From a virus (Duplodnaviria; Heunggongvirae; Uroviricota; Caudoviricetes): a stretch of 64,000 nucleotides of DNA. The stretch lies in the IMG/VR virus record IMGVR_UViG_3300021405_000008; one strand, given 5' to 3'. Positions 1 through 64,000 of the stretch are shown here, in pieces (position 1 is the first letter of the stretch; each line of letters begins with the position of its first letter). The notes beneath the pieces were generated by a model. The model had not been told where the DNA came from. It worked only from the letters and a program-made list of their open reading frames with translations, and made no database searches. Both the position numbers and the translations under genes were made by a program.

Positions 1-257
1 CGCCACCTAACTATAACTTCTGGTCTGGTTTCGGTAGTGACATAGCCGAGGTCACTATTGTTGGCGCGCTTGTAGCAGTTTACAAGAAACATAATTGTCA
101 CGCCAGGTGGTGCTGGAGAGTAGGTCACCATGAATTCTTTGATGCATCGAAAGGTCTCACATATAACTTGTGCAGGAAGCATCACCCTGATCACCCCGGG
201 CGTAGGCAGATAACCAAAGAGTCTATTGCTAGCATTAGCGAGCAGGCGACTCCATGA
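1..257 (+). CDS. 3' end of upstream gene (partial, open from window start; stop TGA 255-257 overlaps next ATG)
   Basis: Frame ending at 257 is stop-free from position 3 (85 codons); ATGA overlap with next gene. Confidence 0.3.
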   Translation, partial: PPNYNFWSGFGSDIAEVTIVGALVAVYKKHNCHARWCWRVGHHEFFDASKGLTYNLCRKHHPDHPGRRQITKESIASISEQATP

Positions 258-724
258 CGATATACATCGACGTTACTCTGCGGGGATCAATACCGGCTGG
301 TATCGTTCCCGGCATAATACACAGATACAAGGTGCATCTTGAGGGTGTACTCGGAGACATGAGCGTTAACCTGATTCGAGCTTGCCTGCCGACGCAGTAC
401 ATGTATCTTGGGAATAATGGCGGTGATCCCAGACATAATCCGATTCCGCCGAATGCTGGCGCTCTAGTAGCGTCTATTCACACCAGGCGCGACACGCAAG
501 ATTCAGAGCTTGTTGTTGGAGATGACCTGATATATGGCCCATGGATTGAGGGTGTGGCAGTTGGCAATACATTCTTTTACCCGGGGCGCGTCAAGCGTGG
601 CATGGGCGGCCGGTTCCCGGGATACCACACCTTCCGGAAAATGACTCAGATTGTTGATTCAGCAACACCGGATATCGCATATACAGAGATACAGCCTTAC
701 ATACGTGAAATCAATGACTACTGA
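254..724 (+). CDS. hypothetical virion structural protein
   Basis: 156-aa ORF at head of co-directional structural gene block; no recognisable motif. Confidence 0.45.
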   Translation: MTIYIDVTLRGSIPAGIVPGIIHRYKVHLEGVLGDMSVNLIRACLPTQYMYLGNNGGDPRHNPIPPNAGALVASIHTRRDTQDSELVVGDDLIYGPWIEGVAVGNTFFYPGRVKRGMGGRFPGYHTFRKMTQIVDSATPDIAYTEIQPYIREINDY

Positions 725-736
725 GAAGAGGATACA

Positions 737-1096
737 GTGACCGAGCGGAATCTGTTTAGTTACAATGGCAAGATCATGGATGAGAGGATCATCGAGGGCG
801 AGGTAATTTCCGCAGCGACTTACCCGATGTGCCTGTCTTGCGTTTCTGAATATGTGCTTGCCAGGAACAAGTGGATAGAGAGTGGTCAGCCCGATGGGCA
901 AGAGCCATCATACTCAGATTCCGTTCGACCTGCCATAACGAACGCTGCTGCCTGGCAGCAGCAGGTAGTAGGTGGCCAGATGATAATGGCTTGTGTTGCA
1001 CTACCAACATGCATGCAGCACCTCGGGGTTCGTGAGAAGACGGCTATGGAGCGTGCTGCTGGAAGCGGCCTCATGGTTCCCGGTAATCTATCCTGA
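737..1096 (+). CDS. hypothetical protein
   Basis: 119-aa ORF, tight spacing in structural block. Confidence 0.4.
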   Translation: MTERNLFSYNGKIMDERIIEGEVISAATYPMCLSCVSEYVLARNKWIESGQPDGQEPSYSDSVRPAITNAAAWQQQVVGGQMIMACVALPTCMQHLGVREKTAMERAAGSGLMVPGNLS

Positions 1097-1111
1097 TAGG
1101 AGCATTATGTA

Positions 1112-1585
1112 ATGGCCGTTGTTACCTCGCACGTTTACCCGTATGCACAGAGCCTGATAAATGCGGGCTCCATCAACCTAACATCTGCCACCGCTGGTGC
1201 ATTCAAAATGGGCCTCTGCACGTCTGCGGCGGCCACCTGGGGTGCTACACAGTGGGCATACCAGTTTGTGTCATCGATTACCGGTGCATACACGGAAGTG
1301 AGCACGGGTGGCTATGCAAGAGTCAGCCTTGCGTCACTTGCAGTTGGAACTGGGACCACCGCCCAGTATGAAAAGTGGACTTGCACTAGCCCAATCAGCT
1401 TCGGCTCGACGATTACCCTCGCGGCTGCCAGCGGGTTCATATATACCACATTGGTTGGATCGGCTGATGCTTCCTACCCTGTGGTCGCAATCATCGACTT
1501 CGGGCAGACGGTAACATCTACCGCCGGTAACTGGACGTACACGATCGACCCAACTTATGGCCTAGCGTCTTGGGAATCGATTTAG
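1112..1585 (+). CDS. hypothetical structural protein (Thr/Gly/Ala-rich)
   Basis: 157 aa; N-terminus SLINAGSINLTSATAGA shared with next gene. Confidence 0.5.
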   Translation: MAVVTSHVYPYAQSLINAGSINLTSATAGAFKMGLCTSAAATWGATQWAYQFVSSITGAYTEVSTGGYARVSLASLAVGTGTTAQYEKWTCTSPISFGSTITLAAASGFIYTTLVGSADASYPVVAIIDFGQTVTSTAGNWTYTIDPTYGLASWESI

Positions 1586-1586
1586 C

Positions 1587-2204
1587 ATGGCCAACCAGAG
1601 CTGGGTCTCTCTGATCAATGCCGGCAGCTCGCGGGCAACCGGGGCCGGCACTGCTCTCAACACCGCTGCTACCGCTACGATATCTCCCTGTCAGGCTGCG
1701 GCTCTAACATCCGATGTGGCATCGGTTAACCCAGATGGTCAGCCGCTCGGATGGTATCCCGGACTTGTTATCCGCTGTATGGCACGCGGATACATGACCA
1801 CAACGGGCACAAGCACAACAGCAACCTGGCTCCTACGTTGCAACAAGGGCAACAACAACACATATACAACGTTCGCCACCACTGTTGGCCTCACTACCGG
1901 CACGGGTTCTGTAACTGGTCTGCAGTGGCATATGGATGCTACTTTGCGATGCACAGCAGTCGGCAGCGGAACCTCGGGTAGCGTTTCGACGCAGGCATGG
2001 CTTGAAATTTCCTCTTCTGTACCGGCTAACCCGGTCGCGCTTGGAAGCGCAGGGAACACGGTTTTGCCCATGCCAAACATCACCGGCGAAACTGCGCTAG
2101 GCATAGACACAACGCAGGTTACGGGGATTGGCTTGGCTGCTACTCTGGCCGGGGCAAATGCTACCATTCAGTGTACAGAGTGGATTGTCGAAGCTCTCGA
2201 CTAA
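1587..2204 (+). CDS. hypothetical structural protein, N-terminal paralog of previous gene
   Basis: 205 aa; SLINAGSSRATGAGTALNTAATA N-terminus; Thr/Gly-rich; 1-nt spacing to previous stop. Confidence 0.5.
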   Translation: MANQSWVSLINAGSSRATGAGTALNTAATATISPCQAAALTSDVASVNPDGQPLGWYPGLVIRCMARGYMTTTGTSTTATWLLRCNKGNNNTYTTFATTVGLTTGTGSVTGLQWHMDATLRCTAVGSGTSGSVSTQAWLEISSSVPANPVALGSAGNTVLPMPNITGETALGIDTTQVTGIGLAATLAGANATIQCTEWIVEALD

Positions 2205-2220
2205 TCGATAGCGGAGGGAG

Positions 2221-5200
2221 GTGACATTAGTGGCGACATTCGTACAGTTTCAATCTAGCAACGGCAATTCGAGTGCGTCACTAGTCATCTCGATAACGGG
2301 TACGGCCAATGACACGTACTTTGCTGCAATCACTGCGTGGATGACCGGCAATAACCCGATCAGCCTTAGCTCTGTATCTGATAATGCATCCGGAGGGACT
2401 AACAACTGGACATATACTACTGCTACCCCTCTCAACCAGAATCCGCCTTGTGCAGGTGTATATGACTCTGCAAATACACTATATGCATTCACTACTATTG
2501 CTACCTGTCTTCCATCTAATAATAATGGTGCCACTAAGGCATTCACTTCTGTTACAGTCACCTTTACTACGACTCCCACAAGCTGGTCTGAGGCTGGCGT
2601 AATAGAATTCAGCGGGATACCGCCGAATGCTGTTATTCTAAATGCAGCAGCTACCAATGTTCTTGCATCGGTTGTGTCCAGCTATACGGTGCCCGGCATT
2701 GGCATGAAGGGCAATGGGACCGCTGTAGTATCGACTTCCGACCTTAATGGAGAGTTCACAGGGGTAACTTCTGGCTGGACAATTATCAACACCGGCGACA
2801 CGATTGATGCCTATGCCACTAGCGTTGGCCCTGGCCTCGTGCAGCCTACATTTACGCAGTCGCCCGCTGATGACGTCCCTGGCTCCTGCATTATGGCCAT
2901 AGGCGTGCCGATCTATGCGACGATCCCGCAATTGGCCCCGCCCGGTCGCAATTCCCCGGCAGCCTGGAAGACGCATTACTCGCTTCCGCCGCTCCCGCCT
3001 GTAGTTATCAGTACACCTGCCAATGTTACCGGCGTTGGCGCGCTAGTAGACATTACTGGCGGAGTCGGAGTATTCGAGGGTGATGCCAACGTAACGGGCG
3101 TTGGGGCGCTAATAGATGTAACTGGCGGTTCCGGCACAAATACGTCTGATCAGAAAATAACAGGCGTCGGAGCACTAGTCGATGTAACTGGCGGGGTCGG
3201 TTCCCCATCCGGTTCCGCTCCGGTTACGGGCGTCGGGGCACTGGTAGATATAATCGGTGGAGTTGGCACTCCGTCCGGTCCTGCTAATGTAACCGGGGTT
3301 GGCGCGCTAGTAGATATCACCGGGGGCATTGGCTCACTTCGCTCTGACCAGAAAATCACCGGTACTGGCGCAATAATTGACGTTACCGGGGGCGTTGGTG
3401 CAGCGAGCGGTTCTGCACCGGTTACCGGAGTCGGCGCGCTAGTCGATGTAACCGGAGGGATAGGCACTCCATCCGGCAGTGGCTCTGTTACGGGCGTCGG
3501 AGCTGCGGTACATATCAATGGTGGCTCTGGCACTCTAATTGGATCTGCAAACGTAACAGGCGTTGGCGCGCTAGTTTCGGTTATTGGTGGTGCAGGTACA
3601 AATACATCCGACCAGAAGATCACGGGCGTCGGGGCGCTCGTAGATGTAACTGGCGGAATAGGCACAGCCACCGGTACTTCACCTAGCGCAAATGTAACGG
3701 GCGTCGGGGCGCTAGTAGATGTTACCGGCGGTGCAGGCGCGGTATCTGGATCGGCCAATGTAGTCGGTGTCGGTGCGCTAGTCGACGTAACCGGGGGTAC
3801 TGGCTCCCCGGCCGGTTATGGTAATGTTACCGGGGTCGGCGCGCTAGTCGATGTTTCTGGCGGCATAGGAGTACTTGCCGGGTCGGCCAATGTACCCGGG
3901 GTCGGCGCAATAGTCGATGTAACTGGCGGAGCAGGATCTCTCCGTTCCGACCAGAAGATAACGGGCACCGGTGCGCTAGTAGATGTAACTGGTGGCACAG
4001 GCACCTTCTCTGCTTCAGCCGGGGTTACCGGTGTTGGGGCGACGGTAGATGTAACTGGTGGTATTGGTGCAGCCGGTGGCGGATCGAATGTCACTGGCGT
4101 CGGAGCAACGGTAGCGGTAACCGGCGGATCGGGCGCCCTATCAGGGTCGGCAAATCCCACCGGCACGGGCGCACTGGTAAATGTAATTGGCGGGGCGGGA
4201 ACAGCTACTGGCACTGCTCCCAATGCTAACATAACTGGCGTCGGGGCGCTAGTCGGTGTAATTGCCGGGATTGGGACCCCGGCTGGATACGCCAACGTTA
4301 CAGGAGTCGGCGCACTCGTCGACGTTTCTGGCGGGGCAGGCTCACTTCGATCGGACCAGAACAATACCGGCGTCGGGGCTGCCGTTTCAATACTCGGTGG
4401 CATTGGCGTGCCATCCGGCTCAGCGAATGTAGCAGGCTCGGGCGCGCTCGTAGATGTTACTGGCGGAATAGGCAGCCCGTCTGGTTCAGGAATTGTCACC
4501 GGGGTAGGCGCTACAGTAGATGTAACTGGCGGCTCTGGTACAGTTTCTGGATCCGGGGCGGTCGCGGCTACCGGCGCTTTGGTAGATGTTGCTGGAGGGT
4601 CTGGTGCGGCTACCGGTTCTGCGATAATTGCAGGTACTGGTGCAATAGTAGTAGCGACAGCCGGTACCGGTATCCCGACGGGTGCTGGGGTAGTCACTGG
4701 AGCTGGCAGCCTAGTTTCGGTCACCGGTGGTGCTGGAGTGGCCACGGGATCTGGGTCTACAGCTGGCACTGGTGCCCTAGTCGCGGTTACTGGCGGGATT
4801 GGTAATCCGTCCGGTAGTGGTTCGGTGACTGGCACCGGTGCGCTAGTAGATGTAACTGGTGGCGCCGGCACCTTCCTGACGGACCAGCATGTAACCGGTA
4901 CCGGGGCCCAGCAGCATGTCATAGCTGGAATCGGGACATTCGAGGGCAACGCCAATGTAATCGGAGTTGGCGCGCTAGTAAGTGTAGATGGCGGAGTAGG
5001 GTACTTCCCGAATGCCAATGTTAATGGCACTGGCGGCCATGTATTCGTACAGGCTGGAATAGGACAGCTTGCTGCCAGCGCAAATGTACAGGGCATGGCG
5101 GCTCTGGTCAATATCCTTGGCGGGTCCGGTACGCCATCGGGTCCAAGTAATGTGCCAGGAGTGGGACCGAATGTATCGATATTTGGTGGTGCCGGCACTT

Positions 5201-5763
5201 TCCGTGCTGATCTGAGTTTCACCGGGAATGCTGCAATGTCCCTTGTCCAAGGTGGCATGGGTAGGCCCGTGGGAGAAACGGTAGACATAATCGTGCCATT
5301 CAGTGATGCAGAAATAAATGACATTATTGATCGACTGCAGAGTCACGCTCAGAATAGCGGGCGTTTTGACAGCGTAAATGGGCACGAGCCAAAGAGTGCT
5401 CCTGGCAATGGCATTACTTGCTCGATATGGGTGCAGGCAATAACTCCTGTTAATAGCTCCGGCCAGTCAGCTACCAGCGGCATGCTGATTCTACAGGAGA
5501 GAATATATGCGTCTATGACATCACAGCCGTTTGACATGATAGACCCTAATATTACAGCGGCTACGGCTGAGCTGATGAATGATCTGTCCAATGATTTCCA
5601 GCTCGGCGGTAATGATGATGTCAGAGCGCTGGACCTACTTGGGATGACAGGGACATCTCTTTCGGCCCAGGCCGGTTATGTAGAAATCGACAGGCATATG
5701 TACCGAGTTATGACTGTTACCATTCCCGTAATTATAAACGACATGTATGCGCAGATATCGTAA
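2221..5763 (+). CDS. giant glycine-rich tandem-repeat virion protein (fibre/decoration-like)
   Basis: 1180 aa, GTG start after GGAGGGAGG RBS; about 45 tandem copies of a 20-21 aa unit NVTGVGALVDVTGG-IG-xPSGSA; unique N- and C-terminal domains. Confidence 0.7.
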   Translation: MTLVATFVQFQSSNGNSSASLVISITGTANDTYFAAITAWMTGNNPISLSSVSDNASGGTNNWTYTTATPLNQNPPCAGVYDSANTLYAFTTIATCLPSNNNGATKAFTSVTVTFTTTPTSWSEAGVIEFSGIPPNAVILNAAATNVLASVVSSYTVPGIGMKGNGTAVVSTSDLNGEFTGVTSGWTIINTGDTIDAYATSVGPGLVQPTFTQSPADDVPGSCIMAIGVPIYATIPQLAPPGRNSPAAWKTHYSLPPLPPVVISTPANVTGVGALVDITGGVGVFEGDANVTGVGALIDVTGGSGTNTSDQKITGVGALVDVTGGVGSPSGSAPVTGVGALVDIIGGVGTPSGPANVTGVGALVDITGGIGSLRSDQKITGTGAIIDVTGGVGAASGSAPVTGVGALVDVTGGIGTPSGSGSVTGVGAAVHINGGSGTLIGSANVTGVGALVSVIGGAGTNTSDQKITGVGALVDVTGGIGTATGTSPSANVTGVGALVDVTGGAGAVSGSANVVGVGALVDVTGGTGSPAGYGNVTGVGALVDVSGGIGVLAGSANVPGVGAIVDVTGGAGSLRSDQKITGTGALVDVTGGTGTFSASAGVTGVGATVDVTGGIGAAGGGSNVTGVGATVAVTGGSGALSGSANPTGTGALVNVIGGAGTATGTAPNANITGVGALVGVIAGIGTPAGYANVTGVGALVDVSGGAGSLRSDQNNTGVGAAVSILGGIGVPSGSANVAGSGALVDVTGGIGSPSGSGIVTGVGATVDVTGGSGTVSGSGAVAATGALVDVAGGSGAATGSAIIAGTGAIVVATAGTGIPTGAGVVTGAGSLVSVTGGAGVATGSGSTAGTGALVAVTGGIGNPSGSGSVTGTGALVDVTGGAGTFLTDQHVTGTGAQQHVIAGIGTFEGNANVIGVGALVSVDGGVGYFPNANVNGTGGHVFVQAGIGQLAASANVQGMAALVNILGGSGTPSGPSNVPGVGPNVSIFGGAGTFRADLSFTGNAAMSLVQGGMGRPVGETVDIIVPFSDAEINDIIDRLQSHAQNSGRFDSVNGHEPKSAPGNGITCSIWVQAITPVNSSGQSATSGMLILQERIYASMTSQPFDMIDPNITAATAELMNDLSNDFQLGGNDDVRALDLLGMTGTSLSAQAGYVEIDRHMYRVMTVTIPVIINDMYAQIS
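3000..5250 (+). repeat. tandem 60-63-nt coding repeat array inside the giant protein gene
   Basis: Repeated gttaccggcgtcggggcgctagtagatgtaactggcgg-like units visible throughout. Confidence 0.8.
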
Positions 5764-5775
5764 GGAGAGGGTGCA

Positions 5776-6720
5776 ATGGCAAAGCAGTCAGGCCTAGGCG
5801 ACAACTTCTACATTGGCGGTTTTGATCTGTCTGGAGACATTGCCTCCCTTGACTCGATCAGCGGAGCCATTGCCGTCCTTGAGGCTACATCAATCAAGCA
5901 GTCTGCGGAGGCGCGGCTATTCGGTCTTCGCTCTGGCACTATGAAGTTCACATCGCTGTTCGAGGATGCGACAACAGTTACAAATCCGCTTGTTCCCGGG
6001 AGCACGGTGCCGTATGTTAGCACATACAATTTCGCCGTACTGGTAACTATTACCGGGACTGTGACGAATGTGTCTATTAATGGCGTAACTGCTGGCACTG
6101 CAGCTGGCACCTACCTCCTCCCTGCTTCCGCGAGTATCGCCATGACGTACTCGTCAGCTCCCACATGGAACTGGATTGCTGTTGGTGCTATGCACAATGC
6201 ATTGGCTCCGCTTCCCCGGGGGAATACGGTTTGCATGTATGCTCGTGGCACTGCTGTTGGCAACCCTGCTGCTTGCATGACCGGGGTTCAGCTGAACTAC
6301 GATGGCACGCGCGATACCAACGGCAACCTGACATTCCAGGTAGAGGTGGACGCAAGCGGATTCGGGTATGAGTGGGGAACCCTCCTAACATCTGGTATTC
6401 GGACGGATACTGCAGCGACTGTCGGAGGCGCAGTCGACCAGGGTGCTGCGACTAACTTTGGGGCTCAGGCTTACCTAGAGATACTGGACTTTGTCGGAAC
6501 ATCGGTAGACATTACAATCACACATGCCACTACCTCGGGTGGTACTTACTCGACGCTGATGGACTTCGGATCGCAGACAGCAATCGGGGGATTCCGCCAG
6601 TCTGTATCAAACACTACCACTGTAGATGAATTCCTAAAGGTAGTTACGACTGGTACATTTACGTACTGTTCTTTCGTCGTCGCAATGAATAGGAACCTTA
6701 CAGCAGGACAGGTGTTCTAA
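5776..6720 (+). CDS. major tail protein-like (paralog of 7198-7626)
   Basis: 314 aa; N-terminus MAKQSGLGDNFYIGGFDLSGDI similar to MAKTSGLGGAIIVQDSGSV of downstream gene; position upstream of chaperones/tape measure. Confidence 0.45.
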   Translation: MAKQSGLGDNFYIGGFDLSGDIASLDSISGAIAVLEATSIKQSAEARLFGLRSGTMKFTSLFEDATTVTNPLVPGSTVPYVSTYNFAVLVTITGTVTNVSINGVTAGTAAGTYLLPASASIAMTYSSAPTWNWIAVGAMHNALAPLPRGNTVCMYARGTAVGNPAACMTGVQLNYDGTRDTNGNLTFQVEVDASGFGYEWGTLLTSGIRTDTAATVGGAVDQGAATNFGAQAYLEILDFVGTSVDITITHATTSGGTYSTLMDFGSQTAIGGFRQSVSNTTTVDEFLKVVTTGTFTYCSFVVAMNRNLTAGQVF

Positions 6721-7193
6721 TGCCTCCAAGATTCACTCCGCCGCCTCTAAACAGACTGGTGTCTAAGGTCGGACCGGAAAATTACAAGACATACTCCTGG
6801 TCGCGTCCCTTGAGTACACACTGGCGTAAAGCGACATGTGAGGAGGTGAACTGTGAAGACTTCCTGAACGGATTCGTTCTTACCATTGACAAGAGCACCC
6901 CTCTTGGCGAGAAGCAATTCGACTATGTCACGCACGATAAGACACGATCATACACGATAGATCGAGAGGGAATGTATCTATTCCATTTCATTTATCCTCC
7001 CGGCAACGAGGGGTTTGCCGGAACGAAACATGACCACCGGCTACCGGTCGGCCGGGAACCGCTTCTGTTCGTTAGGGCAGGGGACTGGCGTAAGTACTTC
7101 GCGCCGCCGGTGCAGCATAAGTACATCGATGACTGGGTCGAGGATTTCTCGATCAACCAGAACAAAATTATAGAAACACAGAAGAGAGGGTAA
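6720..7193 (+). CDS. hypothetical protein
   Basis: 157 aa, start overlaps previous stop. Confidence 0.45.
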   Translation: MPPRFTPPPLNRLVSKVGPENYKTYSWSRPLSTHWRKATCEEVNCEDFLNGFVLTIDKSTPLGEKQFDYVTHDKTRSYTIDREGMYLFHFIYPPGNEGFAGTKHDHRLPVGREPLLFVRAGDWRKYFAPPVQHKYIDDWVEDFSINQNKIIETQKRG

Positions 7194-7197
7194 TTCA

Positions 7198-7626
7198 ATG
7201 GCAAAGACCTCTGGACTTGGTGGCGCAATTATCGTGCAGGACTCGGGCTCTGTGGCTCGCACGATCACCAATGACTGCACGAACTATGCGTTCACGACGC
7301 CCCGCGCGACGCAGGATGTCACCGGTGTTGACAAGTTTGCGAATGAGACGATCCTGCTCCTCGCGGACTACACGCTGACCCTCAACGGGGTTTTCAATAC
7401 TGCTGCCAATATGTCGCACGCGGTGTTCGCGACAGTACCATCCACGACAGTAGTCCGGTCGGTCGAGATTGACCCTCTGGGAGCTACCACCGGTCAGCCG
7501 AGCCTCGTGGTAAACAATGTTTTGACTGACTACCAGATCACTCGTGCGAATACCGGCGAGCTTACCTGGCAGGTTCCAGGGCAACTCGCGGATGGTAATT
7601 CCCCTACATGGACAACGCACGCTTAA
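7198..7626 (+). CDS. major tail subunit-like protein
   Basis: 142 aa immediately upstream of chaperone pair and tape measure; RBS AGAGGG upstream. Confidence 0.5.
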   Translation: MAKTSGLGGAIIVQDSGSVARTITNDCTNYAFTTPRATQDVTGVDKFANETILLLADYTLTLNGVFNTAANMSHAVFATVPSTTVVRSVEIDPLGATTGQPSLVVNNVLTDYQITRANTGELTWQVPGQLADGNSPTWTTHA

Positions 7627-7640
7627 CCAGGGGAGTCCCG

Positions 7641-8150
7641 ATGGATATTACATCTCATCTGTCGGGACTCGCCTGCTACATCGCATATACAATCACATAC
7701 ATAATGCAAGGGATTATAATGGGATTCCGTCCGGAGAAGACTGTCTACAATCTACATTTCGAGGGCACATTCCTTGATGGGCTTAGGATCAAGGTGGGAT
7801 GCCCGACGGTCGCGGAGTTCAACGAAATGCTTCGCTGGCAGGCCGCAACAAACGTCGATGTGGCTGACAATAATGACAAAGCAACGCAGAGGTTCCTTGA
7901 CTACCTGATTGACTGGAACCTGGAAAACCCTCAGAATGGACCGATCAAGGAGGGTGAGGATACCCCTTCCATCCGAGAGGGAGAGCCGACTCCGCACACC
8001 CTGGAGGGATGTTCCGTTCACGAGCAGGTGGTGATCCGGGAAATTCTGCAGCAGTGGCAGAAGGCTATTGCGGGCGTATCCGAGGAACTGGGAAAAGGCT
8101 CGATGAATGGAAGCGATTCGCTGGAGCGATCACTCGGGATGGGCGGATAA
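7641..8150 (+). CDS. tail assembly chaperone (G-like, unshifted product)
   Basis: ATG 7641 with GGGGAG RBS; located between major tail and tape measure; contains slippery heptamer. Confidence 0.65.
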   Translation: MDITSHLSGLACYIAYTITYIMQGIIMGFRPEKTVYNLHFEGTFLDGLRIKVGCPTVAEFNEMLRWQAATNVDVADNNDKATQRFLDYLIDWNLENPQNGPIKEGEDTPSIREGEPTPHTLEGCSVHEQVVIREILQQWQKAIAGVSEELGKGSMNGSDSLERSLGMGG

Positions 8151-8329
8151 TAACCAAGCCAAACGAACTGTACGAAGCAGAGTTTATCGTCGGGCTCTGC
8201 GACAGATTTCACACCGTCCCTAGCGTCGTTAAGCAGGAGGAAGCTGGCATCATTAGTCTTCTCAAGATATACCATATGGGGCATATCGAGGACGAGGGCG
8301 CACCACGGGAGGAGGATTACTATGGCTAA
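7641..8329 (+). CDS. tail assembly chaperone frameshift fusion (GT-like; 7641-8096 joined to 8096-8329 in -1 frame)
   Basis: Overlapping ORF 8009-8329 in -1 frame relative to 7641 ORF, canonical slippery site, ends 4 nt into tape measure start. Confidence 0.55.
8090..8096 (+). promoter_or_regulatory. -1 programmed frameshift slippery heptamer G_GGA_AAA
   Basis: GGGAAAA in X_XXY_YYZ phase of the 7641 frame; -1 frame stays open to 8329 (…GKRLDEWKRF…). Confidence 0.6.
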
Positions 8330-11300
8330 TGAAGTAAACATTAGGATTACGGCTACAGATCTGACCGGGCCTGCATTTGCTGCTGCCCTCGCCAAGATGG
8401 AGGCGCTGAAGAGTGCGTCCAAGGGTGCCATTGATACAAGCACTATGTCGGATAACATCGATAGTGTATCAGACAAGATAGACAAGCTCAAGGAAAATAT
8501 CAGTGATATGTCAATCGTCAAGATTGGCACGAGTGAAATTAACTCGTCACTGACGTCAATTAAGTCTAGGGTGCAGTCCCTAGGAATCGCAGACATAGCG
8601 GATATTAACATTCCGCAGGGCAGGATCATCACACAGCTGCAGTTCCTGAAGAGACTTATTCAGCAAGCTGGCATTGCTGACATCATGGACATGAACATTA
8701 ACCAGTCTAGTCTGACTAAGCAGCTAGGATGGATTGGGCAGCTTAGCGAAACAATCCCGGTAAACTTTGATATCGGTAAACTACCCAAGTTTAGTATGAC
8801 GGGGCTTAGTGTCCCCATTAATTATGATGCATCTAAAATTCCGAAGTTTGGCGATGTATCTTCCCTGACGGCATGGGATGATGCAGTAAAGCTCGCGAAT
8901 GCGGATATGGGGCATCTTGCTATATCCTGGGATGATGCGGTTAAAGCTTCCGAGGATATGGGCAGTTCCCTTCGTGACTCTGATAATGCCTTCAGCGATG
9001 CACTAAAGGACGTTCTAGATTATTCTGCTGGCCTTGATGATGGCACTAGGTATGGCGCTATGTTCGGTGATCTTTTCTCGAACATGCTACCTAATCTAGC
9101 TAATATGTGGGATAATGTAACAAACGGTGCTTCGGGTACATATAGAGTCCTGCAGTTTCTCGGGCAGTACATGCAAGATAAAATGCTTAATGCCGCGACT
9201 TCCGCTGGCAATGCGTGGCGTGCCTTCCCGTCTTCTGTCGGTGATGCTTTCAATGCCCTGCGTGATATCGGAAGTTACATGGGCGGTCAGGCCATCACTG
9301 GCGCGAGGCTATATGCAAGCTCTATCGGCGATGGTCTAGTTAGTGCTATGGCATCGGCAGGAAGTGGAACCCGTTCTCTTCTTGGCGACCTCCGTGCTCT
9401 GAGCAGTAGTGGATTCGCAGTAGCTTCCGCCGTCCTATCGCAATTCAATGACAACTTTACCAGGGGTATCCCGATGTGGCAGTCGGGCGGAATCCTATGG
9501 GGCGGGCTTGGAGGACACCTCTCTCTCTTCGGTGGAGCACTTAATGGAATGCTGCCGGCATTTATTGCTACGGCATCCGGCATTCACATGCTCATTGATG
9601 GCATAATTGAAGTTGGCGCGACTCTGATACCTGCTGCACTTGGCCTCGCGGCGTTTGCGGCCGCCGGAGTTGACAGTGCGGATGAGATATACAATCACTT
9701 TGTGAACATGGACAAGGTCATTGATATGACCGGGCAATCTGTGTATCCACTAACTGGTGCATTCTCCAAAATGAATCAGGCCGCTCAGCCAGAGGTGTAT
9801 GTCCTTCTCGGGGAGGGCCTGCAGGTAGTCAATAAGAATGCCGGACTTCTACAGAGCGTAGCGCTAGCCGCCGGATCTGTTCTAGATCAGCTAGGGGCTC
9901 GCTTCACTTATGCGATGACGCAGGGTGCTGGGTTCAGCGGGTTCATGAAGAACTCTGCATCTGACCTGGCTGGCTGGGGTGACCTGATAGGTAACATTGG
10001 TGGCATTCTTGGCAACTTCTTCAAGGTGATGCCGGGTTATGCCGAGGTCATCCTGAATGTTGCGGATGCATTCTCGCACTTTGTGGAGAACGTTACGGGG
10101 TCTGGTATAGGCGAGAAACTGATAGGGATTGGTCTCGCAGCACATGGAGCATTCCTTTACATAGGTCTTCTAGGGACTGCCGCAGCTCTCCTTGTGTCCA
10201 AGACCCTAGCGGGTCTGGCTCCTATGCTACTCAATATTGGATTGGGATTTGGCAAGATCGGGGCTAGTGGCGCAGCTAATGTTATGGGCGACTTTGCAGC
10301 TCAAGCCGAAAGTGCTGCAACTCTGCCATGGGGATGGATTACTATTGCAGCAGCTGCGATAGGTGTCCTTATCTATTCTCTGGTAAATGCGAAAAGTGCC
10401 GCACAGCAGTTTGCCTCGGGAGTCCAGCAGTCTATCACGGCCGTAAAGCTATCTGCACTAGGCTCTACTATAACTGATGATATAACTAATTACAGCACAG
10501 CTCTCTATTATGCGAAGCAGCAGCAAAATGATCTTGCAAGTTCTGCGCACGAAGTAAAGCTACCTGATTTCCATGGTGTAACACATGAAGTAATAGAATA
10601 CTCACAGGCTTATTACCAAGCCAAACAAAATGTTGAAGATTATTCTGCGGTTATTCAGACGGCACAGCAGGACCAATCAATATACAATAGCAATATGAAA
10701 ATTGCTGCTGGTGTATTTGGGAGTGCTAGCAATGCTCTCGCTGCATTTAATAATGCGGGAATAAGTAGCAGCCAATTCCTGACCACAAGTAAGCAGCAAT
10801 TTGCAGAAAGTATTATTGAGGCTGAGGGATACAATGATGCTATCAAGTCGCTAGCTACCGGCACCGGACGGTACGCTGCTGCAATGAATGCTCTGAGTGG
10901 TCCGGAGCAGTTCTTGGGCGACATGCTGCATAGTATCCAGAGCATCACACAGGCGCAGGATAATCTGATGACTGTTGTGACCGAAGGCGAGTCGAGTCTA
11001 GACACGTTCGCTCTTGGACTCGCTACCATGACTAGCAACTTCGGTGCAACGAGCAACGCTGCATCTACTGCTAGTCACACTCTAGGTGATATCAAGAACT
11101 CGGTGAGCCTAGTCGGTGCTGCTATGGGCGGGACTACCCAGGCTGACTATACTATGCAGCAATCATTCTACTCGCAGGTGACTAGCGGCCAGCAGGTAAT
11201 CGATGCACTTGAACAGCAGGAAGCTAGCACCAAGAATCTAACGACGGCGACAGCTACGATAGCCGCGCAGATGATCCCATTCGCTGGCAACAATGACGCA

Positions 11301-12629
11301 GCCCGCGCTACGATTGTTGCAATGATCAATGATGCGCTTGGCCCTGGCACGGTTAGCCTGAAGAACCTGAATACATGGGTCAATAATAATAGCACATCTC
11401 TGCAGGGCCTGAATGGGATCATAGCCCAGTCTACGATTAAGGCCGGGCAGCTCGCCAATGTATTGCAGACACAGCTTACCAGTCAGTTCCAGGCCGACTT
11501 GCTGAAGTCTAGTGGTGCGACCCAAGCCATGCAGCAGTTCACCGATGCCCTGACGCACGGCGGTGATGAGACTAGCGCATATCATAATGCAAGGCAGAAC
11601 CTCATCAATGACCTTGAGAAGACCGGAATTTCCGCACAGGATGCTAAGAGCTATGTGCAGAACTTGCAGGGCCAGATCAATGCGCTGAAGGGCAAGACGG
11701 TTTCGGTCGGTCTACACATGAGTGGTAGCGGCGGGATATCTGAAACTTCTACTCTGCCCGGTATGAGCCAGACTACTGCACATATGGTGCTCGGTGGTCT
11801 CAGTACTGGTGGTCTACTGCCCGGTTTCGGTGGCGGAGACAAACTACTGCGACTCCTGGAGCCTGGCGAGGCTGTCGTCGATAAATACAGGACAAGGAAG
11901 TATGCAGGGCTACTCGCGATGATGGGTGTGCCCGGGATGTCCGCTGGCGGCCTGGTCGATACCGCCGGTGGCTACGGGGTCACATTCACGAAGGACTGGG
12001 AGGGGGCATTCGGACAGTCTGCGGCTAACGACCTAAAATCTGCTCTTGGGAAAATAAAGCCAACGGGCGGTGGCCCGTACCCTTCCGGCGGCGGGAGTGC
12101 TTCTACAAACCAGGCTATCGCCAGGGCTCTCATGCCATCATGGACGGACGTATTTAACTGGACAGACTGGGTCGCGCTTTGGAACCAGGAATCAGGATGG
12201 AACCAGTTTGCGAATAACCCGTCTTCCGGTGCATATGGAATTCCCCAGGCCCTGCCATTCACAAAGATGCCGCAGGCCGCATGGCCGGCCAGCGCGGGCG
12301 GTAGCTCGAACGTATACGCCCAGGAGCAGTGGGGGATCGGATATATCTCTGGGCGTTATGGCAATCCGCAGAATGCCTGGGCGCACGAGTTGCAGTATAA
12401 CTGGTATGACAATGGGGGCTGGCTCAAGCCCGGTATGAACCTGGCCTACAATGGGACCGGAAGACCGGAGCATCTGTCTAATGATACCGGGGGTGGTAGT
12501 GGATCGACTTGCCTCGAAGTGACTGGCGGCAATTCTGATTTTGAACAGTTCATGGTAAAGATGCTAAAGAAGTGGGTCCGTGTTCGTGGCGGAGGTAACG
12601 TGCAGAGTGCGTTCGGGAAGAATAACTGA
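8322..12629 (+). CDS. tape measure protein with C-terminal lytic transglycosylase-like motif
   Basis: 1435 aa, coiled-coil/Ala-Gly-rich, TM-like segments; QESGWN…SSGAYGIPQ motif near C-terminus; position after chaperones. Confidence 0.9.
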   Translation: MANEVNIRITATDLTGPAFAAALAKMEALKSASKGAIDTSTMSDNIDSVSDKIDKLKENISDMSIVKIGTSEINSSLTSIKSRVQSLGIADIADINIPQGRIITQLQFLKRLIQQAGIADIMDMNINQSSLTKQLGWIGQLSETIPVNFDIGKLPKFSMTGLSVPINYDASKIPKFGDVSSLTAWDDAVKLANADMGHLAISWDDAVKASEDMGSSLRDSDNAFSDALKDVLDYSAGLDDGTRYGAMFGDLFSNMLPNLANMWDNVTNGASGTYRVLQFLGQYMQDKMLNAATSAGNAWRAFPSSVGDAFNALRDIGSYMGGQAITGARLYASSIGDGLVSAMASAGSGTRSLLGDLRALSSSGFAVASAVLSQFNDNFTRGIPMWQSGGILWGGLGGHLSLFGGALNGMLPAFIATASGIHMLIDGIIEVGATLIPAALGLAAFAAAGVDSADEIYNHFVNMDKVIDMTGQSVYPLTGAFSKMNQAAQPEVYVLLGEGLQVVNKNAGLLQSVALAAGSVLDQLGARFTYAMTQGAGFSGFMKNSASDLAGWGDLIGNIGGILGNFFKVMPGYAEVILNVADAFSHFVENVTGSGIGEKLIGIGLAAHGAFLYIGLLGTAAALLVSKTLAGLAPMLLNIGLGFGKIGASGAANVMGDFAAQAESAATLPWGWITIAAAAIGVLIYSLVNAKSAAQQFASGVQQSITAVKLSALGSTITDDITNYSTALYYAKQQQNDLASSAHEVKLPDFHGVTHEVIEYSQAYYQAKQNVEDYSAVIQTAQQDQSIYNSNMKIAAGVFGSASNALAAFNNAGISSSQFLTTSKQQFAESIIEAEGYNDAIKSLATGTGRYAAAMNALSGPEQFLGDMLHSIQSITQAQDNLMTVVTEGESSLDTFALGLATMTSNFGATSNAASTASHTLGDIKNSVSLVGAAMGGTTQADYTMQQSFYSQVTSGQQVIDALEQQEASTKNLTTATATIAAQMIPFAGNNDAARATIVAMINDALGPGTVSLKNLNTWVNNNSTSLQGLNGIIAQSTIKAGQLANVLQTQLTSQFQADLLKSSGATQAMQQFTDALTHGGDETSAYHNARQNLINDLEKTGISAQDAKSYVQNLQGQINALKGKTVSVGLHMSGSGGISETSTLPGMSQTTAHMVLGGLSTGGLLPGFGGGDKLLRLLEPGEAVVDKYRTRKYAGLLAMMGVPGMSAGGLVDTAGGYGVTFTKDWEGAFGQSAANDLKSALGKIKPTGGGPYPSGGGSASTNQAIARALMPSWTDVFNWTDWVALWNQESGWNQFANNPSSGAYGIPQALPFTKMPQAAWPASAGGSSNVYAQEQWGIGYISGRYGNPQNAWAHELQYNWYDNGGWLKPGMNLAYNGTGRPEHLSNDTGGGSGSTCLEVTGGNSDFEQFMVKMLKKWVRVRGGGNVQSAFGKNN

Positions 12630-15600
12630 TGGTAGCTCCGTTCCCGGCTAATATCCTCGGCGTCAAAGTCGAGCTATTGGTCAATGCTACGTGGACTGAT
12701 ATATCTACGTATGTTTATCAGCGTAATCCAATACAGATAACCGGCATTGGTCGAGCCGATGAGCAGTCTACGATACAGGCTGCTCAGGCAACACTCACTC
12801 TGAATAACCGAGATGGGCGTTTCAGCCCGATTAATACATCCGGGGCTTACTACCCGTACATCACTCGAAATACTCAGCTCCGGATTTCGGTGAACTCCGA
12901 GTCCTCCACTTTTGTTACTTATAGTGGATATCGATTCTGGGGCGAGGTATCTGAATGGCCGCCAGCCTTTGACTCTACCGGCACTGATGTATATGCCAAC
13001 ATTACGGTTAGCGGTATCGTACGGCGTCTGTCACAGAATACAGTAACAATAGGCAGCCCCTATTACCGGTACAATATGATTAGCCTGACCGGTTCTAGCG
13101 CCCCGCATGCTTACTGGGCCATGGAGGATGGCTCTGGATCAACAGCCTGGGTCGCGGCTCTACCGGGCGAGTCTAATGGTACATTTAGCGGAGGTCCGCC
13201 CAGCTTCGGGGCTGTATCTAATTTCCAGGGCAGTGATGCGATCTGCCAGCTAAATGCATCGATATCTACATTCACAGTTCCTTCTGGTGGGACCCCAACA
13301 AATAATGTAACCAGATATCTTCTGTACGTGCCGACTGGTGGTGATAGTGCCTCGGGTACTTCCGATTGGTGTATATCAGAGACCGATAGCTCCGGTACAG
13401 TTGCAAAACTTGAAGTGTATCTGAATTTCAATGGCACGCTGACTATTGATGGCAGGAACTCCGGCGGAACCATTCTGTTTACTGGAACAACCACCGGTAA
13501 CTACCAGGGGGTTGCGATACTGGTAAGCGCGGAGCTTACCCCGTCTGGATCTAATATTGCCTGGGCGCTCCGTGTTATCAAACCGGGAGCATCATCCATT
13601 ACGGAGAGCGTAACTGGCACCTACTCTACGTCCTCCACTATTGCTGCTGTGTCTAAGGTCCTGATAAATCGTGCAGGAGTGCTGTATAGTACGGCCGTCG
13701 GGCACCTATACGTTGATTATCAGGTGCCAAGTCTTACCAGTGCTCAGTATCCTCTGAATGGGTACATCGGTGAATATGCCATGGACCGGTTCACTCGGCT
13801 TTGCTCTGAATTGGGAATTGCATCTGAGACCATAGGGACTAACACTAGTACTGCTACCATGGGCCCGCAGGTCGATGATACAATCATGAACGTTTTGCAG
13901 TTGATTGAGAATACTGACTGTGGCTTGCTATATGAAAGTAGAGATCAGTTTGGACTTGGTTATCGTTCCCTAGCTAGTATGCAAAGTCAATCGGCTGCAC
14001 TCGTAGTTAGCTTCACTAGTGCAACTCTAGCTGGCTCGATGACCCCAACCTACGATGATCAGATGGCAAGGAATAATGTATCTGTATCCAACTATGACGG
14101 ATTCACGGTAAATGCTATCCTGACCGTTGGAGTTATGAGTGTACAGGCTCCGCCAAATGGCATTGGGCCCGGATACAATTATTCCCGTAATGTAAGTACA
14201 TCACTAGACTCGCAGATTTCCGGGATAGCGAACTGGCTACTGCTGCAGGGCACGGTAAGTCAGGAGCGTTACCCCACTGTTCAATTTGATCTTTCAAGAT
14301 CGCAGGTTGCTTCGTTCTTCTCGTCAATTCCCTCGATGCGGATTGGCGACTACCTGCAGATCACGAATCCGCCATCGTTCCTTGTAAACACTACGATACA
14401 GCAATTGGTGTTCGGATGGTCCGAAACTATAAATGCTCTCACATGGACCATAACATTCAACACCGTTCCTGAAATTCCGTACAGTAGCGGTTACTCGCCT
14501 GGTACTGTTGTTTCGAATCAGGTCATAGGATCGCCCGTATCTGGGAATACTTCGGCTAGTACATCTAATATTGAAGGCCTGATCCAGAATGCTATTCTCC
14601 AATCGGAGATGCTAGGGCAGGCTATCGTATCGCTATCTCCGGATAGCCAGCTAGTCACGATTAGCTCTACTGCTCCGGCCACCCCTAACAACGGAGACAT
14701 ATGGATTAATAGCACCACCGGACTAATTAGCCAATGGGAATCCGGGGCGTGGCAGCCAACCACCTTCAATGCTACTGATGTTATTCAAGCTGGTACAATC
14801 ATATCATCCCTAATCCAGGCTGGCACGATTGTTGCGAGCAATATTGCTGCCAACACTATTACCGGTAGCAATATTGCCGCCAATACGATTTCTGCAGGGG
14901 AACTTGTTAGTGGAATTGTAGTTGCCGGAATTGTAAATGCCACTACAATTACCGGTGCACAGTTTATAGCAACTGGCACTAGTGAAAGCTATATGGCATA
15001 CTCCGGTACCCCGACTACTGGCAACCTGCTTGTGTCTATTTCCGGGGTGTCCGGAACCGATGCTTACAGTAATTCGTTCCCACAGGGATTGCAGGTTGTT
15101 GGTAGCCTGGTACTGGGTACCACATCTGGCAGTAGCCCTTCTGCTAGTCCAATCGGAACGACAATATGGTCTGATGCTGTAGGGGTGCCGGCCTTTACAA
15201 GCCCGAATGGCACCATCGGTCGCATGGTAGCTTCAACGGGGCAGAATGCTGCGGGGAGTAGCAATGCTACTTCAAGCATGAATTATCTCACCCCGGCCTA
15301 TGTGATCGAGGCTAATGATACGATACAGTTTACGGCATATCGGATAAGCTGTGGCGGACATGGGACGATGGGGTCAACCTCAGTTGCCCTGAAATTTCAG
15401 ATATTCACATTTAACACTGTAATGGGTCTTACACAAACAGGACCAGACCTGGCTACAAGTAATGGATTCCACTGGCATTGTATTGCGCAGATAGTATTCG
15501 GAAGTGGTGGATCAAGTGCTGCTGCTACACTGTCAGGATTCTTCACCTGGACGACTTCAGTGGCTGGTAGTTCCAGCAAAAGTTATGCATTTGACTTGCA

Positions 15601-15724
15601 GAGCACATCCGGTCTTGACTGCACTTCGACAACTAATATTGGATTTCAGGCTGGCTGGGTGGCAACTACTGGTAGCCCAAGCATTGTTTGCACCAACTCG
15701 ATAGTGGAAAGGCTAGGCATATGA
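12629..15724 (+). CDS. minor tail protein (distal tail/tip protein with beta-helix-like repeats)
   Basis: 1031 aa, TGATG overlap with tape measure stop; internal IQAGTII/ANTITGSNIAANTI repeats. Confidence 0.65.
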   Translation: MVAPFPANILGVKVELLVNATWTDISTYVYQRNPIQITGIGRADEQSTIQAAQATLTLNNRDGRFSPINTSGAYYPYITRNTQLRISVNSESSTFVTYSGYRFWGEVSEWPPAFDSTGTDVYANITVSGIVRRLSQNTVTIGSPYYRYNMISLTGSSAPHAYWAMEDGSGSTAWVAALPGESNGTFSGGPPSFGAVSNFQGSDAICQLNASISTFTVPSGGTPTNNVTRYLLYVPTGGDSASGTSDWCISETDSSGTVAKLEVYLNFNGTLTIDGRNSGGTILFTGTTTGNYQGVAILVSAELTPSGSNIAWALRVIKPGASSITESVTGTYSTSSTIAAVSKVLINRAGVLYSTAVGHLYVDYQVPSLTSAQYPLNGYIGEYAMDRFTRLCSELGIASETIGTNTSTATMGPQVDDTIMNVLQLIENTDCGLLYESRDQFGLGYRSLASMQSQSAALVVSFTSATLAGSMTPTYDDQMARNNVSVSNYDGFTVNAILTVGVMSVQAPPNGIGPGYNYSRNVSTSLDSQISGIANWLLLQGTVSQERYPTVQFDLSRSQVASFFSSIPSMRIGDYLQITNPPSFLVNTTIQQLVFGWSETINALTWTITFNTVPEIPYSSGYSPGTVVSNQVIGSPVSGNTSASTSNIEGLIQNAILQSEMLGQAIVSLSPDSQLVTISSTAPATPNNGDIWINSTTGLISQWESGAWQPTTFNATDVIQAGTIISSLIQAGTIVASNIAANTITGSNIAANTISAGELVSGIVVAGIVNATTITGAQFIATGTSESYMAYSGTPTTGNLLVSISGVSGTDAYSNSFPQGLQVVGSLVLGTTSGSSPSASPIGTTIWSDAVGVPAFTSPNGTIGRMVASTGQNAAGSSNATSSMNYLTPAYVIEANDTIQFTAYRISCGGHGTMGSTSVALKFQIFTFNTVMGLTQTGPDLATSNGFHWHCIAQIVFGSGGSSAAATLSGFFTWTTSVAGSSSKSYAFDLQSTSGLDCTSTTNIGFQAGWVATTGSPSIVCTNSIVERLGI

Positions 15725-16044
15725 CCGTCGGAGCACAGTCTAATTCGGCATCAATAAGTCAGAACATCACCAACCTCTCAGTCGCGCTACGTAACCTGCT
15801 ACAGTCGGCATCAAATCTATCACTGCAGATAAATGGTACGGGTACCGGCCTCGCGACTCTTGAGGCAATGGGTTTTGGTTCTACCGCGAATGATGCAAAT
15901 CCTGGAAGTATCAGTGATGCAGCTTACGCACTACAGCTCATAGGGTACCTGAATACTATAGCTGAAATATACTATGGCGATGCCACTCAGCCTGCCACAT
16001 TTGATTACAACAACGCTCTTGCTGCAATGTGGGCGGGGCAGTGA
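15721..16044 (+). CDS. hypothetical protein
   Basis: ATGA overlap with previous stop; 107 aa. Confidence 0.4.
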   Translation: MTVGAQSNSASISQNITNLSVALRNLLQSASNLSLQINGTGTGLATLEAMGFGSTANDANPGSISDAAYALQLIGYLNTIAEIYYGDATQPATFDYNNALAAMWAGQ

Positions 16045-16433
16045 CCAATGCTGTTCCATCTGTTAATGAAATGCAGTATCTCATCGGAACCTACTCCTCG
16101 GCTTCAGGGATTTCGATAGGTGAGATATCAACATTCATAGGCATATTCGTATTCGTAGTTGCAATTACCGGCGGAGTTGTAACATATATTTTGAGGAGGC
16201 GCGAGACAACCGGAACCACTAGGACTAGTGAGGCTACAGTCCTATGGGATCAGGCACAGAAAATGCGTGCCGAACTAACTTCGCAGATTGAGAGGCTTAC
16301 TGAGCAAAGGGACCGTCTCATTGAACTGCAAACATCTCAGACTGTGCCGGTCCTACATATGATCATAGATGCACTGAAAGAGATTACAGACTCCCTAGCT
16401 CGCATAGATGGAAAACTAAATGGAAAGAAATGA
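16029..16433 (+). CDS. membrane protein, holin-like candidate
   Basis: 134 aa; one TM helix FIGIFVFVVAITGGVVTYIL followed by charged coiled-coil. Confidence 0.4.
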   Translation: MGGAVTNAVPSVNEMQYLIGTYSSASGISIGEISTFIGIFVFVVAITGGVVTYILRRRETTGTTRTSEATVLWDQAQKMRAELTSQIERLTEQRDRLIELQTSQTVPVLHMIIDALKEITDSLARIDGKLNGKK

Positions 16434-16571
16434 GCACAAGAAGGATGAAGAGATTGACGAGCTAATAGAACAAGCGGAAAAGATAATGGGGGACCTCAGC
16501 GAGACCGTGGAGGACATGAAAAGTATCCTCGCGGGCGTACTCGGACAGGACCCGGGACACGGGGAGCAATA

Positions 16572-17024
16572 GTGGCAGGTACAGGTAACGGCCATGAGGC
16601 CGAAAGGAAAATAGATGCCGATGAGGCTGCACGTAAGGCTATGGTGCTTGCCGAGTCACTGTCCCAGTCTATGGACAAGATTTCCAAGAGCCTTGCAAAT
16701 CTCAAGAAAACCAAGGCAAGTCGTAGGCTAGTTGTATCACTTGTGATATCGATCATCCTCGATGTTGCACTCACAATCGGACTTACATACAATAGTGTGC
16801 AGGAGGCGGGCACACAAAAATCTGTGCAGCAAGTAAATCTCACCCAGTGTGATCAAAGTAATACTGACCGGCAGGAAGACAAGCTAGTCTGGGATACATT
16901 CATCAATGATATAGTTCCGCCAGGGACAAAGATATCCAAGACGGCTGCTGATGATATAAAGAAGCTGCGATCTCTAATATCCCAAAAGGATACACTAAGG
17001 GACTGCAAGGATCTCTACGGTTAG
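16572..17024 (+). CDS. membrane protein
   Basis: 150 aa, GTG start; TM segment LVVSLVISIILDVALTIGL. Confidence 0.4.
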   Translation: MAGTGNGHEAERKIDADEAARKAMVLAESLSQSMDKISKSLANLKKTKASRRLVVSLVISIILDVALTIGLTYNSVQEAGTQKSVQQVNLTQCDQSNTDRQEDKLVWDTFINDIVPPGTKISKTAADDIKKLRSLISQKDTLRDCKDLYG

Positions 17025-17026
17025 GG

Positions 17027-17755
17027 GTGCACGTGACTGTCCCAAATGGTGACATTTCATCAATGCTTAGCATGATTCATGACGCTATGCATGCCGAAAT
17101 GTCATCTATGGAGCAGCTACTGAATTCCAAAATAGATGCGGCTTCTGAGGCAAGAGTTATTCTTCTTGATGGCCTTGAGACGAGAACTAGACTGCTACAG
17201 GAGGAAATAGATCGGCGGTTCAGTTCATTGCAGAATCTTATGGATGAGAGGCGCGACAGCTCCTTGCTTTCCGATAGGCTTCTGCAGGAAGAACTAGACC
17301 GACGCATGTCAGAGTCTGAAAGGATGAATTCCCATAGGCATAACAGTCTTAGAGAACTCATGATAAATGGGCAGCACGCGGCTCATGAGGCTGTGGCTGC
17401 AGCACTGGCATCAGCAGAGAAGGCGGTGGGCAAGGCAGAGCTAGCGGCAGAGCGCCGTTTCGAAAGTGTCAATGAATTTCGGAAAACGCTATCCGATCAG
17501 ACATCAACATTCATTCCGCGTGCGGAATATGATGCATCAAATAGTGCGATAGAAAGCAAAGTTTCTATCAACTCTGATCGGGTGAGCGCACTAGAGCTAA
17601 GACTGACAAGTCGCCTTGATCGAGGCGAGGGCTCCGAAGATGGGGCTAATGTGCAAAGACAGGAAACTCGTCTGAACGTAGGTGCTGCTGTTTCCATAGC
17701 TGCACTGCTGATTACCGTTCTGACATTCATTATCCTGTATGTTATCAAGAAGTGA
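17027..17755 (+). CDS. coiled-coil protein with C-terminal membrane anchor
   Basis: 242 aa; long heptad-like region, C-terminal TM AVSIAALLITVLTFIILYVIKK. Confidence 0.4.
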   Translation: MHVTVPNGDISSMLSMIHDAMHAEMSSMEQLLNSKIDAASEARVILLDGLETRTRLLQEEIDRRFSSLQNLMDERRDSSLLSDRLLQEELDRRMSESERMNSHRHNSLRELMINGQHAAHEAVAAALASAEKAVGKAELAAERRFESVNEFRKTLSDQTSTFIPRAEYDASNSAIESKVSINSDRVSALELRLTSRLDRGEGSEDGANVQRQETRLNVGAAVSIAALLITVLTFIILYVIKK

Positions 17756-17764
17756 GGTCACGGA

Positions 17765-18712
17765 ATGATTGTCGATTACTCAACTGCTAGGCCCACAATG
17801 GCTGCACTGAAATCGGCAGGGGTAACCGCCGTCGGCCGGTACATCGGATGGGACTCTGTGCCCGGTTACAAGAGCATAGGGAAAAATATCACTACGGCCG
17901 AGGCCGCCGAACTGCGTGGTGTGGGGATATCGATCTTCCTTGCATTTGAATATGCAGCTAATGCGGCAGTAAATGGTGCTACGCAAGGCACCTCTGACGG
18001 CGGTCTCGCTATTGCGCAGCTAATTGCGCTTTCTGCTCCTATGGGTATGGCGGTCTACTTCGCGGTTGACTTCGATATTCCCGACTACGCCCCCGGCCTA
18101 CCCGATATCCCCGCTAATGCCCGGGCAAAGCTAGGGCCGGTAGCCGACTACTTCGCGGCTATCGTCAATCTGAAGCCACCGTATGAAGTCGGAGTGTACG
18201 GCGGATACTACGCGGTAAACCGACTACTCAATGCGGGCCTAGTCACAAAGGCCTGGCAGGCCACGGCATGGTCCGGGGGAAATCTTGACCCGCGTGCCGT
18301 TCTCTATCAGACTACCTCTGCTGCACCGGTATCGGGCGGCGATACCGATATCAGGGGGCATGCCACTACCGTTGAGGATTACGGGCAGTGGCCTCGTCCA
18401 TCAATTACTCCTCCGAAACCAGGACCAGTACCACAAGGGAGCGGAATGGCATACGTCCTTGATCTACCCGATAAACTCGCTCGCGTTCTGCCGGTACCGA
18501 CTGGATGCGCGAAGATGGTGGTATACGCTGACTCTGCGGCGTCAACTGTATCACCAATCATTAGAGTCGGTTTCGGCCCCGCATGGTCCGAGGTGGAGGT
18601 AAAACCAACATGGAGTAGTCCATCCGTAATTACCGTGCCTCCTGGTGAAAGTAGGGTGACTATTTCACGCCAGGATGTGGGATCGGTTCCAGTCACAATC
18701 GATTTCCCGTAG
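17765..18712 (+). CDS. putative endolysin, glycoside hydrolase-like (GH25/DUF1906-like) domain
   Basis: 315 aa; N-terminal VDYSTARP…AGVTAVGRYIGW resembles glycoside-hydrolase-like lysin domains; follows TM proteins. Confidence 0.45.
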   Translation: MIVDYSTARPTMAALKSAGVTAVGRYIGWDSVPGYKSIGKNITTAEAAELRGVGISIFLAFEYAANAAVNGATQGTSDGGLAIAQLIALSAPMGMAVYFAVDFDIPDYAPGLPDIPANARAKLGPVADYFAAIVNLKPPYEVGVYGGYYAVNRLLNAGLVTKAWQATAWSGGNLDPRAVLYQTTSAAPVSGGDTDIRGHATTVEDYGQWPRPSITPPKPGPVPQGSGMAYVLDLPDKLARVLPVPTGCAKMVVYADSAASTVSPIIRVGFGPAWSEVEVKPTWSSPSVITVPPGESRVTISRQDVGSVPVTIDFP

Positions 18713-18746
18713 GGTATACTAGAACCCTACCGCAATAGGAGTCCTC

Positions 18747-19085
18747 ATGTGGGGATGGCCATGGGAGAATGATGTATCAAGTCTCCAGGCACAAATCAAT
18801 GAACTCAACAAGAAAGTGAATGCTATGACTACCGCCCAGAACGATGTTGACAATGCTACCGCTGCTCTCCAGGCAGTTGCTGCAGACCTGACTACGGCCG
18901 CTACCACGATTCAGACGGAGCTGACGGCTGCTGCTGCCGCTGCTGGAGTAACCGTCAATACCTCGGGGCTTGACTCTGCGGTGACAGCTCTCCAGACCGC
19001 GCAGGCGGCGATCGATGCCCTGGAGACTTCGACGACTACCCCGACGACTACCCCGACCACACCGACGCCGACGCCATCTAGCTGA
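18747..19085 (+). CDS. small coiled-coil protein with Pro/Thr-rich tail
   Basis: 112 aa; Ala/Thr-rich helical region then TTTPTTTPTTPTPTP. Confidence 0.4.
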   Translation: MWGWPWENDVSSLQAQINELNKKVNAMTTAQNDVDNATAALQAVAADLTTAATTIQTELTAAAAAAGVTVNTSGLDSAVTALQTAQAAIDALETSTTTPTTTPTTPTPTPSS

Positions 19086-19170
19086 TATCCGTGAACCGGT
19101 AGCGCGCCGACGCGGCGCGCGGTAGGGTATCGTACGCCCGGCAGGTAGCATCGATTGCTATCTGCCGGGC

Positions 19171-19404
19171 GTGATGCTCATCGAGACAAGGAGAATCATG
19201 AAAGATCTTGGTCTGCTGAACTGGTACAAGTCTACATTCTCGGCTCACAACGGTGGCTGCGTCGAGGTCGCGCACTTGCCTAACGGTGGCATGGCAGTCC
19301 GTGACACGAAGGACCGTAGCAAGGCTCCCCATGAATACAATAACGAGGAATGGTCGGCGTTCATCGCTGGCGCCAAGGCCGGAGAATTCGACCCGATCGT
19401 TTAA
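19171..19404 (+). CDS. DUF397 domain protein (BldB-like)
   Basis: 77 aa; WYKSTFSAHNGGCVEVA…VRDTKD…EWSAFIAGAKAGEFD matches DUF397 signature. Confidence 0.75.
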   Translation: MMLIETRRIMKDLGLLNWYKSTFSAHNGGCVEVAHLPNGGMAVRDTKDRSKAPHEYNNEEWSAFIAGAKAGEFDPIV

Positions 19405-19542
19405 TCCTTAGCGCTGCCCCGGATAGCGCGCTACGCTAGAGGCTACTCGTCCTAGCGGGCGGCTGAAGGGTGGTGGGTCCGATGGTCGGCTAACGCTGCC
19501 AGCAGCAAGCAGGAACCTACAGCAAGAAAGAGAAGACAAAGA

Positions 19543-19579
19543 GGCCGCGTCCCATTTAGGGACGCGGCCTCTTTTTGTT
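19543..19579. terminator. bidirectional rho-independent terminator between convergent modules
   Basis: Perfect 11-bp stem GGCCGCGTCCC/GGGACGCGGCC, loop ATTTA, T-run on + strand and T-rich run on - strand. Confidence 0.7.
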
Positions 19580-19589
19580 CTAGAGCAAG

Positions 19590-20375
19590 CTAGCATCCAT
19601 CATAGGGTGCCCAGTTGTCAGCACCACCTGGGCTTGCCATCGCGTTATCGAATACTTGTGTCTGCTCAGCAGGCGTGGCATCACCGAATTCGGCGGCGCT
19701 ACCGCCATACTCTTCCCAGGTCGACTCACTGAACTGGTATAGGCCGTAATGCCCGCTGGAGTTCATGACCTGGCTGTTGCCGCCGGACTCGGCTCGAATC
19801 ACGCAAGACTGGAATGAGCTTGTTACTGCGTACCCCTGCTGGGAAGATTGGGGCGTAGCAGCTGCGGCTACGCTGTGATGTGTGCTCTGTACGGCTGCGT
19901 CTACGGTCACCACTGGTGCCGGAGCGGCCGGAGCAATATCACTTTGTGGCACCGGTGCATACCGGTGCGAAGCAGGGATGAGCAGATTCTGCCCGACTTC
20001 GATGTCATTGGCGTATTCGATGGACTTCTTGTTCGCCCAGTAGATAGCGGGCCAATCAGAAGCGTTGCCGTATTTGTCAATAGCAATGCTAGATAGGGTA
20101 TCACCGGACTCGACGCGGTAGTACTGGTTTGGCATATGAGCCAGGGTCGGGCGCGAGATCTCCTTTGGCGCGGTCGTGCCTCCAATCTTCAGATGATTGA
20201 TTTTCGCGCTCGGGCTCTGAACAGCAGCCGGCACATAGAATGAACTTCCGTTTGTCGCGCTGGCTGGTCCATTGAATGACTGATTCTTCATAGCCCCTGT
20301 TGCGAGGGCTCCGATGACAAGCACTGCTGCCGCCGATGTTGCGACAATGCCTGCTAGGCCACGCAGTCGATGCAT
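19590..20375 (-). CDS. secreted Rpf-like transglycosylase with LysM domain
   Basis: 261 aa; signal peptide; LysM (YRVESGDTLSSIA…); C-terminal CVIRAESGGNSQV…GLYQFSESTW…WAPYDGC Rpf/transglycosylase-like domain. Confidence 0.7.
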   Translation of the reverse strand: MHRLRGLAGIVATSAAAVLVIGALATGAMKNQSFNGPASATNGSSFYVPAAVQSPSAKINHLKIGGTTAPKEISRPTLAHMPNQYYRVESGDTLSSIAIDKYGNASDWPAIYWANKKSIEYANDIEVGQNLLIPASHRYAPVPQSDIAPAAPAPVVTVDAAVQSTHHSVAAAATPQSSQQGYAVTSSFQSCVIRAESGGNSQVMNSSGHYGLYQFSESTWEEYGGSAAEFGDATPAEQTQVFDNAMASPGGADNWAPYDGC

Positions 20376-20679
20376 TGTACTCCAGACATAGATGTTACGC
20401 GCCAGGTATAATGCAGTTGCAGCGCGTCCGTCGAGAGAAACCTACTCCTAAATCGGAATGCATATAACGAGAACGTATCGGGGCGTTATATAACCGTTAT
20501 AATCATATGCACCAGTAATCCCGGTTCCGCATGGCATCCTTTCCTCGGCGCGGGGGCGGTCCGGGCCGGGAATAGAACACCCCCGTGAGGGCGGTAAATC
20601 CGGCCGCTCGCGGGGGTCTAGGGGAATCGTCGGGGGTACCGGCCGGGAGGGGGTCTAAGCCGTCCTAGGCCCTTCCCTA

Positions 20680-20964
20680 TTAGACCGGTAGGTATACTAA
20701 TTCCTGGTGCTCGTGGCCAAGATCAAAGCGCAGTCTGTGCAGGGTTCTATGAAAGGCTCGATAGCAGCGCTCGATATACTCAGTATTGTCTGCAAAGAAA
20801 AATCTTGGGAGCTTCCCTGCGTACCCAAGACTCTCTTGGTGCCTGTGATTCATATGAACACGAAAAGTGCCGCTATCCATATCATCAATACTTACGACCA
20901 GAAGTTTACTGGTAGAATCCACAGTCATCTGGCCCATCTTTTGGCTCCTCCTTGATGATTCCAA
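20680..20964 (-). CDS. hypothetical protein
   Basis: ORF only. Confidence 0.3.
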   Translation of the reverse strand: MESSRRSQKMGQMTVDSTSKLLVVSIDDMDSGTFRVHMNHRHQESLGYAGKLPRFFFADNTEYIERCYRAFHRTLHRLRFDLGHEHQELVYLPV

Positions 20965-21229
20965 TTTCCCTCAACTGCTTCGTAATCTGGGCAATTACAA
21001 CTAGGGCGATGAACCCGGATAGGTTCTCAATTGGGTCGCCAAGCTTCCATCCAGAACGGATAATGCCATCACGAGCCGCGCGCAGTATTGGCCCCAGTAT
21101 CTCCATATCCTCCTCTGATATATCCATTCCATTTCTCCTGCGTTTAGACGCCATATTTGCTCGACAGTAGCCTCCAAGTTTCAATGGCTTTTTCTCTTGT
21201 GGTCGATTCAGAGATCCCCATTTCCACAT
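20906..21229 (-). CDS. hypothetical protein
   Basis: ORF only. Confidence 0.3.
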   Translation of the reverse strand: MWKWGSLNRPQEKKPLKLGGYCRANMASKRRRNGMDISEEDMEILGPILRAARDGIIRSGWKLGDPIENLSGFIALVVIAQITKQLREIGIIKEEPKDGPDDCGFYQ

Positions 21230-21473
21230 TCATTGATCCGAGTATTTCGTACAGAAGGCATTCCTTGTGGGCATGCGAAATATTACCATTGACATCCGGG
21301 ATTGCCTTCCCAGAGTCCCCCGCCTCCTCATCGAAGATATGCTTACAGTACAGGCATGACTCGCCGATCGGAAATGGCTTGCGCATTTCCTCATCAAGCT
21401 GCCCATTGTCGTTATAGCATATAACACTAGGCCACGGTTCACCGAACCATCCAAACATTGCTCGCTTATCCAT
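21144..21473 (-). CDS. hypothetical protein (Cys/His-containing)
   Basis: 109 aa ORF. Confidence 0.35.
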   Translation of the reverse strand: MDKRAMFGWFGEPWPSVICYNDNGQLDEEMRKPFPIGESCLYCKHIFDEEAGDSGKAIPDVNGNISHAHKECLLYEILGSMNVEMGISESTTREKAIETWRLLSSKYGV

Positions 21474-21690
21474 TGACTATCGCATCCAGAATGTATTCCC
21501 TCGTCAACTTGCCGGATATGCTATCATCGCAGTGCTTATTGCCCACGCATCTCCCGCATATCACAACTCCCTCGGCTATCAGCTCCGGTTCATATTCATC
21601 GCCGTTGTTATCGGTCCAGCCGAACATAGGGTTTCCGCAGCACGGGCAAAGTTTCCTAATCCATGCATCTCTAATATATGATTTATCGAT
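21466..21690 (-). CDS. small zinc-ribbon protein (probable true part of ORF 21466-21864)
   Basis: MDIDKSY…CPCCGNP…CGRCVGNKHC; upstream half of ORF overlaps another frame. Confidence 0.3.
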   Translation of the reverse strand: MDKSYIRDAWIRKLCPCCGNPMFGWTDNNGDEYEPELIAEGVVICGRCVGNKHCDDSISGKLTREYILDAIVNG

Positions 21691-22085
21691 ATCCATAAGA
21701 CACTTGCTCCCATCTCCCGGGCTATTGCATGTATGCGTTTGGCTGACCAGCATGCACGGTGAAGCGGATTCGTTATTGCGATGTCTACCTTGCCACTCGC
21801 GGCATGGAGGAGTCGCAGCCACTCTACGTCTACCCAAACCATTTGCGAGTGTTCTAGGCTGCAACCGGTCGGACCTTCTAGAGACATACCGAAGCAGCCA
21901 ACGCCGACAAGTTTGTTTGAGTATACTCCCATCATAATATCGCAGTCAGGGTGATTGCTGAGGGCTGGCATAGAGCGTTCCGGTACGTATGGCTCGTGAC
22001 GTTCATAATTGGATATCACTAGTGCTGGATTATGGCTTGTGCATATCAACTCGTATATCCGACTCATTTGAAAGTAGCACCTCAT
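21579..22085 (-). CDS. hypothetical protein (3' extent uncertain, overlaps 21466-21864 in another frame)
   Basis: 168-aa ORF; N-terminal two thirds protein-like. Confidence 0.3.
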   Translation of the reverse strand: MRCYFQMSRIYELICTSHNPALVISNYERHEPYVPERSMPALSNHPDCDIMMGVYSNKLVGVGCFGMSLEGPTGCSLEHSQMVWVDVEWLRLLHAASGKVDIAITNPLHRACWSAKRIHAIAREMGASVLWISINHILEMHGLGNFARAAETLCSAGPITTAMNMNRS

Positions 22086-22371
22086 CCTGGATTATCATGA
22101 TCCTTTTGACAAGCCTAGACACTCGCTTATTTCTGTGATTTGTATTGTCCACCAGTCTTTTCTCGTATGCCTTTATGGCTGCACCCTCTTCCCTTTCAAA
22201 GTCAGTGATGATCCATTCTCCAAACCTGGAGCTTCGAGTTTCGACTTCATATATTACCATTTCACGCGGCGGCCTATTCATATCATATAATCCCATCTTC
22301 TCCACCTGATTACGATTGTAGGTATTATGCATACATAGTGGTACTTCCTGCCACGGTAATATCCGATCCAC
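22030..22371 (-). CDS. hypothetical protein
   Basis: 113 aa ORF. Confidence 0.35.
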   Translation of the reverse strand: MDRILPWQEVPLCMHNTYNRNQVEKMGLYDMNRPPREMVIYEVETRSSRFGEWIITDFEREEGAAIKAYEKRLVDNTNHRNKRVSRLVKRIMIIQDEVLLSNESDIRVDMHKP

Positions 22372-22395
22372 CAGTCATTGAAGTCAAAGTAAACT

Positions 22396-24726
22396 TTAAT
22401 CATCCGGGTCTACTACCCATATCTGTTCGGCTAGAATCGGGGTGCCGAATCCAGCAATACGGTTGCCGGAGCAAACTACCACATCATGGTCGACATTAAT
22501 CGAGTCAACGAACCTGCGAAGTTTCGGAAACACGAATCGGTTAATCCTGATGTATATTTCCTCATCGCTATTATCATAACAGCGGAGCGAGCAGTACTTG
22601 AGAAGGTCGGGCCGATACATACTAGCTAGGATATCCTCCATCTCCTCGCCAGACCTTGACCTCTGGTTCTCAGCCGCATCCTGATAGGCGCGCTCGCGAA
22701 CGATACCGGCGTATACTATGTGCGGCCCTTTCGTGAACTTGTGCTTTTTGCCGCTTCCCCTATCATCATCCATTCTGATCGCGGCTAGCATTGCCCCGTC
22801 GTGTGTTAGGCGCGGTACGCGCGCCTGGCTCTTGATCCAGGAATTGACCCTGCCTAGTCGTCGCTCGGTTAGCTTCAGCTCAAATGGGTCATCTGATGTT
22901 GCAAATGCCTGGATCTTCTCTACTGTCTTCGGGCCAATTCCGTGGATGCGCTCCATATCAGACCAATGTTTGAATGGACCATTGTCCTTCACGTCCTGCT
23001 CGATGTTCACTGAGACGATAGGGCCGATGCCCGGTATCTCGCGCCATCCTGCAATTAGTTCGCCCGTTCCATCGGCCTTGAGCCATGGAGTCCATGATCT
23101 ACGGCTGTACTTAAGTCTTGGCGGGCTGATTCGGATATCGTGTTGCATCGCATCCCGCATTAGGCGGAACCGGGCTTCCTTGTCGTCGGTCTTCGCAAGG
23201 TGCGAGGCATAGAATTCCAGCGGGTGGTGCGCTTTGAGCCACGCGCACCACAGGGCTAGTATTGCATAGCTCACGGAGTGTGCATAGACAAAGGCGTAGG
23301 TTCCGCTGGTGACTAGTCTCTTCCATATTCTGTCTGCTGTCTCTGGGCTAATACCATGGAGCCTCGCGGCCCCCTCCATGAATCGTTCCTTGTTGACGTC
23401 GAATGCCGCTTCACCCATCTTCTTCGAGATGATGCGACGGATCTCGACGGCATGTGTCCAGTCGAAGTCCCCGACATCCCGTACAGTTTGCAGGATCTGC
23501 TCCTGATAGATAATCTGACCCTTGGTGTGCTTTGTGATATTTGTTACTACGTCGTGGTATCGTTCTGGCTTTCGTCGTCCGTGTTTGACGTCAACATATT
23601 CAGCAGTTGTTCCAGAAAAGAGCGGACCTGGGCGCGAGAGCGCGTTGATATCAATGACCTCTCCAAAGTTATCAGGACTGACATCTCTATTGATGAGCCG
23701 GGTTGCTCTTCCCTCATACTGAAAGAGACCAACCACATCTCCCTGCTTGAAGACTGCGAGAGCTGATGGATCATCATCCGGGATGGCATAGAGATCCTCC
23801 AAGGTAAGCCCGATCATCTCAAGGCATTTCGCAATGACGCCCATGGTGCTTAGCCCGAGTAGGTCCATCTTCAGCATGCCGGCCGAGTCGACGTCATACT
23901 TATCGATGCTGAGGATGGAGCGGCCATCGCGGTCGTAGATCGCGCAGATATCGGTAATCGGGGTCGGGGTAACGATCAGACCGGCGGCATGTACGCTCAT
24001 CCCGCGCATGTTGCCTTCGAGACGGACCGCATTCCATAGATCAGGGTAGGTATCGAATACCTCTTTGGCAGCCGGGAAGAGTTCCACGGTGTCCACAAGA
24101 CTCGCGTCAAATCGCGAGTCGCCGCCTGATCGTTCAATAACTAGATTGCTAACTACTTCCTTGGCGTAAGACGGAACATTATAGACACGAGCCACGTCAG
24201 CCAGGCTATTCTTGCCACGATAGCGAACAAAGTTAGCGACAGTTCCCACGCAGTCAGCACCGTAACGCCGAGACATATAGTCACGCACCAAATACCGGTG
24301 CTCGTCTGAAATGTCCAGGTCAATATCCGGCGGGTCAGATCGCGTGACATCAATGAACCTTTCGAACAGTAGATTGGGGTACCGGATCGGATCAACTTCG
24401 GTAATCCTCAGCATCCAGGCCACATTACTCGCGGCTACCGAGCCGCGCCCCGGTCCCATAGGTATGCCATGTGGAGCTTCTGGCCCTCGGTAGTCCTTGG
24501 CCCAGCGTACCATGTCGCTCGTAGCAAGGAAGAAGTCTGCAAAGTCTTTCCCGAGAATTAGGCCAGATTCATACTTTGTTCGCTCACCGTACCAGTTCCT
24601 TTCGGCTACTGGTCGCTTGCCAAGCTGCCGGTAATTCCAGCCGAATCGGAGCCACTGCCAATATAGATCTTCTGATGTCATTTTACGGCCGCCTTGTTCT
24701 TTTTTGTGACCCAGCAAGTTTGGCAC
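22396..24726 (-). CDS. dnaE: DNA polymerase III alpha (DnaE-type) catalytic core, C-terminal fragment of split gene
   Basis: 776 aa; GPGRGSVAASN…, PDIDLDISDEHR palm motifs, fingers/HhH region (GIGPKTVEKI). Confidence 0.85.
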   Translation of the reverse strand: MPNLLGHKKEQGGRKMTSEDLYWQWLRFGWNYRQLGKRPVAERNWYGERTKYESGLILGKDFADFFLATSDMVRWAKDYRGPEAPHGIPMGPGRGSVAASNVAWMLRITEVDPIRYPNLLFERFIDVTRSDPPDIDLDISDEHRYLVRDYMSRRYGADCVGTVANFVRYRGKNSLADVARVYNVPSYAKEVVSNLVIERSGGDSRFDASLVDTVELFPAAKEVFDTYPDLWNAVRLEGNMRGMSVHAAGLIVTPTPITDICAIYDRDGRSILSIDKYDVDSAGMLKMDLLGLSTMGVIAKCLEMIGLTLEDLYAIPDDDPSALAVFKQGDVVGLFQYEGRATRLINRDVSPDNFGEVIDINALSRPGPLFSGTTAEYVDVKHGRRKPERYHDVVTNITKHTKGQIIYQEQILQTVRDVGDFDWTHAVEIRRIISKKMGEAAFDVNKERFMEGAARLHGISPETADRIWKRLVTSGTYAFVYAHSVSYAILALWCAWLKAHHPLEFYASHLAKTDDKEARFRLMRDAMQHDIRISPPRLKYSRRSWTPWLKADGTGELIAGWREIPGIGPIVSVNIEQDVKDNGPFKHWSDMERIHGIGPKTVEKIQAFATSDDPFELKLTERRLGRVNSWIKSQARVPRLTHDGAMLAAIRMDDDRGSGKKHKFTKGPHIVYAGIVRERAYQDAAENQRSRSGEEMEDILASMYRPDLLKYCSLRCYDNSDEEIYIRINRFVFPKLRRFVDSINVDHDVVVCSGNRIAGFGTPILAEQIWVVDPDD

Positions 24727-25097
24727 AATCCGGTCTTGCCGGTGCCCGTTATGAAATTATCACAATCACTGCATTTGGCGGAAATTCTATTTATTGCATA
24801 CAGCTCTGATATTCGACGTTTGTTCCATTTATCGGGTGCAAGTTTAATTATTGTCGGGCAAGGCCAGTAATCTACGGTGACGTGATTATGTATGCCTCGC
24901 ATTATTCTACGGTATGCTTCGGTGGCTTCTGTATCAGTTTTTATTCCATCCCTTTCCCATCTCTGTACTGTTCCTCTTGTGCATCCTATGATCATCGCGA
25001 TCCGGTACAATCTTATCCTGCAGAATGTTCGCTCTAGTCTGCGACGTTCATTCAGATCCTCTGATGTTAGTTCCTCATCAAAGTCATTGTTGCTCAT
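24678..25097 (-). CDS. small HTH / CxxC zinc-finger protein (paralog A) inside dnaE-splitting cassette
   Basis: 139 aa; ERTFCRIRLYRIAMIIGCTRGTVQRWERDG HTH; IHNHVTVDYWPCP; CSDC…CQTC. Confidence 0.5.
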   Translation of the reverse strand: MSNNDFDEELTSEDLNERRRLERTFCRIRLYRIAMIIGCTRGTVQRWERDGIKTDTEATEAYRRIMRGIHNHVTVDYWPCPTIIKLAPDKWNKRRISELYAINRISAKCSDCDNFITGTGKTGLCQTCWVTKKNKAAVK

Positions 25098-25410
25098 ACC
25101 ATCTCCGAATCGTACGCATATTCATTAGTCTGTACTTGGTCCATTTCTCGGGTGCGAGCTTAACTAGCGTAGGGCAAGGCCAGTAATCGAGTGAAGCATG
25201 ATTGTGTATAGCATGCGCTATCCTTTGGTATGATATCCTGTCTGATGTAATTGGATCGACACCGGTCTTCTCCCAGGCATATATAGACTGCCTGTGGCAC
25301 CCTATCGTTTGCGCTATCTGATGCATTTTTATGCCGCAAAATATTCGCTCTAGCCTAGCTCGCTCTCCGTCATATTTTCTTCTTGTTATCTCTAGGTATA
25401 CATACCTCAC
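25084..25410 (-). CDS. small HTH protein (paralog B), tandem duplicate of 24678-25097
   Basis: 108 aa; ERIFCGIKMHQIAQTIGCHRQSIYAWEKTG…AIHNHASLDYWPCPTLVKLAPEKW colinear with paralog A. Confidence 0.5.
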   Translation of the reverse strand: MRYVYLEITRRKYDGERARLERIFCGIKMHQIAQTIGCHRQSIYAWEKTGVDPITSDRISYQRIAHAIHNHASLDYWPCPTLVKLAPEKWTKYRLMNMRTIRRWYEQQ

Positions 25411-25751
25411 TGATCCTCCGGGATCTTATTGATCCTGTATGAAAGTCTTTGCAGCATAATTCTCTTTGTGGATTCGACATCCTTTGTGAAATGCTGTATC
25501 CCCACGATTCCGGTTATTGCAACATCGGCTAGCTCGTTGAATACATCCTCCATTTCACTGCTGAATCCCTTCCTTGGATTCTGTCCCGTGTAACCCAGGA
25601 ATGCCTCGAATGCTTCTCCTGCTTCCTCCCCTGCCTTTGCTACTCTTGCTAGATCTTGTGCTAGTGGCTGTACCTTGTATTCATTACTGGTGTTATCATC
25701 CAACCAGTCATCAATTCGTTCGATTGCAGAAAGTACGTCATTCATGTCCAT
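25407..25751 (-). CDS. MazG-like nucleotide pyrophosphohydrolase
   Basis: 114 aa; KAGEEAGEAFEAF and NELADVAITGI acidic helix motifs typical of MazG/all-alpha NTP-PPase. Confidence 0.55.
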   Translation of the reverse strand: MDMNDVLSAIERIDDWLDDNTSNEYKVQPLAQDLARVAKAGEEAGEAFEAFLGYTGQNPRKGFSSEMEDVFNELADVAITGIVGIQHFTKDVESTKRIMLQRLSYRINKIPEDQ

Positions 25752-26734
25752 GGCTGCATATCCCTTTCCGTTGCATTGTAGCGGAGACGTTCCGCTTTAG
25801 GCAAAGTCACGTTACATAGGCTGCCAACGTAGGCGCTTGCCTCGATCGCGGCCCACGCGGAGTCCCGCGATATCCCGGTGCGCTTCAGGCGATTAGCTAG
25901 TGCCTTATCTGATGATGGCAGCGTCAGCGGCACCTTGTAGTTCCATTCGCGCATGGCGTCGTCCACGCTAGCCTTACCGCGACCTACGGCATGTAGTACG
26001 GCTTGCATTTCCGCATCGGCCATCTCAGGGTAATGCACATCATGCGTAACTACTAGTGGTACATCAAATTCTCTGCTCAGCCGTTCATATGCCTTGTTCA
26101 TGGCGCAGCTACGTGGTAGTTCATAGAATGGCTGGATCTCTAGGAAGTACCTGTCTCCGAAGAGTGCTCTGAAGTTTTCAATGACTACTCCTGCTGTACC
26201 ATAGTCTGGCCTATCGATGTGCTCTGGAGTTCCCTTACCTCCAAGCAGTGCACAGGCAAGTAGACTCCCGCTGCATCCCGAAAGAACAATGATTCCTTCG
26301 GAGTTATCCGCAAGGTTGTCACCAGAGACCGTTGGATGGTAATGGTGATCGAGGTAGGACTGGGTGACGATTCTGTTGAGGCTTCGGTATCCAGCGGCAT
26401 TTTCGGCGAGGATTGTGAGGTGGTGCTTGTATTGTCCTCTCGCTGGCCGAAGGATCGTATTCCCCTGTTCATTCAGGATGAACCGTGCCTCGTCATTTTC
26501 TTCAAGAACAGATCCACAGTATGCCTCCATACCGAAGATGGGCTTTATGCCCGCTTTGATGGCTGCTTTCTCGAACTGGAAGTGAGAGCTAACATTCCCG
26601 TGCTCGGTCGCAGCTACCGCCGAGTATCCCAGCTCCACTGCACGCTGTACGTGGGAGGCTGGACTCCCATATCCATCCATAAATGAGAATGTAGTGTGAT
26701 GGTGTAGGTTAACGAAATTTACCGGCGTTTTCAT
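25742..26734 (-). CDS. dnaE: DNA polymerase III alpha PHP (N-terminal) domain, N-terminal fragment of split dnaE
   Basis: 330 aa; FVNLHHHTTFSFMDG…ATEHGNV…GMEAY classic PHP motifs; ends before palm domain. Confidence 0.85.
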   Translation of the reverse strand: MKTPVNFVNLHHHTTFSFMDGYGSPASHVQRAVELGYSAVAATEHGNVSSHFQFEKAAIKAGIKPIFGMEAYCGSVLEENDEARFILNEQGNTILRPARGQYKHHLTILAENAAGYRSLNRIVTQSYLDHHYHPTVSGDNLADNSEGIIVLSGCSGSLLACALLGGKGTPEHIDRPDYGTAGVVIENFRALFGDRYFLEIQPFYELPRSCAMNKAYERLSREFDVPLVVTHDVHYPEMADAEMQAVLHAVGRGKASVDDAMREWNYKVPLTLPSSDKALANRLKRTGISRDSAWAAIEASAYVGSLCNVTLPKAERLRYNATERDMQPWT

Positions 26735-26780
26735 TCAAGCATCATCTCATTTAATTGCAGTTCTCCTTCAGTCAATTCGA

Positions 26781-27017
26781 CTACTTACCCTGGGTGACGT
26801 TTCGTATGTAACGGTCTGCACATGATTTTGCTGCCGCTTGTGTTTTGTGGTTGTGTTCACAAGTCCAAACTACCTTGCCTCTTTCATTTTTAACTATTCC
26901 GTGCATTGGCTCTGCAGTCTTGCTGCTCTTTGCTTGTGCTCCTCTCCTTTTCTTCTTGCTAGACAGAGATTTCGAGTATCGAAGTGGGCCAATACCAAAT
27001 GACAGTCTGAATCCCAT
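26781..27017 (-). CDS. small basic protein
   Basis: 78 aa Lys-rich ORF. Confidence 0.3.
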   Translation of the reverse strand: MGFRLSFGIGPLRYSKSLSSKKKRRGAQAKSSKTAEPMHGIVKNERGKVVWTCEHNHKTQAAAKSCADRYIRNVTQGK

Positions 27018-27063
27018 TTCATGTCCTTCTGTGATGGTGGCAGTTAATGAATTTCAAAGCGGG

Positions 27064-27501
27064 CTACTCCCTAATGCTTAGCATCTCTCCTCGACCACCG
27101 CAAGTCCTGCAGTCGTGAACATTGGCCTGTGGCGGGTTGAAGAATGGGCCTCTGCTATCCTGCCCTTGATCTAGGCCGAGATGTTTTGGAAGTGGTCTTC
27201 CGAGGAGCTGGGCGCCTCCCGTGCAGTCTGTACATTTCACCCTGATCTGCTTTCCATCATCATACCTTGCAACCACCAACCTTGTTTTAGATAGTTGCTT
27301 GGCGATAATCATGAGAGTGATAGGTAGCGCAGTGGTGCAGATAAGATACAGAACTAGGGTTGCCCGCCATGTGAAGTCCATTGGCACGAGTACTAGTGCT
27401 GATACAACTAGCACCCAGCTAACTATTACTCCGGACACTATGTTAAACATTATCCCTGTCCGTTGGTCCAGGCTCTCCCCATTCACCCCATCCATTGTCA
27501 T
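27064..27501 (-). CDS. membrane protein with C-terminal zinc-ribbon
   Basis: 145 aa; two TM helices; CTDCTGG…CRTCGG. Confidence 0.4.
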   Translation of the reverse strand: MTMDGVNGESLDQRTGIMFNIVSGVIVSWVLVVSALVLVPMDFTWRATLVLYLICTTALPITLMIIAKQLSKTRLVVARYDDGKQIRVKCTDCTGGAQLLGRPLPKHLGLDQGQDSRGPFFNPPQANVHDCRTCGGRGEMLSIRE

Positions 27502-28063
27502 CCGACCTAAGAGTGAACCCTATGAAGTTGATGAGGTCTAGTCCTGAATCGTCATGGAGTTTCCCGTGCCTCCAGAGTCGGAACCAGAACCTATCCCACT
27601 TCTTGTGGGCGTCGGTTAGTACACCGAGCCTGCCCGACCTACGCCATGTACTACCATCTGGCTCCCATGGACGACTGCACATAATCCGGAGGCATGGTAT
27701 GAATACCTCAACTAGCTGCGATAGGGCATCGGGGGTTGGGGTGATTCCCATGTCCTCAAGGAACCTTCCGGCCAGGTCACGCGTTGTTTCCCTGTCCATT
27801 TGCACATCGTCATCTTCCGAGCCCATTAGAATTCGTACTCCTTGATCTGTAAGTGTGCCCTTGAGGTGAATGCTATATCCGGTGATGCCTATGGGGTGCC
27901 GGCCGGGGATTCCCGCTACCCCGTAGCCTAGCGCGGGGTCGGCCGCCGCGTCCGGCGTTTCGCTATTTTGCTCTGTCACCATAATGACTCCCGGTGGACA
28001 CTTTATCCAGCAGTAACGCCCATTGCCATCGCAGTTGGGCCAGTCTACACAGGCGGCCATCAC
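27443..28063 (-). CDS. hypothetical protein
   Basis: 206 aa ORF. Confidence 0.4.
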   Translation of the reverse strand: MMAACVDWPNCDGNGRYCWIKCPPGVIMVTEQNSETPDAAADPALGYGVAGIPGRHPIGITGYSIHLKGTLTDQGVRILMGSEDDDVQMDRETTRDLAGRFLEDMGITPTPDALSQLVEVFIPCLRIMCSRPWEPDGSTWRRSGRLGVLTDAHKKWDRFWFRLWRHGKLHDDSGLDLINFIGFTLRSDDNGWGEWGEPGPTDRDNV

Positions 28064-28386
28064 CTATCCCTATCTTCTACTTCGATCAGCTTTGTGATCT
28101 GAGACTCATCGACGCCGAGCGAGCCGAGGTGCTCCAGCAAATCATTCCCTACCGACATTATGCTATTGCCCTCAAGGTGCAGCTCCATAGCATGGCACAT
28201 TGGCCATGGGTTCTCTACCCTAGCTTTGAACTGCTTCTTCAAATTCTTCTGCATAACTTTGTCTCTGTTTTGTGCTCGATATGATCCTGTTTCTGGCATC
28301 AAGCCCCCTTTGTGAGCTTTGTTACCAGTACCGTATTTCGTTCGGTGAATCCCATAATCATGTTGAATTCGATCTTTAGCTTCCAC
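28060..28386 (-). CDS. hypothetical protein
   Basis: 108 aa ORF, ATGA-type overlap. Confidence 0.35.
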   Translation of the reverse strand: MEAKDRIQHDYGIHRTKYGTGNKAHKGGLMPETGSYRAQNRDKVMQKNLKKQFKARVENPWPMCHAMELHLEGNSIMSVGNDLLEHLGSLGVDESQITKLIEVEDRDR

Positions 28387-28847
28387 TCTACATGGCCCTC
28401 GACGGCAGCGTGATCATAGTGCCTCGTGCTGAATACGCTGCGCCAGGTTTCGGTGCCGAACTGGCTGACATGTGTCAGATCAGAGTGCCAGAGTTCCGAG
28501 TCGTAATGTGGAACTATATTTACAAACCATCCACCTGTCTTTAGCACACGCTGAATCTCTGACAGTAGCGGGATGACTCTTTTGATGTGGTCCAGAGTGT
28601 GATAAGACGCAATACCGGCGATCGAGTCATTCTCATAAGGCAGAGGCATTTTCTCTGCATCCCATTCCGGGTAGTCGAGGTTATCCCAGTACTGGATCAA
28701 CTTTTTGCCGGCCCCTAGCTGCACATACTTCTCGCCTCGCAGATACGGAGTCGAGTTGAAATCCATAGCCTTACCCATGGCTATGGCGACATGCCCGATT
28801 AGCCCGAACGGGTGTGGGAAAACTTCTGCATTCATGTCTTGATTCAC
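28299..28847 (-). CDS. class I SAM-dependent methyltransferase-like protein
   Basis: 182 aa; VQLGAGKK glycine-rich motif I and LKTGGWFV post-I motif. Confidence 0.45.
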   Translation of the reverse strand: MNQDMNAEVFPHPFGLIGHVAIAMGKAMDFNSTPYLRGEKYVQLGAGKKLIQYWDNLDYPEWDAEKMPLPYENDSIAGIASYHTLDHIKRVIPLLSEIQRVLKTGGWFVNIVPHYDSELWHSDLTHVSQFGTETWRSVFSTRHYDHAAVEGHVEWKLKIEFNMIMGFTERNTVLVTKLTKGA

Positions 28848-29134
28848 GGGAAAATCTCCATATAGTCATTGTGGTCGGACCATAGGCCAGCTATGAGGTT
28901 TAGCGAGTCTATTCCATGATTTGCTCGATGGCATTCCCCGCTACGAATCTCCTCTGTATTGTGGTAGCATTTTGTTTCGTCTATGCCCGATTCATAATCT
29001 ATTATATTGCTTATAATCGCATCCATAGTTTCAGTGAATATTATTCTCTGACTAACTTCATCGTCTGTACCGGGTACGCTTGCGTGCTGCCTGAGCCTCG
29101 CATCTATAAAGGCGAGTTGTGCTACAATATTCAC
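28844..29134 (-). CDS. hypothetical protein
   Basis: 96 aa ORF. Confidence 0.3.
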   Translation of the reverse strand: MNIVAQLAFIDARLRQHASVPGTDDEVSQRIIFTETMDAIISNIIDYESGIDETKCYHNTEEIRSGECHRANHGIDSLNLIAGLWSDHNDYMEIFP

Positions 29135-29325
29135 TTCTTCTCCTCCGGCAAGTCAATGTAAGTGCGTTCGCCGCTCTTAACGCGGAGCGCATCGATAGCG
29201 TCCATTATGCGTTCTGGGGTTTCATCCCAGCGTTTCGACAGATCTCTTATTTTACTCTGCGGTTCTTTATTGTGGGCTTCATCGACCAGCTCCATGAGTT
29301 TCTCGAATGGACGACGCAGCTTCAC
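29131..29325 (-). CDS. hypothetical small protein
   Basis: 64 aa ORF. Confidence 0.3.
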   Translation of the reverse strand: MKLRRPFEKLMELVDEAHNKEPQSKIRDLSKRWDETPERIMDAIDALRVKSGERTYIDLPEEKK

Positions 29326-29951
29326 TACTTCCTCCGACTTTCAGCCTCGTGGATTAGGGCCATAAGTAGGCGGCCCTGACCGATAGCGTCGTCTACAGCG
29401 ACGTGGGGCCGTAGCCCAGATCTATCAACATTGTATTTCTTGTACAGATCACCCTCTGAAATCTTCTCATAGTATCCCGGTGTATTGAATAGCCCATTCG
29501 CGTAGCTTCGAATGTCCAGACATGCGAAGCCAAGAGGGTTTATGCCATAGAACTGATGTAGATAGTAGTTAACATGCCCGAAGTCGAAGGCGGCTGGCCA
29601 AGCTGCCGGAATTAGCTTTGCGTTGCACGTGCTCTGCATTTGGTCCAGAAGTAGACCGAATTCACCCATCACTTCATGCGGGGCTCTCTGATTTCGATTG
29701 ACCTCTAGCCATGCAGCGGGCTGAGTGTTCCACCATATCATGGTATCGTTATTTTGCATGCCATCCGGCAGAGGTTCAATTGTGCTATAGAATGTTTCGA
29801 TTTCTTTGCCATTTAGGTACATGGCCGCGCCTATTGCTAGCATGCTATTTAGACCCGGGCAAGGCCCATCGGTCTCGATGTCCAGAGATACGTAAAGCTC
29901 GGTCTTACTCATTGACATCATCGAACTGAATAGATAGCGTGGCCGGTTCAT
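29325..29951 (-). CDS. DnaQ-like 3'-5' exonuclease (DEDDh)
   Basis: 208 aa; Exo I LDIETDG, Exo II AFDFGHV, Exo III HVAVDDA. Confidence 0.75.
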   Translation of the reverse strand: MNRPRYLFSSMMSMSKTELYVSLDIETDGPCPGLNSMLAIGAAMYLNGKEIETFYSTIEPLPDGMQNNDTMIWWNTQPAAWLEVNRNQRAPHEVMGEFGLLLDQMQSTCNAKLIPAAWPAAFDFGHVNYYLHQFYGINPLGFACLDIRSYANGLFNTPGYYEKISEGDLYKKYNVDRSGLRPHVAVDDAIGQGRLLMALIHEAESRRK

Positions 29952-30198
29952 CTACCGACGGATCTGCTGGGTTGAATGACAAATCTACTGCCAATTCCCC
30001 GGTGTCCTCATCTCCGACTACTGCATCATCTGGTACATTATTCTGGCTAGCCCAATCCCTCAGATATCCCCAGGTGATCTGACTCATTGTCTGACTTACC
30101 TCTCCGAATGATTCTGACATTATCTCTTCTAGCGCTATGTCGCTCAGTTCAAATCCCGTGTCTGTCTGGCTTACATCCTCCTCGCCCCAGCTTGGCAT
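29905..30198 (-). CDS. small acidic protein
   Basis: 97 aa, Asp/Glu-rich. Confidence 0.35.
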   Translation of the reverse strand: MPSWGEEDVSQTDTGFELSDIALEEIMSESFGEVSQTMSQITWGYLRDWASQNNVPDDAVVGDEDTGELAVDLSFNPADPSVDEPATLSIQFDDVNE

Positions 30199-31394
30199 TA
30201 CTCACCCTTTACATTAATAATCTGGTGCAGGGTGTGCTCTATCTTGACTAGGTCTGCCGCATCTCGCATGACGACATCGACATCCTTGTAGGCGGCGGGG
30301 ATTTCATCGATGAACTTGTCTGAGTGCCTCCACTCGATACCCTGCATTGCCTCTTCTAGGTCCGCGAAGCTGAATGCACGCTCTGCTGCCTTCCGCCCAT
30401 ACTGACGGCCTGCGCCGTGCGGTGATGAGTTCAGGGATAGCGTGTTGCCGAGTCCCGAGACAACGTAGGATGCCGTCCCCATGGATCCAGGGATAAGCCC
30501 CATACGGCCCTCACTGGCGTCGATCGCGCCCTTCCGCGAAAGCCATACATGTCCCTCTATATCTGCCGATGGCCTGAAGCGCCGCAGTAGATCTTCGGTC
30601 ATCGGCTCGGTGTAATTGTGATGGCACTGGATGCGCTCAGATACGTACCAGTCGTCTATCTCCTGAGTTATGCACCCAAGGACACGGTCCATCATCTCTT
30701 CGCGGTTCATACGCGCGAACTCCTGCGCCCAAAAGAGGCAGCGCAGGTAGTCCCTGAACTCTGGCGTGCCTTCGACAAGATATGCGAGGTCGGAATCAGG
30801 TAGCGTCACCCAATTGTACTTGCAGTATGCTTGGGCAATTGCGATGGACTTCATTGCTAGCTTATTGCCGACGCCTCGGCTGCCGCTGTGCAGGAATGCC
30901 CATACCCGGTCTTCCTCATCTACTGAGACTTCGATGAAGTGGTTGCCCGAGCCGAGCGATCCAAGCTGCATATCCCAGTCGGCTATCTGAGTGGCGTCCT
31001 CGGCCCCATCCATCTTTGCCAGGATATTGACCCGGTGTTCGGTCCTCCGGTCCCATAGTTTCTGATTGTACTTACCTACTGACAGCGGTATGGCTCGCTC
31101 GATCCGCTCCCGGATTCGCCGCCTGAGATCAGGGTCTTCTAGCTGTTCCGCGTATAGGCTTGTGCGGTGCGCGATCATGCCGCAGCCGATATCGACTCCC
31201 ACAGCTGCCGGCATAATTGCGCCAATTGTCGGGATGACTGATCCCACCGTCGCGCCTTTGCCCCAGTGAGCATCAGGCATAATTGCAACATGCGGAAAGA
31301 TGAATGGCATAGAGGCAGTATTAAGCGCCTGCTGCTTCGCGCCATCTTCGAGGATTGATGCCCAGCTGAACAAGCGATTGTCTATCTTCTCCAT
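30198..31394 (-). CDS. rtcB: RtcB-family RNA ligase
   Basis: 398 aa; MPDAHWGKGATVGSV, GVDIGCGM, GSGNHFIE, HNY, SPHGAGR motifs. Confidence 0.85.
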   Translation of the reverse strand: MEKIDNRLFSWASILEDGAKQQALNTASMPFIFPHVAIMPDAHWGKGATVGSVIPTIGAIMPAAVGVDIGCGMIAHRTSLYAEQLEDPDLRRRIRERIERAIPLSVGKYNQKLWDRRTEHRVNILAKMDGAEDATQIADWDMQLGSLGSGNHFIEVSVDEEDRVWAFLHSGSRGVGNKLAMKSIAIAQAYCKYNWVTLPDSDLAYLVEGTPEFRDYLRCLFWAQEFARMNREEMMDRVLGCITQEIDDWYVSERIQCHHNYTEPMTEDLLRRFRPSADIEGHVWLSRKGAIDASEGRMGLIPGSMGTASYVVSGLGNTLSLNSSPHGAGRQYGRKAAERAFSFADLEEAMQGIEWRHSDKFIDEIPAAYKDVDVVMRDAADLVKIEHTLHQIINVKGE

Positions 31395-31477
31395 TATTGT
31401 CCGTCCAAATTCAGGCCCGGTGTGGCCCGGTTACTCCGCAGTGGCCGAGCCACACCGGGGGCTTGTGTGTTGCTCTG

Positions 31478-32521
31478 CTACTTGGCGGGGGTTGTGTTGA
31501 GTGCGAGTCCGCTCGTTGAACCAGGGAAGCAGCTAAACCCAGCCGGAAGGTTGTTCTCGCTCTTGACGTCCGTAAGGCACTGTGCGATGAGCTGGGCCAC
31601 AGTCGGGTCACCTAGCTTAGCGAATGCCTGCGAGTTCTCCTGGTTGACTAGGACGTTGGTCTTAGCGATGACGAGATTGGCAGCAGCTTGCTGGATTGCC
31701 TGTAGCTGCGCTTCCACTGGTGCCGGATATTGCATGTTCGGGAACAAGACGCTGATCACGTCGATCCGATTGCCGATGTCATGCTGCATCTGCGCAAGGA
31801 TCTGTGAACTGAACCCGGTGAACTGGCTCTGGGCTCCGGCCGTCGTGTTTACGGTCGTGGTATCGGTAATAGGCGAGTAGTCACCCACCACGTTATTCAC
31901 GACCTGCTCCAGTTCCCGGATGACGACCGCATTCGTGATGGTTGACATCAGGCTACCCTGATTAGCGTAGTCTTCGAACAGTCCACCAGCGGCAGCAGGG
32001 AGGATCTTCCACTGAATGGTAACCTTGGCGCAGGCCTGGAAGTTTCCGCCGATTCGTACTGGCAGGGAGCCATCGCAGGATTCAGTACCATTCTGCATCA
32101 CGCCGTCGGTACCACCCGGTTCGAAGGTCGTGGTCTGAACAGTTTCGTCTTCGTCCACGACGCCGAGCCATGGTTGCCATGTCCAGTGTGTTCCCGGACT
32201 CAGTGTACTACCTGACACGGAATTGAATGCGATCGGGATTCCCACAGTCTTCGGCGGCACGCTCTTGATTCCGCCGACCGCGTAGAAGGCGATGCCAAGC
32301 ACGACGCATATAGCTCCAGCACCATACCTAGCTCCACGAGACCAGATCGAGTCTGAACGTGGGGATAGATCCGGACCCAGAGCACCCCAGGCGATAAATA
32401 CGATCGCAATGACCCAGAAGATGATTGCGATCACGAATAGGAAACTACTCACCCTTCCGTCGTTCCAGGCTGTCAAGCTCATCATCGGTAGTAGCCTGGT
32501 TGATCCTATCGATGAGGGCAT
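31478..32521 (-). CDS. membrane protein, SPFH/band-7-like (tentative)
   Basis: 347 aa; N-terminal TM helix, Gln/Ala-rich coiled C-terminal region. Confidence 0.4.
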   Translation of the reverse strand: MPSSIGSTRLLPMMSLTAWNDGRVSSFLFVIAIIFWVIAIVFIAWGALGPDLSPRSDSIWSRGARYGAGAICVVLGIAFYAVGGIKSVPPKTVGIPIAFNSVSGSTLSPGTHWTWQPWLGVVDEDETVQTTTFEPGGTDGVMQNGTESCDGSLPVRIGGNFQACAKVTIQWKILPAAAGGLFEDYANQGSLMSTITNAVVIRELEQVVNNVVGDYSPITDTTTVNTTAGAQSQFTGFSSQILAQMQHDIGNRIDVISVLFPNMQYPAPVEAQLQAIQQAAANLVIAKTNVLVNQENSQAFAKLGDPTVAQLIAQCLTDVKSENNLPAGFSCFPGSTSGLALNTTPAK

Positions 32522-32672
32522 TCAGATCTCGCAGCCTTTTCTGCATGACCTGTGGCTCATTGCGCCTAGCGATAGCATCACGGCGGCGTTTGCCTACCGC
32601 TACTATCATTATCATCACTAGACCGCTGAGCACGACCAGGAAGGCTATTAGCCCCAGAATCAGATCAGCCAT
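32445..32672 (-). CDS. small membrane-anchored coiled-coil protein
   Basis: 75 aa; TM then charged helix. Confidence 0.35.
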   Translation of the reverse strand: MADLILGLIAFLVVLSGLVMIMIVAVGKRRRDAIARRNEPQVMQKRLRDLNALIDRINQATTDDELDSLERRKGE

Positions 32673-32739
32673 TTTACCTCCCTAGCCGCTACCGTCCCTA
32701 GCCCTAGGGTAGTCGGATACCGACTGCAAGGCGAGCTTA

Positions 32740-33747
32740 CTAGCGAATCCCGAGGCACCTGTAATTGGCAAGATGGTATAGGTACTCGTGTTCCTCGTGC
32801 GTGTCTGTATCTCCGCAGTACCTTACCGGGAGCTTTAGATGCTCGGCCATTGCGGGCGAGAGTCGAGCTGCACCCTCACGAAGTGGTTCGAGTGGGTCGA
32901 TGTCAACCCACGTCGTGGGGTTATCTCCATTTGCAGTGTGGACGTCTACCCGGCTGCGGATGGCGCAGAATCGATCGGACTCCGCGTGGAACCCGCACCT
33001 GCCAGTTTGATAGCAGATTGGCTTGAATAGCTTGATGATCTCGCGCTGCTGCCAGCGCTCATGCACCGGTCCATAGTCGAGGATGGCACGGATCATTTCA
33101 TACCAGACTTGCTTCCATTCCCACTGAGCCTGAGAGCAGAGTCGCTTGCCAGCTAGCGGGATGAGATTGCGCAGGTTTGTCTTGTAATGCATGCGAGTGG
33201 TGATATTGTGTGGCAGACGACCCCTGGCATCCTCAGCCGGGATACCGCCGCCAATCAGACCATTGTAGACGCTTGCGTCATATTCATTGGCCTGATCCCA
33301 CAGGACACGCATCGGGTGATCATCGTCGAGACCCGCGATGCTCGGCGGGTATGCCACCTCAAGCTCGGCATTTTCCTTCACTGCGAAGCGCTGTGATTCC
33401 TGCACAAATACAGCTGTCCTCTGTCGTACAGCCTGGTGAGTGAAGGCCCTTGTGACACCCTCGAAGAAGAAGTGCAAATCGATGAATTCAAGACCCGATT
33501 GCAGCTCTGTCCTGGTCATTTCCTCTAGCCAGTGCATGGCTAGCGGCTTATTGATATCCATCGGGTCAGTTACCATGTGACCGATGTACAGTTCGCACGC
33601 AGCCGCCATCGTCCGGAGCGGCTGATGAGTCATTGAGACGAGGGTTACTCTTGGCTCCACCTGCTGTCCTGCATCAGCCATTGCATTGTGGGCTGATTCG
33701 TACATTGCTACGTCGGACCACTTCTGGACGCTATTACCGGGAGCCAT
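32740..33747 (-). CDS. thyX: flavin-dependent thymidylate synthase ThyX
   Basis: 335 aa; RQRTAVFVQESQRF (RHR-x7-S / ESQR ThyX signature) and downstream Arg-rich motif. Confidence 0.75.
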   Translation of the reverse strand: MAPGNSVQKWSDVAMYESAHNAMADAGQQVEPRVTLVSMTHQPLRTMAAACELYIGHMVTDPMDINKPLAMHWLEEMTRTELQSGLEFIDLHFFFEGVTRAFTHQAVRQRTAVFVQESQRFAVKENAELEVAYPPSIAGLDDDHPMRVLWDQANEYDASVYNGLIGGGIPAEDARGRLPHNITTRMHYKTNLRNLIPLAGKRLCSQAQWEWKQVWYEMIRAILDYGPVHERWQQREIIKLFKPICYQTGRCGFHAESDRFCAIRSRVDVHTANGDNPTTWVDIDPLEPLREGAARLSPAMAEHLKLPVRYCGDTDTHEEHEYLYHLANYRCLGIR

Positions 33748-34091
33748 TACCTCTTACCTCCGCTGCTTTTCTGGAATGCGATTCGACCGGCTTCAGCAGG
33801 TACAATATCGACATACATGTGTGGATAGATTTGCCCTACTTCGGAGCCGACTGGAATTACAATAGAGCAGGGCCCCCTAGACTTCATTGCGGCTAGCCTA
33901 ATTACCTGGGCGGTAATTGTGGGATTGGCCAATGCATCCTCGACATGTATCAGAGACGCTGCTACCGTATGCCCCGCCACGATAGGATCATCTGGCAGAA
34001 ATATGATGCCGTGCTCGGTACGTTCGATATAACCCCTGCTGCTGATTACCGTGCAGATCAGGCACGGGTTCTGGCTGCCGGTCAAATTCAT
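33747..34091 (-). CDS. HIT-like protein (start uncertain; overlaps upstream gene about 100 nt)
   Basis: N-terminal CLICTVIS…GIIFLPDDPIVAGHTV HIT-like; no clean HxHxHxx triad. Confidence 0.4.
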   Translation of the reverse strand: MNLTGSQNPCLICTVISSRGYIERTEHGIIFLPDDPIVAGHTVAASLIHVEDALANPTITAQVIRLAAMKSRGPCSIVIPVGSEVGQIYPHMYVDIVPAEAGRIAFQKSSGGKR

Positions 34092-34920
34092 CGCCCATGT
34101 CCTTCGGTATGCTGATATTCACTTGATTTGGATACAGATCGCCGATGTCCCTGATGTGTGCGCTATTGATACTTTCTATTGCGCTGTAAGTGTCCCAGTA
34201 TGCTGTATCGATCCACACTTCATTCTTCCAGGCACCGAAGCGCCCGGTGCGAAGTATGTTCGTGTAACAGTCACAGTCTGTTGAGATCGGCTTTCGAATG
34301 ATCCTGGCATTCGTAGGCATCCCGTGCTGTGAGCCGACTGCCCATTCCGTTACTGGTACACCAAAGACCCGCGAGCTGCGCACCCATGCTGGAGCCGGTG
34401 CTGCATTGAATATGATGGTGTTGTCAGGCTGGTCTGGGTACGAGAACTCCGGTGTGACTCCAACTTCTTTGTACAGAAAGTGGTGCCCGACGGTACACAT
34501 GGTTTGCGCACTGGCCGTGCTAACCACTAGATCGGCTTCGCGATGAATGTTGCGCATCTCACGAGGTGTGAGGACATAATCGGTGATCAGACCGCTGTAT
34601 AGCTGCCAGAGCCGTTCGTACGTCTCGCGGTGCCGCCATGCATGATAGTGCTGCCTGAGTATGTCACCGTTGATACCTACATTGATATCACCATACAGCT
34701 TGTAGCGATACTGCAGGATACTCCCGCCGATAACTACCTGATGAATGGTACCGTCGGGGTGATCGGTATTGATGCCCGGTATCGGCCTCTGCAGAAGTAG
34801 TGGGCCCTCCTGTGGAGTCATCCGAGCCGGTGCTAGAATTGTTACATCGGCTTTCTGTCCGGTCGCAGCGTGCGCTGCTGCTAGCCCGGCCGGTCCCGCA
34901 CCAATAACGATGACCTTCAT
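33988..34920 (-). CDS. FAD/NAD(P)-binding oxidoreductase
   Basis: 310 aa; N-terminal VIVIGAGPAGLAAAHAA Rossmann dinucleotide motif. Confidence 0.55.
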   Translation of the reverse strand: MKVIVIGAGPAGLAAAHAATGQKADVTILAPARMTPQEGPLLLQRPIPGINTDHPDGTIHQVVIGGSILQYRYKLYGDINVGINGDILRQHYHAWRHRETYERLWQLYSGLITDYVLTPREMRNIHREADLVVSTASAQTMCTVGHHFLYKEVGVTPEFSYPDQPDNTIIFNAAPAPAWVRSSRVFGVPVTEWAVGSQHGMPTNARIIRKPISTDCDCYTNILRTGRFGAWKNEVWIDTAYWDTYSAIESINSAHIRDIGDLYPNQVNISIPKDMGDEFDRQPEPVPDLHGNQQQGLYRTYRARHHISAR

Positions 34921-35197
34921 GATTCCTTGTGCCCCCTAGCTTGGTTCTGCTTTTTCTTGACCCTCCGATTCTGACCCGGCTTCAGCCTCCCGCTATTATT
35001 CTGCTTGATGTACCGGATTTTCAGTTCATTTGCCGAGAGCGGGATCGCCACTCCGTCAGAATTTTTCAATGTCCCTCTTGCCCTTCGGGCGTTCGCGGCG
35101 TGCCGACCTTCGCTTGGCTTCCTTCTTGTGCCTGCCTCCCGGAGACCACCACCATGACCTAATCCACTTTCCTATGCCCTTGGCGGTCAGTGGTTGC

Positions 35198-35533
35198 CTA
35201 TCCATCCTGATCAGGCTCCGTGCTAGGCCAATTAATCCCGAACGGCCCTACATCAGTTACATTCGGAGGATTCTCCGGATGTTGCCCGGTAAACATATGA
35301 TGGAATGCTGCATGCTGCATGTCCGCCTGGGCCTGTATCTTGGCTTCCTGTTCCTTTACGTATACTGGGTCCATAACTGCCTTCTGAGCCTCGAAGGCAA
35401 TCTTCCCGGCGCAGAGATTGCTCCATTCAGAATCGCTATAGGCGAACATGAATCCCAACCAGATATGTGCCGGTAGTGTAATTGTCACGGGCTCATTCAG
35501 TGACATGTTACGGAACCTCAGATCATCTGACAT
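35198..35533 (-). CDS. hypothetical protein
   Basis: 111 aa ORF. Confidence 0.35.
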   Translation of the reverse strand: MSDDLRFRNMSLNEPVTITLPAHIWLGFMFAYSDSEWSNLCAGKIAFEAQKAVMDPVYVKEQEAKIQAQADMQHAAFHHMFTGQHPENPPNVTDVGPFGINWPSTEPDQDG

Positions 35534-35652
35534 ACGCCATGCCTTTCTTCTGATTGTTGGCCCTCACTTCAGGGTCCTGCTCGAATCATGTTGTGCCAGA
35601 CGGGTTTGCGGCGAGTCGGCAGAGTAATTCGAGCAGGGCGCTCAGGGGAGGG

Positions 35653-36483
35653 TTAGCCCTGCGAGCCGGGGACTACTGCGATTGCCATGTCCTCAGAGAT
35701 CTCGGCCCCATTCTTGACTCCCTGGAAGTAGTACGAATGGATCCACGGGTGATCCTTGGCCAGATCCTGGAACTGGTTGTATGCGTCCTTCCCGGGGTCG
35801 TTACCATCCTCGTCGGGACCTTCCCCGAGGATGCCCACGGCCCAGGCCTCAATCCACTGCCCATGGTCACCATAACCGGCGGTCGGTCCTTCGCCCAGCT
35901 TGGCTTGCGACAGATAGCGCCGGACTTTGGCGATGTCATTCAGGATGCCGTCGCTCCAGAATACACGACCGCGGAATGGCCGGTCAGAGAACTTGCGATC
36001 CCCGAACTCGTCCATGAAGTGCTCGTCGCCAGCCTCGATGGCAGACATAGCTTCGGTACCGCCAGCCACGGGCTTCCCGCCCTGGAATAGCTGCGGGTAC
36101 AGTGACATGAAGTATGCGATACGTTCATCGGCATTGCTTGGGTTCATGTCGATGATGAGTTCGCCCTCCTCATCCCGCTTGTCGGACAGAGGAACGTACT
36201 GGTTGTTGAACGGGTAAGTAGCGACACCGCCACCCTCCGACTCCTTGCCCTTCTGGCTGTCGAGGATGGCGAACGGCTCCAGGAATCCCTTGATGGCTCC
36301 GGCTGTGATCGTGAATGTGCACAGTTCCGGGTTCTTCAGCCACGCCCAGCCAGTAGAGGCGGAAATGTCCCAGTACTGCTCGGGCTCCATCTCCTGACCG
36401 GCCTTGAACAGAGAAACGATGTCCTCCTCGCGCTTTGTGCGATCCTTGCCACCGGTGGTAAGTTCGGTGCGGTCGATCTTCAC
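35653..36483 (-). CDS. hypothetical protein
   Basis: 276 aa ORF, acidic. Confidence 0.4.
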   Translation of the reverse strand: MKIDRTELTTGGKDRTKREEDIVSLFKAGQEMEPEQYWDISASTGWAWLKNPELCTFTITAGAIKGFLEPFAILDSQKGKESEGGGVATYPFNNQYVPLSDKRDEEGELIIDMNPSNADERIAYFMSLYPQLFQGGKPVAGGTEAMSAIEAGDEHFMDEFGDRKFSDRPFRGRVFWSDGILNDIAKVRRYLSQAKLGEGPTAGYGDHGQWIEAWAVGILGEGPDEDGNDPGKDAYNQFQDLAKDHPWIHSYYFQGVKNGAEISEDMAIAVVPGSQG

Positions 36484-36639
36484 AGCGTTGCCTTCCGGTT
36501 GTTGTTCTTCTCCTGGTTGTTCGGCCCTGCCCGGTAGAATATCACAGGACGCAATGCCCGCTGGCTACCGAGCAGGGCCTTTATCCCGCCCGCAGAGAGG
36601 GCCGTGAGCGCTGGTCAACCACACCCGCGAGCGGGACGT

Positions 36640-36900
36640 TCATTCGGCTACGGTATGTAGCTTTGGCTTCTCAGAGAGGGCTATTAGACGCCCATCATCA
36701 TCCAGGTCGAATTCGCCATTCTTACATCCGCCGACGAATGCGTCCCATTCACCCTCGGTGAAGGTTAGCATGCCACCGTCCGGATCATTGCTATTCCGGA
36801 CTTGTGCTCCGCCATCGGGCAAGGCCTTGACTTCGACACAGCTGCCACTGAAGTTGCTAAGCGAGCTTTTCAGCCACTTCCCGTTCATACCATATACCAC
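36640..36900 (-). CDS. DUF397 domain protein (BldB-like), second copy
   Basis: 86 aa; WLKSSLSNFSGSCVEVKAL…VRNSNDPDG…EWDAFVGGCKNGEFD. Confidence 0.7.
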   Translation of the reverse strand: MVYGMNGKWLKSSLSNFSGSCVEVKALPDGGAQVRNSNDPDGGMLTFTEGEWDAFVGGCKNGEFDLDDDGRLIALSEKPKLHTVAE

Positions 36901-37003
36901 CAGTGTGACTGTGATGGCACTAGGTTAAGTGGTGCCACTTGCTCGTTCGCATAGCTACAGCCCGGGTTAGGCCCTGCGCCTACGGCCACGCTACGCTTGC
37001 GCA

Positions 37004-37159
37004 TTACAGCCTGCCCTGTGGTTCGAGCGGGTTGATCAGCTCATAGAAGTTGGTCGGCCGGATGTTCCATCCCTGCCGCTTTGAATTCCAGTACGGGTCA
37101 CCAGGGCCACTCTGCCCGTTAGCTCCACTCCCGCTATCACTGGTTCCCCTGCTGTTCAT
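37004..37159 (-). CDS. small protein, tandem paralog 3 of 3 (51 aa)
   Basis: MNSRGTSDSGSGANGQSGPGDPYWNSKRQGWNIRPTNFYELINPLEPQGRL; start overlaps previous stop (TAATG). Confidence 0.5.
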   Translation of the reverse strand: MNSRGTSDSGSGANGQSGPGDPYWNSKRQGWNIRPTNFYELINPLEPQGRL

Positions 37160-37311
37160 TACAGCCTACCCTGAGGGGTGAGCGGGTTGATGAGTTCATA
37201 GAAGTTGTATGGGCGGATATTCCAGCCCTGGCGCCAAGAGCTGTAGTATGGATCGCCAGGGCCGCTCTGCCCGTTTGCGCCGTTGCCGTTGCCTAGACTT
37301 TTGTTGCCCAT
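37159..37311 (-). CDS. small protein, tandem paralog 2 of 3 (50 aa)
   Basis: MGNKSLGNGNGANGQSGPGDPYYSSWRQGWNIRPYNFYELINPLTPQGRL. Confidence 0.5.
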   Translation of the reverse strand: MGNKSLGNGNGANGQSGPGDPYYSSWRQGWNIRPYNFYELINPLTPQGRL

Positions 37312-37460
37312 CAGATCCTTCCCTGGGGTGCGAGCGGGTTAATGAGCTCATAGAAGTTGTACGGTCGGATATCCCAGCCCTGATGCCGCATGCTCCAGTA
37401 CGGGTCACCAGGGCCCTGAGAGTTCGATGCGCCATTACCGTTGGCGAAGCTTCGGTTCAT
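37311..37460 (-). CDS. small protein, tandem paralog 1 of 3 (49 aa)
   Basis: MNRSFANGNGASNSQGPGDPYWSMRHQGWDIRPYNFYELINPLAPQGRI; not in ORF track because under 60 aa. Confidence 0.5.
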   Translation of the reverse strand: MNRSFANGNGASNSQGPGDPYWSMRHQGWDIRPYNFYELINPLAPQGRI

Positions 37461-37578
37461 TTCTTCTCCTTGGAATATTTGTGTCTGCCGCGAGTGAGGT
37501 GACAGAGTTGATCAGTCTCCTATCCCATTCCTCCGCAGACCCTGCCGCCCCCACTCGGTGGGAGACAGACGACATTGT

Positions 37579-38454
37579 CTAGAAGGGTGGTTCCTCGTCG
37601 CTACCCTGCGAGGTTGCCCGGCGGGGTCGCTTACCCGCTACCTTACCGGTTCGCGCGGCGCTACGGGCCGGAACGGGACGGCCGGAACGAGCGGCGGCGG
37701 TAGCGGTGCCCGGCTTAGCGGCGCGGCGCTTAGCGGGCCTTTCCGGGGCTGCCTCTTCTTCCTGGTCTTCATCCTCCTCGGGCTCGTCCTCATCCTCGTC
37801 CTCTACTGGCTCCGGTGCGGCCCTTCGCTTTGCAGCACCAGCCTTCGAAGTAGCGGCAGATTTCGCAGCGGGAGCGCGCACTCGCCTGGTAGGAGGGGGC
37901 TGCTCCTCTTCCTCATCGTCCTCATCATCCTCGTAGTCATCATCCTCCTCATCTTCATCTTCATAGGGTAGGTACTTGACCACGTTGACGCGCATTTCTC
38001 CGCCATTGTCGCGTTTGTTAGTGGTGATGATACGAACATCAGCGGACTCTTCGCCTGGGACCCACTTCCCTATCTTCTCGATTGGGGCACCGAGGTTAGG
38101 GTCATCCTCATCGCCGACGACGAACATCTTTTTCTTGACATCGTTCAGCGTCAAGCCGAATGCCTGGAGGAACGGGTACCATCGCCACTTACTCTTGGCG
38201 TTGAATGTGATGTTGTCCCAGACGCCCATCGTCTTGTACTTGCCGGCGTACTCGTCCGCTTCCCAGACAACCTTCATCATCCGGTCGTCACTCGCGGTGA
38301 ACGTCCACCATGCCTTCTTGATCCGCCCAGTAAGCAGCGTGTTGTTCGGGGGCATTGGTCCGGTATAAGGCTGGAACTGACTGTCCTCGTCATATTCTGC
38401 ATTTTCGAGTTCGTCGACATCGAACTCGTCATCATCCATGCGTAGCCTGGGCAT
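37579..38454 (-). CDS. protein with folded core plus poly-Asp/Glu blocks and Lys/Arg/Ala-rich tail
   Basis: 291 aa; EDEDEEDDDYEDDEDDEEEE and EDEDEDEPEEDEDQEEE blocks flanked by AAKSAATSKAGAAKRRA / AKRRAAKPGTATAAARSGRP. Confidence 0.5.
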   Translation of the reverse strand: MPRLRMDDDEFDVDELENAEYDEDSQFQPYTGPMPPNNTLLTGRIKKAWWTFTASDDRMMKVVWEADEYAGKYKTMGVWDNITFNAKSKWRWYPFLQAFGLTLNDVKKKMFVVGDEDDPNLGAPIEKIGKWVPGEESADVRIITTNKRDNGGEMRVNVVKYLPYEDEDEEDDDYEDDEDDEEEEQPPPTRRVRAPAAKSAATSKAGAAKRRAAPEPVEDEDEDEPEEDEDQEEEAAPERPAKRRAAKPGTATAAARSGRPVPARSAARTGKVAGKRPRRATSQGSDEEPPF

Positions 38455-38477
38455 TGTGGCCTACCCTTCGTTCTGTA

Positions 38478-38831
38478 TTATGAGTTTTCCGCGAGCTTAT
38501 CGGCTACATCGGCCAATGAGCTATCATTCCTGAGTAGTCCCTCAAGAAGTCTGTCCACGCGTCCGCGCTCGTGCAGGTAATCGGATCGGACGGTGTGCAT
38601 GTCGCTGGCACCCTGGTAGTGTCGCATCAGAGTATCGAGCATTGCCATGCCTACATCATTTGGTAGAGTTAGCGTCGGGCTTTGGAGCACGGAATCTTCA
38701 ATTTCCGTCCATGACTCCACATCTTTTTCCACTTTCATGAGATGGCGCTTGCTGCCGTACTCCCGGACGATGTAGATCCCTATAGCGTCGATATCCCGAT
38801 TGCTTATGAATACCTTGATACCGTCACTCAT
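38478..38831 (-). CDS. hypothetical protein
   Basis: 117 aa ORF. Confidence 0.35.
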   Translation of the reverse strand: MSDGIKVFISNRDIDAIGIYIVREYGSKRHLMKVEKDVESWTEIEDSVLQSPTLTLPNDVGMAMLDTLMRHYQGASDMHTVRSDYLHERGRVDRLLEGLLRNDSSLADVADKLAENS

Positions 38832-39171
38832 CTTTCACCACCCATGTAATAGCCTGGTAGTGCCAGTCTCCTACCTCGAACGAGGGTTTCACGTCCATTG
38901 CGAAGTAGAATGCATTGTGGTGATCGAGATCCTTCTGGTCATACTGACGCCATGTGGATTCCCACTCTGCACCGGGAGCACGTTTTAGCCCGTGTTCCGC
39001 TAGCCAGCGATCCGGGATATTCTCTATGTACCATTCACATGCCCGGACATCCTCGCATAGCTCTTTTGTGATGTCACTATGGATTCGCAACTCGCGGGGC
39101 CAGGGCATGCCGTTGTCTCCGAGACACCCATACTCATCATCGTGAAATTCCAGGTCTATATTAGTGTCCAA
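38824..39171 (-). CDS. hypothetical protein
   Basis: 115 aa ORF. Confidence 0.35.
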   Translation of the reverse strand: MDTNIDLEFHDDEYGCLGDNGMPWPRELRIHSDITKELCEDVRACEWYIENIPDRWLAEHGLKRAPGAEWESTWRQYDQKDLDHHNAFYFAMDVKPSFEVGDWHYQAITWVVKDE

Positions 39172-39376
39172 TTTCGGCCTGTATTCCAGCCTCGATCCGA
39201 TCGGACCATTCTAGAGCCTCACCACGGCTAAGTATGGTAGTACGGACTAGCGTGATACGAGCGCTGTCACAGAGGCCGCCGCTCTTCTTGTGAATGATAC
39301 GGTCACTCGTGCCGCTACGGGTAACTATTGAGTTGTGACTTGTGCACCTCAAGTAGGTATCCATTTGCACCACCAT
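39161..39376 (-). CDS. hypothetical small protein
   Basis: 71 aa ORF. Confidence 0.3.
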   Translation of the reverse strand: MVVQMDTYLRCTSHNSIVTRSGTSDRIIHKKSGGLCDSARITLVRTTILSRGEALEWSDRIEAGIQAEIGH

Positions 39377-40224
39377 TACTCGTCTTCATCCTCATCCTCG
39401 ATATCGATACCGCTGGACTCGATTAGAGCAACGATATCTTCCATAGCATTATACTCACCCTCTTCGACGTCATAGTACTTGCCCAGGCAGTCATACCGGT
39501 CCTTGGCGGTGTAGGGCGGGTAGGGCTGGGCGAGAATCCGTCGCACCGTATGCTTCTCGGTACTCGCAGTCTTGCTAACTGCGTAGTATAGTACCATGTC
39601 AGCTTCAGCACAGAAGTTCTGTGCCATGGTGAAGTTCTTGCCGACAATGTTGGGGAGAACAATTTCATCGCCCTCCTCATCATCCTTTATCATCGAGGTG
39701 GCGACCATAATGGAATTGTAGGGCGCATCGATGATATTCTGGATGAAGCGACTAAACATGTTCTGCCACTTCTGGTGGTCCTTGACCGCCGGAATGTCAA
39801 GGTCGCGGCTTACGTTGCGCTTGTTATTCTCCTTTAGAATCCAACGGATCAGGAGCTGCTGCATCTTCGTCACGGAGTCGACTACAAGCCAGTCCTCAGG
39901 CCCAAGCTTCTCCTCTGCTAGCTTGAGTCCGGCCACAACATGCTCCCAGCTCGGGGCATAAATAAGGCCAGCCTGATGGCCGGCCCTCTGTGCTGCTACC
40001 ACGCCCGTTTCGGTGCTGAGGAAGGTGGCGTTTGGCGCTCCTCCGGCTAGCACGGTCTTCCCGACACCCGACGGCCCGTAGATGATAATGTTCTTGCTCT
40101 TGGTGAATGCTCCAAGGTCTTCGATGGCAACATCGACGACCTCCACCTCCATACTCTGCGGCTCCTCATCAAAGGATGACTTTGCCCTGGGCTTCCGTGC
40201 ACCGCGCCGAGTCGAAGTAGCCAT
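39376..40224 (-). CDS. P-loop ATPase (RecA-fold, Sak4/AAA_24-like)
   Basis: 282 aa; Walker A IIIYGPSGVGKT; acidic C-terminal tail. Confidence 0.55.
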   Translation of the reverse strand: MATSTRRGARKPRAKSSFDEEPQSMEVEVVDVAIEDLGAFTKSKNIIIYGPSGVGKTVLAGGAPNATFLSTETGVVAAQRAGHQAGLIYAPSWEHVVAGLKLAEEKLGPEDWLVVDSVTKMQQLLIRWILKENNKRNVSRDLDIPAVKDHQKWQNMFSRFIQNIIDAPYNSIMVATSMIKDDEEGDEIVLPNIVGKNFTMAQNFCAEADMVLYYAVSKTASTEKHTVRRILAQPYPPYTAKDRYDCLGKYYDVEEGEYNAMEDIVALIESSGIDIEDEDEDE

Positions 40225-40308
40225 ATGCGCTCCCTAAGGGTTCCGAGGTAGGTCTAGTATACTCGCGCGGCCGGAACCGCGCTAGCGAATCGGAAAACTC
40301 AGACTGCG

Positions 40309-40512
40309 TTACGCTCCGAAGAATACCGGTGTATCTGGCGGCTTACCGTTCATATCCAGTATGGCCTTCACATCTTGCATCGCCTTGCGGTAGCCATCGG
40401 AATGGCCTACTCGATAATTATCCACAGGTGGATACGACGGCAATTCGAGCATGCGTTTTACAAGCACTCGAATAGTTTCCAGAGTTATCTGCTCGGCGGT
40501 TGGCTCGCTCAC
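40309..40512 (-). CDS. hypothetical small protein
   Basis: 67 aa ORF. Confidence 0.3.
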   Translation of the reverse strand: MSEPTAEQITLETIRVLVKRMLELPSYPPVDNYRVGHSDGYRKAMQDVKAILDMNGKPPDTPVFFGA

Positions 40513-41522
40513 GCTGCGCTCTTGACGTACCTGTCGAATGGATCAACGACATCGAAGTCTGCCTTCATGACTTCCTTCCATGCGTTGCTACCTCGCTCGT
40601 GCATCTTGCACGCCATGAAGAACTGGCAGAATGAGCACTCTTTAGTGGTGCTCTTTGTCACCGGGACGGTGCCCTCTATCATGCCCTTCATGAGCCACAC
40701 TTCATCTGCTAGCCGATCAAGCTGAGTCTTGCGCTCGCGCGCTGAGCGCTCCACTAGCTCGCGGACGTAACGGTCCGGGGGCTGCTTCTTGCTGACGGTG
40801 CCATTCTTATTGAGATACTCTCCGCCAGAATTCCGGGCCCGCTCATCCTCCATGGACTTCCGCAGGAAGTTGTATGTGATACCTGCGATCTCCTCGCCCT
40901 CTTTCAGGACACCCTCAGAGCGCAGAATAGAACCGGCTAGCGCCCAGTAGATTCCACCCTGGTCATCCAGCTCAAGATAGGCGAGCTGAATCTGGGCCGC
41001 GCTCTTGTGCTCCATGAGGTAGATCCGCCCATCGCGGCGGTCGCGGTAGACCCCATCCCACGTTGACATGAAGTAGGCAATTACTTTGCCATCTTTGATT
41101 ACGCGGACCTTGAATGGCCGTTCGATTGCAATTACTACCCAGTCTGGGTCTCTGCCGTACTCGTCAATGTATCCCTCAAGCATACTTACGCCGAGATCGA
41201 GTGAGTTTTCATATTTAGCCTCATCCATCTCTCCCCGATCGCGATCAGCATAAGATGCACGAATTTCTCGGACTTCCTCGCCATGCCAGGCCGCGAAGGT
41301 ATCGGCGGGATGCGGTCCACGTTTAAAACCTTTCAGGTACCATTCAGCCAGAGCCTCGTGAATACCGATCCCGAACCAGAGAGCATCACTAGCGCGCCGC
41401 TCGCGGTAACCTATGACGTACTGCCAGTACCAGCGCTGCGGACAGCGTCTGAAAGCAGAGCGCGAGCTAGTCGTTACTATCAGTTGACTTGGGTCGATTA
41501 TCTGCTTTGTCATCTGATTCAT
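40509..41522 (-). CDS. Cas4/RecB-family PD-(D/E)XK exonuclease with Fe-S cysteine cluster
   Basis: 337 aa; N-terminal Cys, D…EHK nuclease motif (IYLMEHKSAA), C-terminal CSFCQFFMAC (C-x2-C-x5-C). Confidence 0.65.
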   Translation of the reverse strand: MNQMTKQIIDPSQLIVTTSSRSAFRRCPQRWYWQYVIGYRERRASDALWFGIGIHEALAEWYLKGFKRGPHPADTFAAWHGEEVREIRASYADRDRGEMDEAKYENSLDLGVSMLEGYIDEYGRDPDWVVIAIERPFKVRVIKDGKVIAYFMSTWDGVYRDRRDGRIYLMEHKSAAQIQLAYLELDDQGGIYWALAGSILRSEGVLKEGEEIAGITYNFLRKSMEDERARNSGGEYLNKNGTVSKKQPPDRYVRELVERSARERKTQLDRLADEVWLMKGMIEGTVPVTKSTTKECSFCQFFMACKMHERGSNAWKEVMKADFDVVDPFDRYVKSAA

Positions 41523-41664
41523 CCTTGGCTACGTGATGCTTCCCGGATGCACTTGCCCAGCAAAACCAAGGCGAAGGATGCCTCGGATGCGTAGCGTATA
41601 CCGTGCCGTTTGGATCTACACTTACCATGGTGTTGCAGTAATGGCACGGTACCGGGCTACTCAT
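41467..41664 (-). CDS. small zinc-ribbon-like protein
   Basis: 65 aa; CHYCN…. Confidence 0.3.
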   Translation of the reverse strand: MSSPVPCHYCNTMVSVDPNGTVYATHPRHPSPWFCWASASGKHHVAKDESDDKADNRPKSTDSND

Positions 41665-41925
41665 TGAGTTCGTTGGCTCCTGCCCAAGACCAGAATTTGT
41701 CCTTGAAGTCTCCGCTAGCGATCCACTTATCGACTAGTGATCGCATATATTCATTCGGCAGGTTAATGATAACCTGGAATCCCGTCGGGTTATCCCCAGA
41801 TGTCACTTCATTCAGATGGTATGTCATCTGATTTCTTCTTGATCTGTCGTCCGCATGCGTGGCATTTTACCGCCTTGATTATGCTATTCCAGTATACAGC
41901 TTGCCTCTTGCAAGAATTGCACTTC

Positions 41926-42192
41926 TTATTCAAAGGTAATCTGATCCCTAGTCGTATCCGGAATTTTGACGTCCCACATGTGATCCCTCTGCCAGTCTAT
42001 AACTTTCTGCCGAGCCCCCTGTATAGCCTCCAGGTGATGCTCACTTGCACCGGATTCCTTACAGACTTCAAGATAGTATGCGAGTATCATTGGTAGCAGT
42101 GCGTCCTGGCCACGGAACAGGAACACTGGCTCGAAGTAGTCGATGCCTGTGATATCAATTTGCCCGTATTTGCTGTCAATTGCCATAACCAT
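41926..42192 (-). CDS. hypothetical protein
   Basis: 88 aa ORF. Confidence 0.35.
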   Translation of the reverse strand: MVMAIDSKYGQIDITGIDYFEPVFLFRGQDALLPMILAYYLEVCKESGASEHHLEAIQGARQKVIDWQRDHMWDVKIPDTTRDQITFE

Positions 42193-42300
42193 TCCTCTTC
42201 TGCGGGGGTATCAGCGTCACGAGCACAGGGCGACCATGTTGGCCATTTCCCGGCATATGCCCATCTACACCAGCATGTCAAGTCATGCCTCTCATCATGG

Positions 42301-42540
42301 TTAGCTCTCGGCATCAATGTTCTGCGTTAGTTTAATCCACTTCGGACCATTCTCTCGGTCATCGAAGTGAAATGTTAGGTCTACTGATTCGTCCATGACC
42401 ATACTGCCGTCAAATCGATGCTCTATGCCTCTAGCTATGGAAGTACTAGTTATCAGATCGGCATCGAATTCGATAGCGTACTTTTCTCCATTTATTTCTG
42501 CAGATACCACGGGTATCTGAATGATCACATCAATCTCCCG
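42301..42540 (-). CDS. hypothetical protein (N-terminus of track ORF trimmed to avoid RNA element)
   Basis: ORF 42301-42600; upstream part overlaps tRNA-like structure. Confidence 0.3.
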   Translation of the reverse strand, partial: REIDVIIQIPVVSAEINGEKYAIEFDADLITSTSIARGIEHRFDGSMVMDESVDLTFHFDDRENGPKWIKLTQNIDAES

Positions 42541-42552
42541 ACTTATGTGGGG

Positions 42553-42591
42553 TGAGCAGGGACGGAATTGAACCGTCATCCCATGCTGCTC
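42553..42591 (-). ncRNA. tRNA-like T-arm/acceptor minihelix (unresolved tRNA-like element)
   Basis: GACGG-TTCAATT-CCGTC T-arm followed by CCTGCTC-A; only 5' partner GAGCAGC lies 8 nt before T-stem; no D/anticodon arms found. Confidence 0.25.
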
Positions 42592-42777
42592 TCTACCCAC
42601 CCCTGGGCGCCCGCAGCAACTTTAGGGAGGATGCTGCTTGCCACACTATCCCGTGTGGCAGGGCGGACTCCACTACGCCCACAGCACCCTCCGGTCCGGG
42701 GAGCGTACGGGCAGCAAGATGCCCGGCGGATACTCCAGCAGGGACAAAGCCCGTCGAGCAATACCCGTACGCTCCGG

Positions 42778-42849
42778 TGGGGAGAGCAGGATTTGAACCC
42801 ACACTCTTGGCTTCGGAAGCCAAAGCTCTATCCATTGAGCTACCTCCCC
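42778..42849 (-). tRNA. tRNA-Arg (anticodon CCG)
   Basis: Cloverleaf: GGGGAGG acceptor, GCTC/GAGC D-stem, TTGGC-TTCCGAA-GCCAA anticodon arm, TTCAAAT T-loop. Confidence 0.8.
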
Positions 42850-42870
42850 GTGATGAGATCATTCTTGCTG

Positions 42871-43236
42871 CTAGATTTTGTCGCCACGCCACATACGACG
42901 TTTGGTAAGACGTATGACGATAGATCGCGCAGCCTCTAGTAGACTACCAGTATCCCCGTCCTCCATTTCTAGCTGAGTGAGGTAAGTGAGACAGTCGAGA
43001 GCCTCATCGAGCGCGTCAATTAGGGTATCCCTGCCATTGTAAGTCTGCAGGGGAACCCCGTACTTGCTGATGCCTAGCTCGCGGCGAGCCTCGATGCTCC
43101 GGATGATTGCATCGCGGAGTTCATCGTCCATCCCCATATCATCGTTCAGTTCGCGTATCATGTATTCCTGAACGTATTCCTTGCCGGGCGTCGGCAGGGG
43201 CTGGTCGGAAGCCGGATCTCTTACCTCACTCATTTT
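42871..43236 (-). CDS. hypothetical acidic protein
   Basis: Start taken at MSEVRDPASD to avoid tRNA region. Confidence 0.35.
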   Translation of the reverse strand, partial: KMSEVRDPASDQPLPTPGKEYVQEYMIRELNDDMGMDDELRDAIIRSIEARRELGISKYGVPLQTYNGRDTLIDALDEALDCLTYLTQLEMEDGDTGSLLEAARSIVIRLTKRRMWRGDKI

Positions 43237-43362
43237 ACCTCCTCTGTGACATTTTCTGATGGCCGGGAGTACCCCTGGAGAACTACTCCCGGCCAACACT
43301 GTCCTCGCGGATACAGCATCTCTACCCGACCGCGCAGCGTCCTGCGCCGAGCCCAGAGATCG

Positions 43363-43437
43363 TAGCGGGGGCCAGATTTGAACTGGCGTGTATGCAGATT
43401 ATGAGTCTGCTGAGCGACCATACTGCTCGACCCCGCC
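43363..43437 (-). tRNA. tRNA-Met (anticodon CAT; elongator-type or Ile-lysidine possible)
   Basis: GGCGGGG acceptor, GAGC/GCTC D-stem, GCAGA-CTCATAA-TCTGC anticodon arm, GCCAG-TTCAAAT-CTGGC T-arm, discriminator A. Confidence 0.8.
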
Positions 43438-43444
43438 CCGTGTA

Positions 43445-43969
43445 CTATCCTTCTGTAAAATCATCTATCGATGGAACTGAATTGACATCCGGGCATTTAC
43501 CGCATGGAGCTTCTGCCGACCCCAGAAAACGTCCACAGCTTTCACAGACCCAATCTGAGTCCGGGTACCGCTCGCCTTCCGGGAGCGGGATGTCGACATG
43601 GTATGGCGGTCGGGACTCCCCGGAGCCTGTTATCCTACCCTTGTAGATCTTCGGGGTGCCATCGGATATTTCCTTGGGTCCCACATCAATATGCTGTACC
43701 AGAGAGCTGTGATCTGTATACTGCTGAACTTCGATGGCCGGCTTCTCTTCGATCACTTCGAATTTGCTGTCATCGTAGTTGCGATGAGTTATGTGGTGCT
43801 GTGCCTCGGCAACATGCCGGCCGTTAGGCAGGCGACGAACTACATGCACACCAGCACCATACTGGTCCTCATGGCCGCCAACGATCCAGCTACCCTCCGG
43901 CAGTTCACCGCCGGTCTCATCAATGCCAATGATTCCATCGTGAACAGAGATATTAATCCTGTAGCTCAC
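43445..43969 (-). CDS. hypothetical protein
   Basis: 174 aa ORF. Confidence 0.4.
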   Translation of the reverse strand: MSYRINISVHDGIIGIDETGGELPEGSWIVGGHEDQYGAGVHVVRRLPNGRHVAEAQHHITHRNYDDSKFEVIEEKPAIEVQQYTDHSSLVQHIDVGPKEISDGTPKIYKGRITGSGESRPPYHVDIPLPEGERYPDSDWVCESCGRFLGSAEAPCGKCPDVNSVPSIDDFTEG

Positions 43970-44385
43970 GAGTGATTTCTCCTCCAGTGCCGACGGTAGG
44001 CAGACTTAGTTCGAAAGCGCGAGGGGGCATGATTGCTGCCAGGGACCTCGCAGTTGTGGATCTGTACGTTTTTGCCGTGCCTCTCCTCTGTCCTCCACTG
44101 ACAGTAGTAGAACGTTCCGCCACGCTTTGGCTCAGGAACATACGATATGCCGAATAGCTCCGTGATCTGCCTTCGATTTAGCTCAACTTTGGCAGAGAAG
44201 TCATCAATGGCTATCATGACCTGCGCGTAGCCATTATCAGGCATAGTTGTTATCCAGAATGAATTTGACCCAGTCAGATGGCTCAGTGTTGGTATTGATG
44301 GCATACCTCGGGTATGCGCACGGAGCTTTCTGATACGCGAAGACTGCGGACGAGGAGCAGACGACGTGCCCGGATATTTCCCCAT
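43966..44385 (-). CDS. hypothetical protein with Cys/His cluster
   Basis: 139 aa; YYCQW…HNC…H…H. Confidence 0.3.
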   Translation of the reverse strand: MGKYPGTSSAPRPQSSRIRKLRAHTRGMPSIPTLSHLTGSNSFWITTMPDNGYAQVMIAIDDFSAKVELNRRQITELFGISYVPEPKRGGTFYYCQWRTEERHGKNVQIHNCEVPGSNHAPSRFRTKSAYRRHWRRNHS

Positions 44386-44812
44386 TAGTATCCTTCACCG
44401 ACCACGGGTCTGGTATTGCCGGAAGGTGCAAGTCGCGGAGATCATCGCCGACGATCGCATCCCAGTCATACTTGGTGTTGATCAGGCGATTCATCCAGTA
44501 GCAGATCTCGGTGCGCTGCTCGTCGGTCTTCGGCTGATGGCGGTTCGTGACGGTGTACTGGCTCATGAGGTAGCCGGTCGCGTCCCGCCATCCTACGCCG
44601 CCTGGGCGGCCCTCCAGGCACCACCAGGTGCTCTTGGCATCGATGTGGTCGAGGACCGCAATGTGGTTGTCAAGTCCGGGCTCGCCTAGCAGCGTCGAGC
44701 CAAAGTTGATCACTTCGGCTGCTAGTCCGCTGGTGCGAACACAGAGTACATCTCCGGCTTGCACCCCGACGGTATTGTCAGGAAGCTTGAGGGCAGTTGT
44801 AGTGCTGGTCAT
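44237..44812 (-). CDS. hypothetical protein, possible Cys-peptidase-like domain
   Basis: 191 aa; translationally coupled (ATGA) to upstream PT-rich membrane protein. Confidence 0.35.
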   Translation of the reverse strand: MTSTTTALKLPDNTVGVQAGDVLCVRTSGLAAEVINFGSTLLGEPGLDNHIAVLDHIDAKSTWWCLEGRPGGVGWRDATGYLMSQYTVTNRHQPKTDEQRTEICYWMNRLINTKYDWDAIVGDDLRDLHLPAIPDPWSVKDTNGEISGHVVCSSSAVFAYQKAPCAYPRYAINTNTEPSDWVKFILDNNYA

Positions 44813-45489
44813 GAAGGCGATCCCGATGGTGCGGTTGAAGTGGGGGCGATAGTCGTCAGAGTGGGGGTTGGAGTAGCTGTAGTAGGGGTGTCAGTCGGAC
44901 TGGTAGGAGGGGTTGATACTGGGCTGGTGGGAGGCGTTGTCGTAGGCGGCGCTGACGTTGGGCTACTGTGCGTCGGGGGAGCGGTCGTCGGCGCGGCCGA
45001 GGTAGGCGGCGGGGACGTAGGACGGCGCGTAGGCGGCGTGGTCGTCGGTGCCCGGGTAGGGACGGCCGACGCGGACGGCGCGGCGCTTACCGTCCGGCTA
45101 GGCGTCGCAGAGATTTTACTGGTGGCTGTGGTCGTCGGGGTAGAAGTGGGCGCTGTCGTATCCAGGAAGACGTTGCTCGGCAGTTTCTTCGGCGCAGGCT
45201 TAGCAGCAGGTGTGATTGCGATGCGTTTGGATGGAGTTGCCGTTGGATCTATGAATGCCTCCACGGGGCTAGATACCTGTCCCTTGCTGCTGACGGTCGG
45301 GGTCGTCGGAGTGCTCGATGGGTTGCTCTCGAACCTGGCCACCCCGATGTACCCCGCCGTCGCAACTGTGCCTACCCCGACGATAAACAGGATGAGAATC
45401 GTCGCGTTCCGGTACGGCCATCTCAGTTTCTTCTTCTGCTTTACGATCGGAATCCCGACCGTATCATCATGCCCTATATTTCTTGTCAC
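44809..45489 (-). CDS. membrane-anchored Pro/Thr/Ser-rich protein
   Basis: 226 aa; N-terminal TM ILILFIVGVGTVATAGYIGV then about 150 aa PT/S-rich low complexity. Confidence 0.45.
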   Translation of the reverse strand: MTRNIGHDDTVGIPIVKQKKKLRWPYRNATILILFIVGVGTVATAGYIGVARFESNPSSTPTTPTVSSKGQVSSPVEAFIDPTATPSKRIAITPAAKPAPKKLPSNVFLDTTAPTSTPTTTATSKISATPSRTVSAAPSASAVPTRAPTTTPPTRRPTSPPPTSAAPTTAPPTHSSPTSAPPTTTPPTSPVSTPPTSPTDTPTTATPTPTLTTIAPTSTAPSGSPS

Positions 45490-45695
45490 AGCAGTCCCTC
45501 CTCTGGGATTGTATGCCGATTATCACTTATGGTCTTTCGGCTTGTGTCCGCAAACGCCGCATTTCCTCTTCGGAATAAGGAATGACCCGGTCATTATGCT
45601 ACTAGCAAGTCTCGCTGTACCTACGGTAGCATTGCCTGCTGCACTTCCACAGCATCTCTTGCAGTTTGAGCAACCAGTCAGAACTCGTCTCATGG

Positions 45696-46727
45696 CTAGC
45701 TCCAGCAGTGCACGTAGTCGATGACCATCTTGGCTGATGGGAGCAGAGACGGGTTCGGGTTAACGCTGTTCGTACCGGTGCCGTTGGTCGCGATGTTGAG
45801 CAGACAGTACGAGCCACCGTTGTTGTCGAACGGCCACGGCGTAAGATTGGACGGCGTGGCGGATGCATACAGGGTATTGTCAATGAACAGTTGTACCGAA
45901 CCCTTTGCCCAGTCCAGGCGATAGGTATGGAACCCGCCGTCCATCTGGTTACTAGCGCGGCCACCCTGGCTAGCGGTAGCGATGCCGTTCCAGATTGTGC
46001 CCTCGGTGAAACCGGTACCGTAGTTCTCCATGACGTCGATCTCGCCGCAGCCCGGCCAGGAGCCTTCACCGAGCAGCCAGAACGCAGGCCAGCATCCCGG
46101 CACATTCGGTACCGCAATGGATGCCTCCCAGTGTCCGAACTGCTGGTGGAAGTTGCTCTTAATCCTCGCGCTGTTGAACCCGCCGCCGTCGGCCGGGGTG
46201 ACAGCAATAACGAGGTGCCCGTTGCCGTCGAGATAAGAGTTGGCAGTTGACTTGACGTAGTTCTCGGTCTCATTGTTTCCGCCGATAGAGGCCCCAGAAC
46301 CGACATCCCAAAGCCAGTTGGTCGCGCTGGGCAGTGTGCCCGCAGGGCCGTTGAACTCATCGGCAAAGGTGTACGTCGGAGGAGGTGTAACCACCACGGG
46401 CGGCGGGGTAGTCGCCGGGGGCTGGTGTGCGAAAGCTGGCTGCCCCCAACTACAAACCGGGGCCGTAGTTGCCGTGTGCTCGCCTACTGCGTTTCGAGTC
46501 CTCATTGATATCTCCGCATCTGATCCGGCCACTATTAGACCGGCAGCCGATATGCCGATTGTTGCCAGGAACCTCCTGCGGTCCCTGATTCTTACCTGCT
46601 GCGCCTCAGAAACTTCGGCCGAGGTAGGCCCCCGATCGCTGAACAGAATGCGATCGCGGTATTTATGTAGAGGAAGATGTATGCGCCATTTATTACGTCG
46701 TGGGCTGTCAATTGGATTCACCTCCAT
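45696..46727 (-). CDS. secreted glycoside hydrolase family 16 (beta-glucanase/laminarinase-like) with Tat signal
   Basis: 343 aa; DRRRFLATIGISAAGLIVAGS twin-arginine signal; GH16 catalytic GEIDVMENYG. Confidence 0.75.
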   Translation of the reverse strand: MEVNPIDSPRRNKWRIHLPLHKYRDRILFSDRGPTSAEVSEAQQVRIRDRRRFLATIGISAAGLIVAGSDAEISMRTRNAVGEHTATTAPVCSWGQPAFAHQPPATTPPPVVVTPPPTYTFADEFNGPAGTLPSATNWLWDVGSGASIGGNNETENYVKSTANSYLDGNGHLVIAVTPADGGGFNSARIKSNFHQQFGHWEASIAVPNVPGCWPAFWLLGEGSWPGCGEIDVMENYGTGFTEGTIWNGIATASQGGRASNQMDGGFHTYRLDWAKGSVQLFIDNTLYASATPSNLTPWPFDNNGGSYCLLNIATNGTGTNSVNPNPSLLPSAKMVIDYVHCWS

Positions 46728-47812
46728 GCCCAGGACTGTGACAACAAGTAGCCATTAATGGCAGACTTGAAGTCGGACAGTGTATCGAGTGCGTGAATTT
46801 CATAGCGGAACCGCTCGTTGCGAATGCCATTCCGCGTCGGGTCTTGGACGAATGCCGCGTGGAACGTGGTGGCGGCGTAGGAAACTAGCCATCCGCTTGG
46901 CCCGTCGTAACTCTCGTATGCTGTGCAGGTCTTCGGACAGGTATAGCCCAGGTCGGAGTATGGCACGACCCAGGCATCCCCGTTGAAACGACTGCCCAGC
47001 TCCGAGGTCAGCTCGGCAATGCCATCTGACATCTCCGACTTGACCCGGATAGTGTATGCTGCGTCGCTCTCGCCAGGTAGCTTACAGGCATTGAAGGCGA
47101 AGCAGTTCTTGTCATAGTCTTGCTGGTAATGCCCGTCCTGCCCAGCCTCGATACTAAACGAGTAGACGCTTGGACTTAGGGCCTTGAGCTGTGGCCATGT
47201 CAGATCCCATCCAATGTCGCCCTTTGGGCACTCCGGCTGGACATTTACCCCGCTGATCTTTGGGCCGCATTTGCCATTCGCGCCATCCGCGAACCCGGTC
47301 ACGAGGAATGCGACGGCTGTGAAACGGTAGTGGTAGAGGATCGGCTGTGCTCCCTCTAGGAAGTCACCGATGCCATTGTCTACCGTGATGAAGAATGGCT
47401 TCGTGGGTAGCTTGTACTGCTTGTTTGCTAGCCAAGCGAGGTACTGACTCATTGTCACTGTGTGGTAGCCCTGATCGTACATCCAGGCCATCTCGGCCGT
47501 GAACTGGGATGTACTCACGCTCTCATAGTCATGTGATTGGCAGATCGGAGCAGATGCCGCACAGTCATTATCCATCTCGTGATATACTAGGACCGGGACC
47601 TGCGATGCGGTGGCTACCGGAACCTTATGGCCGGCTACCTGCTTGACGCTCGCCAGGGTTGATGCCGGGGCGGTTGCCGATGATGATTCTGTATTGCTAG
47701 ATCCATACGTGAGCACCACGGTGTGTATCACCAGCATAGAGCCAGCGATTATGACTACTAGAATGGTGGAGAAGATGCCTATCATCATGTAACGGCGGCG
47801 ACGGAAGCTCAT
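46718..47812 (-). CDS. membrane-anchored polysaccharide deacetylase (CE4/NodB-like)
   Basis: Start at MSFRRRRYMM (ATGA coupling to upstream stop); TM; PVLVYHEM…FITVDNG NodB-homology-like motifs. Confidence 0.6.
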   Translation of the reverse strand: MSFRRRRYMMIGIFSTILVVIIAGSMLVIHTVVLTYGSSNTESSSATAPASTLASVKQVAGHKVPVATASQVPVLVYHEMDNDCAASAPICQSHDYESVSTSQFTAEMAWMYDQGYHTVTMSQYLAWLANKQYKLPTKPFFITVDNGIGDFLEGAQPILYHYRFTAVAFLVTGFADGANGKCGPKISGVNVQPECPKGDIGWDLTWPQLKALSPSVYSFSIEAGQDGHYQQDYDKNCFAFNACKLPGESDAAYTIRVKSEMSDGIAELTSELGSRFNGDAWVVPYSDLGYTCPKTCTAYESYDGPSGWLVSYAATTFHAAFVQDPTRNGIRNERFRYEIHALDTLSDFKSAINGYLLSQSWAWR

Positions 47813-49050
47813 GAGTCGATACCCACCTTCATCGCTTCGGCCTGCATGCCCTCGGCTTTGTACTGCGGGGCCCATAGATCGCCCATAGATGCACTTAGCA
47901 CCTTGTACCAGCTCACTACGCCCCAGGCGATAGCAATCAGGTTATAGATGATCATGTGCACGAGGAGGACCGCTAGCAGGGTATCTTTCCAGTCGCGCGC
48001 CCAGTCGTGTCCTCGGATGCGTCGGACATGGATGAATTCCACTAGCATGAGGAATCCCGTCAGTAGCTGCCACTTCCAGTTGAAGCGCCCGGGGTCGACG
48101 ATTGCCTCGGTACCGTTCAGGGCAGTCCATATCATCCAGAAGCTGATGTTCATGAACAGGAATCCGCGCTGTAGCCACTCGCGGTAGTTCAGGCGATTGC
48201 ACCCGAATCGAAGCAAGTCACCGCATGTGCCGGCTTCCCACTTGATACGCTGATACCAGAGTGACTTCCATGTCTTCATGCTACCGGTGTAGCAGAAGAC
48301 CGTTTCCGACATCCAGCATTTCCAGCCCTTCTGCCGGAGTCGGTATGTGAGGTGGTAGTCCTCGACTACGCTTTCGTAAGTCCAGGGGCCTTCCTGGTTC
48401 GGACGGGCGGCCACTGCTTGTAGAGCGATATTCCGGAACGCGCATCCAGTACCAGATATCACCCGGCACCAGCCACGGCTTAGGGTCTGTGTTGCGCTCT
48501 TTGCGAACTCGTACCTTTGCAGCCTAGGCAGGTAGCCCTTGCCCGTCATGATTGGCTGACTCGATGACCCTCCAAGTTGGGGATCATTAGCGAACTCCGC
48601 TTCCCAGTCGGCTACCGCGTGCGGAGGCATCGTAGTATCACCATCAGCGCAGATGATGATGTCGGCGGTCTGGCAGTACTTGTTCCATGCCATGTTTAGT
48701 GCGCCGGACTTGCGGTGGGTGTTGCCTTCCGTTTCGATCACCCGGACACCGTACAGATTGGCGATTACTACAGTCCAGTCCGTAGAGTTATCCGAGATAA
48801 CGATAATGTCATCCAGTCTTCTAGTCTGATCTAGAAGAGACTGAATTGTATTGCCGATGTCCTCTTGCTCATTGTGGGCCGGGATGAGAGCTACAATCCT
48901 CGGCGATAGCTTGTGTGGCACGGTATTTGCCAGCATAGATTCTAGATCGCTGCGGGTGGTAATGTCGCAGGCTGAAACTGCTCTGGCTGGATTGGCATGG
49001 TTGGTAGTCCTTGCCCTCATCCAGGAAAACTCATCGTTGCTTGGAGTCAC
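47809..49050 (-). CDS. processive family-2 glycosyltransferase (PgaC/NodC/cellulose-synthase-like)
   Basis: 413 aa; IPAHNEQEDI, ICADGDT (D,D,D), QRIKW (Q-x-x-R-W) motifs; multiple C-terminal TM helices. Confidence 0.75.
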   Translation of the reverse strand: MTPSNDEFSWMRARTTNHANPARAVSACDITTRSDLESMLANTVPHKLSPRIVALIPAHNEQEDIGNTIQSLLDQTRRLDDIIVISDNSTDWTVVIANLYGVRVIETEGNTHRKSGALNMAWNKYCQTADIIICADGDTTMPPHAVADWEAEFANDPQLGGSSSQPIMTGKGYLPRLQRYEFAKSATQTLSRGWCRVISGTGCAFRNIALQAVAARPNQEGPWTYESVVEDYHLTYRLRQKGWKCWMSETVFCYTGSMKTWKSLWYQRIKWEAGTCGDLLRFGCNRLNYREWLQRGFLFMNISFWMIWTALNGTEAIVDPGRFNWKWQLLTGFLMLVEFIHVRRIRGHDWARDWKDTLLAVLLVHMIIYNLIAIAWGVVSWYKVLSASMGDLWAPQYKAEGMQAEAMKVGIDS

Positions 49051-49254
49051 TTGGTTTCCCTTTGGTTATCGGCTATTTAGTCAGCCGAAGATAGTAGATC
49101 TTGACCTTCTCTGGTTCTATCTCGATCTCGCAAATATTGATATCCTCAAACGGCTGCGGCTGCGGCGCTTGCTTGCCGCTTATATACCAGCGCCATTCGA
49201 CACTAATCATAGCCAAACTCTAGGATTGAGTGGGTCAGGCTCATTCCTGACATA

Positions 49255-49300
49255 GCACTCGGCTCGTGCCCGGGCGGGGTCACGAGCCGAGTGGCTTTTG
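49255..49300 (+). terminator. strong hairpin with T-run (terminator-like, + orientation)
   Basis: 13-bp perfect stem CACTCGGCTCGTG/CACGAGCCGAGTG then GCTTTTGT. Confidence 0.4.
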
Positions 49301-49591
49301 TCCGCTCGGCCCGTCCGAGCAACGGGCCGAGCAGAACCAGCCCCGCAATCGGTACTGCCCGAAGCTATGCCTTTGCCGTCCCAGAGGAGGAGATTCGACA
49401 TTGGCTAGACTCTCCGTTCAGTCCGTTCGCGGGGCTGGTCTTTCCACCTCCCCTGATGCTCTGGACCCCAGCGTCACGACACGCTAGTTGCACCAGGGAA
49501 GCTTTGGCGGGACTCCTGAACTACGGGGTATCCAGGAGTCCCTGTCACTTTACCTGCCGAGGTGGGGCAGCAGGCAAAGCGGTCTAGCGGT

Positions 49592-49762
49592 TTAGTAGGG
49601 AGCTGCACCCTTCTTGCGGGTGACCGGGCGACCCCCGGCGGGCTTCGCAGTCGCAGCTGTGGCCTTGGCGGTAGCAGCCTTGGCGGCAGCCGGCCTAGCC
49701 TTGGTGGCGACCTTAGCGACTGGCGCAGCAGCCTTGGCCTTGGCAACCGGCTTGGCCGACGC
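49592..49762 (-). pseudogene. in-frame 57-codon Lys/Ala-rich continuation downstream of TAG (readthrough extension or recently truncated tail)
   Basis: Same frame stays open to TAA 49592-49594: ASAKPVAKAAAPVAKVATKARPAAAKAATAKATAATAKPAGGRPVTRKKGAAPY. Confidence 0.35.
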
Positions 49763-49789
49763 CTAGGCAACCGGCTTGGCCGACGCCTT
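49742..49789. repeat. perfect 24-bp tandem duplication differing at one base (Lys AAG vs stop TAG on - strand)
   Basis: ggcaaccggcttggccgacgcct(a/t) x2. Confidence 0.8.
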
Positions 49790-50296
49790 GGCGGCGGGCT
49801 TGGCCTTAGGCGCAGCAGCCTTGGCGGCCTTGGCCGCCGCAGCCTCGGCCTGACGCTCGGACCGGCGCTCCTTGTTGAAGGCCGATCGCTGGAACTCCAT
49901 GCGGGCAGTACCAGCGATGGCGACTAGGCGAACCGGGTCATCCGCGCCAACCTCAGCGATGGAAGTACCAGTGGGCTCGAAGATGGCGAAGTCCATCCAT
50001 GCAGCAAAGTCCTGCATGACGGGTGTGATGGGCTTGGATGCGTACGGGGTGTAGTCGGGGGTGTCGTCGTCTTCGTCATCCTCGTCGTCGTCATCCTCCT
50101 CTTCATCCTCGTCCTCATCCTCCTCCTCTTCATCCTCCTCTTCATCGTCCAGCTCGTCGTCCTCGTCTTCCAGTTCCTCGTCGTCTTCGTCTTCCAGTTC
50201 CTCGTCCTCCAGCTCCAGGTCGTCGTCGACCTCTTCTGGTTCCTCGACTGGCGCAGACTTGGCTTTGGACTTGGACGTGGCAGTGCGGGTGGCCAT
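49763..50296 (-). CDS. highly acidic protein (about 60-residue poly-Asp/Glu block) with Lys/Ala-rich C-terminus; alternative start 50686
   Basis: ATG 50296 preceded by GAAGGAGAAGG RBS; EEPEEVDDDLELEDEELEDEDDEELEDEDDELDDEEEDEEEEDEDEDEEEDDDDEDDEDDD; ends AKPVAKASAKPVA at TAG. Confidence 0.5.
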   Translation of the reverse strand: MATRTATSKSKAKSAPVEEPEEVDDDLELEDEELEDEDDEELEDEDDELDDEEEDEEEEDEDEDEEEDDDDEDDEDDDTPDYTPYASKPITPVMQDFAAWMDFAIFEPTGTSIAEVGADDPVRLVAIAGTARMEFQRSAFNKERRSERQAEAAAAKAAKAAAPKAKPAAKASAKPVA

Positions 50297-50666
50297 AACC
50301 TTCTCCTTCAGGGGTCTTACATTTTTGAGACGTAGTGGAGCGATAGGCTTATCGTACCGTACCGCCGGACGCGCCGCTACCGGAACGGGGCGATGAGGTC
50401 GATTACTTTCGGTATTTCCGGGGCCATGCTCAAGGATTATCGACGCGAGTGACCCCTCTTCAATGAGGAATCGGGCGGGCTCTCGGCTTCTGACATGGAC
50501 CGCAAAATACCCCTGACTAGACGACCTGGCCGATATCCCATAGTTCCAGGCGGATCGCACAAGCATCCCCGCAGCATCAGGTGTCTCTTCATATTTCTCC
50601 TTGATGTACTGCTCTGCGGATCGGCCGGTCATGGGCCTGGTGAGCGCCCCATATATCTTCCAGCCA

Positions 50667-50891
50667 TTAATCCTCGTCAGTGACATCTGCCTCGGACACC
50701 TCCTGGAACACCCTGGACTCTGTGTGGATGATATTAATGTTTCGGTCCTCTGCCCCGATAGCTATCTCTGCTGACAACTCGGCCGCACTCGTGGCATGAA
50801 TAATCTTGCCCCACGATATGGCATCGAGTGGCTTGTTCATTGGGCGGATCACTCGGTATATGACCGACCGCTCGATGATTACTTCGCTCAT
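50667..50891 (-). CDS. hypothetical protein
   Basis: 74 aa ORF. Confidence 0.3.
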   Translation of the reverse strand: MSEVIIERSVIYRVIRPMNKPLDAISWGKIIHATSAAELSAEIAIGAEDRNINIIHTESRVFQEVSEADVTDED

Positions 50892-51649
50892 AACAGTATA
50901 ACCCTTCCTATGAGGGCGTCCATGGCTTCCTCGACCCCCAGTGTTCCGTTTCTTGCCCGACGAGTTATGCTAGCCATCTTCAGGCAGCCCTGGTACTGCC
51001 AGCAGCCCTGCCAGTAGACTCGCTTCCGGTACTTCGCGTGTAGCTTCCGCATACCGGGTAGATTATCATCATCAATCGCTGGCCAGATATCATGCCAGGC
51101 GAAATCCCATTTAGTCCCACGTGGCCATTGCATATCATATGCATCGCCACTATGAATGGTAACCCTGTCATCTGTTATGAGTGGCCTAACAAGATCAACA
51201 ATTGCTTCGTTATGTTCCACAACGTCAATGTGTGATATCTTGTACTGGAGTGCACCGTGTACTGCTACACCAAGACCAAGCCCGTTAATGAGCAGCCTAA
51301 TGCCAGGACCACTATCCAATTCGGCCCACCAGAGCCTATTGAACAATGGTGTGTGTTCCATTATCTCGGCCCGAGTATCACTCATCCATATCTTACGGAG
51401 ATTAGAACCATTTTCACCAGCACCAGGCACAGTCTCGACTAGTCTAGTGAATGTACCCGAGCCCGGGTCACGATCCATACCTTCCTTAGCTATGATCTCT
51501 GCCCTATGCTTGTCAATCTTGCCGATGCTGAATTTCTCAATGGAGAATCTGCCGAGCTTGGCTTCTGGATAATTCAGCTGGAATTTCTTCCATTCTGTAT
51601 TCGCATCTAGCTGATCGATAGCTTCCCTGACAGTTATCATTTTCCCCAT
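50888..51649 (-). CDS. hypothetical protein, possible Rossmann-fold SAM methyltransferase
   Basis: 253 aa; LLINGLGLGVAVHG…DVVEHN…HSGDAYD. Confidence 0.35.
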   Translation of the reverse strand: MGKMITVREAIDQLDANTEWKKFQLNYPEAKLGRFSIEKFSIGKIDKHRAEIIAKEGMDRDPGSGTFTRLVETVPGAGENGSNLRKIWMSDTRAEIMEHTPLFNRLWWAELDSGPGIRLLINGLGLGVAVHGALQYKISHIDVVEHNEAIVDLVRPLITDDRVTIHSGDAYDMQWPRGTKWDFAWHDIWPAIDDDNLPGMRKLHAKYRKRVYWQGCWQYQGCLKMASITRRARNGTLGVEEAMDALIGRVILL

Positions 51650-53589
51650 CGGACTGCCTCCAAGGCTGCTACCTCGCGTGCCTTCGGCTTAGACGACTGT
51701 ACCACTGCGCGCTGCTCGTCTGTGTTGACTGCGATCCATTCTTCTACGGTGCCTATGCTGATAGGACGATGTACGGTCACCTGGTGCATACGCGATACCC
51801 TGTGGATTCGCGAGACGAGCTGGAACTGTGCATCATCCGTCCAGAGTGGGTCCATGATTACCATTTCATCGCAGCAGGCATCAAGGGTGATCGACTCACC
51901 GCCTGCCTTCGAGTTGAGGATGGCCACCTGTACCTCGCTGTCCGGGTCATTGAACTGCTGGACTAGCTCCAGGCGCTTCCGGTCGCTGGTAGCCCCGGTT
52001 AGCGTCAGTGTGTGAATGCCGGCATCATTCAGTATCCCCTCAATCAGGTGCACTATCTGCGTGAATGAGGATGCCACGATTATCTTGGCGTCGCTACCCT
52101 CGCGCTCCTCCATGAACTGCATGAACCAGTCGATCTTATTTGACGGCAGAGCGGGCCTGAAGTCCTCGCCATCCATCCTGCCATATGTGATCGCAAATTG
52201 CCGAAGTCTTGATATCTCCGCGAGCGTGCCATTGGCCATAAGCCTGCCATTAAGAATATGGGCCTCGGCCAGATCGGCCATCTCTCGGTATGCTCGGTGC
52301 TGCTTCGGCTCCATATCTAGCCAGATGTAATTGCTGCTATTGTCTGATATCAAGCTAGGTGTCCCTGTGTATATGATCGGGGGCAGGTCGGGCGCTGCCA
52401 TCTCTTTGGTACGTGCGAGGTAGTATGGCCGGATAGCCGCATCCCATGCAGCATCGTCGAGTGGCTTCGGAACCTTGGCCGGCTTGCCTTTAGCGTCGGG
52501 CTGTATCACCTTGGAGTAGCGACCTTCCGTTACTCCAAAATGGGTTTCGGCAAATCTCCAGTAGCTCCCGAACACGTCGGGGCGGCACCAGTTCAGTGTT
52601 CCCCAGAGCCTGGTCAGATTTGATTTGCCAGGAGTTCCAGATAGCGCGATAGCAAGACCACCATCCTTACTAACTCGCTTTCGGAGCAGAATCGCGCCAT
52701 ACCGGCCTTGTGTGATTCGCTTGCTCTGCACGTTAGCGGTAGAGGCAAGCATATTGTGAGCCTCATCGATGACGACCGCATCCCATGTCTGCTCGAATAG
52801 GAATGGCCATTCATGTTCGACTATTGTCTTATGCTTCTTCATGTGATCGCTGTCTTCGAGACATTCCATGGGCCACTTACTCTTAACCTGCTCCACGCCA
52901 TCAGGGCAGATCTCAATCCGCTTGGCCCTGATCATCTCGTTATTAATGATGAGCATCTTACGACCACCAGTGTGATAATAGAATGCCTTCATGACATCCT
53001 CACGCTGCTGGTGAGAGCCCTGGGCCACGAATGTGGCTATCCCCGGGGCCCATCGGTTGACCTCACGCTCCCATGTGGCATAGGTCGCGGTACGCGGGCA
53101 GCCGACAAGGATGTTCTTGGCATCACATTCAATCAATGTAGCTATAGTCTGCAAGGTTTTGCCGAGGCCGGGCTCATCACCGAGGATGCCCTGGCCCGCC
53201 AATGTCATGAATCCAACACCGCTAGCCTGGTACGGACGATCCTCAATGGCGGCCGCCAGGAATGGGGCCTCTTCATGTGTCCGGCTCAGCTTGACCGTAG
53301 CGCCGGATCGCATCTCTTCTAGCATCTCGCCAGCCTTGATGGCGGCGCGAGCCCAGTCAGAAAGAGGCTGCCGGATGGTCAGCTGCGCGCCGAACACGCG
53401 GCGGAAGGACCGGCAGGTGTCCATGGTAAGCGGGTACTGCCAGCAGACAAACTTATCCTTCTGTCCTTCCCGCTTCTCATACTTTGGCTTCGCGCCCGGC
53501 ACCATCTTCGCCCAGTCCTTGCCAGCGCCGCCCGCATACGGGATCTTGGCGAGTACATACTCGCCATCAGTGGTAATATCAGCCTGCAT
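51637..53589 (-). CDS. SNF2-family DNA helicase/translocase
   Basis: 650 aa; Walker A GDEPGLGKT, DEAH box VVIDEAHNM, C-terminal helicase motifs. Confidence 0.85.
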   Translation of the reverse strand: MQADITTDGEYVLAKIPYAGGAGKDWAKMVPGAKPKYEKREGQKDKFVCWQYPLTMDTCRSFRRVFGAQLTIRQPLSDWARAAIKAGEMLEEMRSGATVKLSRTHEEAPFLAAAIEDRPYQASGVGFMTLAGQGILGDEPGLGKTLQTIATLIECDAKNILVGCPRTATYATWEREVNRWAPGIATFVAQGSHQQREDVMKAFYYHTGGRKMLIINNEMIRAKRIEICPDGVEQVKSKWPMECLEDSDHMKKHKTIVEHEWPFLFEQTWDAVVIDEAHNMLASTANVQSKRITQGRYGAILLRKRVSKDGGLAIALSGTPGKSNLTRLWGTLNWCRPDVFGSYWRFAETHFGVTEGRYSKVIQPDAKGKPAKVPKPLDDAAWDAAIRPYYLARTKEMAAPDLPPIIYTGTPSLISDNSSNYIWLDMEPKQHRAYREMADLAEAHILNGRLMANGTLAEISRLRQFAITYGRMDGEDFRPALPSNKIDWFMQFMEEREGSDAKIIVASSFTQIVHLIEGILNDAGIHTLTLTGATSDRKRLELVQQFNDPDSEVQVAILNSKAGGESITLDACCDEMVIMDPLWTDDAQFQLVSRIHRVSRMHQVTVHRPISIGTVEEWIAVNTDEQRAVVQSSKPKAREVAALEAVRWGK

Positions 53590-53594
53590 AGTTC

Positions 53595-53690
53595 ATCGCC
53601 TCGTTGCTATGAGTCCGATAATTATTGCCAGTTCAGCCACTATTACGATCAGCAGCAGTATTACTCCCTGCTCGAATCCTGGTACCATGA
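53595..53690 (-). CDS. hydrophobic micropeptide (31 aa)
   Basis: MVPGFEQGVILLLIVIVAELAIIIGLIATRR; AGGAG RBS 6 nt upstream; below ORF-track cutoff. Confidence 0.3.
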
Positions 53691-53691
53691 T

Positions 53692-54039
53692 TTACTCCTG
53701 AAATATATCTGGATGGGCGTACTTGCCCGTGTTTGCGTTCTTGTCCCATCCCTCGGGATCTGTATCGTCTGCGCCGTCCCACTTCGCTGCGGCCTCGATC
53801 GTGCGAAGGAAGTTGAACAGCCCCTTGCCGTAGTAGCACCAGTTACGATCATACGTCATCGGGCTGTCTTTCGGCTGACGGCTAATCCGGAAGCTGAATA
53901 TCAGCCTAGTTTGCACGACTATATTATGGGTTGGTGTTTCCTTGACTACGAACTCGCCACTATCTTCTCTGAATGTAATTGGAGTATCGTGCAAGACGCT
54001 CAGGGCTTCCGCCATAGTGCGATCTATCATGGCTCCCAT
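53692..54039 (-). CDS. hypothetical protein
   Basis: 115 aa ORF. Confidence 0.35.
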   Translation of the reverse strand: MGAMIDRTMAEALSVLHDTPITFREDSGEFVVKETPTHNIVVQTRLIFSFRISRQPKDSPMTYDRNWCYYGKGLFNFLRTIEAAAKWDGADDTDPEGWDKNANTGKYAHPDIFQE

Positions 54040-54368
54040 TCCCTATTGATAGGCTCCGGCCTTGGCACTCCGGCACCCAATGATGCTACAATACGGTTCA
54101 TCCTGCGCCGAAGCATATAGATTCGCCAGTAACACCAAGGCGTATTGTTGGCATTCTCGCGCAGCTCCGGAATTGCCTGCCTGATGTCAATGACCAGTGC
54201 TTCCAACTGGTTTGCGGCTGCGACTGCCTTCTCGGTCATAGCTCGCCGCGCCCCACGAGGTATACAGTCCGAGTTGCTTTGCTGGCCCGGGGCTTCCGGC
54301 CTACGCCCAGATTCAGGATGGTCTGATTCGGCCGATCCTTCGGCAATACGGCCGGCCAGCTCTCGCAA
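54027..54368 (-). CDS. hypothetical protein
   Basis: 113 aa ORF. Confidence 0.35.
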   Translation of the reverse strand: MRELAGRIAEGSAESDHPESGRRPEAPGQQSNSDCIPRGARRAMTEKAVAAANQLEALVIDIRQAIPELRENANNTPWCYWRIYMLRRRMNRIVASLGAGVPRPEPINREWEP

Positions 54369-54401
54369 CCATCCTGCTCGAATGGATGGTCATCCTTGCA
54401 C

Positions 54402-54644
54402 TTACGGCAATACCGAGTTTCCATTATCACCATCCATCGCATTTACGTAGTCTTGGGTTAGCTCATGCATAGCTAGCATGGCATCATCGCCACGCATGAA
54501 ATTAGCGGTGGCGATCCGCTCGGCCTCGTCCGCATCCGTAGCGAACACAGCGCCAAGCACGAACATGAAACAGTGAAGTCCAGTGGCGGACTTGTACCCA
54601 TCGTTGGTAGATCTACTGGTTTGTATCACGTCTATTGGGGGCAT
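54402..54644 (-). CDS. hypothetical protein
   Basis: 80 aa ORF. Confidence 0.3.
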   Translation of the reverse strand: MPPIDVIQTSRSTNDGYKSATGLHCFMFVLGAVFATDADEAERIATANFMRGDDAMLAMHELTQDYVNAMDGDNGNSVLP

Positions 54645-55021
54645 CAGATCTGCTCGATCCTGGTTACGTGGAAACCGGCCTCCACGTAGTTCCTTCGCAC
54701 ATCGTCCGGGTTGTCACCAAAGCACAGTTCACTGTGGTGCTCGCCGGTAACGTCAGTGCAGGTATTACTAGACAGGGGGCATGGCCCGATGACCTTATTC
54801 TGCGGGTTGTGCGCCGGGTTCCGCTTCAGTTTCACCGTCACGATGTAACGGTTCTGACCGGTAGCCCTGCTGATGCTTGATGCCATGGTCTCAGCCTCAC
54901 GGGCATCCACCAAGGCTGACTTGTACTCCGGGCTTGCCGCCTCACGCGCCGCGAAGTAGTCGCCTGCTCCAGTCGGCATCGTGCGCTCCTGCCCGCCAGG
55001 GCCCATTCCGTTGTCTAGCAT
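54644..55021 (-). CDS. hypothetical protein
   Basis: 125 aa ORF. Confidence 0.35.
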   Translation of the reverse strand: MLDNGMGPGGQERTMPTGAGDYFAAREAASPEYKSALVDAREAETMASSISRATGQNRYIVTVKLKRNPAHNPQNKVIGPCPLSSNTCTDVTGEHHSELCFGDNPDDVRRNYVEAGFHVTRIEQI

Positions 55022-55227
55022 AATTTCTCCTTCAGTTCCGGTAGCCTTAGCTGCTCTCGTGCCAGAGCATATCCACTCTTGTATTGCTCGGGGCAGGGCC
55101 CGCCCTCAAGGAAGGCCCGAATGGCAGCAACTTCTTCAGCGGGCAGTCCGCGAAATGCCCAGCCCCTTACTGCGCGGTCGCGGGCTAGCTGTTCGGTCGC
55201 TTTTGCTCTTTCGCTAGCGTTCATCAC
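55015..55227 (-). CDS. small protein, tandem paralog (with 55214-55450)
   Basis: LARDRAVRGWAFRGLPAEEVAAIRAFLEGGPCPEQYKSGYALAREQLRLPE. Confidence 0.45.
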   Translation of the reverse strand: MMNASERAKATEQLARDRAVRGWAFRGLPAEEVAAIRAFLEGGPCPEQYKSGYALAREQLRLPELKEKLC

Positions 55228-55450
55228 TACTCCCCCGCATAGGTACGTCGGGCTTGAATGGATCCGGTAGCCCTAGTTGCCTGCAGCTGAGAGCATATAG
55301 ACGTTTGTAGCTTTCAGGACAGGTGCCGCCATTTATAAATGCAATGATTGCGTCATTCTCCTCTTCGGGCAGGCCTTTGAATGCCCATCCCTTGACGGCC
55401 CTGTTCCTTGCCAGCTTCTCCTTCTCCGCTGCCTTGTCTATCTTGCCCAT
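55214..55450 (-). CDS. small protein, tandem paralog (with 55015-55227)
   Basis: LARNRAVKGWAFKGLPEEENDAIIAFINGGTCPESYKRLYALSCRQLGLPD. Confidence 0.45.
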   Translation of the reverse strand: MGKIDKAAEKEKLARNRAVKGWAFKGLPEEENDAIIAFINGGTCPESYKRLYALSCRQLGLPDPFKPDVPMRGSSDER

Positions 55451-55770
55451 CAGGCAAATGCCTTCGTGATTTTCCGACGTGCATACTTCACGGCGTCTTG
55501 CACATCGATCAGATAGCTCGTGTGATCCTTGACGGTGCCATGCGCCTTGGTCGTCTTGTACAGCTGGATGTAGGCGTGCTTGGCGCAGCCCGAGAGCAGG
55601 AATGTGCAGGCCTCCAGGTAGGCCGCCGCAGCCATAGATTTCTGCAAGTCTTCCGACGGCATGTCAGCCTGAATGGTCTCGCCGTGCGGCGGACTCATGC
55701 ACAGGCCAATGTGGTCATCGCCGTAGGTAATCGTTGCGGACCAGCGTCGGTCACGCCCGTCTACGTTCAT
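55450..55770 (-). CDS. hypothetical protein
   Basis: 106 aa ORF. Confidence 0.35.
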   Translation of the reverse strand: MNVDGRDRRWSATITYGDDHIGLCMSPPHGETIQADMPSEDLQKSMAAAAYLEACTFLLSGCAKHAYIQLYKTTKAHGTVKDHTSYLIDVQDAVKYARRKITKAFA

Positions 55771-56183
55771 ATTGCATCTCGCATGGCGGCGGTCAGGGTC
55801 TTGATCGTGCGGGACAGCTTGGTGATGCTCGACCGGAGCGGGCGGGTCGAGCTGCCCTGAAGCTTGCCGAGGATGTCGATGAGTTCGCTGCTGAGTTCGT
55901 ACATCTCGCTCATGATCTCGATTGCCCGCTCCTCATCGGTCAGCGGCCGGTCATCGAGAGCTGGCGGTCCTGCTGGTGACGAGATGACCGGCACTTCCGG
56001 CATCACCATGACTGCCTCGATGACTGCGATGTCGGAAAATCCATTTGCCTTCGCGTATGCGGCTGCGTTTGCCTCAGCGTCCGGGCTCTTGAATGTCTTC
56101 TTGTGTGCTGAGCTTGCCATCGTCCCCAACAAGTTGCAGCTCACCAGTAGCCTGCGATCACCGCTGTCGATCTTCTTTAGCAC
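55767..56183 (-). CDS. hypothetical protein
   Basis: 138 aa ORF. Confidence 0.35.
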   Translation of the reverse strand: MLKKIDSGDRRLLVSCNLLGTMASSAHKKTFKSPDAEANAAAYAKANGFSDIAVIEAVMVMPEVPVISSPAGPPALDDRPLTDEERAIEIMSEMYELSSELIDILGKLQGSSTRPLRSSITKLSRTIKTLTAAMRDAI

Positions 56184-56389
56184 TTTTCCTCCTCTGGTTA
56201 TTGGCCGGTCGCGCGGCCGGGCATAGCCTTATTCTAACTCCGATTCGGGATGCAAGGGAATACTTTCAGTTAGCTTATTCCGAAACCAGGTCGCCGGGTA
56301 ATCCGGCGGCCGGACGCGGTTACGGCGGCCGGGCGAACCGCCCGTTAAACCCCGCTGCAAGAGCCGTAGGCGGGTCCGGGCGAATCGCC

Positions 56390-56422
56390 GGGGGTAGGTA
56401 CCCGGGAGCGCTACCTACCCCC
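56390..56422. promoter_or_regulatory. 11-bp perfect inverted repeat GGGGGTAGGTA/TACCTACCCCC (candidate protein-binding site downstream of parB)
   Basis: Within 265-bp repeat-rich intergenic region that also has direct repeats CGGCGGCCGG x2. Confidence 0.35.
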
Positions 56423-56449
56423 TTCATCGGCCGCTACGCGCTTCGCAGG

Positions 56450-56647
56450 CTATGCGTACTTAGCCGCTTCCACGCCTGTGATCTCGAAGGTCTGTATGTG
56501 ACTTGGGCAAGACAGTGGAAGCTTCCCGTCGTCAAGTCCGCTGTTCACCTTGGAATGAACATGTGCGATTGCACCAGACATCCCCTCGGACGATTCCACG
56601 CGCATCTTGATGGTTGCTGTGATATCGTAAGTGTGAAGCGCAGACAT
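56450..56647 (-). CDS. hypothetical small protein
   Basis: 65 aa ORF coupled to parB stop. Confidence 0.3.
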   Translation of the reverse strand: MSALHTYDITATIKMRVESSEGMSGAIAHVHSKVNSGLDDGKLPLSCPSHIQTFEITGVEAAKYA

Positions 56648-57504
56648 TACGCCCTCCTCCCATTGCCGTTGTTTGTGGGGTGCCAGTCGGTTCGGATGTC
56701 GCCATCAGGCGAGATCGGCATCAGCGGGGCTGGGGACACGAAAGGGATGGCCAGGCCCGCATCGCCATAGTCGGCCGTGTCGATCGTGGTCTGATCCTGA
56801 CGGATTGCCATCTCCCAGCAGGCATGGCACGCACCAGCGTACCGGCGACGGCCACCGTGTTCGCGAGCCGCACACATCACCTTTGCCTTTTTGTTCTGGG
56901 GGTGAGTCGGGTTGAACGGGTCCGGGTCCCAGCCGAGGTTGACCGGCTTCTTGCCCTCCTTGGACCTGTTCTTCTGCCGGTGCTCTCGGACCGCAGACAC
57001 GGCCCTGTCGGCCGACATCTTGCCCTCGCGCACCTTTTGCTTGGAGTCTTCCGACAGCTCCAGGAGCGACATGTAGTAGCCGATGGTGGTCGTCGTGAAT
57101 CCGGTCTGCTTCGCGATCTGCGTCTGCGTCAGGCCGAACTCGTTGTGGAGCCTGCCGTATGCCTCGGCCCGCTCCATGGCGCTGAGCGGCTCCTTGTGGG
57201 CGTCCGTAACCAGGCCCATAAGGACAGCCATCATCGGAATGTTCTCTTCCGGGCGCGGGTACCGGATGTGGCAGGGAAGCGAGCGACGGATGTGTCGGCC
57301 AGCTGACCAGCGCCGGAACCCGTCCACGATCATGAAGTGATCCCCGCCGAACTGTGGCGCGGGGATAACATCAATAGCCTGCTCCAGCTCCCTCTCGTCG
57401 ATTGACCTGGACAGGGCCGATACGTTGCCGGCCTCATGCCGGGGGTTATCCGGGTTTGGGTGGATGTGATCCACCGGGATGAAACGTACTTCAAAACCTG
57501 GCAT
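56647..57504 (-). CDS. parB: ParB-like nuclease/partition protein
   Basis: 285 aa; VDHIHPNPDNPRH ParB box, HTH LTQTQIAKQTGFTTTTIGYYMSL. Confidence 0.8.
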   Translation of the reverse strand: MPGFEVRFIPVDHIHPNPDNPRHEAGNVSALSRSIDERELEQAIDVIPAPQFGGDHFMIVDGFRRWSAGRHIRRSLPCHIRYPRPEENIPMMAVLMGLVTDAHKEPLSAMERAEAYGRLHNEFGLTQTQIAKQTGFTTTTIGYYMSLLELSEDSKQKVREGKMSADRAVSAVREHRQKNRSKEGKKPVNLGWDPDPFNPTHPQNKKAKVMCAAREHGGRRRYAGACHACWEMAIRQDQTTIDTADYGDAGLAIPFVSPAPLMPISPDGDIRTDWHPTNNGNGRRA

Positions 57505-57506
57505 AT

Positions 57507-57656
57507 CTACTCCTGGGCATCTTCCATTTTCTCGATGTGCTCGACGATGACGGCGTCATCGCCCCATTCCTTGATGAACACCTCATTGAGGGTGCTGATG
57601 AGTATGTCCATTTCCTTGATGTCCTTGTCGGCCACGGTGATGATGTACCTAGCCAT
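57507..57656 (-). CDS. hypothetical small protein (start trimmed to MARYIIT)
   Basis: Track ORF 57507-57725 overlaps upstream gene; internal Met avoids overlap. Confidence 0.3.
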   Translation of the reverse strand: MARYIITVADKDIKEMDILISTLNEVFIKEWGDDAVIVEHIEKMEDAQE

Positions 57657-57900
57657 CGCGGCCCTCCCTGAACTTGATGACATCTTCCATCGATGCGCGT
57701 AGCCGGGCATTCGGCCGATCCACATCGATCAGCTCAGCATCAAGGTAGTTAAGTGCCTCCTGCACTGCGCCATCCTGGACTAGCTCGTCGCGTGGCACTT
57801 CTGAGGATATATAGCCGGTGCCGTCGCTGACCACGATAGCAACATTTCCGACGGACGGCAGCGGGATCGGGACCATCTTGGTCAGTTCATCTCGGTTCAC
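57649..57900 (-). CDS. hypothetical protein
   Basis: 83 aa ORF. Confidence 0.3.
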   Translation of the reverse strand: MNRDELTKMVPIPLPSVGNVAIVVSDGTGYISSEVPRDELVQDGAVQEALNYLDAELIDVDRPNARLRASMEDVIKFREGRDG

Positions 57901-58121
57901 TTACGGCTCCTCATCCTGCCAGACTTCGGGTTTGGCCTGTGGTCGGGCCTATCAGCTACATCTTCTAGATCACTGGTAGGATAGATGAATAGCACCGGGA
58001 ATGACTTATCCCTACGACCATTCTCGCCCTTGCGCCATACCTCCTTATTGTCCTGGACATACTGTAGGAAAGCAGAAGCATTGGCATCGCCTTCGATTGA
58101 GATTATGAATGTCTGGCTCAT
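57897..58121 (-). CDS. hypothetical protein
   Basis: 74 aa ORF. Confidence 0.3.
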   Translation of the reverse strand: MSQTFIISIEGDANASAFLQYVQDNKEVWRKGENGRRDKSFPVLFIYPTSDLEDVADRPDHRPNPKSGRMRSRK

Positions 58122-58234
58122 ATCTCTCTGTTCCGTATAAGTGCCCTGCCCGGGCGGTATCTTCCCCGGTACACACCCGGGCAGGACTGGCCATATGCGC
58201 GCTTAGGCGTCCAACCTGCACACATGGCCGGCTC

Positions 58235-58489
58235 TTATAGATTTGGGAATACTAGGACCAGAAGGATGATTACGCCAATAGCGACGATAACTGACATCAT
58301 CACCCTATCAGCAGTTATCTTTCGCAATTGCCTGGCAGATCTATCCCGGTATCCGCACTGATACCCAGCCTCGAAGTGCGTCCTGGCTACTTGGTCGGTT
58401 TCTTCTGCCAAAGTTGACCGGCAGTAACGCATCCACTCATCAGTGTGATCTACGGAGTCCTTGATATAACTCTTGTAATGCCATTTCAA
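58235..58489 (-). CDS. small membrane protein
   Basis: 84 aa; C-terminal TM VMMSVIVAIGVIILLVLVF. Confidence 0.35.
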   Translation of the reverse strand: MKWHYKSYIKDSVDHTDEWMRYCRSTLAEETDQVARTHFEAGYQCGYRDRSARQLRKITADRVMMSVIVAIGVIILLVLVFPNL

Positions 58490-58797
58490 GACTTATGCTC
58501 CATATCATCGTCTGGCACCAGTACTACCGTAACTCGGGACGGGTCCATATTCCAGTCATGGTGACGCCAGATAACCTCCGGGTTGAAGATGTACTGTGTG
58601 GGCTCGTCATATCGGAACAGCATGCCCGGGATATTCGCCTCATTCTGGTACACAACCCCGAATACAATCTGCCCAGCCTTGTTCCGATACCTGACGATTC
58701 GCACAACTGGCATATCCTCATCGCCCGGGTAAATCCCATTGCCCTGCATGAGCTTGCCGGCAGTCACCTTGTCTACCGTCGCCATAGTCTGTCCCAT
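58486..58797 (-). CDS. hypothetical protein
   Basis: 103 aa ORF. Confidence 0.35.
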   Translation of the reverse strand: MGQTMATVDKVTAGKLMQGNGIYPGDEDMPVVRIVRYRNKAGQIVFGVVYQNEANIPGMLFRYDEPTQYIFNPEVIWRHHDWNMDPSRVTVVLVPDDDMEHKS

Positions 58798-59099
58798 GCC
58801 TTCCTAATTGCACTCGGGTGAATTTCTGGATCGGGTTCCCCGGTGAACAACCACTCTGTTGTCTCGCCGGACAGCTGAACATTCTCGCCAGTCACGCTCC
58901 GAGTTTCATGGTTGCCCGAGTTTTCCGATTCCATTTTTCTCCATTTTGAAATTCTAGCGGGAGGCAGTTTTGAACTATATCCGACTAACCCTATCGGGAA
59001 TAACGGATACATAATGCCTCCGCTTATGAATGTAACCCAGCATATTAGCGCTACCCCTGTGGCCAGAAGTATCGTGAGTGTTACCAATCTAATGTTCAT
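58773..59099 (-). CDS. small membrane protein
   Basis: 108 aa; N-terminal TM helices. Confidence 0.35.
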   Translation of the reverse strand: MNIRLVTLTILLATGVALICWVTFISGGIMYPLFPIGLVGYSSKLPPARISKWRKMESENSGNHETRSVTGENVQLSGETTEWLFTGEPDPEIHPSAIRKAWDRLWRR

Positions 59100-60463
59100 A
59101 ATTCTCCCGTATATTCCCCCGCATAAGTACGGATAGCATCCGTGATCCTTTGATGGATCGGGTTTAGCTCGAATGGCTGCCTATTCAGGATATCCACGGT
59201 GCGCTTCAAAACTCGCTGCGGAACTTCCACTAGTGTATCGTCAAGAAGTGACCAGCTCAGCTTATTGAGGGCTGATCGGATATGCCAATCATCGCCGTTT
59301 CGGCAAATGGCTTCTAGTTCGCGGAATAGCCCAAGACTCTCGTACGGATATCCTAGTTCCATATCGAATACATCTACTGCGGGGATCGGCGAGTCGATCA
59401 TGGCCGCCGTCTCGAATGCGTTGAATAGCGGCGATACTTCCCCTGCAGTCTCATTGTCATAAAGCCCCGGAAACGACACCTCCTCGTAACCAGGGTCATA
59501 GCCGCTTATGTAGATAGGAGCGCAGGATAGATTTGATTCGAGAGTGCCAATTGCAACGTCTAGAAGGCTGACTGGCCATCCCAGATCATTAATGGCGTGA
59601 ATTAGGAACTGATCAAGTTTGGCACCGAGAGACGCCGCGAGGAGGAGCTGGGATGACTCAAGAGCTGACTGCACGTAGAATACGATATCCGAGCTATGCA
59701 GCCTAACTATGCCATCCTCGGTATTGGCCCATTTCTTGAGCTTTGTATAGAAGATTGAATTGTCGATAACGTGGGTGAACCTGGCGGCGGAAACCAGCAT
59801 TTCAGCGCAGGAACTGCTTGCGTAGCACTCCGCAGCACGCTTCGATGCAGAGTAGATTTCGGGCGAATAGGGGCGAAGCGCTTTGCCAGTAGAGGCACAA
59901 ACCACCTGCGGAATGCCACTCATGGCCGCTGAATCCAGAACGTTCCTAGTGCCAAACAGATTAGTTGTTACCGTGCGATGCACCTCGATTTCGGCAAGAG
60001 ACGGGCTGTGCTGCGCGGCTACATGGAATATGATATCCGGACGGACTTCTGCTATAATCTCGTCTAGACGTCCACGGTCCCTAATGTCACATATCATGTA
60101 TTCCGCGCTACGCTGCGCCGTCCAGTTGACTGTGATACCCCGGCTAATGCTAACTAGCCGATCTGGCCGATACTTAACCAGCTGCGACATGAGCATCGAC
60201 CCGACGCAGCCGGTACCACCGGTAACAAGGATAACCGCACCGCCTAGCTTGTTCTGGAGCAATTGCTCCGGCAATGTAATGCTTCTATTCTGTATCTCAA
60301 GAAAACGCTTATATTCTGCGTGTGCGTCCGGCTTGGCGGCTATTAGCTGTTTCGTGAGAAATTTCAGATCATTGATTTCGCCGATACCAAGTTCAGCCTT
60401 GTGCGGTGGCACAGCCCGCTTCATTTCTGAAATTACTTCTGATGCAGTCATCACAAATATCAT
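59096..60463 (-). CDS. NAD-dependent nucleotide-sugar epimerase/dehydratase (CapD/PseB/WbpM-like polysaccharide biosynthesis protein)
   Basis: 455 aa; VILVTGGTGCVGSML (TGxxGxxG), catalytic YSASK. Confidence 0.7.
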   Translation of the reverse strand: MIFVMTASEVISEMKRAVPPHKAELGIGEINDLKFLTKQLIAAKPDAHAEYKRFLEIQNRSITLPEQLLQNKLGGAVILVTGGTGCVGSMLMSQLVKYRPDRLVSISRGITVNWTAQRSAEYMICDIRDRGRLDEIIAEVRPDIIFHVAAQHSPSLAEIEVHRTVTTNLFGTRNVLDSAAMSGIPQVVCASTGKALRPYSPEIYSASKRAAECYASSSCAEMLVSAARFTHVIDNSIFYTKLKKWANTEDGIVRLHSSDIVFYVQSALESSQLLLAASLGAKLDQFLIHAINDLGWPVSLLDVAIGTLESNLSCAPIYISGYDPGYEEVSFPGLYDNETAGEVSPLFNAFETAAMIDSPIPAVDVFDMELGYPYESLGLFRELEAICRNGDDWHIRSALNKLSWSLLDDTLVEVPQRVLKRTVDILNRQPFELNPIHQRITDAIRTYAGEYTGEL

Positions 60464-60786
60464 CCTTCTTCCTGCTGGAGTCTAAATCGATCCTGCCGGG
60501 TCCACTTCACCTATGTGATCAATGGCTCTATGGACCCGGCAGTGGTCCAGCCTGCTCGGCCTCTAACTGGTCCAGCGTCCCAGCCAGATCGCAGCCAGAG
60601 GGGGACTATCCGAGCAGGACGTATTTGGCCTGCCCGGGTGACGAGGCCATCATCCCGTCGCTTTCGGCGCGATTTGTTATCTGCCAGTTTGCTCTGGCCC
60701 CGGGCAGGAATCCCGTTCCGGATGATCCGGCCAAGAAGAGGCTTGGCATGGCCGGGTCTACGAGCCCAGAACGGGACGTTCATATG

Positions 60787-61125
60787 TTATGTCTCTCGTG
60801 CTACGTAGCGGAGTCCGAGGTGCCTTGGCACCTCTTTGACGCTAATTAGCCAGCGACGATCAATAGCCTGCGTATGGCCAAAGTTTCCATCACACCTGCG
60901 GTTCGGCCCGCGTGCATCAAATAGCAGAATCCTGTTCCCATTTCTGTTGCTGCCGATATATCCCACACGAGATCGGCGCGGAGCACGATGTGTGCCGTTG
61001 TCTATCATCCAAATGATCTCGTAGTCATGGCCAACCTCAAACACGAACTTCTGCGGGGCTACTTCCTCACCTACCATTTCAGGCAAAGCTTGTCCTGCCT
61101 CTTCTGGTGTCATCGCTACTTCCAT
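60787..61125 (-). CDS. hypothetical protein
   Basis: 112 aa ORF. Confidence 0.35.
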   Translation of the reverse strand: MEVAMTPEEAGQALPEMVGEEVAPQKFVFEVGHDYEIIWMIDNGTHRAPRRSRVGYIGSNRNGNRILLFDARGPNRRCDGNFGHTQAIDRRWLISVKEVPRHLGLRYVARET

Positions 61126-62030
61126 GTCGCACTTTCCGGGTCATTGTCCGCCAGATAATCGGTTACGGCGTCCTTTGGCTCTAGATCATATTTGTGATCA
61201 GGGGCGCGATTGGATACCCGCTCGAACCTGGCATACTCGTCATGGTCCAGAGTTGCTTCGAATGGGTCATCGGAGATCGCATGGAGCCCGGCCCTTTCAT
61301 CGGCCTCCCATTTGCGCTGGATTGCGTCCCATTCCGCGCCTTGGCCGCACTTACCGGCACAGGTCCGGCCCTTGCCTAGCTGGCGACTCGCGTATTTGGT
61401 CAGTTCGATGTCACACTTGTTGCAGCGCCTGGTCTCGTTCGAGTAGATCATGGCCGCAACTTCTGGGCCAGTCTCTGCGATTACCCTCAGGACGTCATGC
61501 CGGCGCGCACTCTTGACCGGTATTCTGTCGTGGCCGCCGACGATCATGCTGACGAACGTGTACCCCGCCCATCGACCGGAAGTTGGCTTATCGACCATGT
61601 AGAAGTCTAGGTCATTGTTCCCGCTGAGCGAGTCTACTGCGTACCGGCCCTCGGTGATTGTCGCAATCACCGCATCGAGCTTATTTGCAGATTTAGTCTT
61701 GGGCAGGCCCTTGAGACGGGCAATTTCGAGTTTGGCCCATTCCTTGGTCTGGTTATTGCTGGCCTCCTCATAGCCCCGGAGGTCTGGGGCCTCGCCACGC
61801 TCGATCCGCAGCTTGTTCATGAAGTTGTACTGGCTCTCGGAAAGCGGTTCCAGTTCCCGCGCATTTCCGGCGGCCGTCCATACTTCTTGTTTCTGGCCGT
61901 CAATTTCCACGACGCCGTAGCATGCCCTTACCTCAGCAACGGTTTCGTGGTCTCCCTTGCAGCTTCCGCATTTCATAATACCCTCCTCCGGGTCATATAG
62001 GTCTACCCTACCTCCGGACCCCTCCTGCAC
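61116..62030 (-). CDS. hypothetical protein with Cys clusters
   Basis: 304 aa; CGSCKG…C and CNKCD…CAGKCGQ. Confidence 0.4.
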   Translation of the reverse strand: MQEGSGGRVDLYDPEEGIMKCGSCKGDHETVAEVRACYGVVEIDGQKQEVWTAAGNARELEPLSESQYNFMNKLRIERGEAPDLRGYEEASNNQTKEWAKLEIARLKGLPKTKSANKLDAVIATITEGRYAVDSLSGNNDLDFYMVDKPTSGRWAGYTFVSMIVGGHDRIPVKSARRHDVLRVIAETGPEVAAMIYSNETRRCNKCDIELTKYASRQLGKGRTCAGKCGQGAEWDAIQRKWEADERAGLHAISDDPFEATLDHDEYARFERVSNRAPDHKYDLEPKDAVTDYLADNDPESATWK

Positions 62031-62062
62031 GCTAGCGGTTTCCGAAATTAGCTATGCTGGTT

Positions 62063-62413
62063 TTATTCCGATTTGCTGGCCTTTGGTCCCTCGAACTCCC
62101 ATCCCATGCTCGCCGACACATCAACCATCATATCAAGTACGGGCTCTAGCTCTGCTCTTCCAAGCCTTTCCTGGACTTCTGCGGTCTTCTCCTCGGTGAC
62201 TTTCCTGGCATGAGCAGCACGCTGCTGGTTTCTTTGCTGGAGCAGCCTAACTCTAAGCTTCTCCTGCTTCCGCATTAGCGACATCTCGATCAGACGGGGG
62301 TCGCGTGGCTTGGTCTTCCTTGTGTTGCTCATTATTTCCCTCTCCCGGCATATGTCCGTGTATTTTGTAATACATGTCCTGGTATCTCTGATAGAACCAG
62401 TAATCATTTTCAT
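62063..62413 (-). CDS. hypothetical basic protein
   Basis: 116 aa ORF. Confidence 0.3.
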   Translation of the reverse strand: MKMITGSIRDTRTCITKYTDICREREIMSNTRKTKPRDPRLIEMSLMRKQEKLRVRLLQQRNQQRAAHARKVTEEKTAEVQERLGRAELEPVLDMMVDVSASMGWEFEGPKASKSE

Positions 62414-62585
62414 TTGTCATTGCCAACGCACCATTCCGCGAATGACTTGAGGTAATCACCACTCCTAATCCAATCACGGAATTGTAGGGCCGTTTCGATA
62501 TCGCCATCGAAATCAATCTGTACTATTGGGCCTACGCCGCCGCCAATCCTCATTGCTGGCGACGGCCTCCCCTCTTGCGACGACA

Positions 62586-63050
62586 TTATGCCTCGTCGGG
62601 ATTTACGCCTGTGAGCTGCTTACCGTTTGGAGTCCAGTAAGTTGACTTCTGCCGGGTACGCCAGGAGAATAGAACGGTAACCAGACCCGGGCTCACCTCG
62701 GTAATACTGTGCGCCTGTGTGTAGCGTAGAAGGTGAGCCGAGAACCGACGGTGCCTGAGGAGCCTGCTGTTATTGAGGTTATTCGGGTCATAATACACCT
62801 GCTCGTTGTACCACCCGAGCAGCCATGTGATGAAGGAGTGGCTGTGGTCGTGCGGGTACTTCCGGATGTCGTCGGCCGTGTGAATCCGGGTGACCGAAAC
62901 CCCGAACCAGGGCGAACGGAACAGGATAAACCTGGTCAGGAATCGCTTCCCGTCGACATCTACCCACCATGGGTAGAGAAATGCGTATTTCGGCAGTCCG
63001 CCATCCTTCCGGGTGACCTGGGCTTCCTCGTTACTTTCCCTGACTTTCAT
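62586..63050 (-). CDS. hypothetical protein
   Basis: 154 aa ORF. Confidence 0.4.
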   Translation of the reverse strand: MKVRESNEEAQVTRKDGGLPKYAFLYPWWVDVDGKRFLTRFILFRSPWFGVSVTRIHTADDIRKYPHDHSHSFITWLLGWYNEQVYYDPNNLNNSRLLRHRRFSAHLLRYTQAHSITEVSPGLVTVLFSWRTRQKSTYWTPNGKQLTGVNPDEA

Positions 63051-63345
63051 TTTTCTCCCTACATATTGGGCAGAGTCGGACGGCCCCGCCTCGATTCTTG
63101 AGCTGGCGCTCGCGGTTCTTGTCGCCTGGCTCGCTAGCCGCTAGTTGCCAGGTTATACCGCGTGCTTTTGCTACCGCTAGCATGCGTGCGCCAGTACCGG
63201 CCGCGTTATGCCTCTGCCTAGACTCCATGTCCAGCGCCCAGCCTCGATAATGCCTGGCGTGTTCAAGAGGCTGGTCTAGATGGAGCAGATATACTGTACC
63301 CTGCACCCCTGTACCTGGCTCTGCACTCAGCGGGCGATATGGCAT
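63031..63345 (-). CDS. hypothetical protein with C-terminal CxxC
   Basis: 104 aa ORF. Confidence 0.35.
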   Translation of the reverse strand: MPYRPLSAEPGTGVQGTVYLLHLDQPLEHARHYRGWALDMESRQRHNAAGTGARMLAVAKARGITWQLAASEPGDKNRERQLKNRGGAVRLCPICREKNESQGK

Positions 63346-63346
63346 G

Positions 63347-63580
63347 CTACCTTATGACCCCCTCTTGCTCCAGTAGCTCCGATAGCTTGGCGCAGAGAAC
63401 ACCCTGGTCCCGTAGGTACTCTCCCCTGCGCTTGCTGCGCTCGGTCTGGATGTGTTCCTCGCGCCCGCAGATCCCTATTGGGCCGCAGCATGAATACTCG
63501 TTCTTTGGATAGAACTCATCCGCCACCTCAGAGCTAGCTTCGATAAATATCTGCTCGAAGTGCTCTCTGCTCATTATCAC
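63347..63580 (-). CDS. hypothetical small protein
   Basis: 77 aa ORF. Confidence 0.3.
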   Translation of the reverse strand: MIMSREHFEQIFIEASSEVADEFYPKNEYSCCGPIGICGREEHIQTERSKRRGEYLRDQGVLCAKLSELLEQEGVIR

Positions 63581-64000
63581 ATGTACCTTCGGAATTGTAT
63601 GCAGACCATACCGGTCTTGCCAGTGTTGATGTAGAATCCGTTGACCGTGCGCCAGGATGTATGGCCCTTTAGCACGGGGCCTCCATTCTTATTGGCGTGC
63701 AGAATACCCATTCCCCTGAATGACCGGACTCTCTTGTACCTGTCGACTTTCATTCTAGCGGCTCGCTAGCAGGCACGGTTCGGCCGAAGCCGTCACCGAC
63801 TAGTTCATAAGCTGTCACTATGTTCTCGATGCCCTTCCGCATGAGATCCTCGGCTATATAACGCTGCCTCCCCATAATGGTGTCGACTCTACGGATTCGA
63901 TGTAGAAGTTGGGATGGTCGGTCTTGTAATGTATGCCGGCCATAAATGCACTATTTGCGAGAGTAGGTGCATCTACTCCATAGACAGGGATTTCACTGAT

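Follow-up and report, generated by a model that had tools for sequence, protein, structure and literature searches.

The findings of this analysis suggested that a 64,000-nucleotide stretch of viral DNA (the window) carries a four-gene, synthase-dependent glycan module from an actinobacterial cell-envelope pathway, a reading that we consider reasonably probable. Its genes most likely serve to assemble a sugar polymer on the infected cell's surface, to modify it, and to trim it. The preliminary description, made from the sequence, had reported a complete operon of three genes. Three minus-strand reading frames did occupy 45696-49050, encoding a family-2 glycosyltransferase (GT2), a CE4-fold protein (X), and a family-16 glycoside hydrolase (GH16), but the cassette was not complete as described, a fourth gene and a linked nucleotide-sugar enzyme having been missed.

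Table 1. Features of the window that bear on the glycan cassette
Feature	Position	Strand	Basis or remark
Gene 1, membrane GT2 of processive-synthase type	47809..49050	-	Pfam, conserved motifs, AF2/Foldseek
GT2 motifs	DxD 48637-48645; ED 48355-48366; QRIKW 48238-48252	-	
Gene 2 (X), 364 aa	46718..47812	-	AF2 model and Foldseek; start overlaps gene 1 stop (ATGA)
X catalytic acid H78	within 47576-47587	-	
X catalytic base D145, then N146	within 47372-47383	-	
X E222...H228	47129-47152	-	
Gene 3, 39-aa single-pass membrane protein LTAHDVINGAYIFLYINTAIAFCSAIGGLPRPKFLRRSR	46592..46711	-	conserved ORF, missed by the preliminary description
Gene 4, laminarinase-like GH16 endo-beta-glycanase	45696..46727	-	PF00722 and PDB matches
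GH16 catalytic EIDVME (ExDxxE intact)	residues 229-234; 46026-46043	-	
GH16 twin-arginine (Tat) signal RRRFLATIGISAAGLIVAGSDA	residues 50-71; 46515-46580	-	long form
Structured untranslated region	49240..49560	-	just upstream of gene 1; five stem-loops
455-aa short-chain dehydrogenase, candidate linked gene	59096..60463	-	PF02719 1.2e-27; ~10 kb upstream of cassette
Endolysin	17765-18712		phage lysis region, separate from cassette
Transglycosylase-like	19590-20375		phage lysis region

The carrier was a soil phage of actinobacteria of approximately 107 kb, and its host is uncultured. The placement of the operon in a phage was borne out, as phage genes lay on both sides on the same strand (the flanking genes encoded a tape-measure protein, an endolysin, a DNA polymerase, a helicase, and RtcB) and the segment was identical in two further independent assemblies, making three from different samples, a 107-kb assembly among them. 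The nearest relatives of the GT2-X pair beyond phage-like contigs were bacterial and the GC content of the operon was slightly above the window mean, as might be seen if an assembly or binning error had fused host DNA to a phage contig. However, in composition the operon lay within the spread of other early phage genes, its GC3 equalled that of the helicase and RtcB genes, and related cassettes occupied different phage backgrounds; such an artifact was of negligible probability, and the segment was real phage DNA rather than a host-derived contaminant. The cassette was located in the replication-gene block and would therefore alter the cell surface while infection is under way.

The translational coupling that had been proposed was present in the sequence, as an ATGA at 47812-47809 joining the gene 1 stop to the gene 2 start, with GAAGGTGG before it, and as a 10-nt overlap, ATGGAGGTGA, at 46727-46718 between gene 2 and the long GH16 frame. 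The structured region upstream of gene 1 folded with a minimum free energy of -186.7 kcal/mol (z = -10.9 on the minus strand vs z = -6.1 on the plus strand) and contained inverted repeats, one of its stem-loops being GGGACTCCTG/CAGGAGTCCC at 49509-49542. A search of this region against Rfam returned no family, and the compared loci held no homologue of it. It may combine the terminator of the upstream gene with an operon leader, and its membership in the operon is uncertain.

Gene 1 starts at GTG 49050 (413 aa) or at ATG 49020 (403 aa), the latter favoured by gene callers on identical contigs. Its assignment to GT2, with the D,D,D and QRIKW motifs, was confirmed by matches to PF00535 (2.1e-19), PF13632 (4.9e-15), and PF13641 (6.3e-14) and by DGD at residues 136-138, VEDY at 229-232, and QRIKW at 267-271; D136, D138, E230, D231, Q267, R268, and W271 were invariant across 89 homologues. 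In the AF2 model (pLDDT 89.5), a GT-A domain on the cytosolic side precedes the interface and transmembrane helices. The model's top Foldseek matches in the PDB were Chlorella-virus HAS (9e-15, TMq 0.63), Xenopus HAS1, Chs1, and BcsA, so that the structural comparison proposed earlier placed the predicted fold closest to hyaluronan, chitin, and cellulose synthases. Motifs and fold suggested a processive polymer synthase.

X consisted of an N-terminal membrane anchor (residues about 6-39) and a domain of the PgaB/IcaB-type CE4 (NodB) fold, which was taken to be extracytoplasmic because of the anchor and of eight cysteines that were invariant, or nearly so, in the family. The NodB fold that had been claimed for this protein was present in the AF2 model (pLDDT 93.2), for which Foldseek matched only PgaB/IcaB-type CE4 structures (E about 1e-13 to 1e-9); the top 13 were all of PgaB/IcaB/BpsB/PplD/BA0330 type, PgaB, BpsB, and IcaB being the best. 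The description as a membrane-anchored deacetylase-like protein held for the fold but not for a canonical CE4 deacetylase, as X had no Pfam match at all, PF01522 included, and its metal triad was family-wide Asn146-Glu222-His228 in place of Asp-His-His. The catalytic Asp and His of CE4 enzymes were retained, and outgroup relatives kept the DD and H...H onto which N146, E222, and H228 mapped. With the canonical triad absent, X may not be a deacetylase; judging from its residues, de-N-acetylation is plausible.

Gene 3 begins with TTG, 6 nt after GGAGGTGA, and lies within the 5' region of the long GH16 frame in a different reading frame. The ORF was intact and aligned without gaps in seven loci (the window, L007, L008, and L028-L031), its differences between the window and L007 fell 7/6/19 at codon positions 1/2/3, a coding signature, and it was annotated as a gene in L007, L028, and L029. 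The encoded protein is probably an accessory subunit of the synthase.

Gene 4 matched PF00722 (2.9e-16) and the actinobacterial beta-1,3-glucanase of PDB 2hyk (2e-34), with many laminarinases also matching. These profile matches, like those of gene 1, were well above chance level. The claim of a Tat-secreted GH16 therefore stood for the family and the catalytic motif; a Tat signal was present, but the start was doubtful. Translation from ATG 46727 yields 343 aa, in which the Tat signal is followed by MRTRN...CSWGQPAF, a Pro/Thr linker, and the catalytic domain, and from ATG 46505 (M75, with GGAG upstream) 269 aa with no signal; one gene caller chose the former and another the latter. In close homologues, a Tat signal likewise preceded this conserved segment, and one of them (P0242) had Leu at the M75 position. 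The L007 enzyme had no Tat segment, and that of L028 had the segment but no canonical start codon. As the start is not certain, export is not certain.

Of the 26 compared loci that included the upstream flank, 25 had GT2 immediately before X. The phage form, with GT2, X, the small protein, and GH16 in order, recurred on at least five metagenomic phage-like contigs, and GH16 followed GT2-X in the window, L007, L028, L029, and L031. In bacteria, a distant GH16 adjoined the pair at L020-L022 and L026. L008 and L030 had another secreted protein, with a Tat signal, where GH16 would be, and the glycanase may therefore be exchangeable. In Actinomycetota MAGs, the pair was usually accompanied by a tiny LAxTG sortase substrate, a sortase being detected nearby in 9 of 17 such loci, and a simpler GT2 version occurred in cultured actinophages. 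The cassette was thus unusual among reference phages, as had been stated, but not unique. The linked gene at 59096..60463 encoded a nucleotide-sugar dehydratase/epimerase of the Polysacc_synt_2 family (CapD/PglF/PseB-like), with PseB (UDP-GlcNAc 4,6-dehydratase) as its best NCBIfam match (6.6e-19, below the cut-off). Orthologues of full or near-full length (43-47% identity) adjoined GT2-X in L009, L031, and L008, and the enzyme probably supplies a modified nucleotide sugar.

The laminarinase-type GH16 and the PNAG-like GT2/X pair indicated different polymers, and the analogy with PNAG and Nod-factor pathways drawn in the preliminary description was weakened. A true PNAG (poly-beta-1,6-GlcNAc) system would make GT2 an orthologue of PgaC/IcaA, with X acting as a de-N-acetylase of the PgaB/IcaB type. 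The best curated matches were indeed PgaC_IcaA for GT2 (3.6e-25) and the NCBIfam models of PgaB (2e-16) and IcaB (1e-6) for X, in keeping with the nearest structures of X, the IcaA, PgaC, and MatB-like enzymes among the named relatives of GT2, and the PseB likeness of the linked enzyme. We nevertheless judged PNAG improbable, since scores fell far under the equivalog cut-offs (88.8 vs 422.3 bits for GT2, 59.4 vs 321.9 bits for X), the metal triad of X was altered, and the system had no PgaD/IcaD/IcaC homologue and no GH153 domain. The product of a 4,6-dehydratase would also be a 6-deoxy sugar, for which a 1,6 linkage is impossible. Dispersin B belongs to GH20 and PgaB-C to GH153, and we know of no laminarinase-type GH16 that cuts PNAG. 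The polymer could instead be a curdlan-like beta-1,3- or mixed-linkage beta-glucan, with GH16 as its cognate glucanase and X as an O-deacylase, a binding/escort protein, or a transferase rather than a de-N-acetylase. Such a joint arrangement is possible, if on the unlikely side: GH16 resembled actinobacterial beta-1,3-glucanases with its ExDxxE intact, GH16 genes adjoined GT2-X repeatedly, in phages as well as bacteria, L007 having three copies, and the altered metal site of X permits a changed function. However, the named GT2 relatives were HexNAc polymer synthases and included no beta-glucan synthases, those paired with CE4 proteins being IcaA, PgaC, MatB-like bifunctional enzymes, and a Levilactobacillus plasmid GT2. 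The last, considered as a gtf-2 beta-glucan synthase, was rejected as such, being paired with a deacetylase. X also retained the CE4 catalytic Asp and His, and the family of the linked enzyme mostly acts on UDP-HexNAc. A HexNAc-containing beta-glycan was somewhat favoured.

Two further explanations detach parts of the cassette from polymer synthesis. GT2 might make a glycolipid or lipid-linked sugar, or decorate an existing wall polymer in the manner of Gtr- or TarP-type serotype conversion, while X and GH16 remodel that wall. Its best profile match in the PDB was PcManGT (9e-16), a minimal enzyme of the cellulose-synthase-like type that is not known to act processively; GT2 had weak GT21/ceramide-glucosyltransferase matches and a weak GtrB-like match in PHROGs, and it had no N-terminal transmembrane helix, unlike PgaC, NodC, and HAS. 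We considered this quite unlikely, as the QRxxW and ED motifs were invariant, the whole-chain fold was nearest HAS, CHS, and BcsA, the GtrB-like match was limited to residues 51-147 of the GT-A part, and GT2 is strictly paired with a CE4-fold protein outside the cytoplasm and with a small membrane protein, much as in synthase complexes. GH16, for its part, might be a lysis or release accessory that digests host envelope glucan and became a neighbour by modular shuffling. The proteins that replace it in L008 and L030, the extra copies in L007 (one with a lipoprotein-type Tat signal), and the separate lysis region, which places envelope-degrading enzymes within the repertoire of the phage, would agree with this. 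The idea seemed doubtful given that GH16 was translationally linked to X and the small ORF in the window, that the gene order was shared by five phage-like loci, and that four bacterial loci, in which lysis would make no sense as a role, also had GH16 beside GT2-X.

For the synthase-dependent module that we favour, GT2 would take a nucleotide sugar at the cytoplasmic face, which the PseB/CapD-like enzyme may make or modify, and would polymerise a beta-linked chain and pass it across the membrane. X and the 39-aa protein have one transmembrane helix each, and these helices probably complete the channel, as PgaD/IcaD do for PgaC/IcaA, giving a putative complex of three membrane proteins. Outside the membrane, the disulfide-rich domain of X would act on the nascent chain, most likely by hydrolytic deacylation with the retained Asp base and His acid at the unusual Asn-Glu-His site. 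Tat-exported GH16 would then cut or trim the polymer, as BcsZ, PslG, PelA, and the PgaB C-terminal domain do elsewhere. The phage could gain from masked receptors or exclusion, from aggregation, or from a change in release, and the exclusion, aggregation, and biofilm roles proposed in the preliminary description are candidates.

Among known systems, PgaABCD of E. coli and IcaADBC of staphylococci shared with the window a PgaC/IcaA-like GT2 with DxD/ED/QxxRW, a CE4-fold partner outside the cytoplasm that belongs to the circularly permuted PgaB/IcaB subgroup, a small membrane protein beside the synthase, and a glycoside hydrolase activity tied to the system. They differed in that the window did not reach the equivalog scores and had a changed triad in X, a one-helix small protein unrelated in sequence to PgaD/IcaD, and a separate Tat-exported laminarinase-type GH16 rather than GH153; it had neither porin nor IcaC, and it was phage-carried. 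Streptomyces MatAB makes a PNAG-like glycan for hyphal aggregation, MatB being a bifunctional deacetylase/GT2. It likewise ties an actinobacterial GT2 synthase to a CE4 domain, and genes annotated [quoted passage not shown] were among the named GT2 relatives, but identity was only 24-31% over part of GT2, the window splits the two activities into separate proteins and adds GH16, and no MatA equivalent was identified. The cellulose (BcsA/BcsZ), Pel (PelF/PelA), and Psl (PslG) systems also co-encode a synthase, an extracytoplasmic modifier, and a hydrolase of the same polymer, with hydrolases of GH8, GH166, and GH39 rather than GH16. In the window cassette, no c-di-GMP receptor domain (Pfam) or riboswitch (Rfam) was detected.

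Closer in sequence were the GT2 + LAxTG systems. The window GT2 was 41-43% identical to those of cultured actinophages that pair GT2 with a mini LAxTG protein (Microbacterium phage Sparcetus gp65-66, Arthrobacter phage SilentRX gp79-78, and Brevibacterium phage Cantare gp95-96), and bacterial GT2/LAxTG peptide/sortase/X clusters had homologous GT2 (30-56%) and X (40-53%). The synthase was always followed by a very small protein that crosses the membrane once and has a basic tail. In the actinophage and bacterial loci this protein bore a sortase-type (M/I)YG...L(A/P)xTG sorting signal, whereas in the window and its metagenomic relatives the protein after X was of the "FLY...PRP" kind and carried no sortase motif, and GH16 was present in addition. 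X was absent from the cultured actinophages. A literature search found no characterised GT2 + LAxTG cluster, actinophage or bacterial.

The closest viral analogue was the HAS/CHS of chloroviruses. Chlorovirus PBCV-1 A98R and CVK2 CHS are virus-encoded membrane GT2 enzymes that are expressed early and coat the infected cell with polysaccharide, and chlorovirus genes also provide enzymes for nucleotide sugars and glycanases to match (PMC5408694). Cv-HAS was the best structural match of the window GT2, itself a virus-encoded membrane synthase, at about 12% sequence identity. Chloroviruses differ from the window in having a eukaryotic algal host and in lacking a CE4-fold partner, an operon, and a small membrane subunit. 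They provide the viral precedent for cell-surface polymer synthases (PMC5408694).

The three leftward genes of the operon lay on the minus strand in the frames in which the preliminary description had placed them, and the overlaps that it described were read directly in the sequence. The start of the CE4-fold gene (X) shares bases with the stop codon of the glycosyltransferase gene (GT2) in an ATGA at 47812-47809, with GAAGGTGG just 5', and X overlaps the glucanase gene (GH16) by 10 nt, ATGGAGGTGA, at 46727-46718. The quoted motifs were all found as well: DGD, VEDY and QRIKW in GT2, and EIDVME and RRRFLATIGISAAGLIVAGSDA in GH16. The family calls, the translational coupling and the phage location were largely right at that level; the interpretation placed on them required four corrections, as the CE4 site was non-canonical, a fourth gene had been missed, a sugar enzyme was linked to the operon, and the GH16 was of a type unfit for poly-N-acetylglucosamine (PNAG).

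Phage genes flanked the operon on both sides, and the replication genes shared its strand. The window encoded a tape-measure protein with a transglycosylase domain, an endolysin, an SNF2 helicase, RtcB, ThyX and ParB, together with a family-A-like DNA polymerase in two parts, a PD-(D/E)XK nuclease and methyltransferases; no integrase or repressor was found among its scanned ORFs. A 107,109-bp ENA contig matched the window, with 1 base differing over 21,095 bases, a Logan contig from another run carried the same sequence, and the GC3 of the three operon genes (0.67-0.69) equalled that of the helicase and RtcB genes. With hallmark genes on both sides and a reproducibly assembled sequence, the phage location of the operon was upheld, and host contamination as its source was ruled out for practical purposes.

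Coordinates of the operon, its surroundings and related features in the comparison loci
Feature	Sequence	Coordinates	Strand	Remarks
GT2	window	47809-49050	minus	413 aa; from ORF list
X	window	46718-47875	minus	frame; start at 47812 lies inside it and gives 364 aa
Small ORF	window	46711-46592	minus	39 codons; other frame, between X and the GH16 catalytic region
GH16	window	45696-46727	minus	343 aa; from ORF list
Nucleotide-sugar enzyme (SDR)	window	59096-60463		455 aa
Intergenic region	window	49240-49560	minus	321 nt, 5' of GT2
Acidic protein	window	49595-50686	minus	307 aa
56-codon ORF	window	45523-45693	minus	starts 2 nt after the GH16 stop
Gene pair	window	44237-45489	minus	3' of operon; 4-nt overlap
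tRNA-Arg(CCG)	window	42776-42849	minus	just 3' of envelope block
tRNA-Met(CAT)	window	43362-43437	minus	just 3' of envelope block
LAxTG peptide	L004, bacterial	7760-7933		
LAxTG peptide	L006, bacterial	7749-7925		
LAxTG peptide	L011, bacterial	7155-7304		
LAxTG peptide	L013, bacterial	6988-7137		
LAxTG peptide	L017, bacterial	7074-7262		
LAxTG peptide	L001, phage Sparcetus	6170-6322		gp66
LAxTG peptide	L002, phage SilentRX	6068-6223		gp78
LAxTG peptide	L003, phage Cantare	6062-6226		gp96
Second X paralogue	L017	9402-10097		
Second X paralogue	L019	1230-1838		
Second X paralogue	L025	9403-10095		
Second X paralogue	L027	9015-9719		
Extended cassette	L007, 167-kb phage-like contig	5940-14120		order: GH16, GT2, X, small ORF, GH16, PMT_2-type GT-C, second GT2 (GT21 match), GH16
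GH16 fusion	L029, phage-like contig	9201-11405		734 aa; ~450-aa N-terminal multi-pass membrane region
GT2 and deacetylase pair	L034, L. brevis plasmid	2863-5268		

The GT-A domain of GT2 matched PF00535 (2.1e-19), PF13632 (4.9e-15) and PF13641 (6.3e-14), all over the gathering scores, so that the two GT2 profiles named in the preliminary description, PF00535 and PF13641, were both recovered. Across 89 aligned homologues, D136, D138, E230, D231, Q267, R268 and W271 were invariant, and these DxD, ED and QRxxW residues read as signatures of the GT2 synthase branch. An AlphaFold model (pLDDT 89.5) placed the GT-A domain before long helices at 261-282, 289-318, 325-344 and 364-385, and its best PDB fold matches (TMq 0.5-0.63) were Chlorella-virus hyaluronan synthase (Cv-HAS), Xenopus XlHAS1, yeast and Candida chitin synthases, Chs1 among them, and BcsA. 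A profile search of the PDB ranked PcManGT first, followed by chitin, hyaluronan and cellulose synthases. In a viral structure library, the model was matched over its full length only by proteins from giant eukaryotic viruses, and phage entries matched the GT-A domain only. By motifs and predicted fold, the window protein is a synthase-type GT2; its identity as PgaC and its processivity are putative, and the PgaC/IcaA equivalog TIGR03937 was not reached (88.8 bits, cut-off 422.3). The protein has no N-terminal transmembrane helix, and a putative transmembrane channel would be completed by partner helices. Its named relatives were IcaA, PgaC, MatB-like bifunctional enzymes and a Levilactobacillus plasmid GT2 paired with a deacetylase. 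The last, on plasmid pl12113-1 of the brewery isolate Levilactobacillus brevis TMW 1.2113, is 26.7% identical to the window GT2. Among the Levilactobacillus/Lacticaseibacillus plasmid matches, this homologue (H54) was the one examined, and we rejected it as a gtf-2 beta-1,3-glucan synthase, since a polysaccharide deacetylase follows this 406-aa GT2; the gtf-2 beta-glucan synthase described in the genome paper on these strains is separate from this pair.

For X, the NodB fold implied by the earlier CE4 call was borne out, while a PF01522 match and the Asp-His-His triad were not. A Pfam search with X gave no family at E <= 0.01, and PF01522 was missing from its 120 listed homologues, 119 of them having no precomputed Pfam domain and the lone match, in P0116, being to PF16656. 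By sequence, X led only to the deacetylase domain at the N-terminus of PgaB and to IcaB, in both cases below threshold, and neither PgaB TIGR03938 (59.4 bits, cut-off 321.9) nor IcaB TIGR03933 (28.4 bits, cut-off 248.35) was reached; the protein stops after the CE4-fold domain, with the C-terminal GH153 domain of PgaB absent. A family of very similar proteins was retrieved from 5.8 billion, and 107 of its listed members formed the alignment for an AF2 model with a pLDDT of 93.2. Without exception, the 13 best PDB matches of this model were CE4 enzymes from the PgaB/IcaB/BpsB/PplD/BA0330 group, with target TM reaching 0.79, the next match stood at E ~1e-2, and a profile search of the PDB agreed. 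Because all 13 belonged to one CE4 group, the predicted fold was confirmed as a NodB distorted (beta/alpha) barrel of the PgaB/IcaB subgroup.

The active site of X departed from that of its relatives. In the 107 sequences, D145, the catalytic base of motif 1, was invariant and H78, the catalytic acid, was at least 90% conserved; both were also invariant across the outgroups, and H78 aligned with the His of YH(D/S) in PgaB-type enzymes. The residue after D145 was an invariant Asn. The second CE4 motif was ambiguous in alignments with single PDB chains and was settled by alignment with outgroup relatives, in which the family motifs T(V/F)DNG and (I/L)EAGxxGH stood against TVDDG and FAFHAGxxGH of distant full-length relatives, indicating that the Asp-His-His metal triad of CE4 became Asn146-Glu222-His228. 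These two coordinated changes, Asp to Asn and His to Glu, shift negative charge between ligand positions, and both a metal site and hydrolysis may well have survived them. X also has an anchor helix at its N-terminus and eight cysteines that are invariant or nearly so in the family, features that fit an extracytoplasmic domain. X derives from PgaB/IcaB-like deacetylases, with deacetylation a putative function. The family numbered 60 representatives at E <= 1e-30 among 1.84 billion, within a superfamily of about 11,700; it is a compact CE4-fold family outside Pfam coverage with a coordinated metal-site change. In several Acidimicrobiales loci, a divergent second X paralogue (27-30% identity) lay directly 3' of X.

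The GH16 call was supported by PF00722 (2.9e-16, 59.9 bits against a gathering score of 22). EIDVME, at residues 229-234, aligned with EIDIME of the 2hyk glucanase and was kept in homologues. The best solved relatives (2e-34 to 1e-14) were 2hyk, an actinobacterial endo-beta-1,3-glucanase (2e-34), 9vmv, 3atg, many laminarinases and orthologues of mycobacterial Rv0315, with lichenases and carrageenases far weaker; by similarity, the enzyme is of laminarinase type (endo-beta-1,3-glucanase subgroup), and its substrate specificity may be of the same kind. The Tat signal, previously called unmistakable, was in frame with GH16 (segment DRRRFLATIGISAAGLIVAGSDA) and was shared by close homologues, but the start of the gene was ambiguous. 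A Tat-bearing protein needs a start at 46727 or 46721, giving a 50-residue n-region that overlaps the small ORF, and of the gene callers applied to the window GH16 sequence one chose M75 (ATG 46505) and another the long form. In the closest related locus, L007, GH16 begins at the M75 equivalent and the Tat segment is missing. Nine close homologues (P0242, P0246, P0247, P0251, P0253, P0254, P0260, P0262 and P0267) carried clear Tat signals ahead of a shared conserved segment, (M/L)RTRN...CSWGQPAF, and the residue equivalent to M75 is Leu in P0242, which argues that Tat is a family feature and that the long form is the better reading. On the same grounds, M75 as the sole start with a spurious Tat segment was rejected; ATG 46505 is possibly a second, alternative start. 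In the phage-like contig L028, the frame of GH16 keeps the Tat segment, but no canonical start codon follows the X stop, and the segment shares the X frame beyond a single TGA; recoding (frameshift or stop-codon readthrough) or non-canonical initiation could conceivably operate there.

The gene missed by the preliminary description starts with TTG, six bases 3' of GGAGGTGA. Equivalents followed X in six loci (L007, L008, L028, L029, L030 and L031), and all seven small ORFs aligned without gaps, sharing a short N-terminus, "FLY", a hydrophobic helix and a "PRP"-type basic tail. Between the window and L007, there were 7, 6 and 19 differences at codon positions 1, 2 and 3, a coding-frame signature which indicated that the small ORF is a real gene. 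It occupies another frame within the poorly constrained n-region of the GH16 signal peptide, which makes 46592-46727 dual coding and provides a clear example of a small gene embedded, out of frame, in such a region. By analogy with PgaD and IcaD, the small protein would be an accessory membrane subunit of the synthase.

The intergenic region 5' of GT2 folded into five stem-loops (MFE -186.7 kcal/mol), with z = -10.9 on the transcribed strand vs z = -6.1 on the other, and may combine a terminator of the preceding gene with an operon leader. It matched no Rfam family, occurred only once in the window and lacked homologues in the fetched loci; the only Rfam match at the gathering threshold was a tRNA, with nothing meaningful 5' of the operon. 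Further upstream, an acidic protein with a long Asp/Glu run ends in a TAG at 49763-49765, inside a 24-nt tandem repeat. The sister contig L032 has AAG at this position, its sole difference in 21 kb, and there the protein reaches 364 aa, ending in a basic tail rich in Ala, Lys and Pro; the gene in the window is therefore either a nonsense variant or one altered at the repeat by sequencing or assembly. Downstream of GH16, the 56-codon ORF, called by neither gene caller and without a family match, has two CxxC pairs (CSNC...CGVC) and looks like a zinc ribbon. The gene pair beyond it, which may extend the cell-envelope block, encodes a membrane-anchored protein of 226 aa, its long tail rich in Pro, Thr and Ser, and a 191-aa protein, without a match in PDB, Pfam or NCBIfam, whose His...Cys arrangement recalls permuted NlpC/P60-type amidases. 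PADLOC gave no defence-system match. A nucleotide search of 44000-51000 against reference phages found no match, and the cassette was therefore compared through proteins; tblastn matches to X among reference phages were mislabelled bacterial contigs only and were rejected.

Among fetched loci with upstream flank, GT2 lay directly 5' of X in 25 of 26, or 23 of 24 after removal of two same-contig duplicates. Bacterial members came almost entirely from metagenome-assembled genomes of uncultured Acidimicrobiales, Streptosporangiaceae-like and other Actinomycetota, and the GT2 proteins of the cultured actinophages Sparcetus, SilentRX and Cantare were 41-43% identical to that of the window. In the bacterial loci and these cultured actinophages, GT2 was followed by a 49-63-aa protein with the pattern (M/I)YG...L(A/P)xTG, a hydrophobic helix and a basic tail, which matched NCBIfam NF058583, "LAXTG motif-containing small protein", weakly. 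This peptide is predicted to be a minimal sortase substrate, which carries a sorting signal but lacks a signal peptide. In 9 of 17 bacterial loci, a TLxTC-motif sortase was detected nearby, and in L011-L013 it lay between GT2 and X. A polysaccharide synthase joined to a dedicated sortase and a tiny substrate forms the bacterial parent system, which appears undescribed; our literature search found no description of it or of the phage GT2-X-GH16 cassette.

A second type of arrangement, found in phage-like metagenomic contigs including the window, comprised GT2, X, the "FLY" small protein and then a Tat-signal protein, which was GH16 in the window, L007, L028, L029 and L031. A distant GH16 adjoined X on the opposite strand in four bacterial loci. 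The flanking genes varied among the phage-like contigs, indicating that the cassette travels as a module. It recurs in uncultured soil actinophages and is derived from the uncharacterised bacterial GT2-X system. Some contigs carried more elaborate forms, L007 having three GH16 genes, a second GT2 and a PMT_2-type glycosyltransferase, and L029 a GH16 fused to a membrane region.

The linked sugar enzyme belongs to the Polysacc_synt_2 family (1.2e-27), with PseB, a UDP-GlcNAc 4,6-dehydratase, as its best NCBIfam match, under the cut-off. Orthologues with 43-47% identity adjoined GT2-X in L009, L031 and L008, and this repeated linkage suggested that the phage provides or modifies the sugar donor as well, leaning towards an N-acetylhexosamine-derived sugar. 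Evidence on the polymer itself was conflicting. The named relatives of GT2, the origin of X among PgaB/IcaB-like deacetylases and the likeness of the SDR to UDP-HexNAc dehydratases point to a HexNAc-containing beta-glycan, to which we give about an even chance. The laminarinase type of the GH16 favours a beta-1,3/1,4-glucan instead; a beta-glucan seems doubtful. The same GH16 type is unsuited to PNAG, and strict PNAG is quite unlikely.

The best-supported reading of the cassette is a synthase-dependent module. In such a module, GT2 would polymerise the glycan in the cytoplasm and export it with partner helices from X and the small protein, X would modify the polymer outside the cytoplasm, and the exported GH16 would trim it. 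Its place amid the replication genes suggests that the cassette is expressed before lysis, and candidate benefits to the phage are receptor masking against superinfection, cell aggregation and altered release. With an active cassette, an infected soil actinobacterium would carry on its surface a polymer specified by the virus, with possible effects on superinfection, aggregation and the soil biofilm matrix. A more specific reading, which we consider unlikely, is that GT2-X is an undescribed actinobacterial envelope-glycan pathway in which X, with its Asn-Glu-His site, is not a de-N-acetylase and acts, for example, by joining the growing glycan to the (M/I)YG...LAxTG mini-peptide that sortase anchors, and through it to the cell wall. 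Phages would then have taken the pathway over and rewired it: the sortase substrate would have given way to a different small membrane subunit, and a secreted GH16 and an enzyme for nucleotide sugars would have been added.

Phages alter host surface glycans one sugar at a time, as in O-antigen and teichoic-acid glycosylation, and our literature search found no complete synthase-dependent phage module of synthase, extracytoplasmic modifier, membrane subunit and glycanase. The closest viral analogue is found in the hyaluronan and chitin synthases of chloroviruses, the benefit of which is equally uncertain (PMC5408694). If the reading of a captured and rewired pathway were true, the cassette would be the bacterial-virus counterpart of the chlorovirus hyaluronan/chitin coat, with a phage-specified polymer re-coating the infected cell.

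Follow-up and report, generated by a model that had tools for sequence, protein, structure and literature searches.

The window analysed here, a 64,000-nt stretch of a viral contig, carries a minus-strand gene that stops at an in-frame TAG, beyond which the same reading frame continues to a TAA. This raises the question of whether the TAG is the proper end of the gene, a leaky signal that yields two products, or a recent change to a gene that used to be longer. The first-pass annotation had left a very recent nonsense mutation, a sequencing error and read-through side by side. We compared the window over its full length (positions 1-64000) with sibling assemblies from ENA and Logan, and collected close relatives of the gene by scanning viral and metagenome contigs with the non-repetitive core of the protein.

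An in-frame TAG at a tandem duplication

Re-reading of the sequence confirmed both stop codons, the TAG at 49765-49763 and the in-frame TAA at 49594-49592 (minus strand), as well as the two 24-nt tandem units, whose sole difference is the first base (A versus T). The repeat period given by TRF is likewise 24 nt. The features of this region are as follows.

49766..49789, minus strand: tandem unit 1, AAGGCGTCGGCCAAGCCGGTTGCC, eight codons from AAG to GCC that read KASAKPVA
49742..49765, minus strand: tandem unit 2, TAGGCGTCGGCCAAGCCGGTTGCC, identical to unit 1 except for its first base (TAG for AAG)
49763..49765, minus strand: premature amber codon; T in the window, A in the other assemblies (minus-strand bases)
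49595..49762, minus strand: cut-off Lys/Ala/Pro-rich tail of 56 codons, ending in the C-terminal motif of the family, GGRPVTRKKGAAPY
49592..49594, minus strand: original TAA stop, read in the sequence and used by the sibling

The TAG is the first codon of the second unit on the minus strand, and the peptide across the junction reads KASAKPVA-stop-ASAKPVAK. The open frame beyond it was described correctly, but its length of 57 codons holds only if the TAA is counted; there are 56 sense codons. Since there is no in-frame ATG, GTG or TTG between the TAG and the TAA, re-initiation beyond the TAG was rejected. A 98-aa ORF in another frame (49474-49770, TTG start, Arg/Pro-rich) spans the TAG and was taken to be a spurious by-product of the GC-rich repeats.

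The duplication itself is ordinary, because in-frame tandem repeats are common in the tails of relatives: one relative (L003) has a perfect 27-nt repeat in 2.3 copies and another (L008) a 12-nt repeat in 10.8 copies. The repeat junction as such gave no match in an exact-pattern DNA search of viral contigs. As judged from the sequences compared, the duplication is older than the stop, since the sibling contig described below has the duplication with AAG, and it is harmless, such repeats being normal in a low-complexity tail.

The TAG is private to the window contig

The 307-aa product of the window gene (JGI/IMG, 107,225-bp contig) shares its 90% identity cluster with a single other protein, P0205, which is 364 aa long and matches the read-through sequence at every residue: it carries the KASAKPVA duplication and has a Lys where the window has the stop. 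P0205 is encoded by ENA ERZ27253566 k141_5014170 (our L013), a contig of 107,109 bp that is 99.99% identical to the window. Alignment of this sibling with window positions 60686-39592 covered 21,095 nt and showed two mismatches and no gaps; one of the two mismatches is 49765 and the other is 60146. A Logan contig of the same phage, from SRR7093795, likewise has AAG at the codon. It ends in ...GTTGCCAAG, and this end (...GCCAAGCCGGTTGCCAAG) falls exactly at the tandem repeat, where a perfect repeat would confuse a short-k assembler. Because both assemblies read AAG, the stop comes down to a single altered base that only the window contig has. In addition to the Lys found in these two assemblies, the tails of six distinct close relatives consist of sense codons throughout.

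Comparison with the ENA and Logan assemblies over the 64 kb showed only five differences. At each of these sites ENA and Logan have the same sequence, and the window alone departs from it. The five are listed as the change seen on the plus strand.

18281, plus strand: C>A, His>Asn in a glycoside-hydrolase-like gene
19668, plus strand: G>A, synonymous
32444, plus strand: 1-nt deletion that destroys the GTG start of the Band_7 gene
49765, plus strand: T>A, the amber codon
60146, plus strand: G>A, synonymous

The two gene-disrupting changes among the five are the amber codon and the deletion at 32444. All four substitutions are to A on the plus strand (one missense, two synonymous and one nonsense), which may reflect a technical bias in the consensus of the window contig. 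Taken together, the disruptive changes and the uniform direction of the substitutions lean toward an imperfect consensus, with the reservation that the numbers are small. Two of the four substitutions are synonymous, which is a little more in keeping with true divergence between strains than with random error. If the ENA and Logan assemblies derive from one sequencing run, as they may, they count as one independent witness rather than two.

The deletion at 32444 amounts to one missing G. With that G, ENA and Logan have an intact GTG at the start of a Band_7/SPFH-family gene, within a TAGTG stop-start overlap with an upstream gene of 75 aa. The Band_7 gene occupies 31478-32443 on the minus strand; in the window, where its start codon is lost, its ORF can open only further upstream, at an ATG overlapping the neighbouring gene, and the window ORF lists give 31478..32521 and 32445..32672.

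Relatives place the original end of the gene beyond the TAG

The six distinct close relatives (L001, L002, which is the same as the L006 contig, L003, L007, L008 and L009) have cores 69-82% identical to that of the window protein. Each of them encodes the N-terminal domain, an acidic run, the core and the basic tail in one uninterrupted ORF, and these ORFs end in TGGRxxTR(K/Q)KG(A/P)APY, or in KKKKAAPF in the case of L002. The window frame, read through the TAG, ends in the same manner with GGRPVTRKKGAAPY; the sequence beyond the TAG is therefore the ancestral end of the gene. That the original end lies downstream, as the first-pass annotation suspected, is thus borne out both by the shared C-terminal motif and by a sibling genome that encodes the exact read-through protein.

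A wider family emerged from an exhaustive HMMER search with the core, which was needed since a word-indexed protein search with the core alone gave no match. The HMMER search returned 177 matches at E<=1e-3, of which 72 are true single-domain members of 135-380 aa. Proteins longer than 450 aa that matched over several stretches look like repeat proteins and were left out as unrelated; the two that we inspected contain WD40-like repeats. The common plan of the family comprises an optional N-terminal domain, a conserved Met, an acidic stretch of the EPEPE type, the core, a basic tail often carrying RRGR(P/A), and an aromatic C-terminus. The last residue is Tyr or Phe in 71 of the 72 members, and 57 of the 72 end in AP[YF]. 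Other parts of the protein vary far more: anywhere between 2 and 73 Asp/Glu residues precede the core, and the domain before the internal Met is swapped between clades, being PAS-like in some and Cys-rich (CWECD...C..H) in others. The window gene shows the complete arrangement of Met, acidic EPE stretch, core, basic tail and terminal (A/E)AP(Y/F) only when it is read through the TAG; the product as encoded in the window stops before the C-terminal motif.

The window core matches phrog_20596 (E 5.8e-6). Among 73 family members, 53 match phrog_20596 and 42 match phrog_34140, two PHROGs to which no function is assigned. The four-helix core domain is what the window clade shares with them; it differs in adding a PAS-like N-terminal domain, in an acidic block about tenfold longer, and in a Lys/Ala/Pro tail in place of an Arg-Gly-Arg (AT-hook-like) one. 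In the source databases all members are named 'hypothetical protein' apart from two with generic labels. Sequence searches of Pfam, NCBIfam, PADLOC and PDB gave nothing significant, that is, no homology to any characterised protein, and a literature search on the phrog_20596/34140 family returned nothing. In the INPHARED phage collection neither the locus, a 24-kb stretch, the full protein nor a short member found a match at the DNA or protein level; the neighbouring helicase alone did, to distant actinophage relatives. A scan of GTDB genomes found no relative, so that nothing points to a copy in a prophage or a host.

A longer gene with a conserved internal start

The first-pass annotation began the gene at the ATG at 50296. 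This ATG (50296-50294, minus strand) and the Shine-Dalgarno-like GAAGGAGAAGG before it (50309-50299) were both found again, and it does appear to be a start codon, but an internal one: the frame is open and conserved upstream, and the gene starts at the ATG at 50686.

49592..50686, minus strand: full ancestral coding sequence, 364 sense codons plus TAA, with the in-frame TAG at codon 308 in the window contig
50299..50309, minus strand: Shine-Dalgarno-like GAAGGAGAAGG before the internal ATG
50294..50296, minus strand: conserved internal ATG (Met131 of the long form), start of a short isoform of 234 aa, or 177 aa in the window contig
49509..49581, minus strand: two stem-loops (49581-49546 and 49542-49509; 14 and 13 bp, no T-run) just after the TAA

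The extent of the coding sequence is taken from the ORF that runs from 50686 to the TAG (307 aa), from full-length alignment with the relatives, and from the gene calls of the sibling contig, which start at the position equivalent to 50686. The internal Met is nearly invariant across the 73 family members even though it lies in a disordered linker. At all nine loci considered, a Shine-Dalgarno-like motif is found at -16 to -4 of the internal ATG, as against 5% of 281 control in-frame internal ATGs of the window; equivalent internal-start sites are present in L001-L003 and L007-L011. The residues before the Met vary (KE, KG, RG, RE, GGE), and all of them permit a GGAG- or GGG-rich sequence. Moreover, members that were called as short forms from the internal Met still have the N-terminal domain open in frame upstream.

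The conservation of this in-frame start and of its properly spaced Shine-Dalgarno sequence suggests that the gene probably gives rise to two nested isoforms that differ at the N-terminus, one of 364 aa from the ATG at 50686 and one of 234 aa from that at 50296; in the presence of the TAG they shrink to 307 and 177 aa, respectively. Since the ATG at 50296 is a family-wide internal start, any two isoforms would differ at the N-terminus and not at the C-terminus. Gene-in-gene precedents are the endolysin isoforms of phage phi2638A (PMC12203907) and the Fha isoforms (PMC13389060). As in gene-in-gene internal initiation generally, a conserved in-frame ATG with its own Shine-Dalgarno would here produce a full-length and an N-terminally shortened protein, with the difference that in our case the arrangement is predicted from sequence conservation.

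The 101-nt stretch at 49600-49500, which contains both stem-loops, has a minimum free energy of -46.8 kcal/mol compared to -26.4 kcal/mol for shuffled sequences (z = -7.2), and none of 200 shuffles was as stable. The hairpins follow the TAA rather than the TAG. On this folding prediction they are probably the transcription terminator of the unit, of the factor-independent kind seen in actinobacteria; a simple, consensus-based terminator scan missed them because they lack a T-run. Rfam searches of 48900-50900 gave matches at chance level only.

Origin of the stop codon

Irrespective of whether it arose by error or by mutation, we consider it highly probable that the TAG is private to the window contig and is not programmed. 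Both the nonsense mutation and the sequencing error proposed at the outset survive the finding of AAG (Lys) in the sibling and Logan assemblies. An error of sequencing or assembly in the consensus is an even bet in our estimate, and a genuine, very young amber allele is a serious contender at somewhat short of even. The case has everything in common with classical phage amber alleles and metagenome consensus errors: AAG has become TAG in an otherwise intact gene, the downstream frame has not decayed, and a near-identical genome keeps the sense codon. There is no difference in kind from either, the only oddities being the position at a tandem-duplication junction and the four substitutions all to A.

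The remaining functional readings, read-through and an advantageous truncation, are very improbable even when taken jointly. According to the first of them, a leaky or programmed TAG would yield mainly a truncated product and, as a lesser one, the full-length protein, two isoforms that differ at the C-terminus, after the manner of the A1 protein of phage Q-beta. The intact downstream frame is what recommends this reading, with 56 codons that contain neither a frameshift nor a second stop and that carry the conserved C-terminal motif of the family (GGRxVTR(K/Q)KGAAPY, common to the relatives); however, conservation of the extension at the protein level and an intact frame are expected equally of so recent a nonsense change. 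A programmed stop would be conserved among orthologues, but neither the sibling contig (99.99% identical) nor the Logan assembly has it, nor does any of the six distinct close relatives. In Q-beta, too, an in-frame stop is followed by a conserved extension, which looks functional here and is essential there, but the leaky stop of A1 is a conserved UGA, whereas the present one is a UAG that is missing from all relatives and from the sibling and lies inside otherwise ordinary coding sequence.

The decoding capacity of the phage also speaks against read-through. TAG is an ordinary terminator in the window, where it ends 31 of 93 crude ORF calls, clearly real genes among them, and reassignment of TAG is ruled out by this stop-codon usage. 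A tRNA scan found only two tRNA genes in the 64 kb and none in about 19 kb of additional flank from the sibling assemblies, the genome being about 107 kb long; a suppressor tRNA was found in neither the window nor the flank.

42776-42849 and 43362-43437, both minus strand: phage-encoded tRNA genes Arg(CCG) and Met(CAT)

Finally, the base after the TAG is a G, and Poole et al. (1995) reportedly found that UAG followed by G terminates efficiently in E. coli. Read-through with two isoforms is thus a most improbable explanation of the stop, which we continue to regard as a private error or mutation. Should the TAG be present in the phage, low-level near-cognate misreading of UAG may yield a trace of full-length protein.

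Even more improbable is that the phage benefits from the loss of its C-terminal 57 residues. The length and sequence of the tail do vary widely in the family, so the tail tolerates change; yet nothing outside the core is as well conserved as the extreme C-terminus (a single one of the 72 representatives does not end in Tyr or Phe), the TAG allele occurs in one contig only, and the second disruptive private change in that contig, at the Band_7 start (32444), points to relaxed quality rather than adaptation. The notion that the gene always ended at the TAG and that the frame beyond it is open by chance in GC-rich low-complexity sequence can be dismissed as already refuted, given that the sibling genome is translated straight through the TAG position and that the terminal 14 residues, GGRPVTRKKGAAPY, match GGRAVTRKKGAAAPY, GGRRVTRQKGAAPY and GGRAKTRQKGAAPY in relatives. 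The first-pass annotation also considered chance unlikely, on the ground of the matching composition of the open codons. Openness of the frame is weak evidence by itself: 37% of mononucleotide shuffles of the 168-nt segment after the TAG (71% GC) are open in frame over an equal length. It is homology, and not openness, that identifies the segment as real coding sequence.

Parts of the protein and a possible function

Read through the TAG, the protein comprises an N-terminal domain, an acidic block, a helical core and the basic tail.

50417..50686, minus strand: N-terminal domain (residues ~1-90), a small alpha/beta fold, weakly PAS-like
50063..50245, minus strand: hyper-acidic block of 61 residues, 54 of them Asp/Glu, with imperfect 9- to 45-nt repeats
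49817..50062, minus strand: family-defining four-helix core, DYTPYASKPIT...GTARMEFQRSAFNKERR, predicted at pLDDT 93-98

The short form would contain a short basic N-terminus, the acidic block, a non-repetitive segment of about 80 residues and the Ala/Lys/Pro-rich tail. The acidic block had been described as a run of about 60 consecutive Asp/Glu residues; the length is right, but the residues are not consecutive, as Leu, Pro and Val interrupt the run. The block is predicted to be disordered (pLDDT ~46-51). The tail has 20 Lys/Arg among 84 residues, a pI of 11.4 and AKP/AKA repeats, and the 57 residues that are lost (with Lys308 restored) carry 14 of these 20 Lys/Arg residues together with the terminal Tyr.

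Ocr and ArdA are folded proteins that mimic B-DNA through the arrangement of their acidic side chains. The earlier comparison of the acidic block with Ocr-like, anti-restriction DNA mimics finds no support beyond charge: a very high negative charge density is shared, whereas the block is predicted to be disordered and is highly variable in length, and searches of Pfam, PADLOC and PDB for similarity to Ocr or ArdA gave no match of sequence or fold.

The comparison of the tail with histone H1 and HU fares better in one respect. The Lys/Ala/Pro-rich tails of mycobacterial HupB (MDP1/Hlp) and of histone H1 offer an analogy for DNA binding, and the composition of the present tail, which evolves by in-frame tandem repeats, is of the same kind. 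An HU/IHF fold was not found, the Foldseek matches to IHF being insignificant (E ~0.5). Unlike in HupB and H1, the tail here follows a helical core that is unrelated, with a poly-acidic block ahead of it, and the likeness is one of composition only.

The TAG interrupts an otherwise intact, conserved early gene of 364 codons in a soil actinophage of about 107 kb. From composition, gene position and analogy we derive a functional model for the intact product. It could belong to the replication module as a protein associated with DNA or with the nucleoid, a tentative assignment that we hold to be possible rather than probable. In this model the basic Lys/Ala/Pro tail would bind DNA without sequence specificity, in the manner of the C-terminal tails of mycobacterial HupB or histone H1; the acidic block, being disordered, would compete with the tail or shield it, and the aromatic tip at the C-terminus would dock on a partner protein.

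Genomic surroundings

The gene lies just downstream of an SNF2-type helicase in a replication module, and this arrangement was seen in the window, in L002, in L011/L012 and in L013. The helicase (51637-53589) scores well against models of the defence helicases DpdE and ZorD, with E values down to 3e-31; the SNF2 domains that they have in common account for these scores, which do not indicate a defence role in this phage.

Several other groups of genes were noted in the window. A replication and nucleotide module at 22396-34920 encodes a Pol III alpha-like polymerase, a separate PHP protein, RtcB (30198-31394), ThyX (32740-33747) and the Band_7 protein, as labelled by Pfam. RtcB is an RNA ligase, and its presence in a phage suggests that tRNA or RNA is repaired in response to host defence. 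Just past the right-hand end of the window, Logan contig L020 contains an RNA-ligase-like gene and a Prim-Pol/AAA_25 gene. A glycan-related cluster (44237-49050 and 59096-60463) includes a family-2 glycosyltransferase (47809-49050), a 385-aa protein of no assigned family, a GH16 glycoside hydrolase (45696-46727) and an NAD-dependent epimerase/dehydratase (59096-60463), with Pfam labels taken from the gene calls of the sibling contig. This cluster may serve modification of the host cell envelope.

What the locus reveals about the gene family

An in-frame stop followed by a well-preserved frame resembled recoding, and a one-base comparison with a sibling assembly explains the stop, which is a caution for similar cases. 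Private changes disrupt genes at two or more places in the window contig, so anything else that looks odd in the window needs comparison with k141_5014170 before it is believed. The positive outcome, a modest one, is a corrected gene model, in which the gene starts at 50686 and has a second, conserved start inside it at 50296, together with the description of the family.

Should the TAG be real, the truncation should weaken DNA binding and abolish partner docking. We think it unlikely that the family acts by charge-driven self-association, forming condensates on DNA beside the SNF2 helicase; if it did, such condensates could, for example, organise the replication zone or displace host nucleoid proteins, and the TAG allele would be a natural tail-less mutant. 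The gene family itself is widespread among actinophages and uncharacterised, and it combines an unusual charge architecture with a near-universal C-terminal Tyr or Phe.
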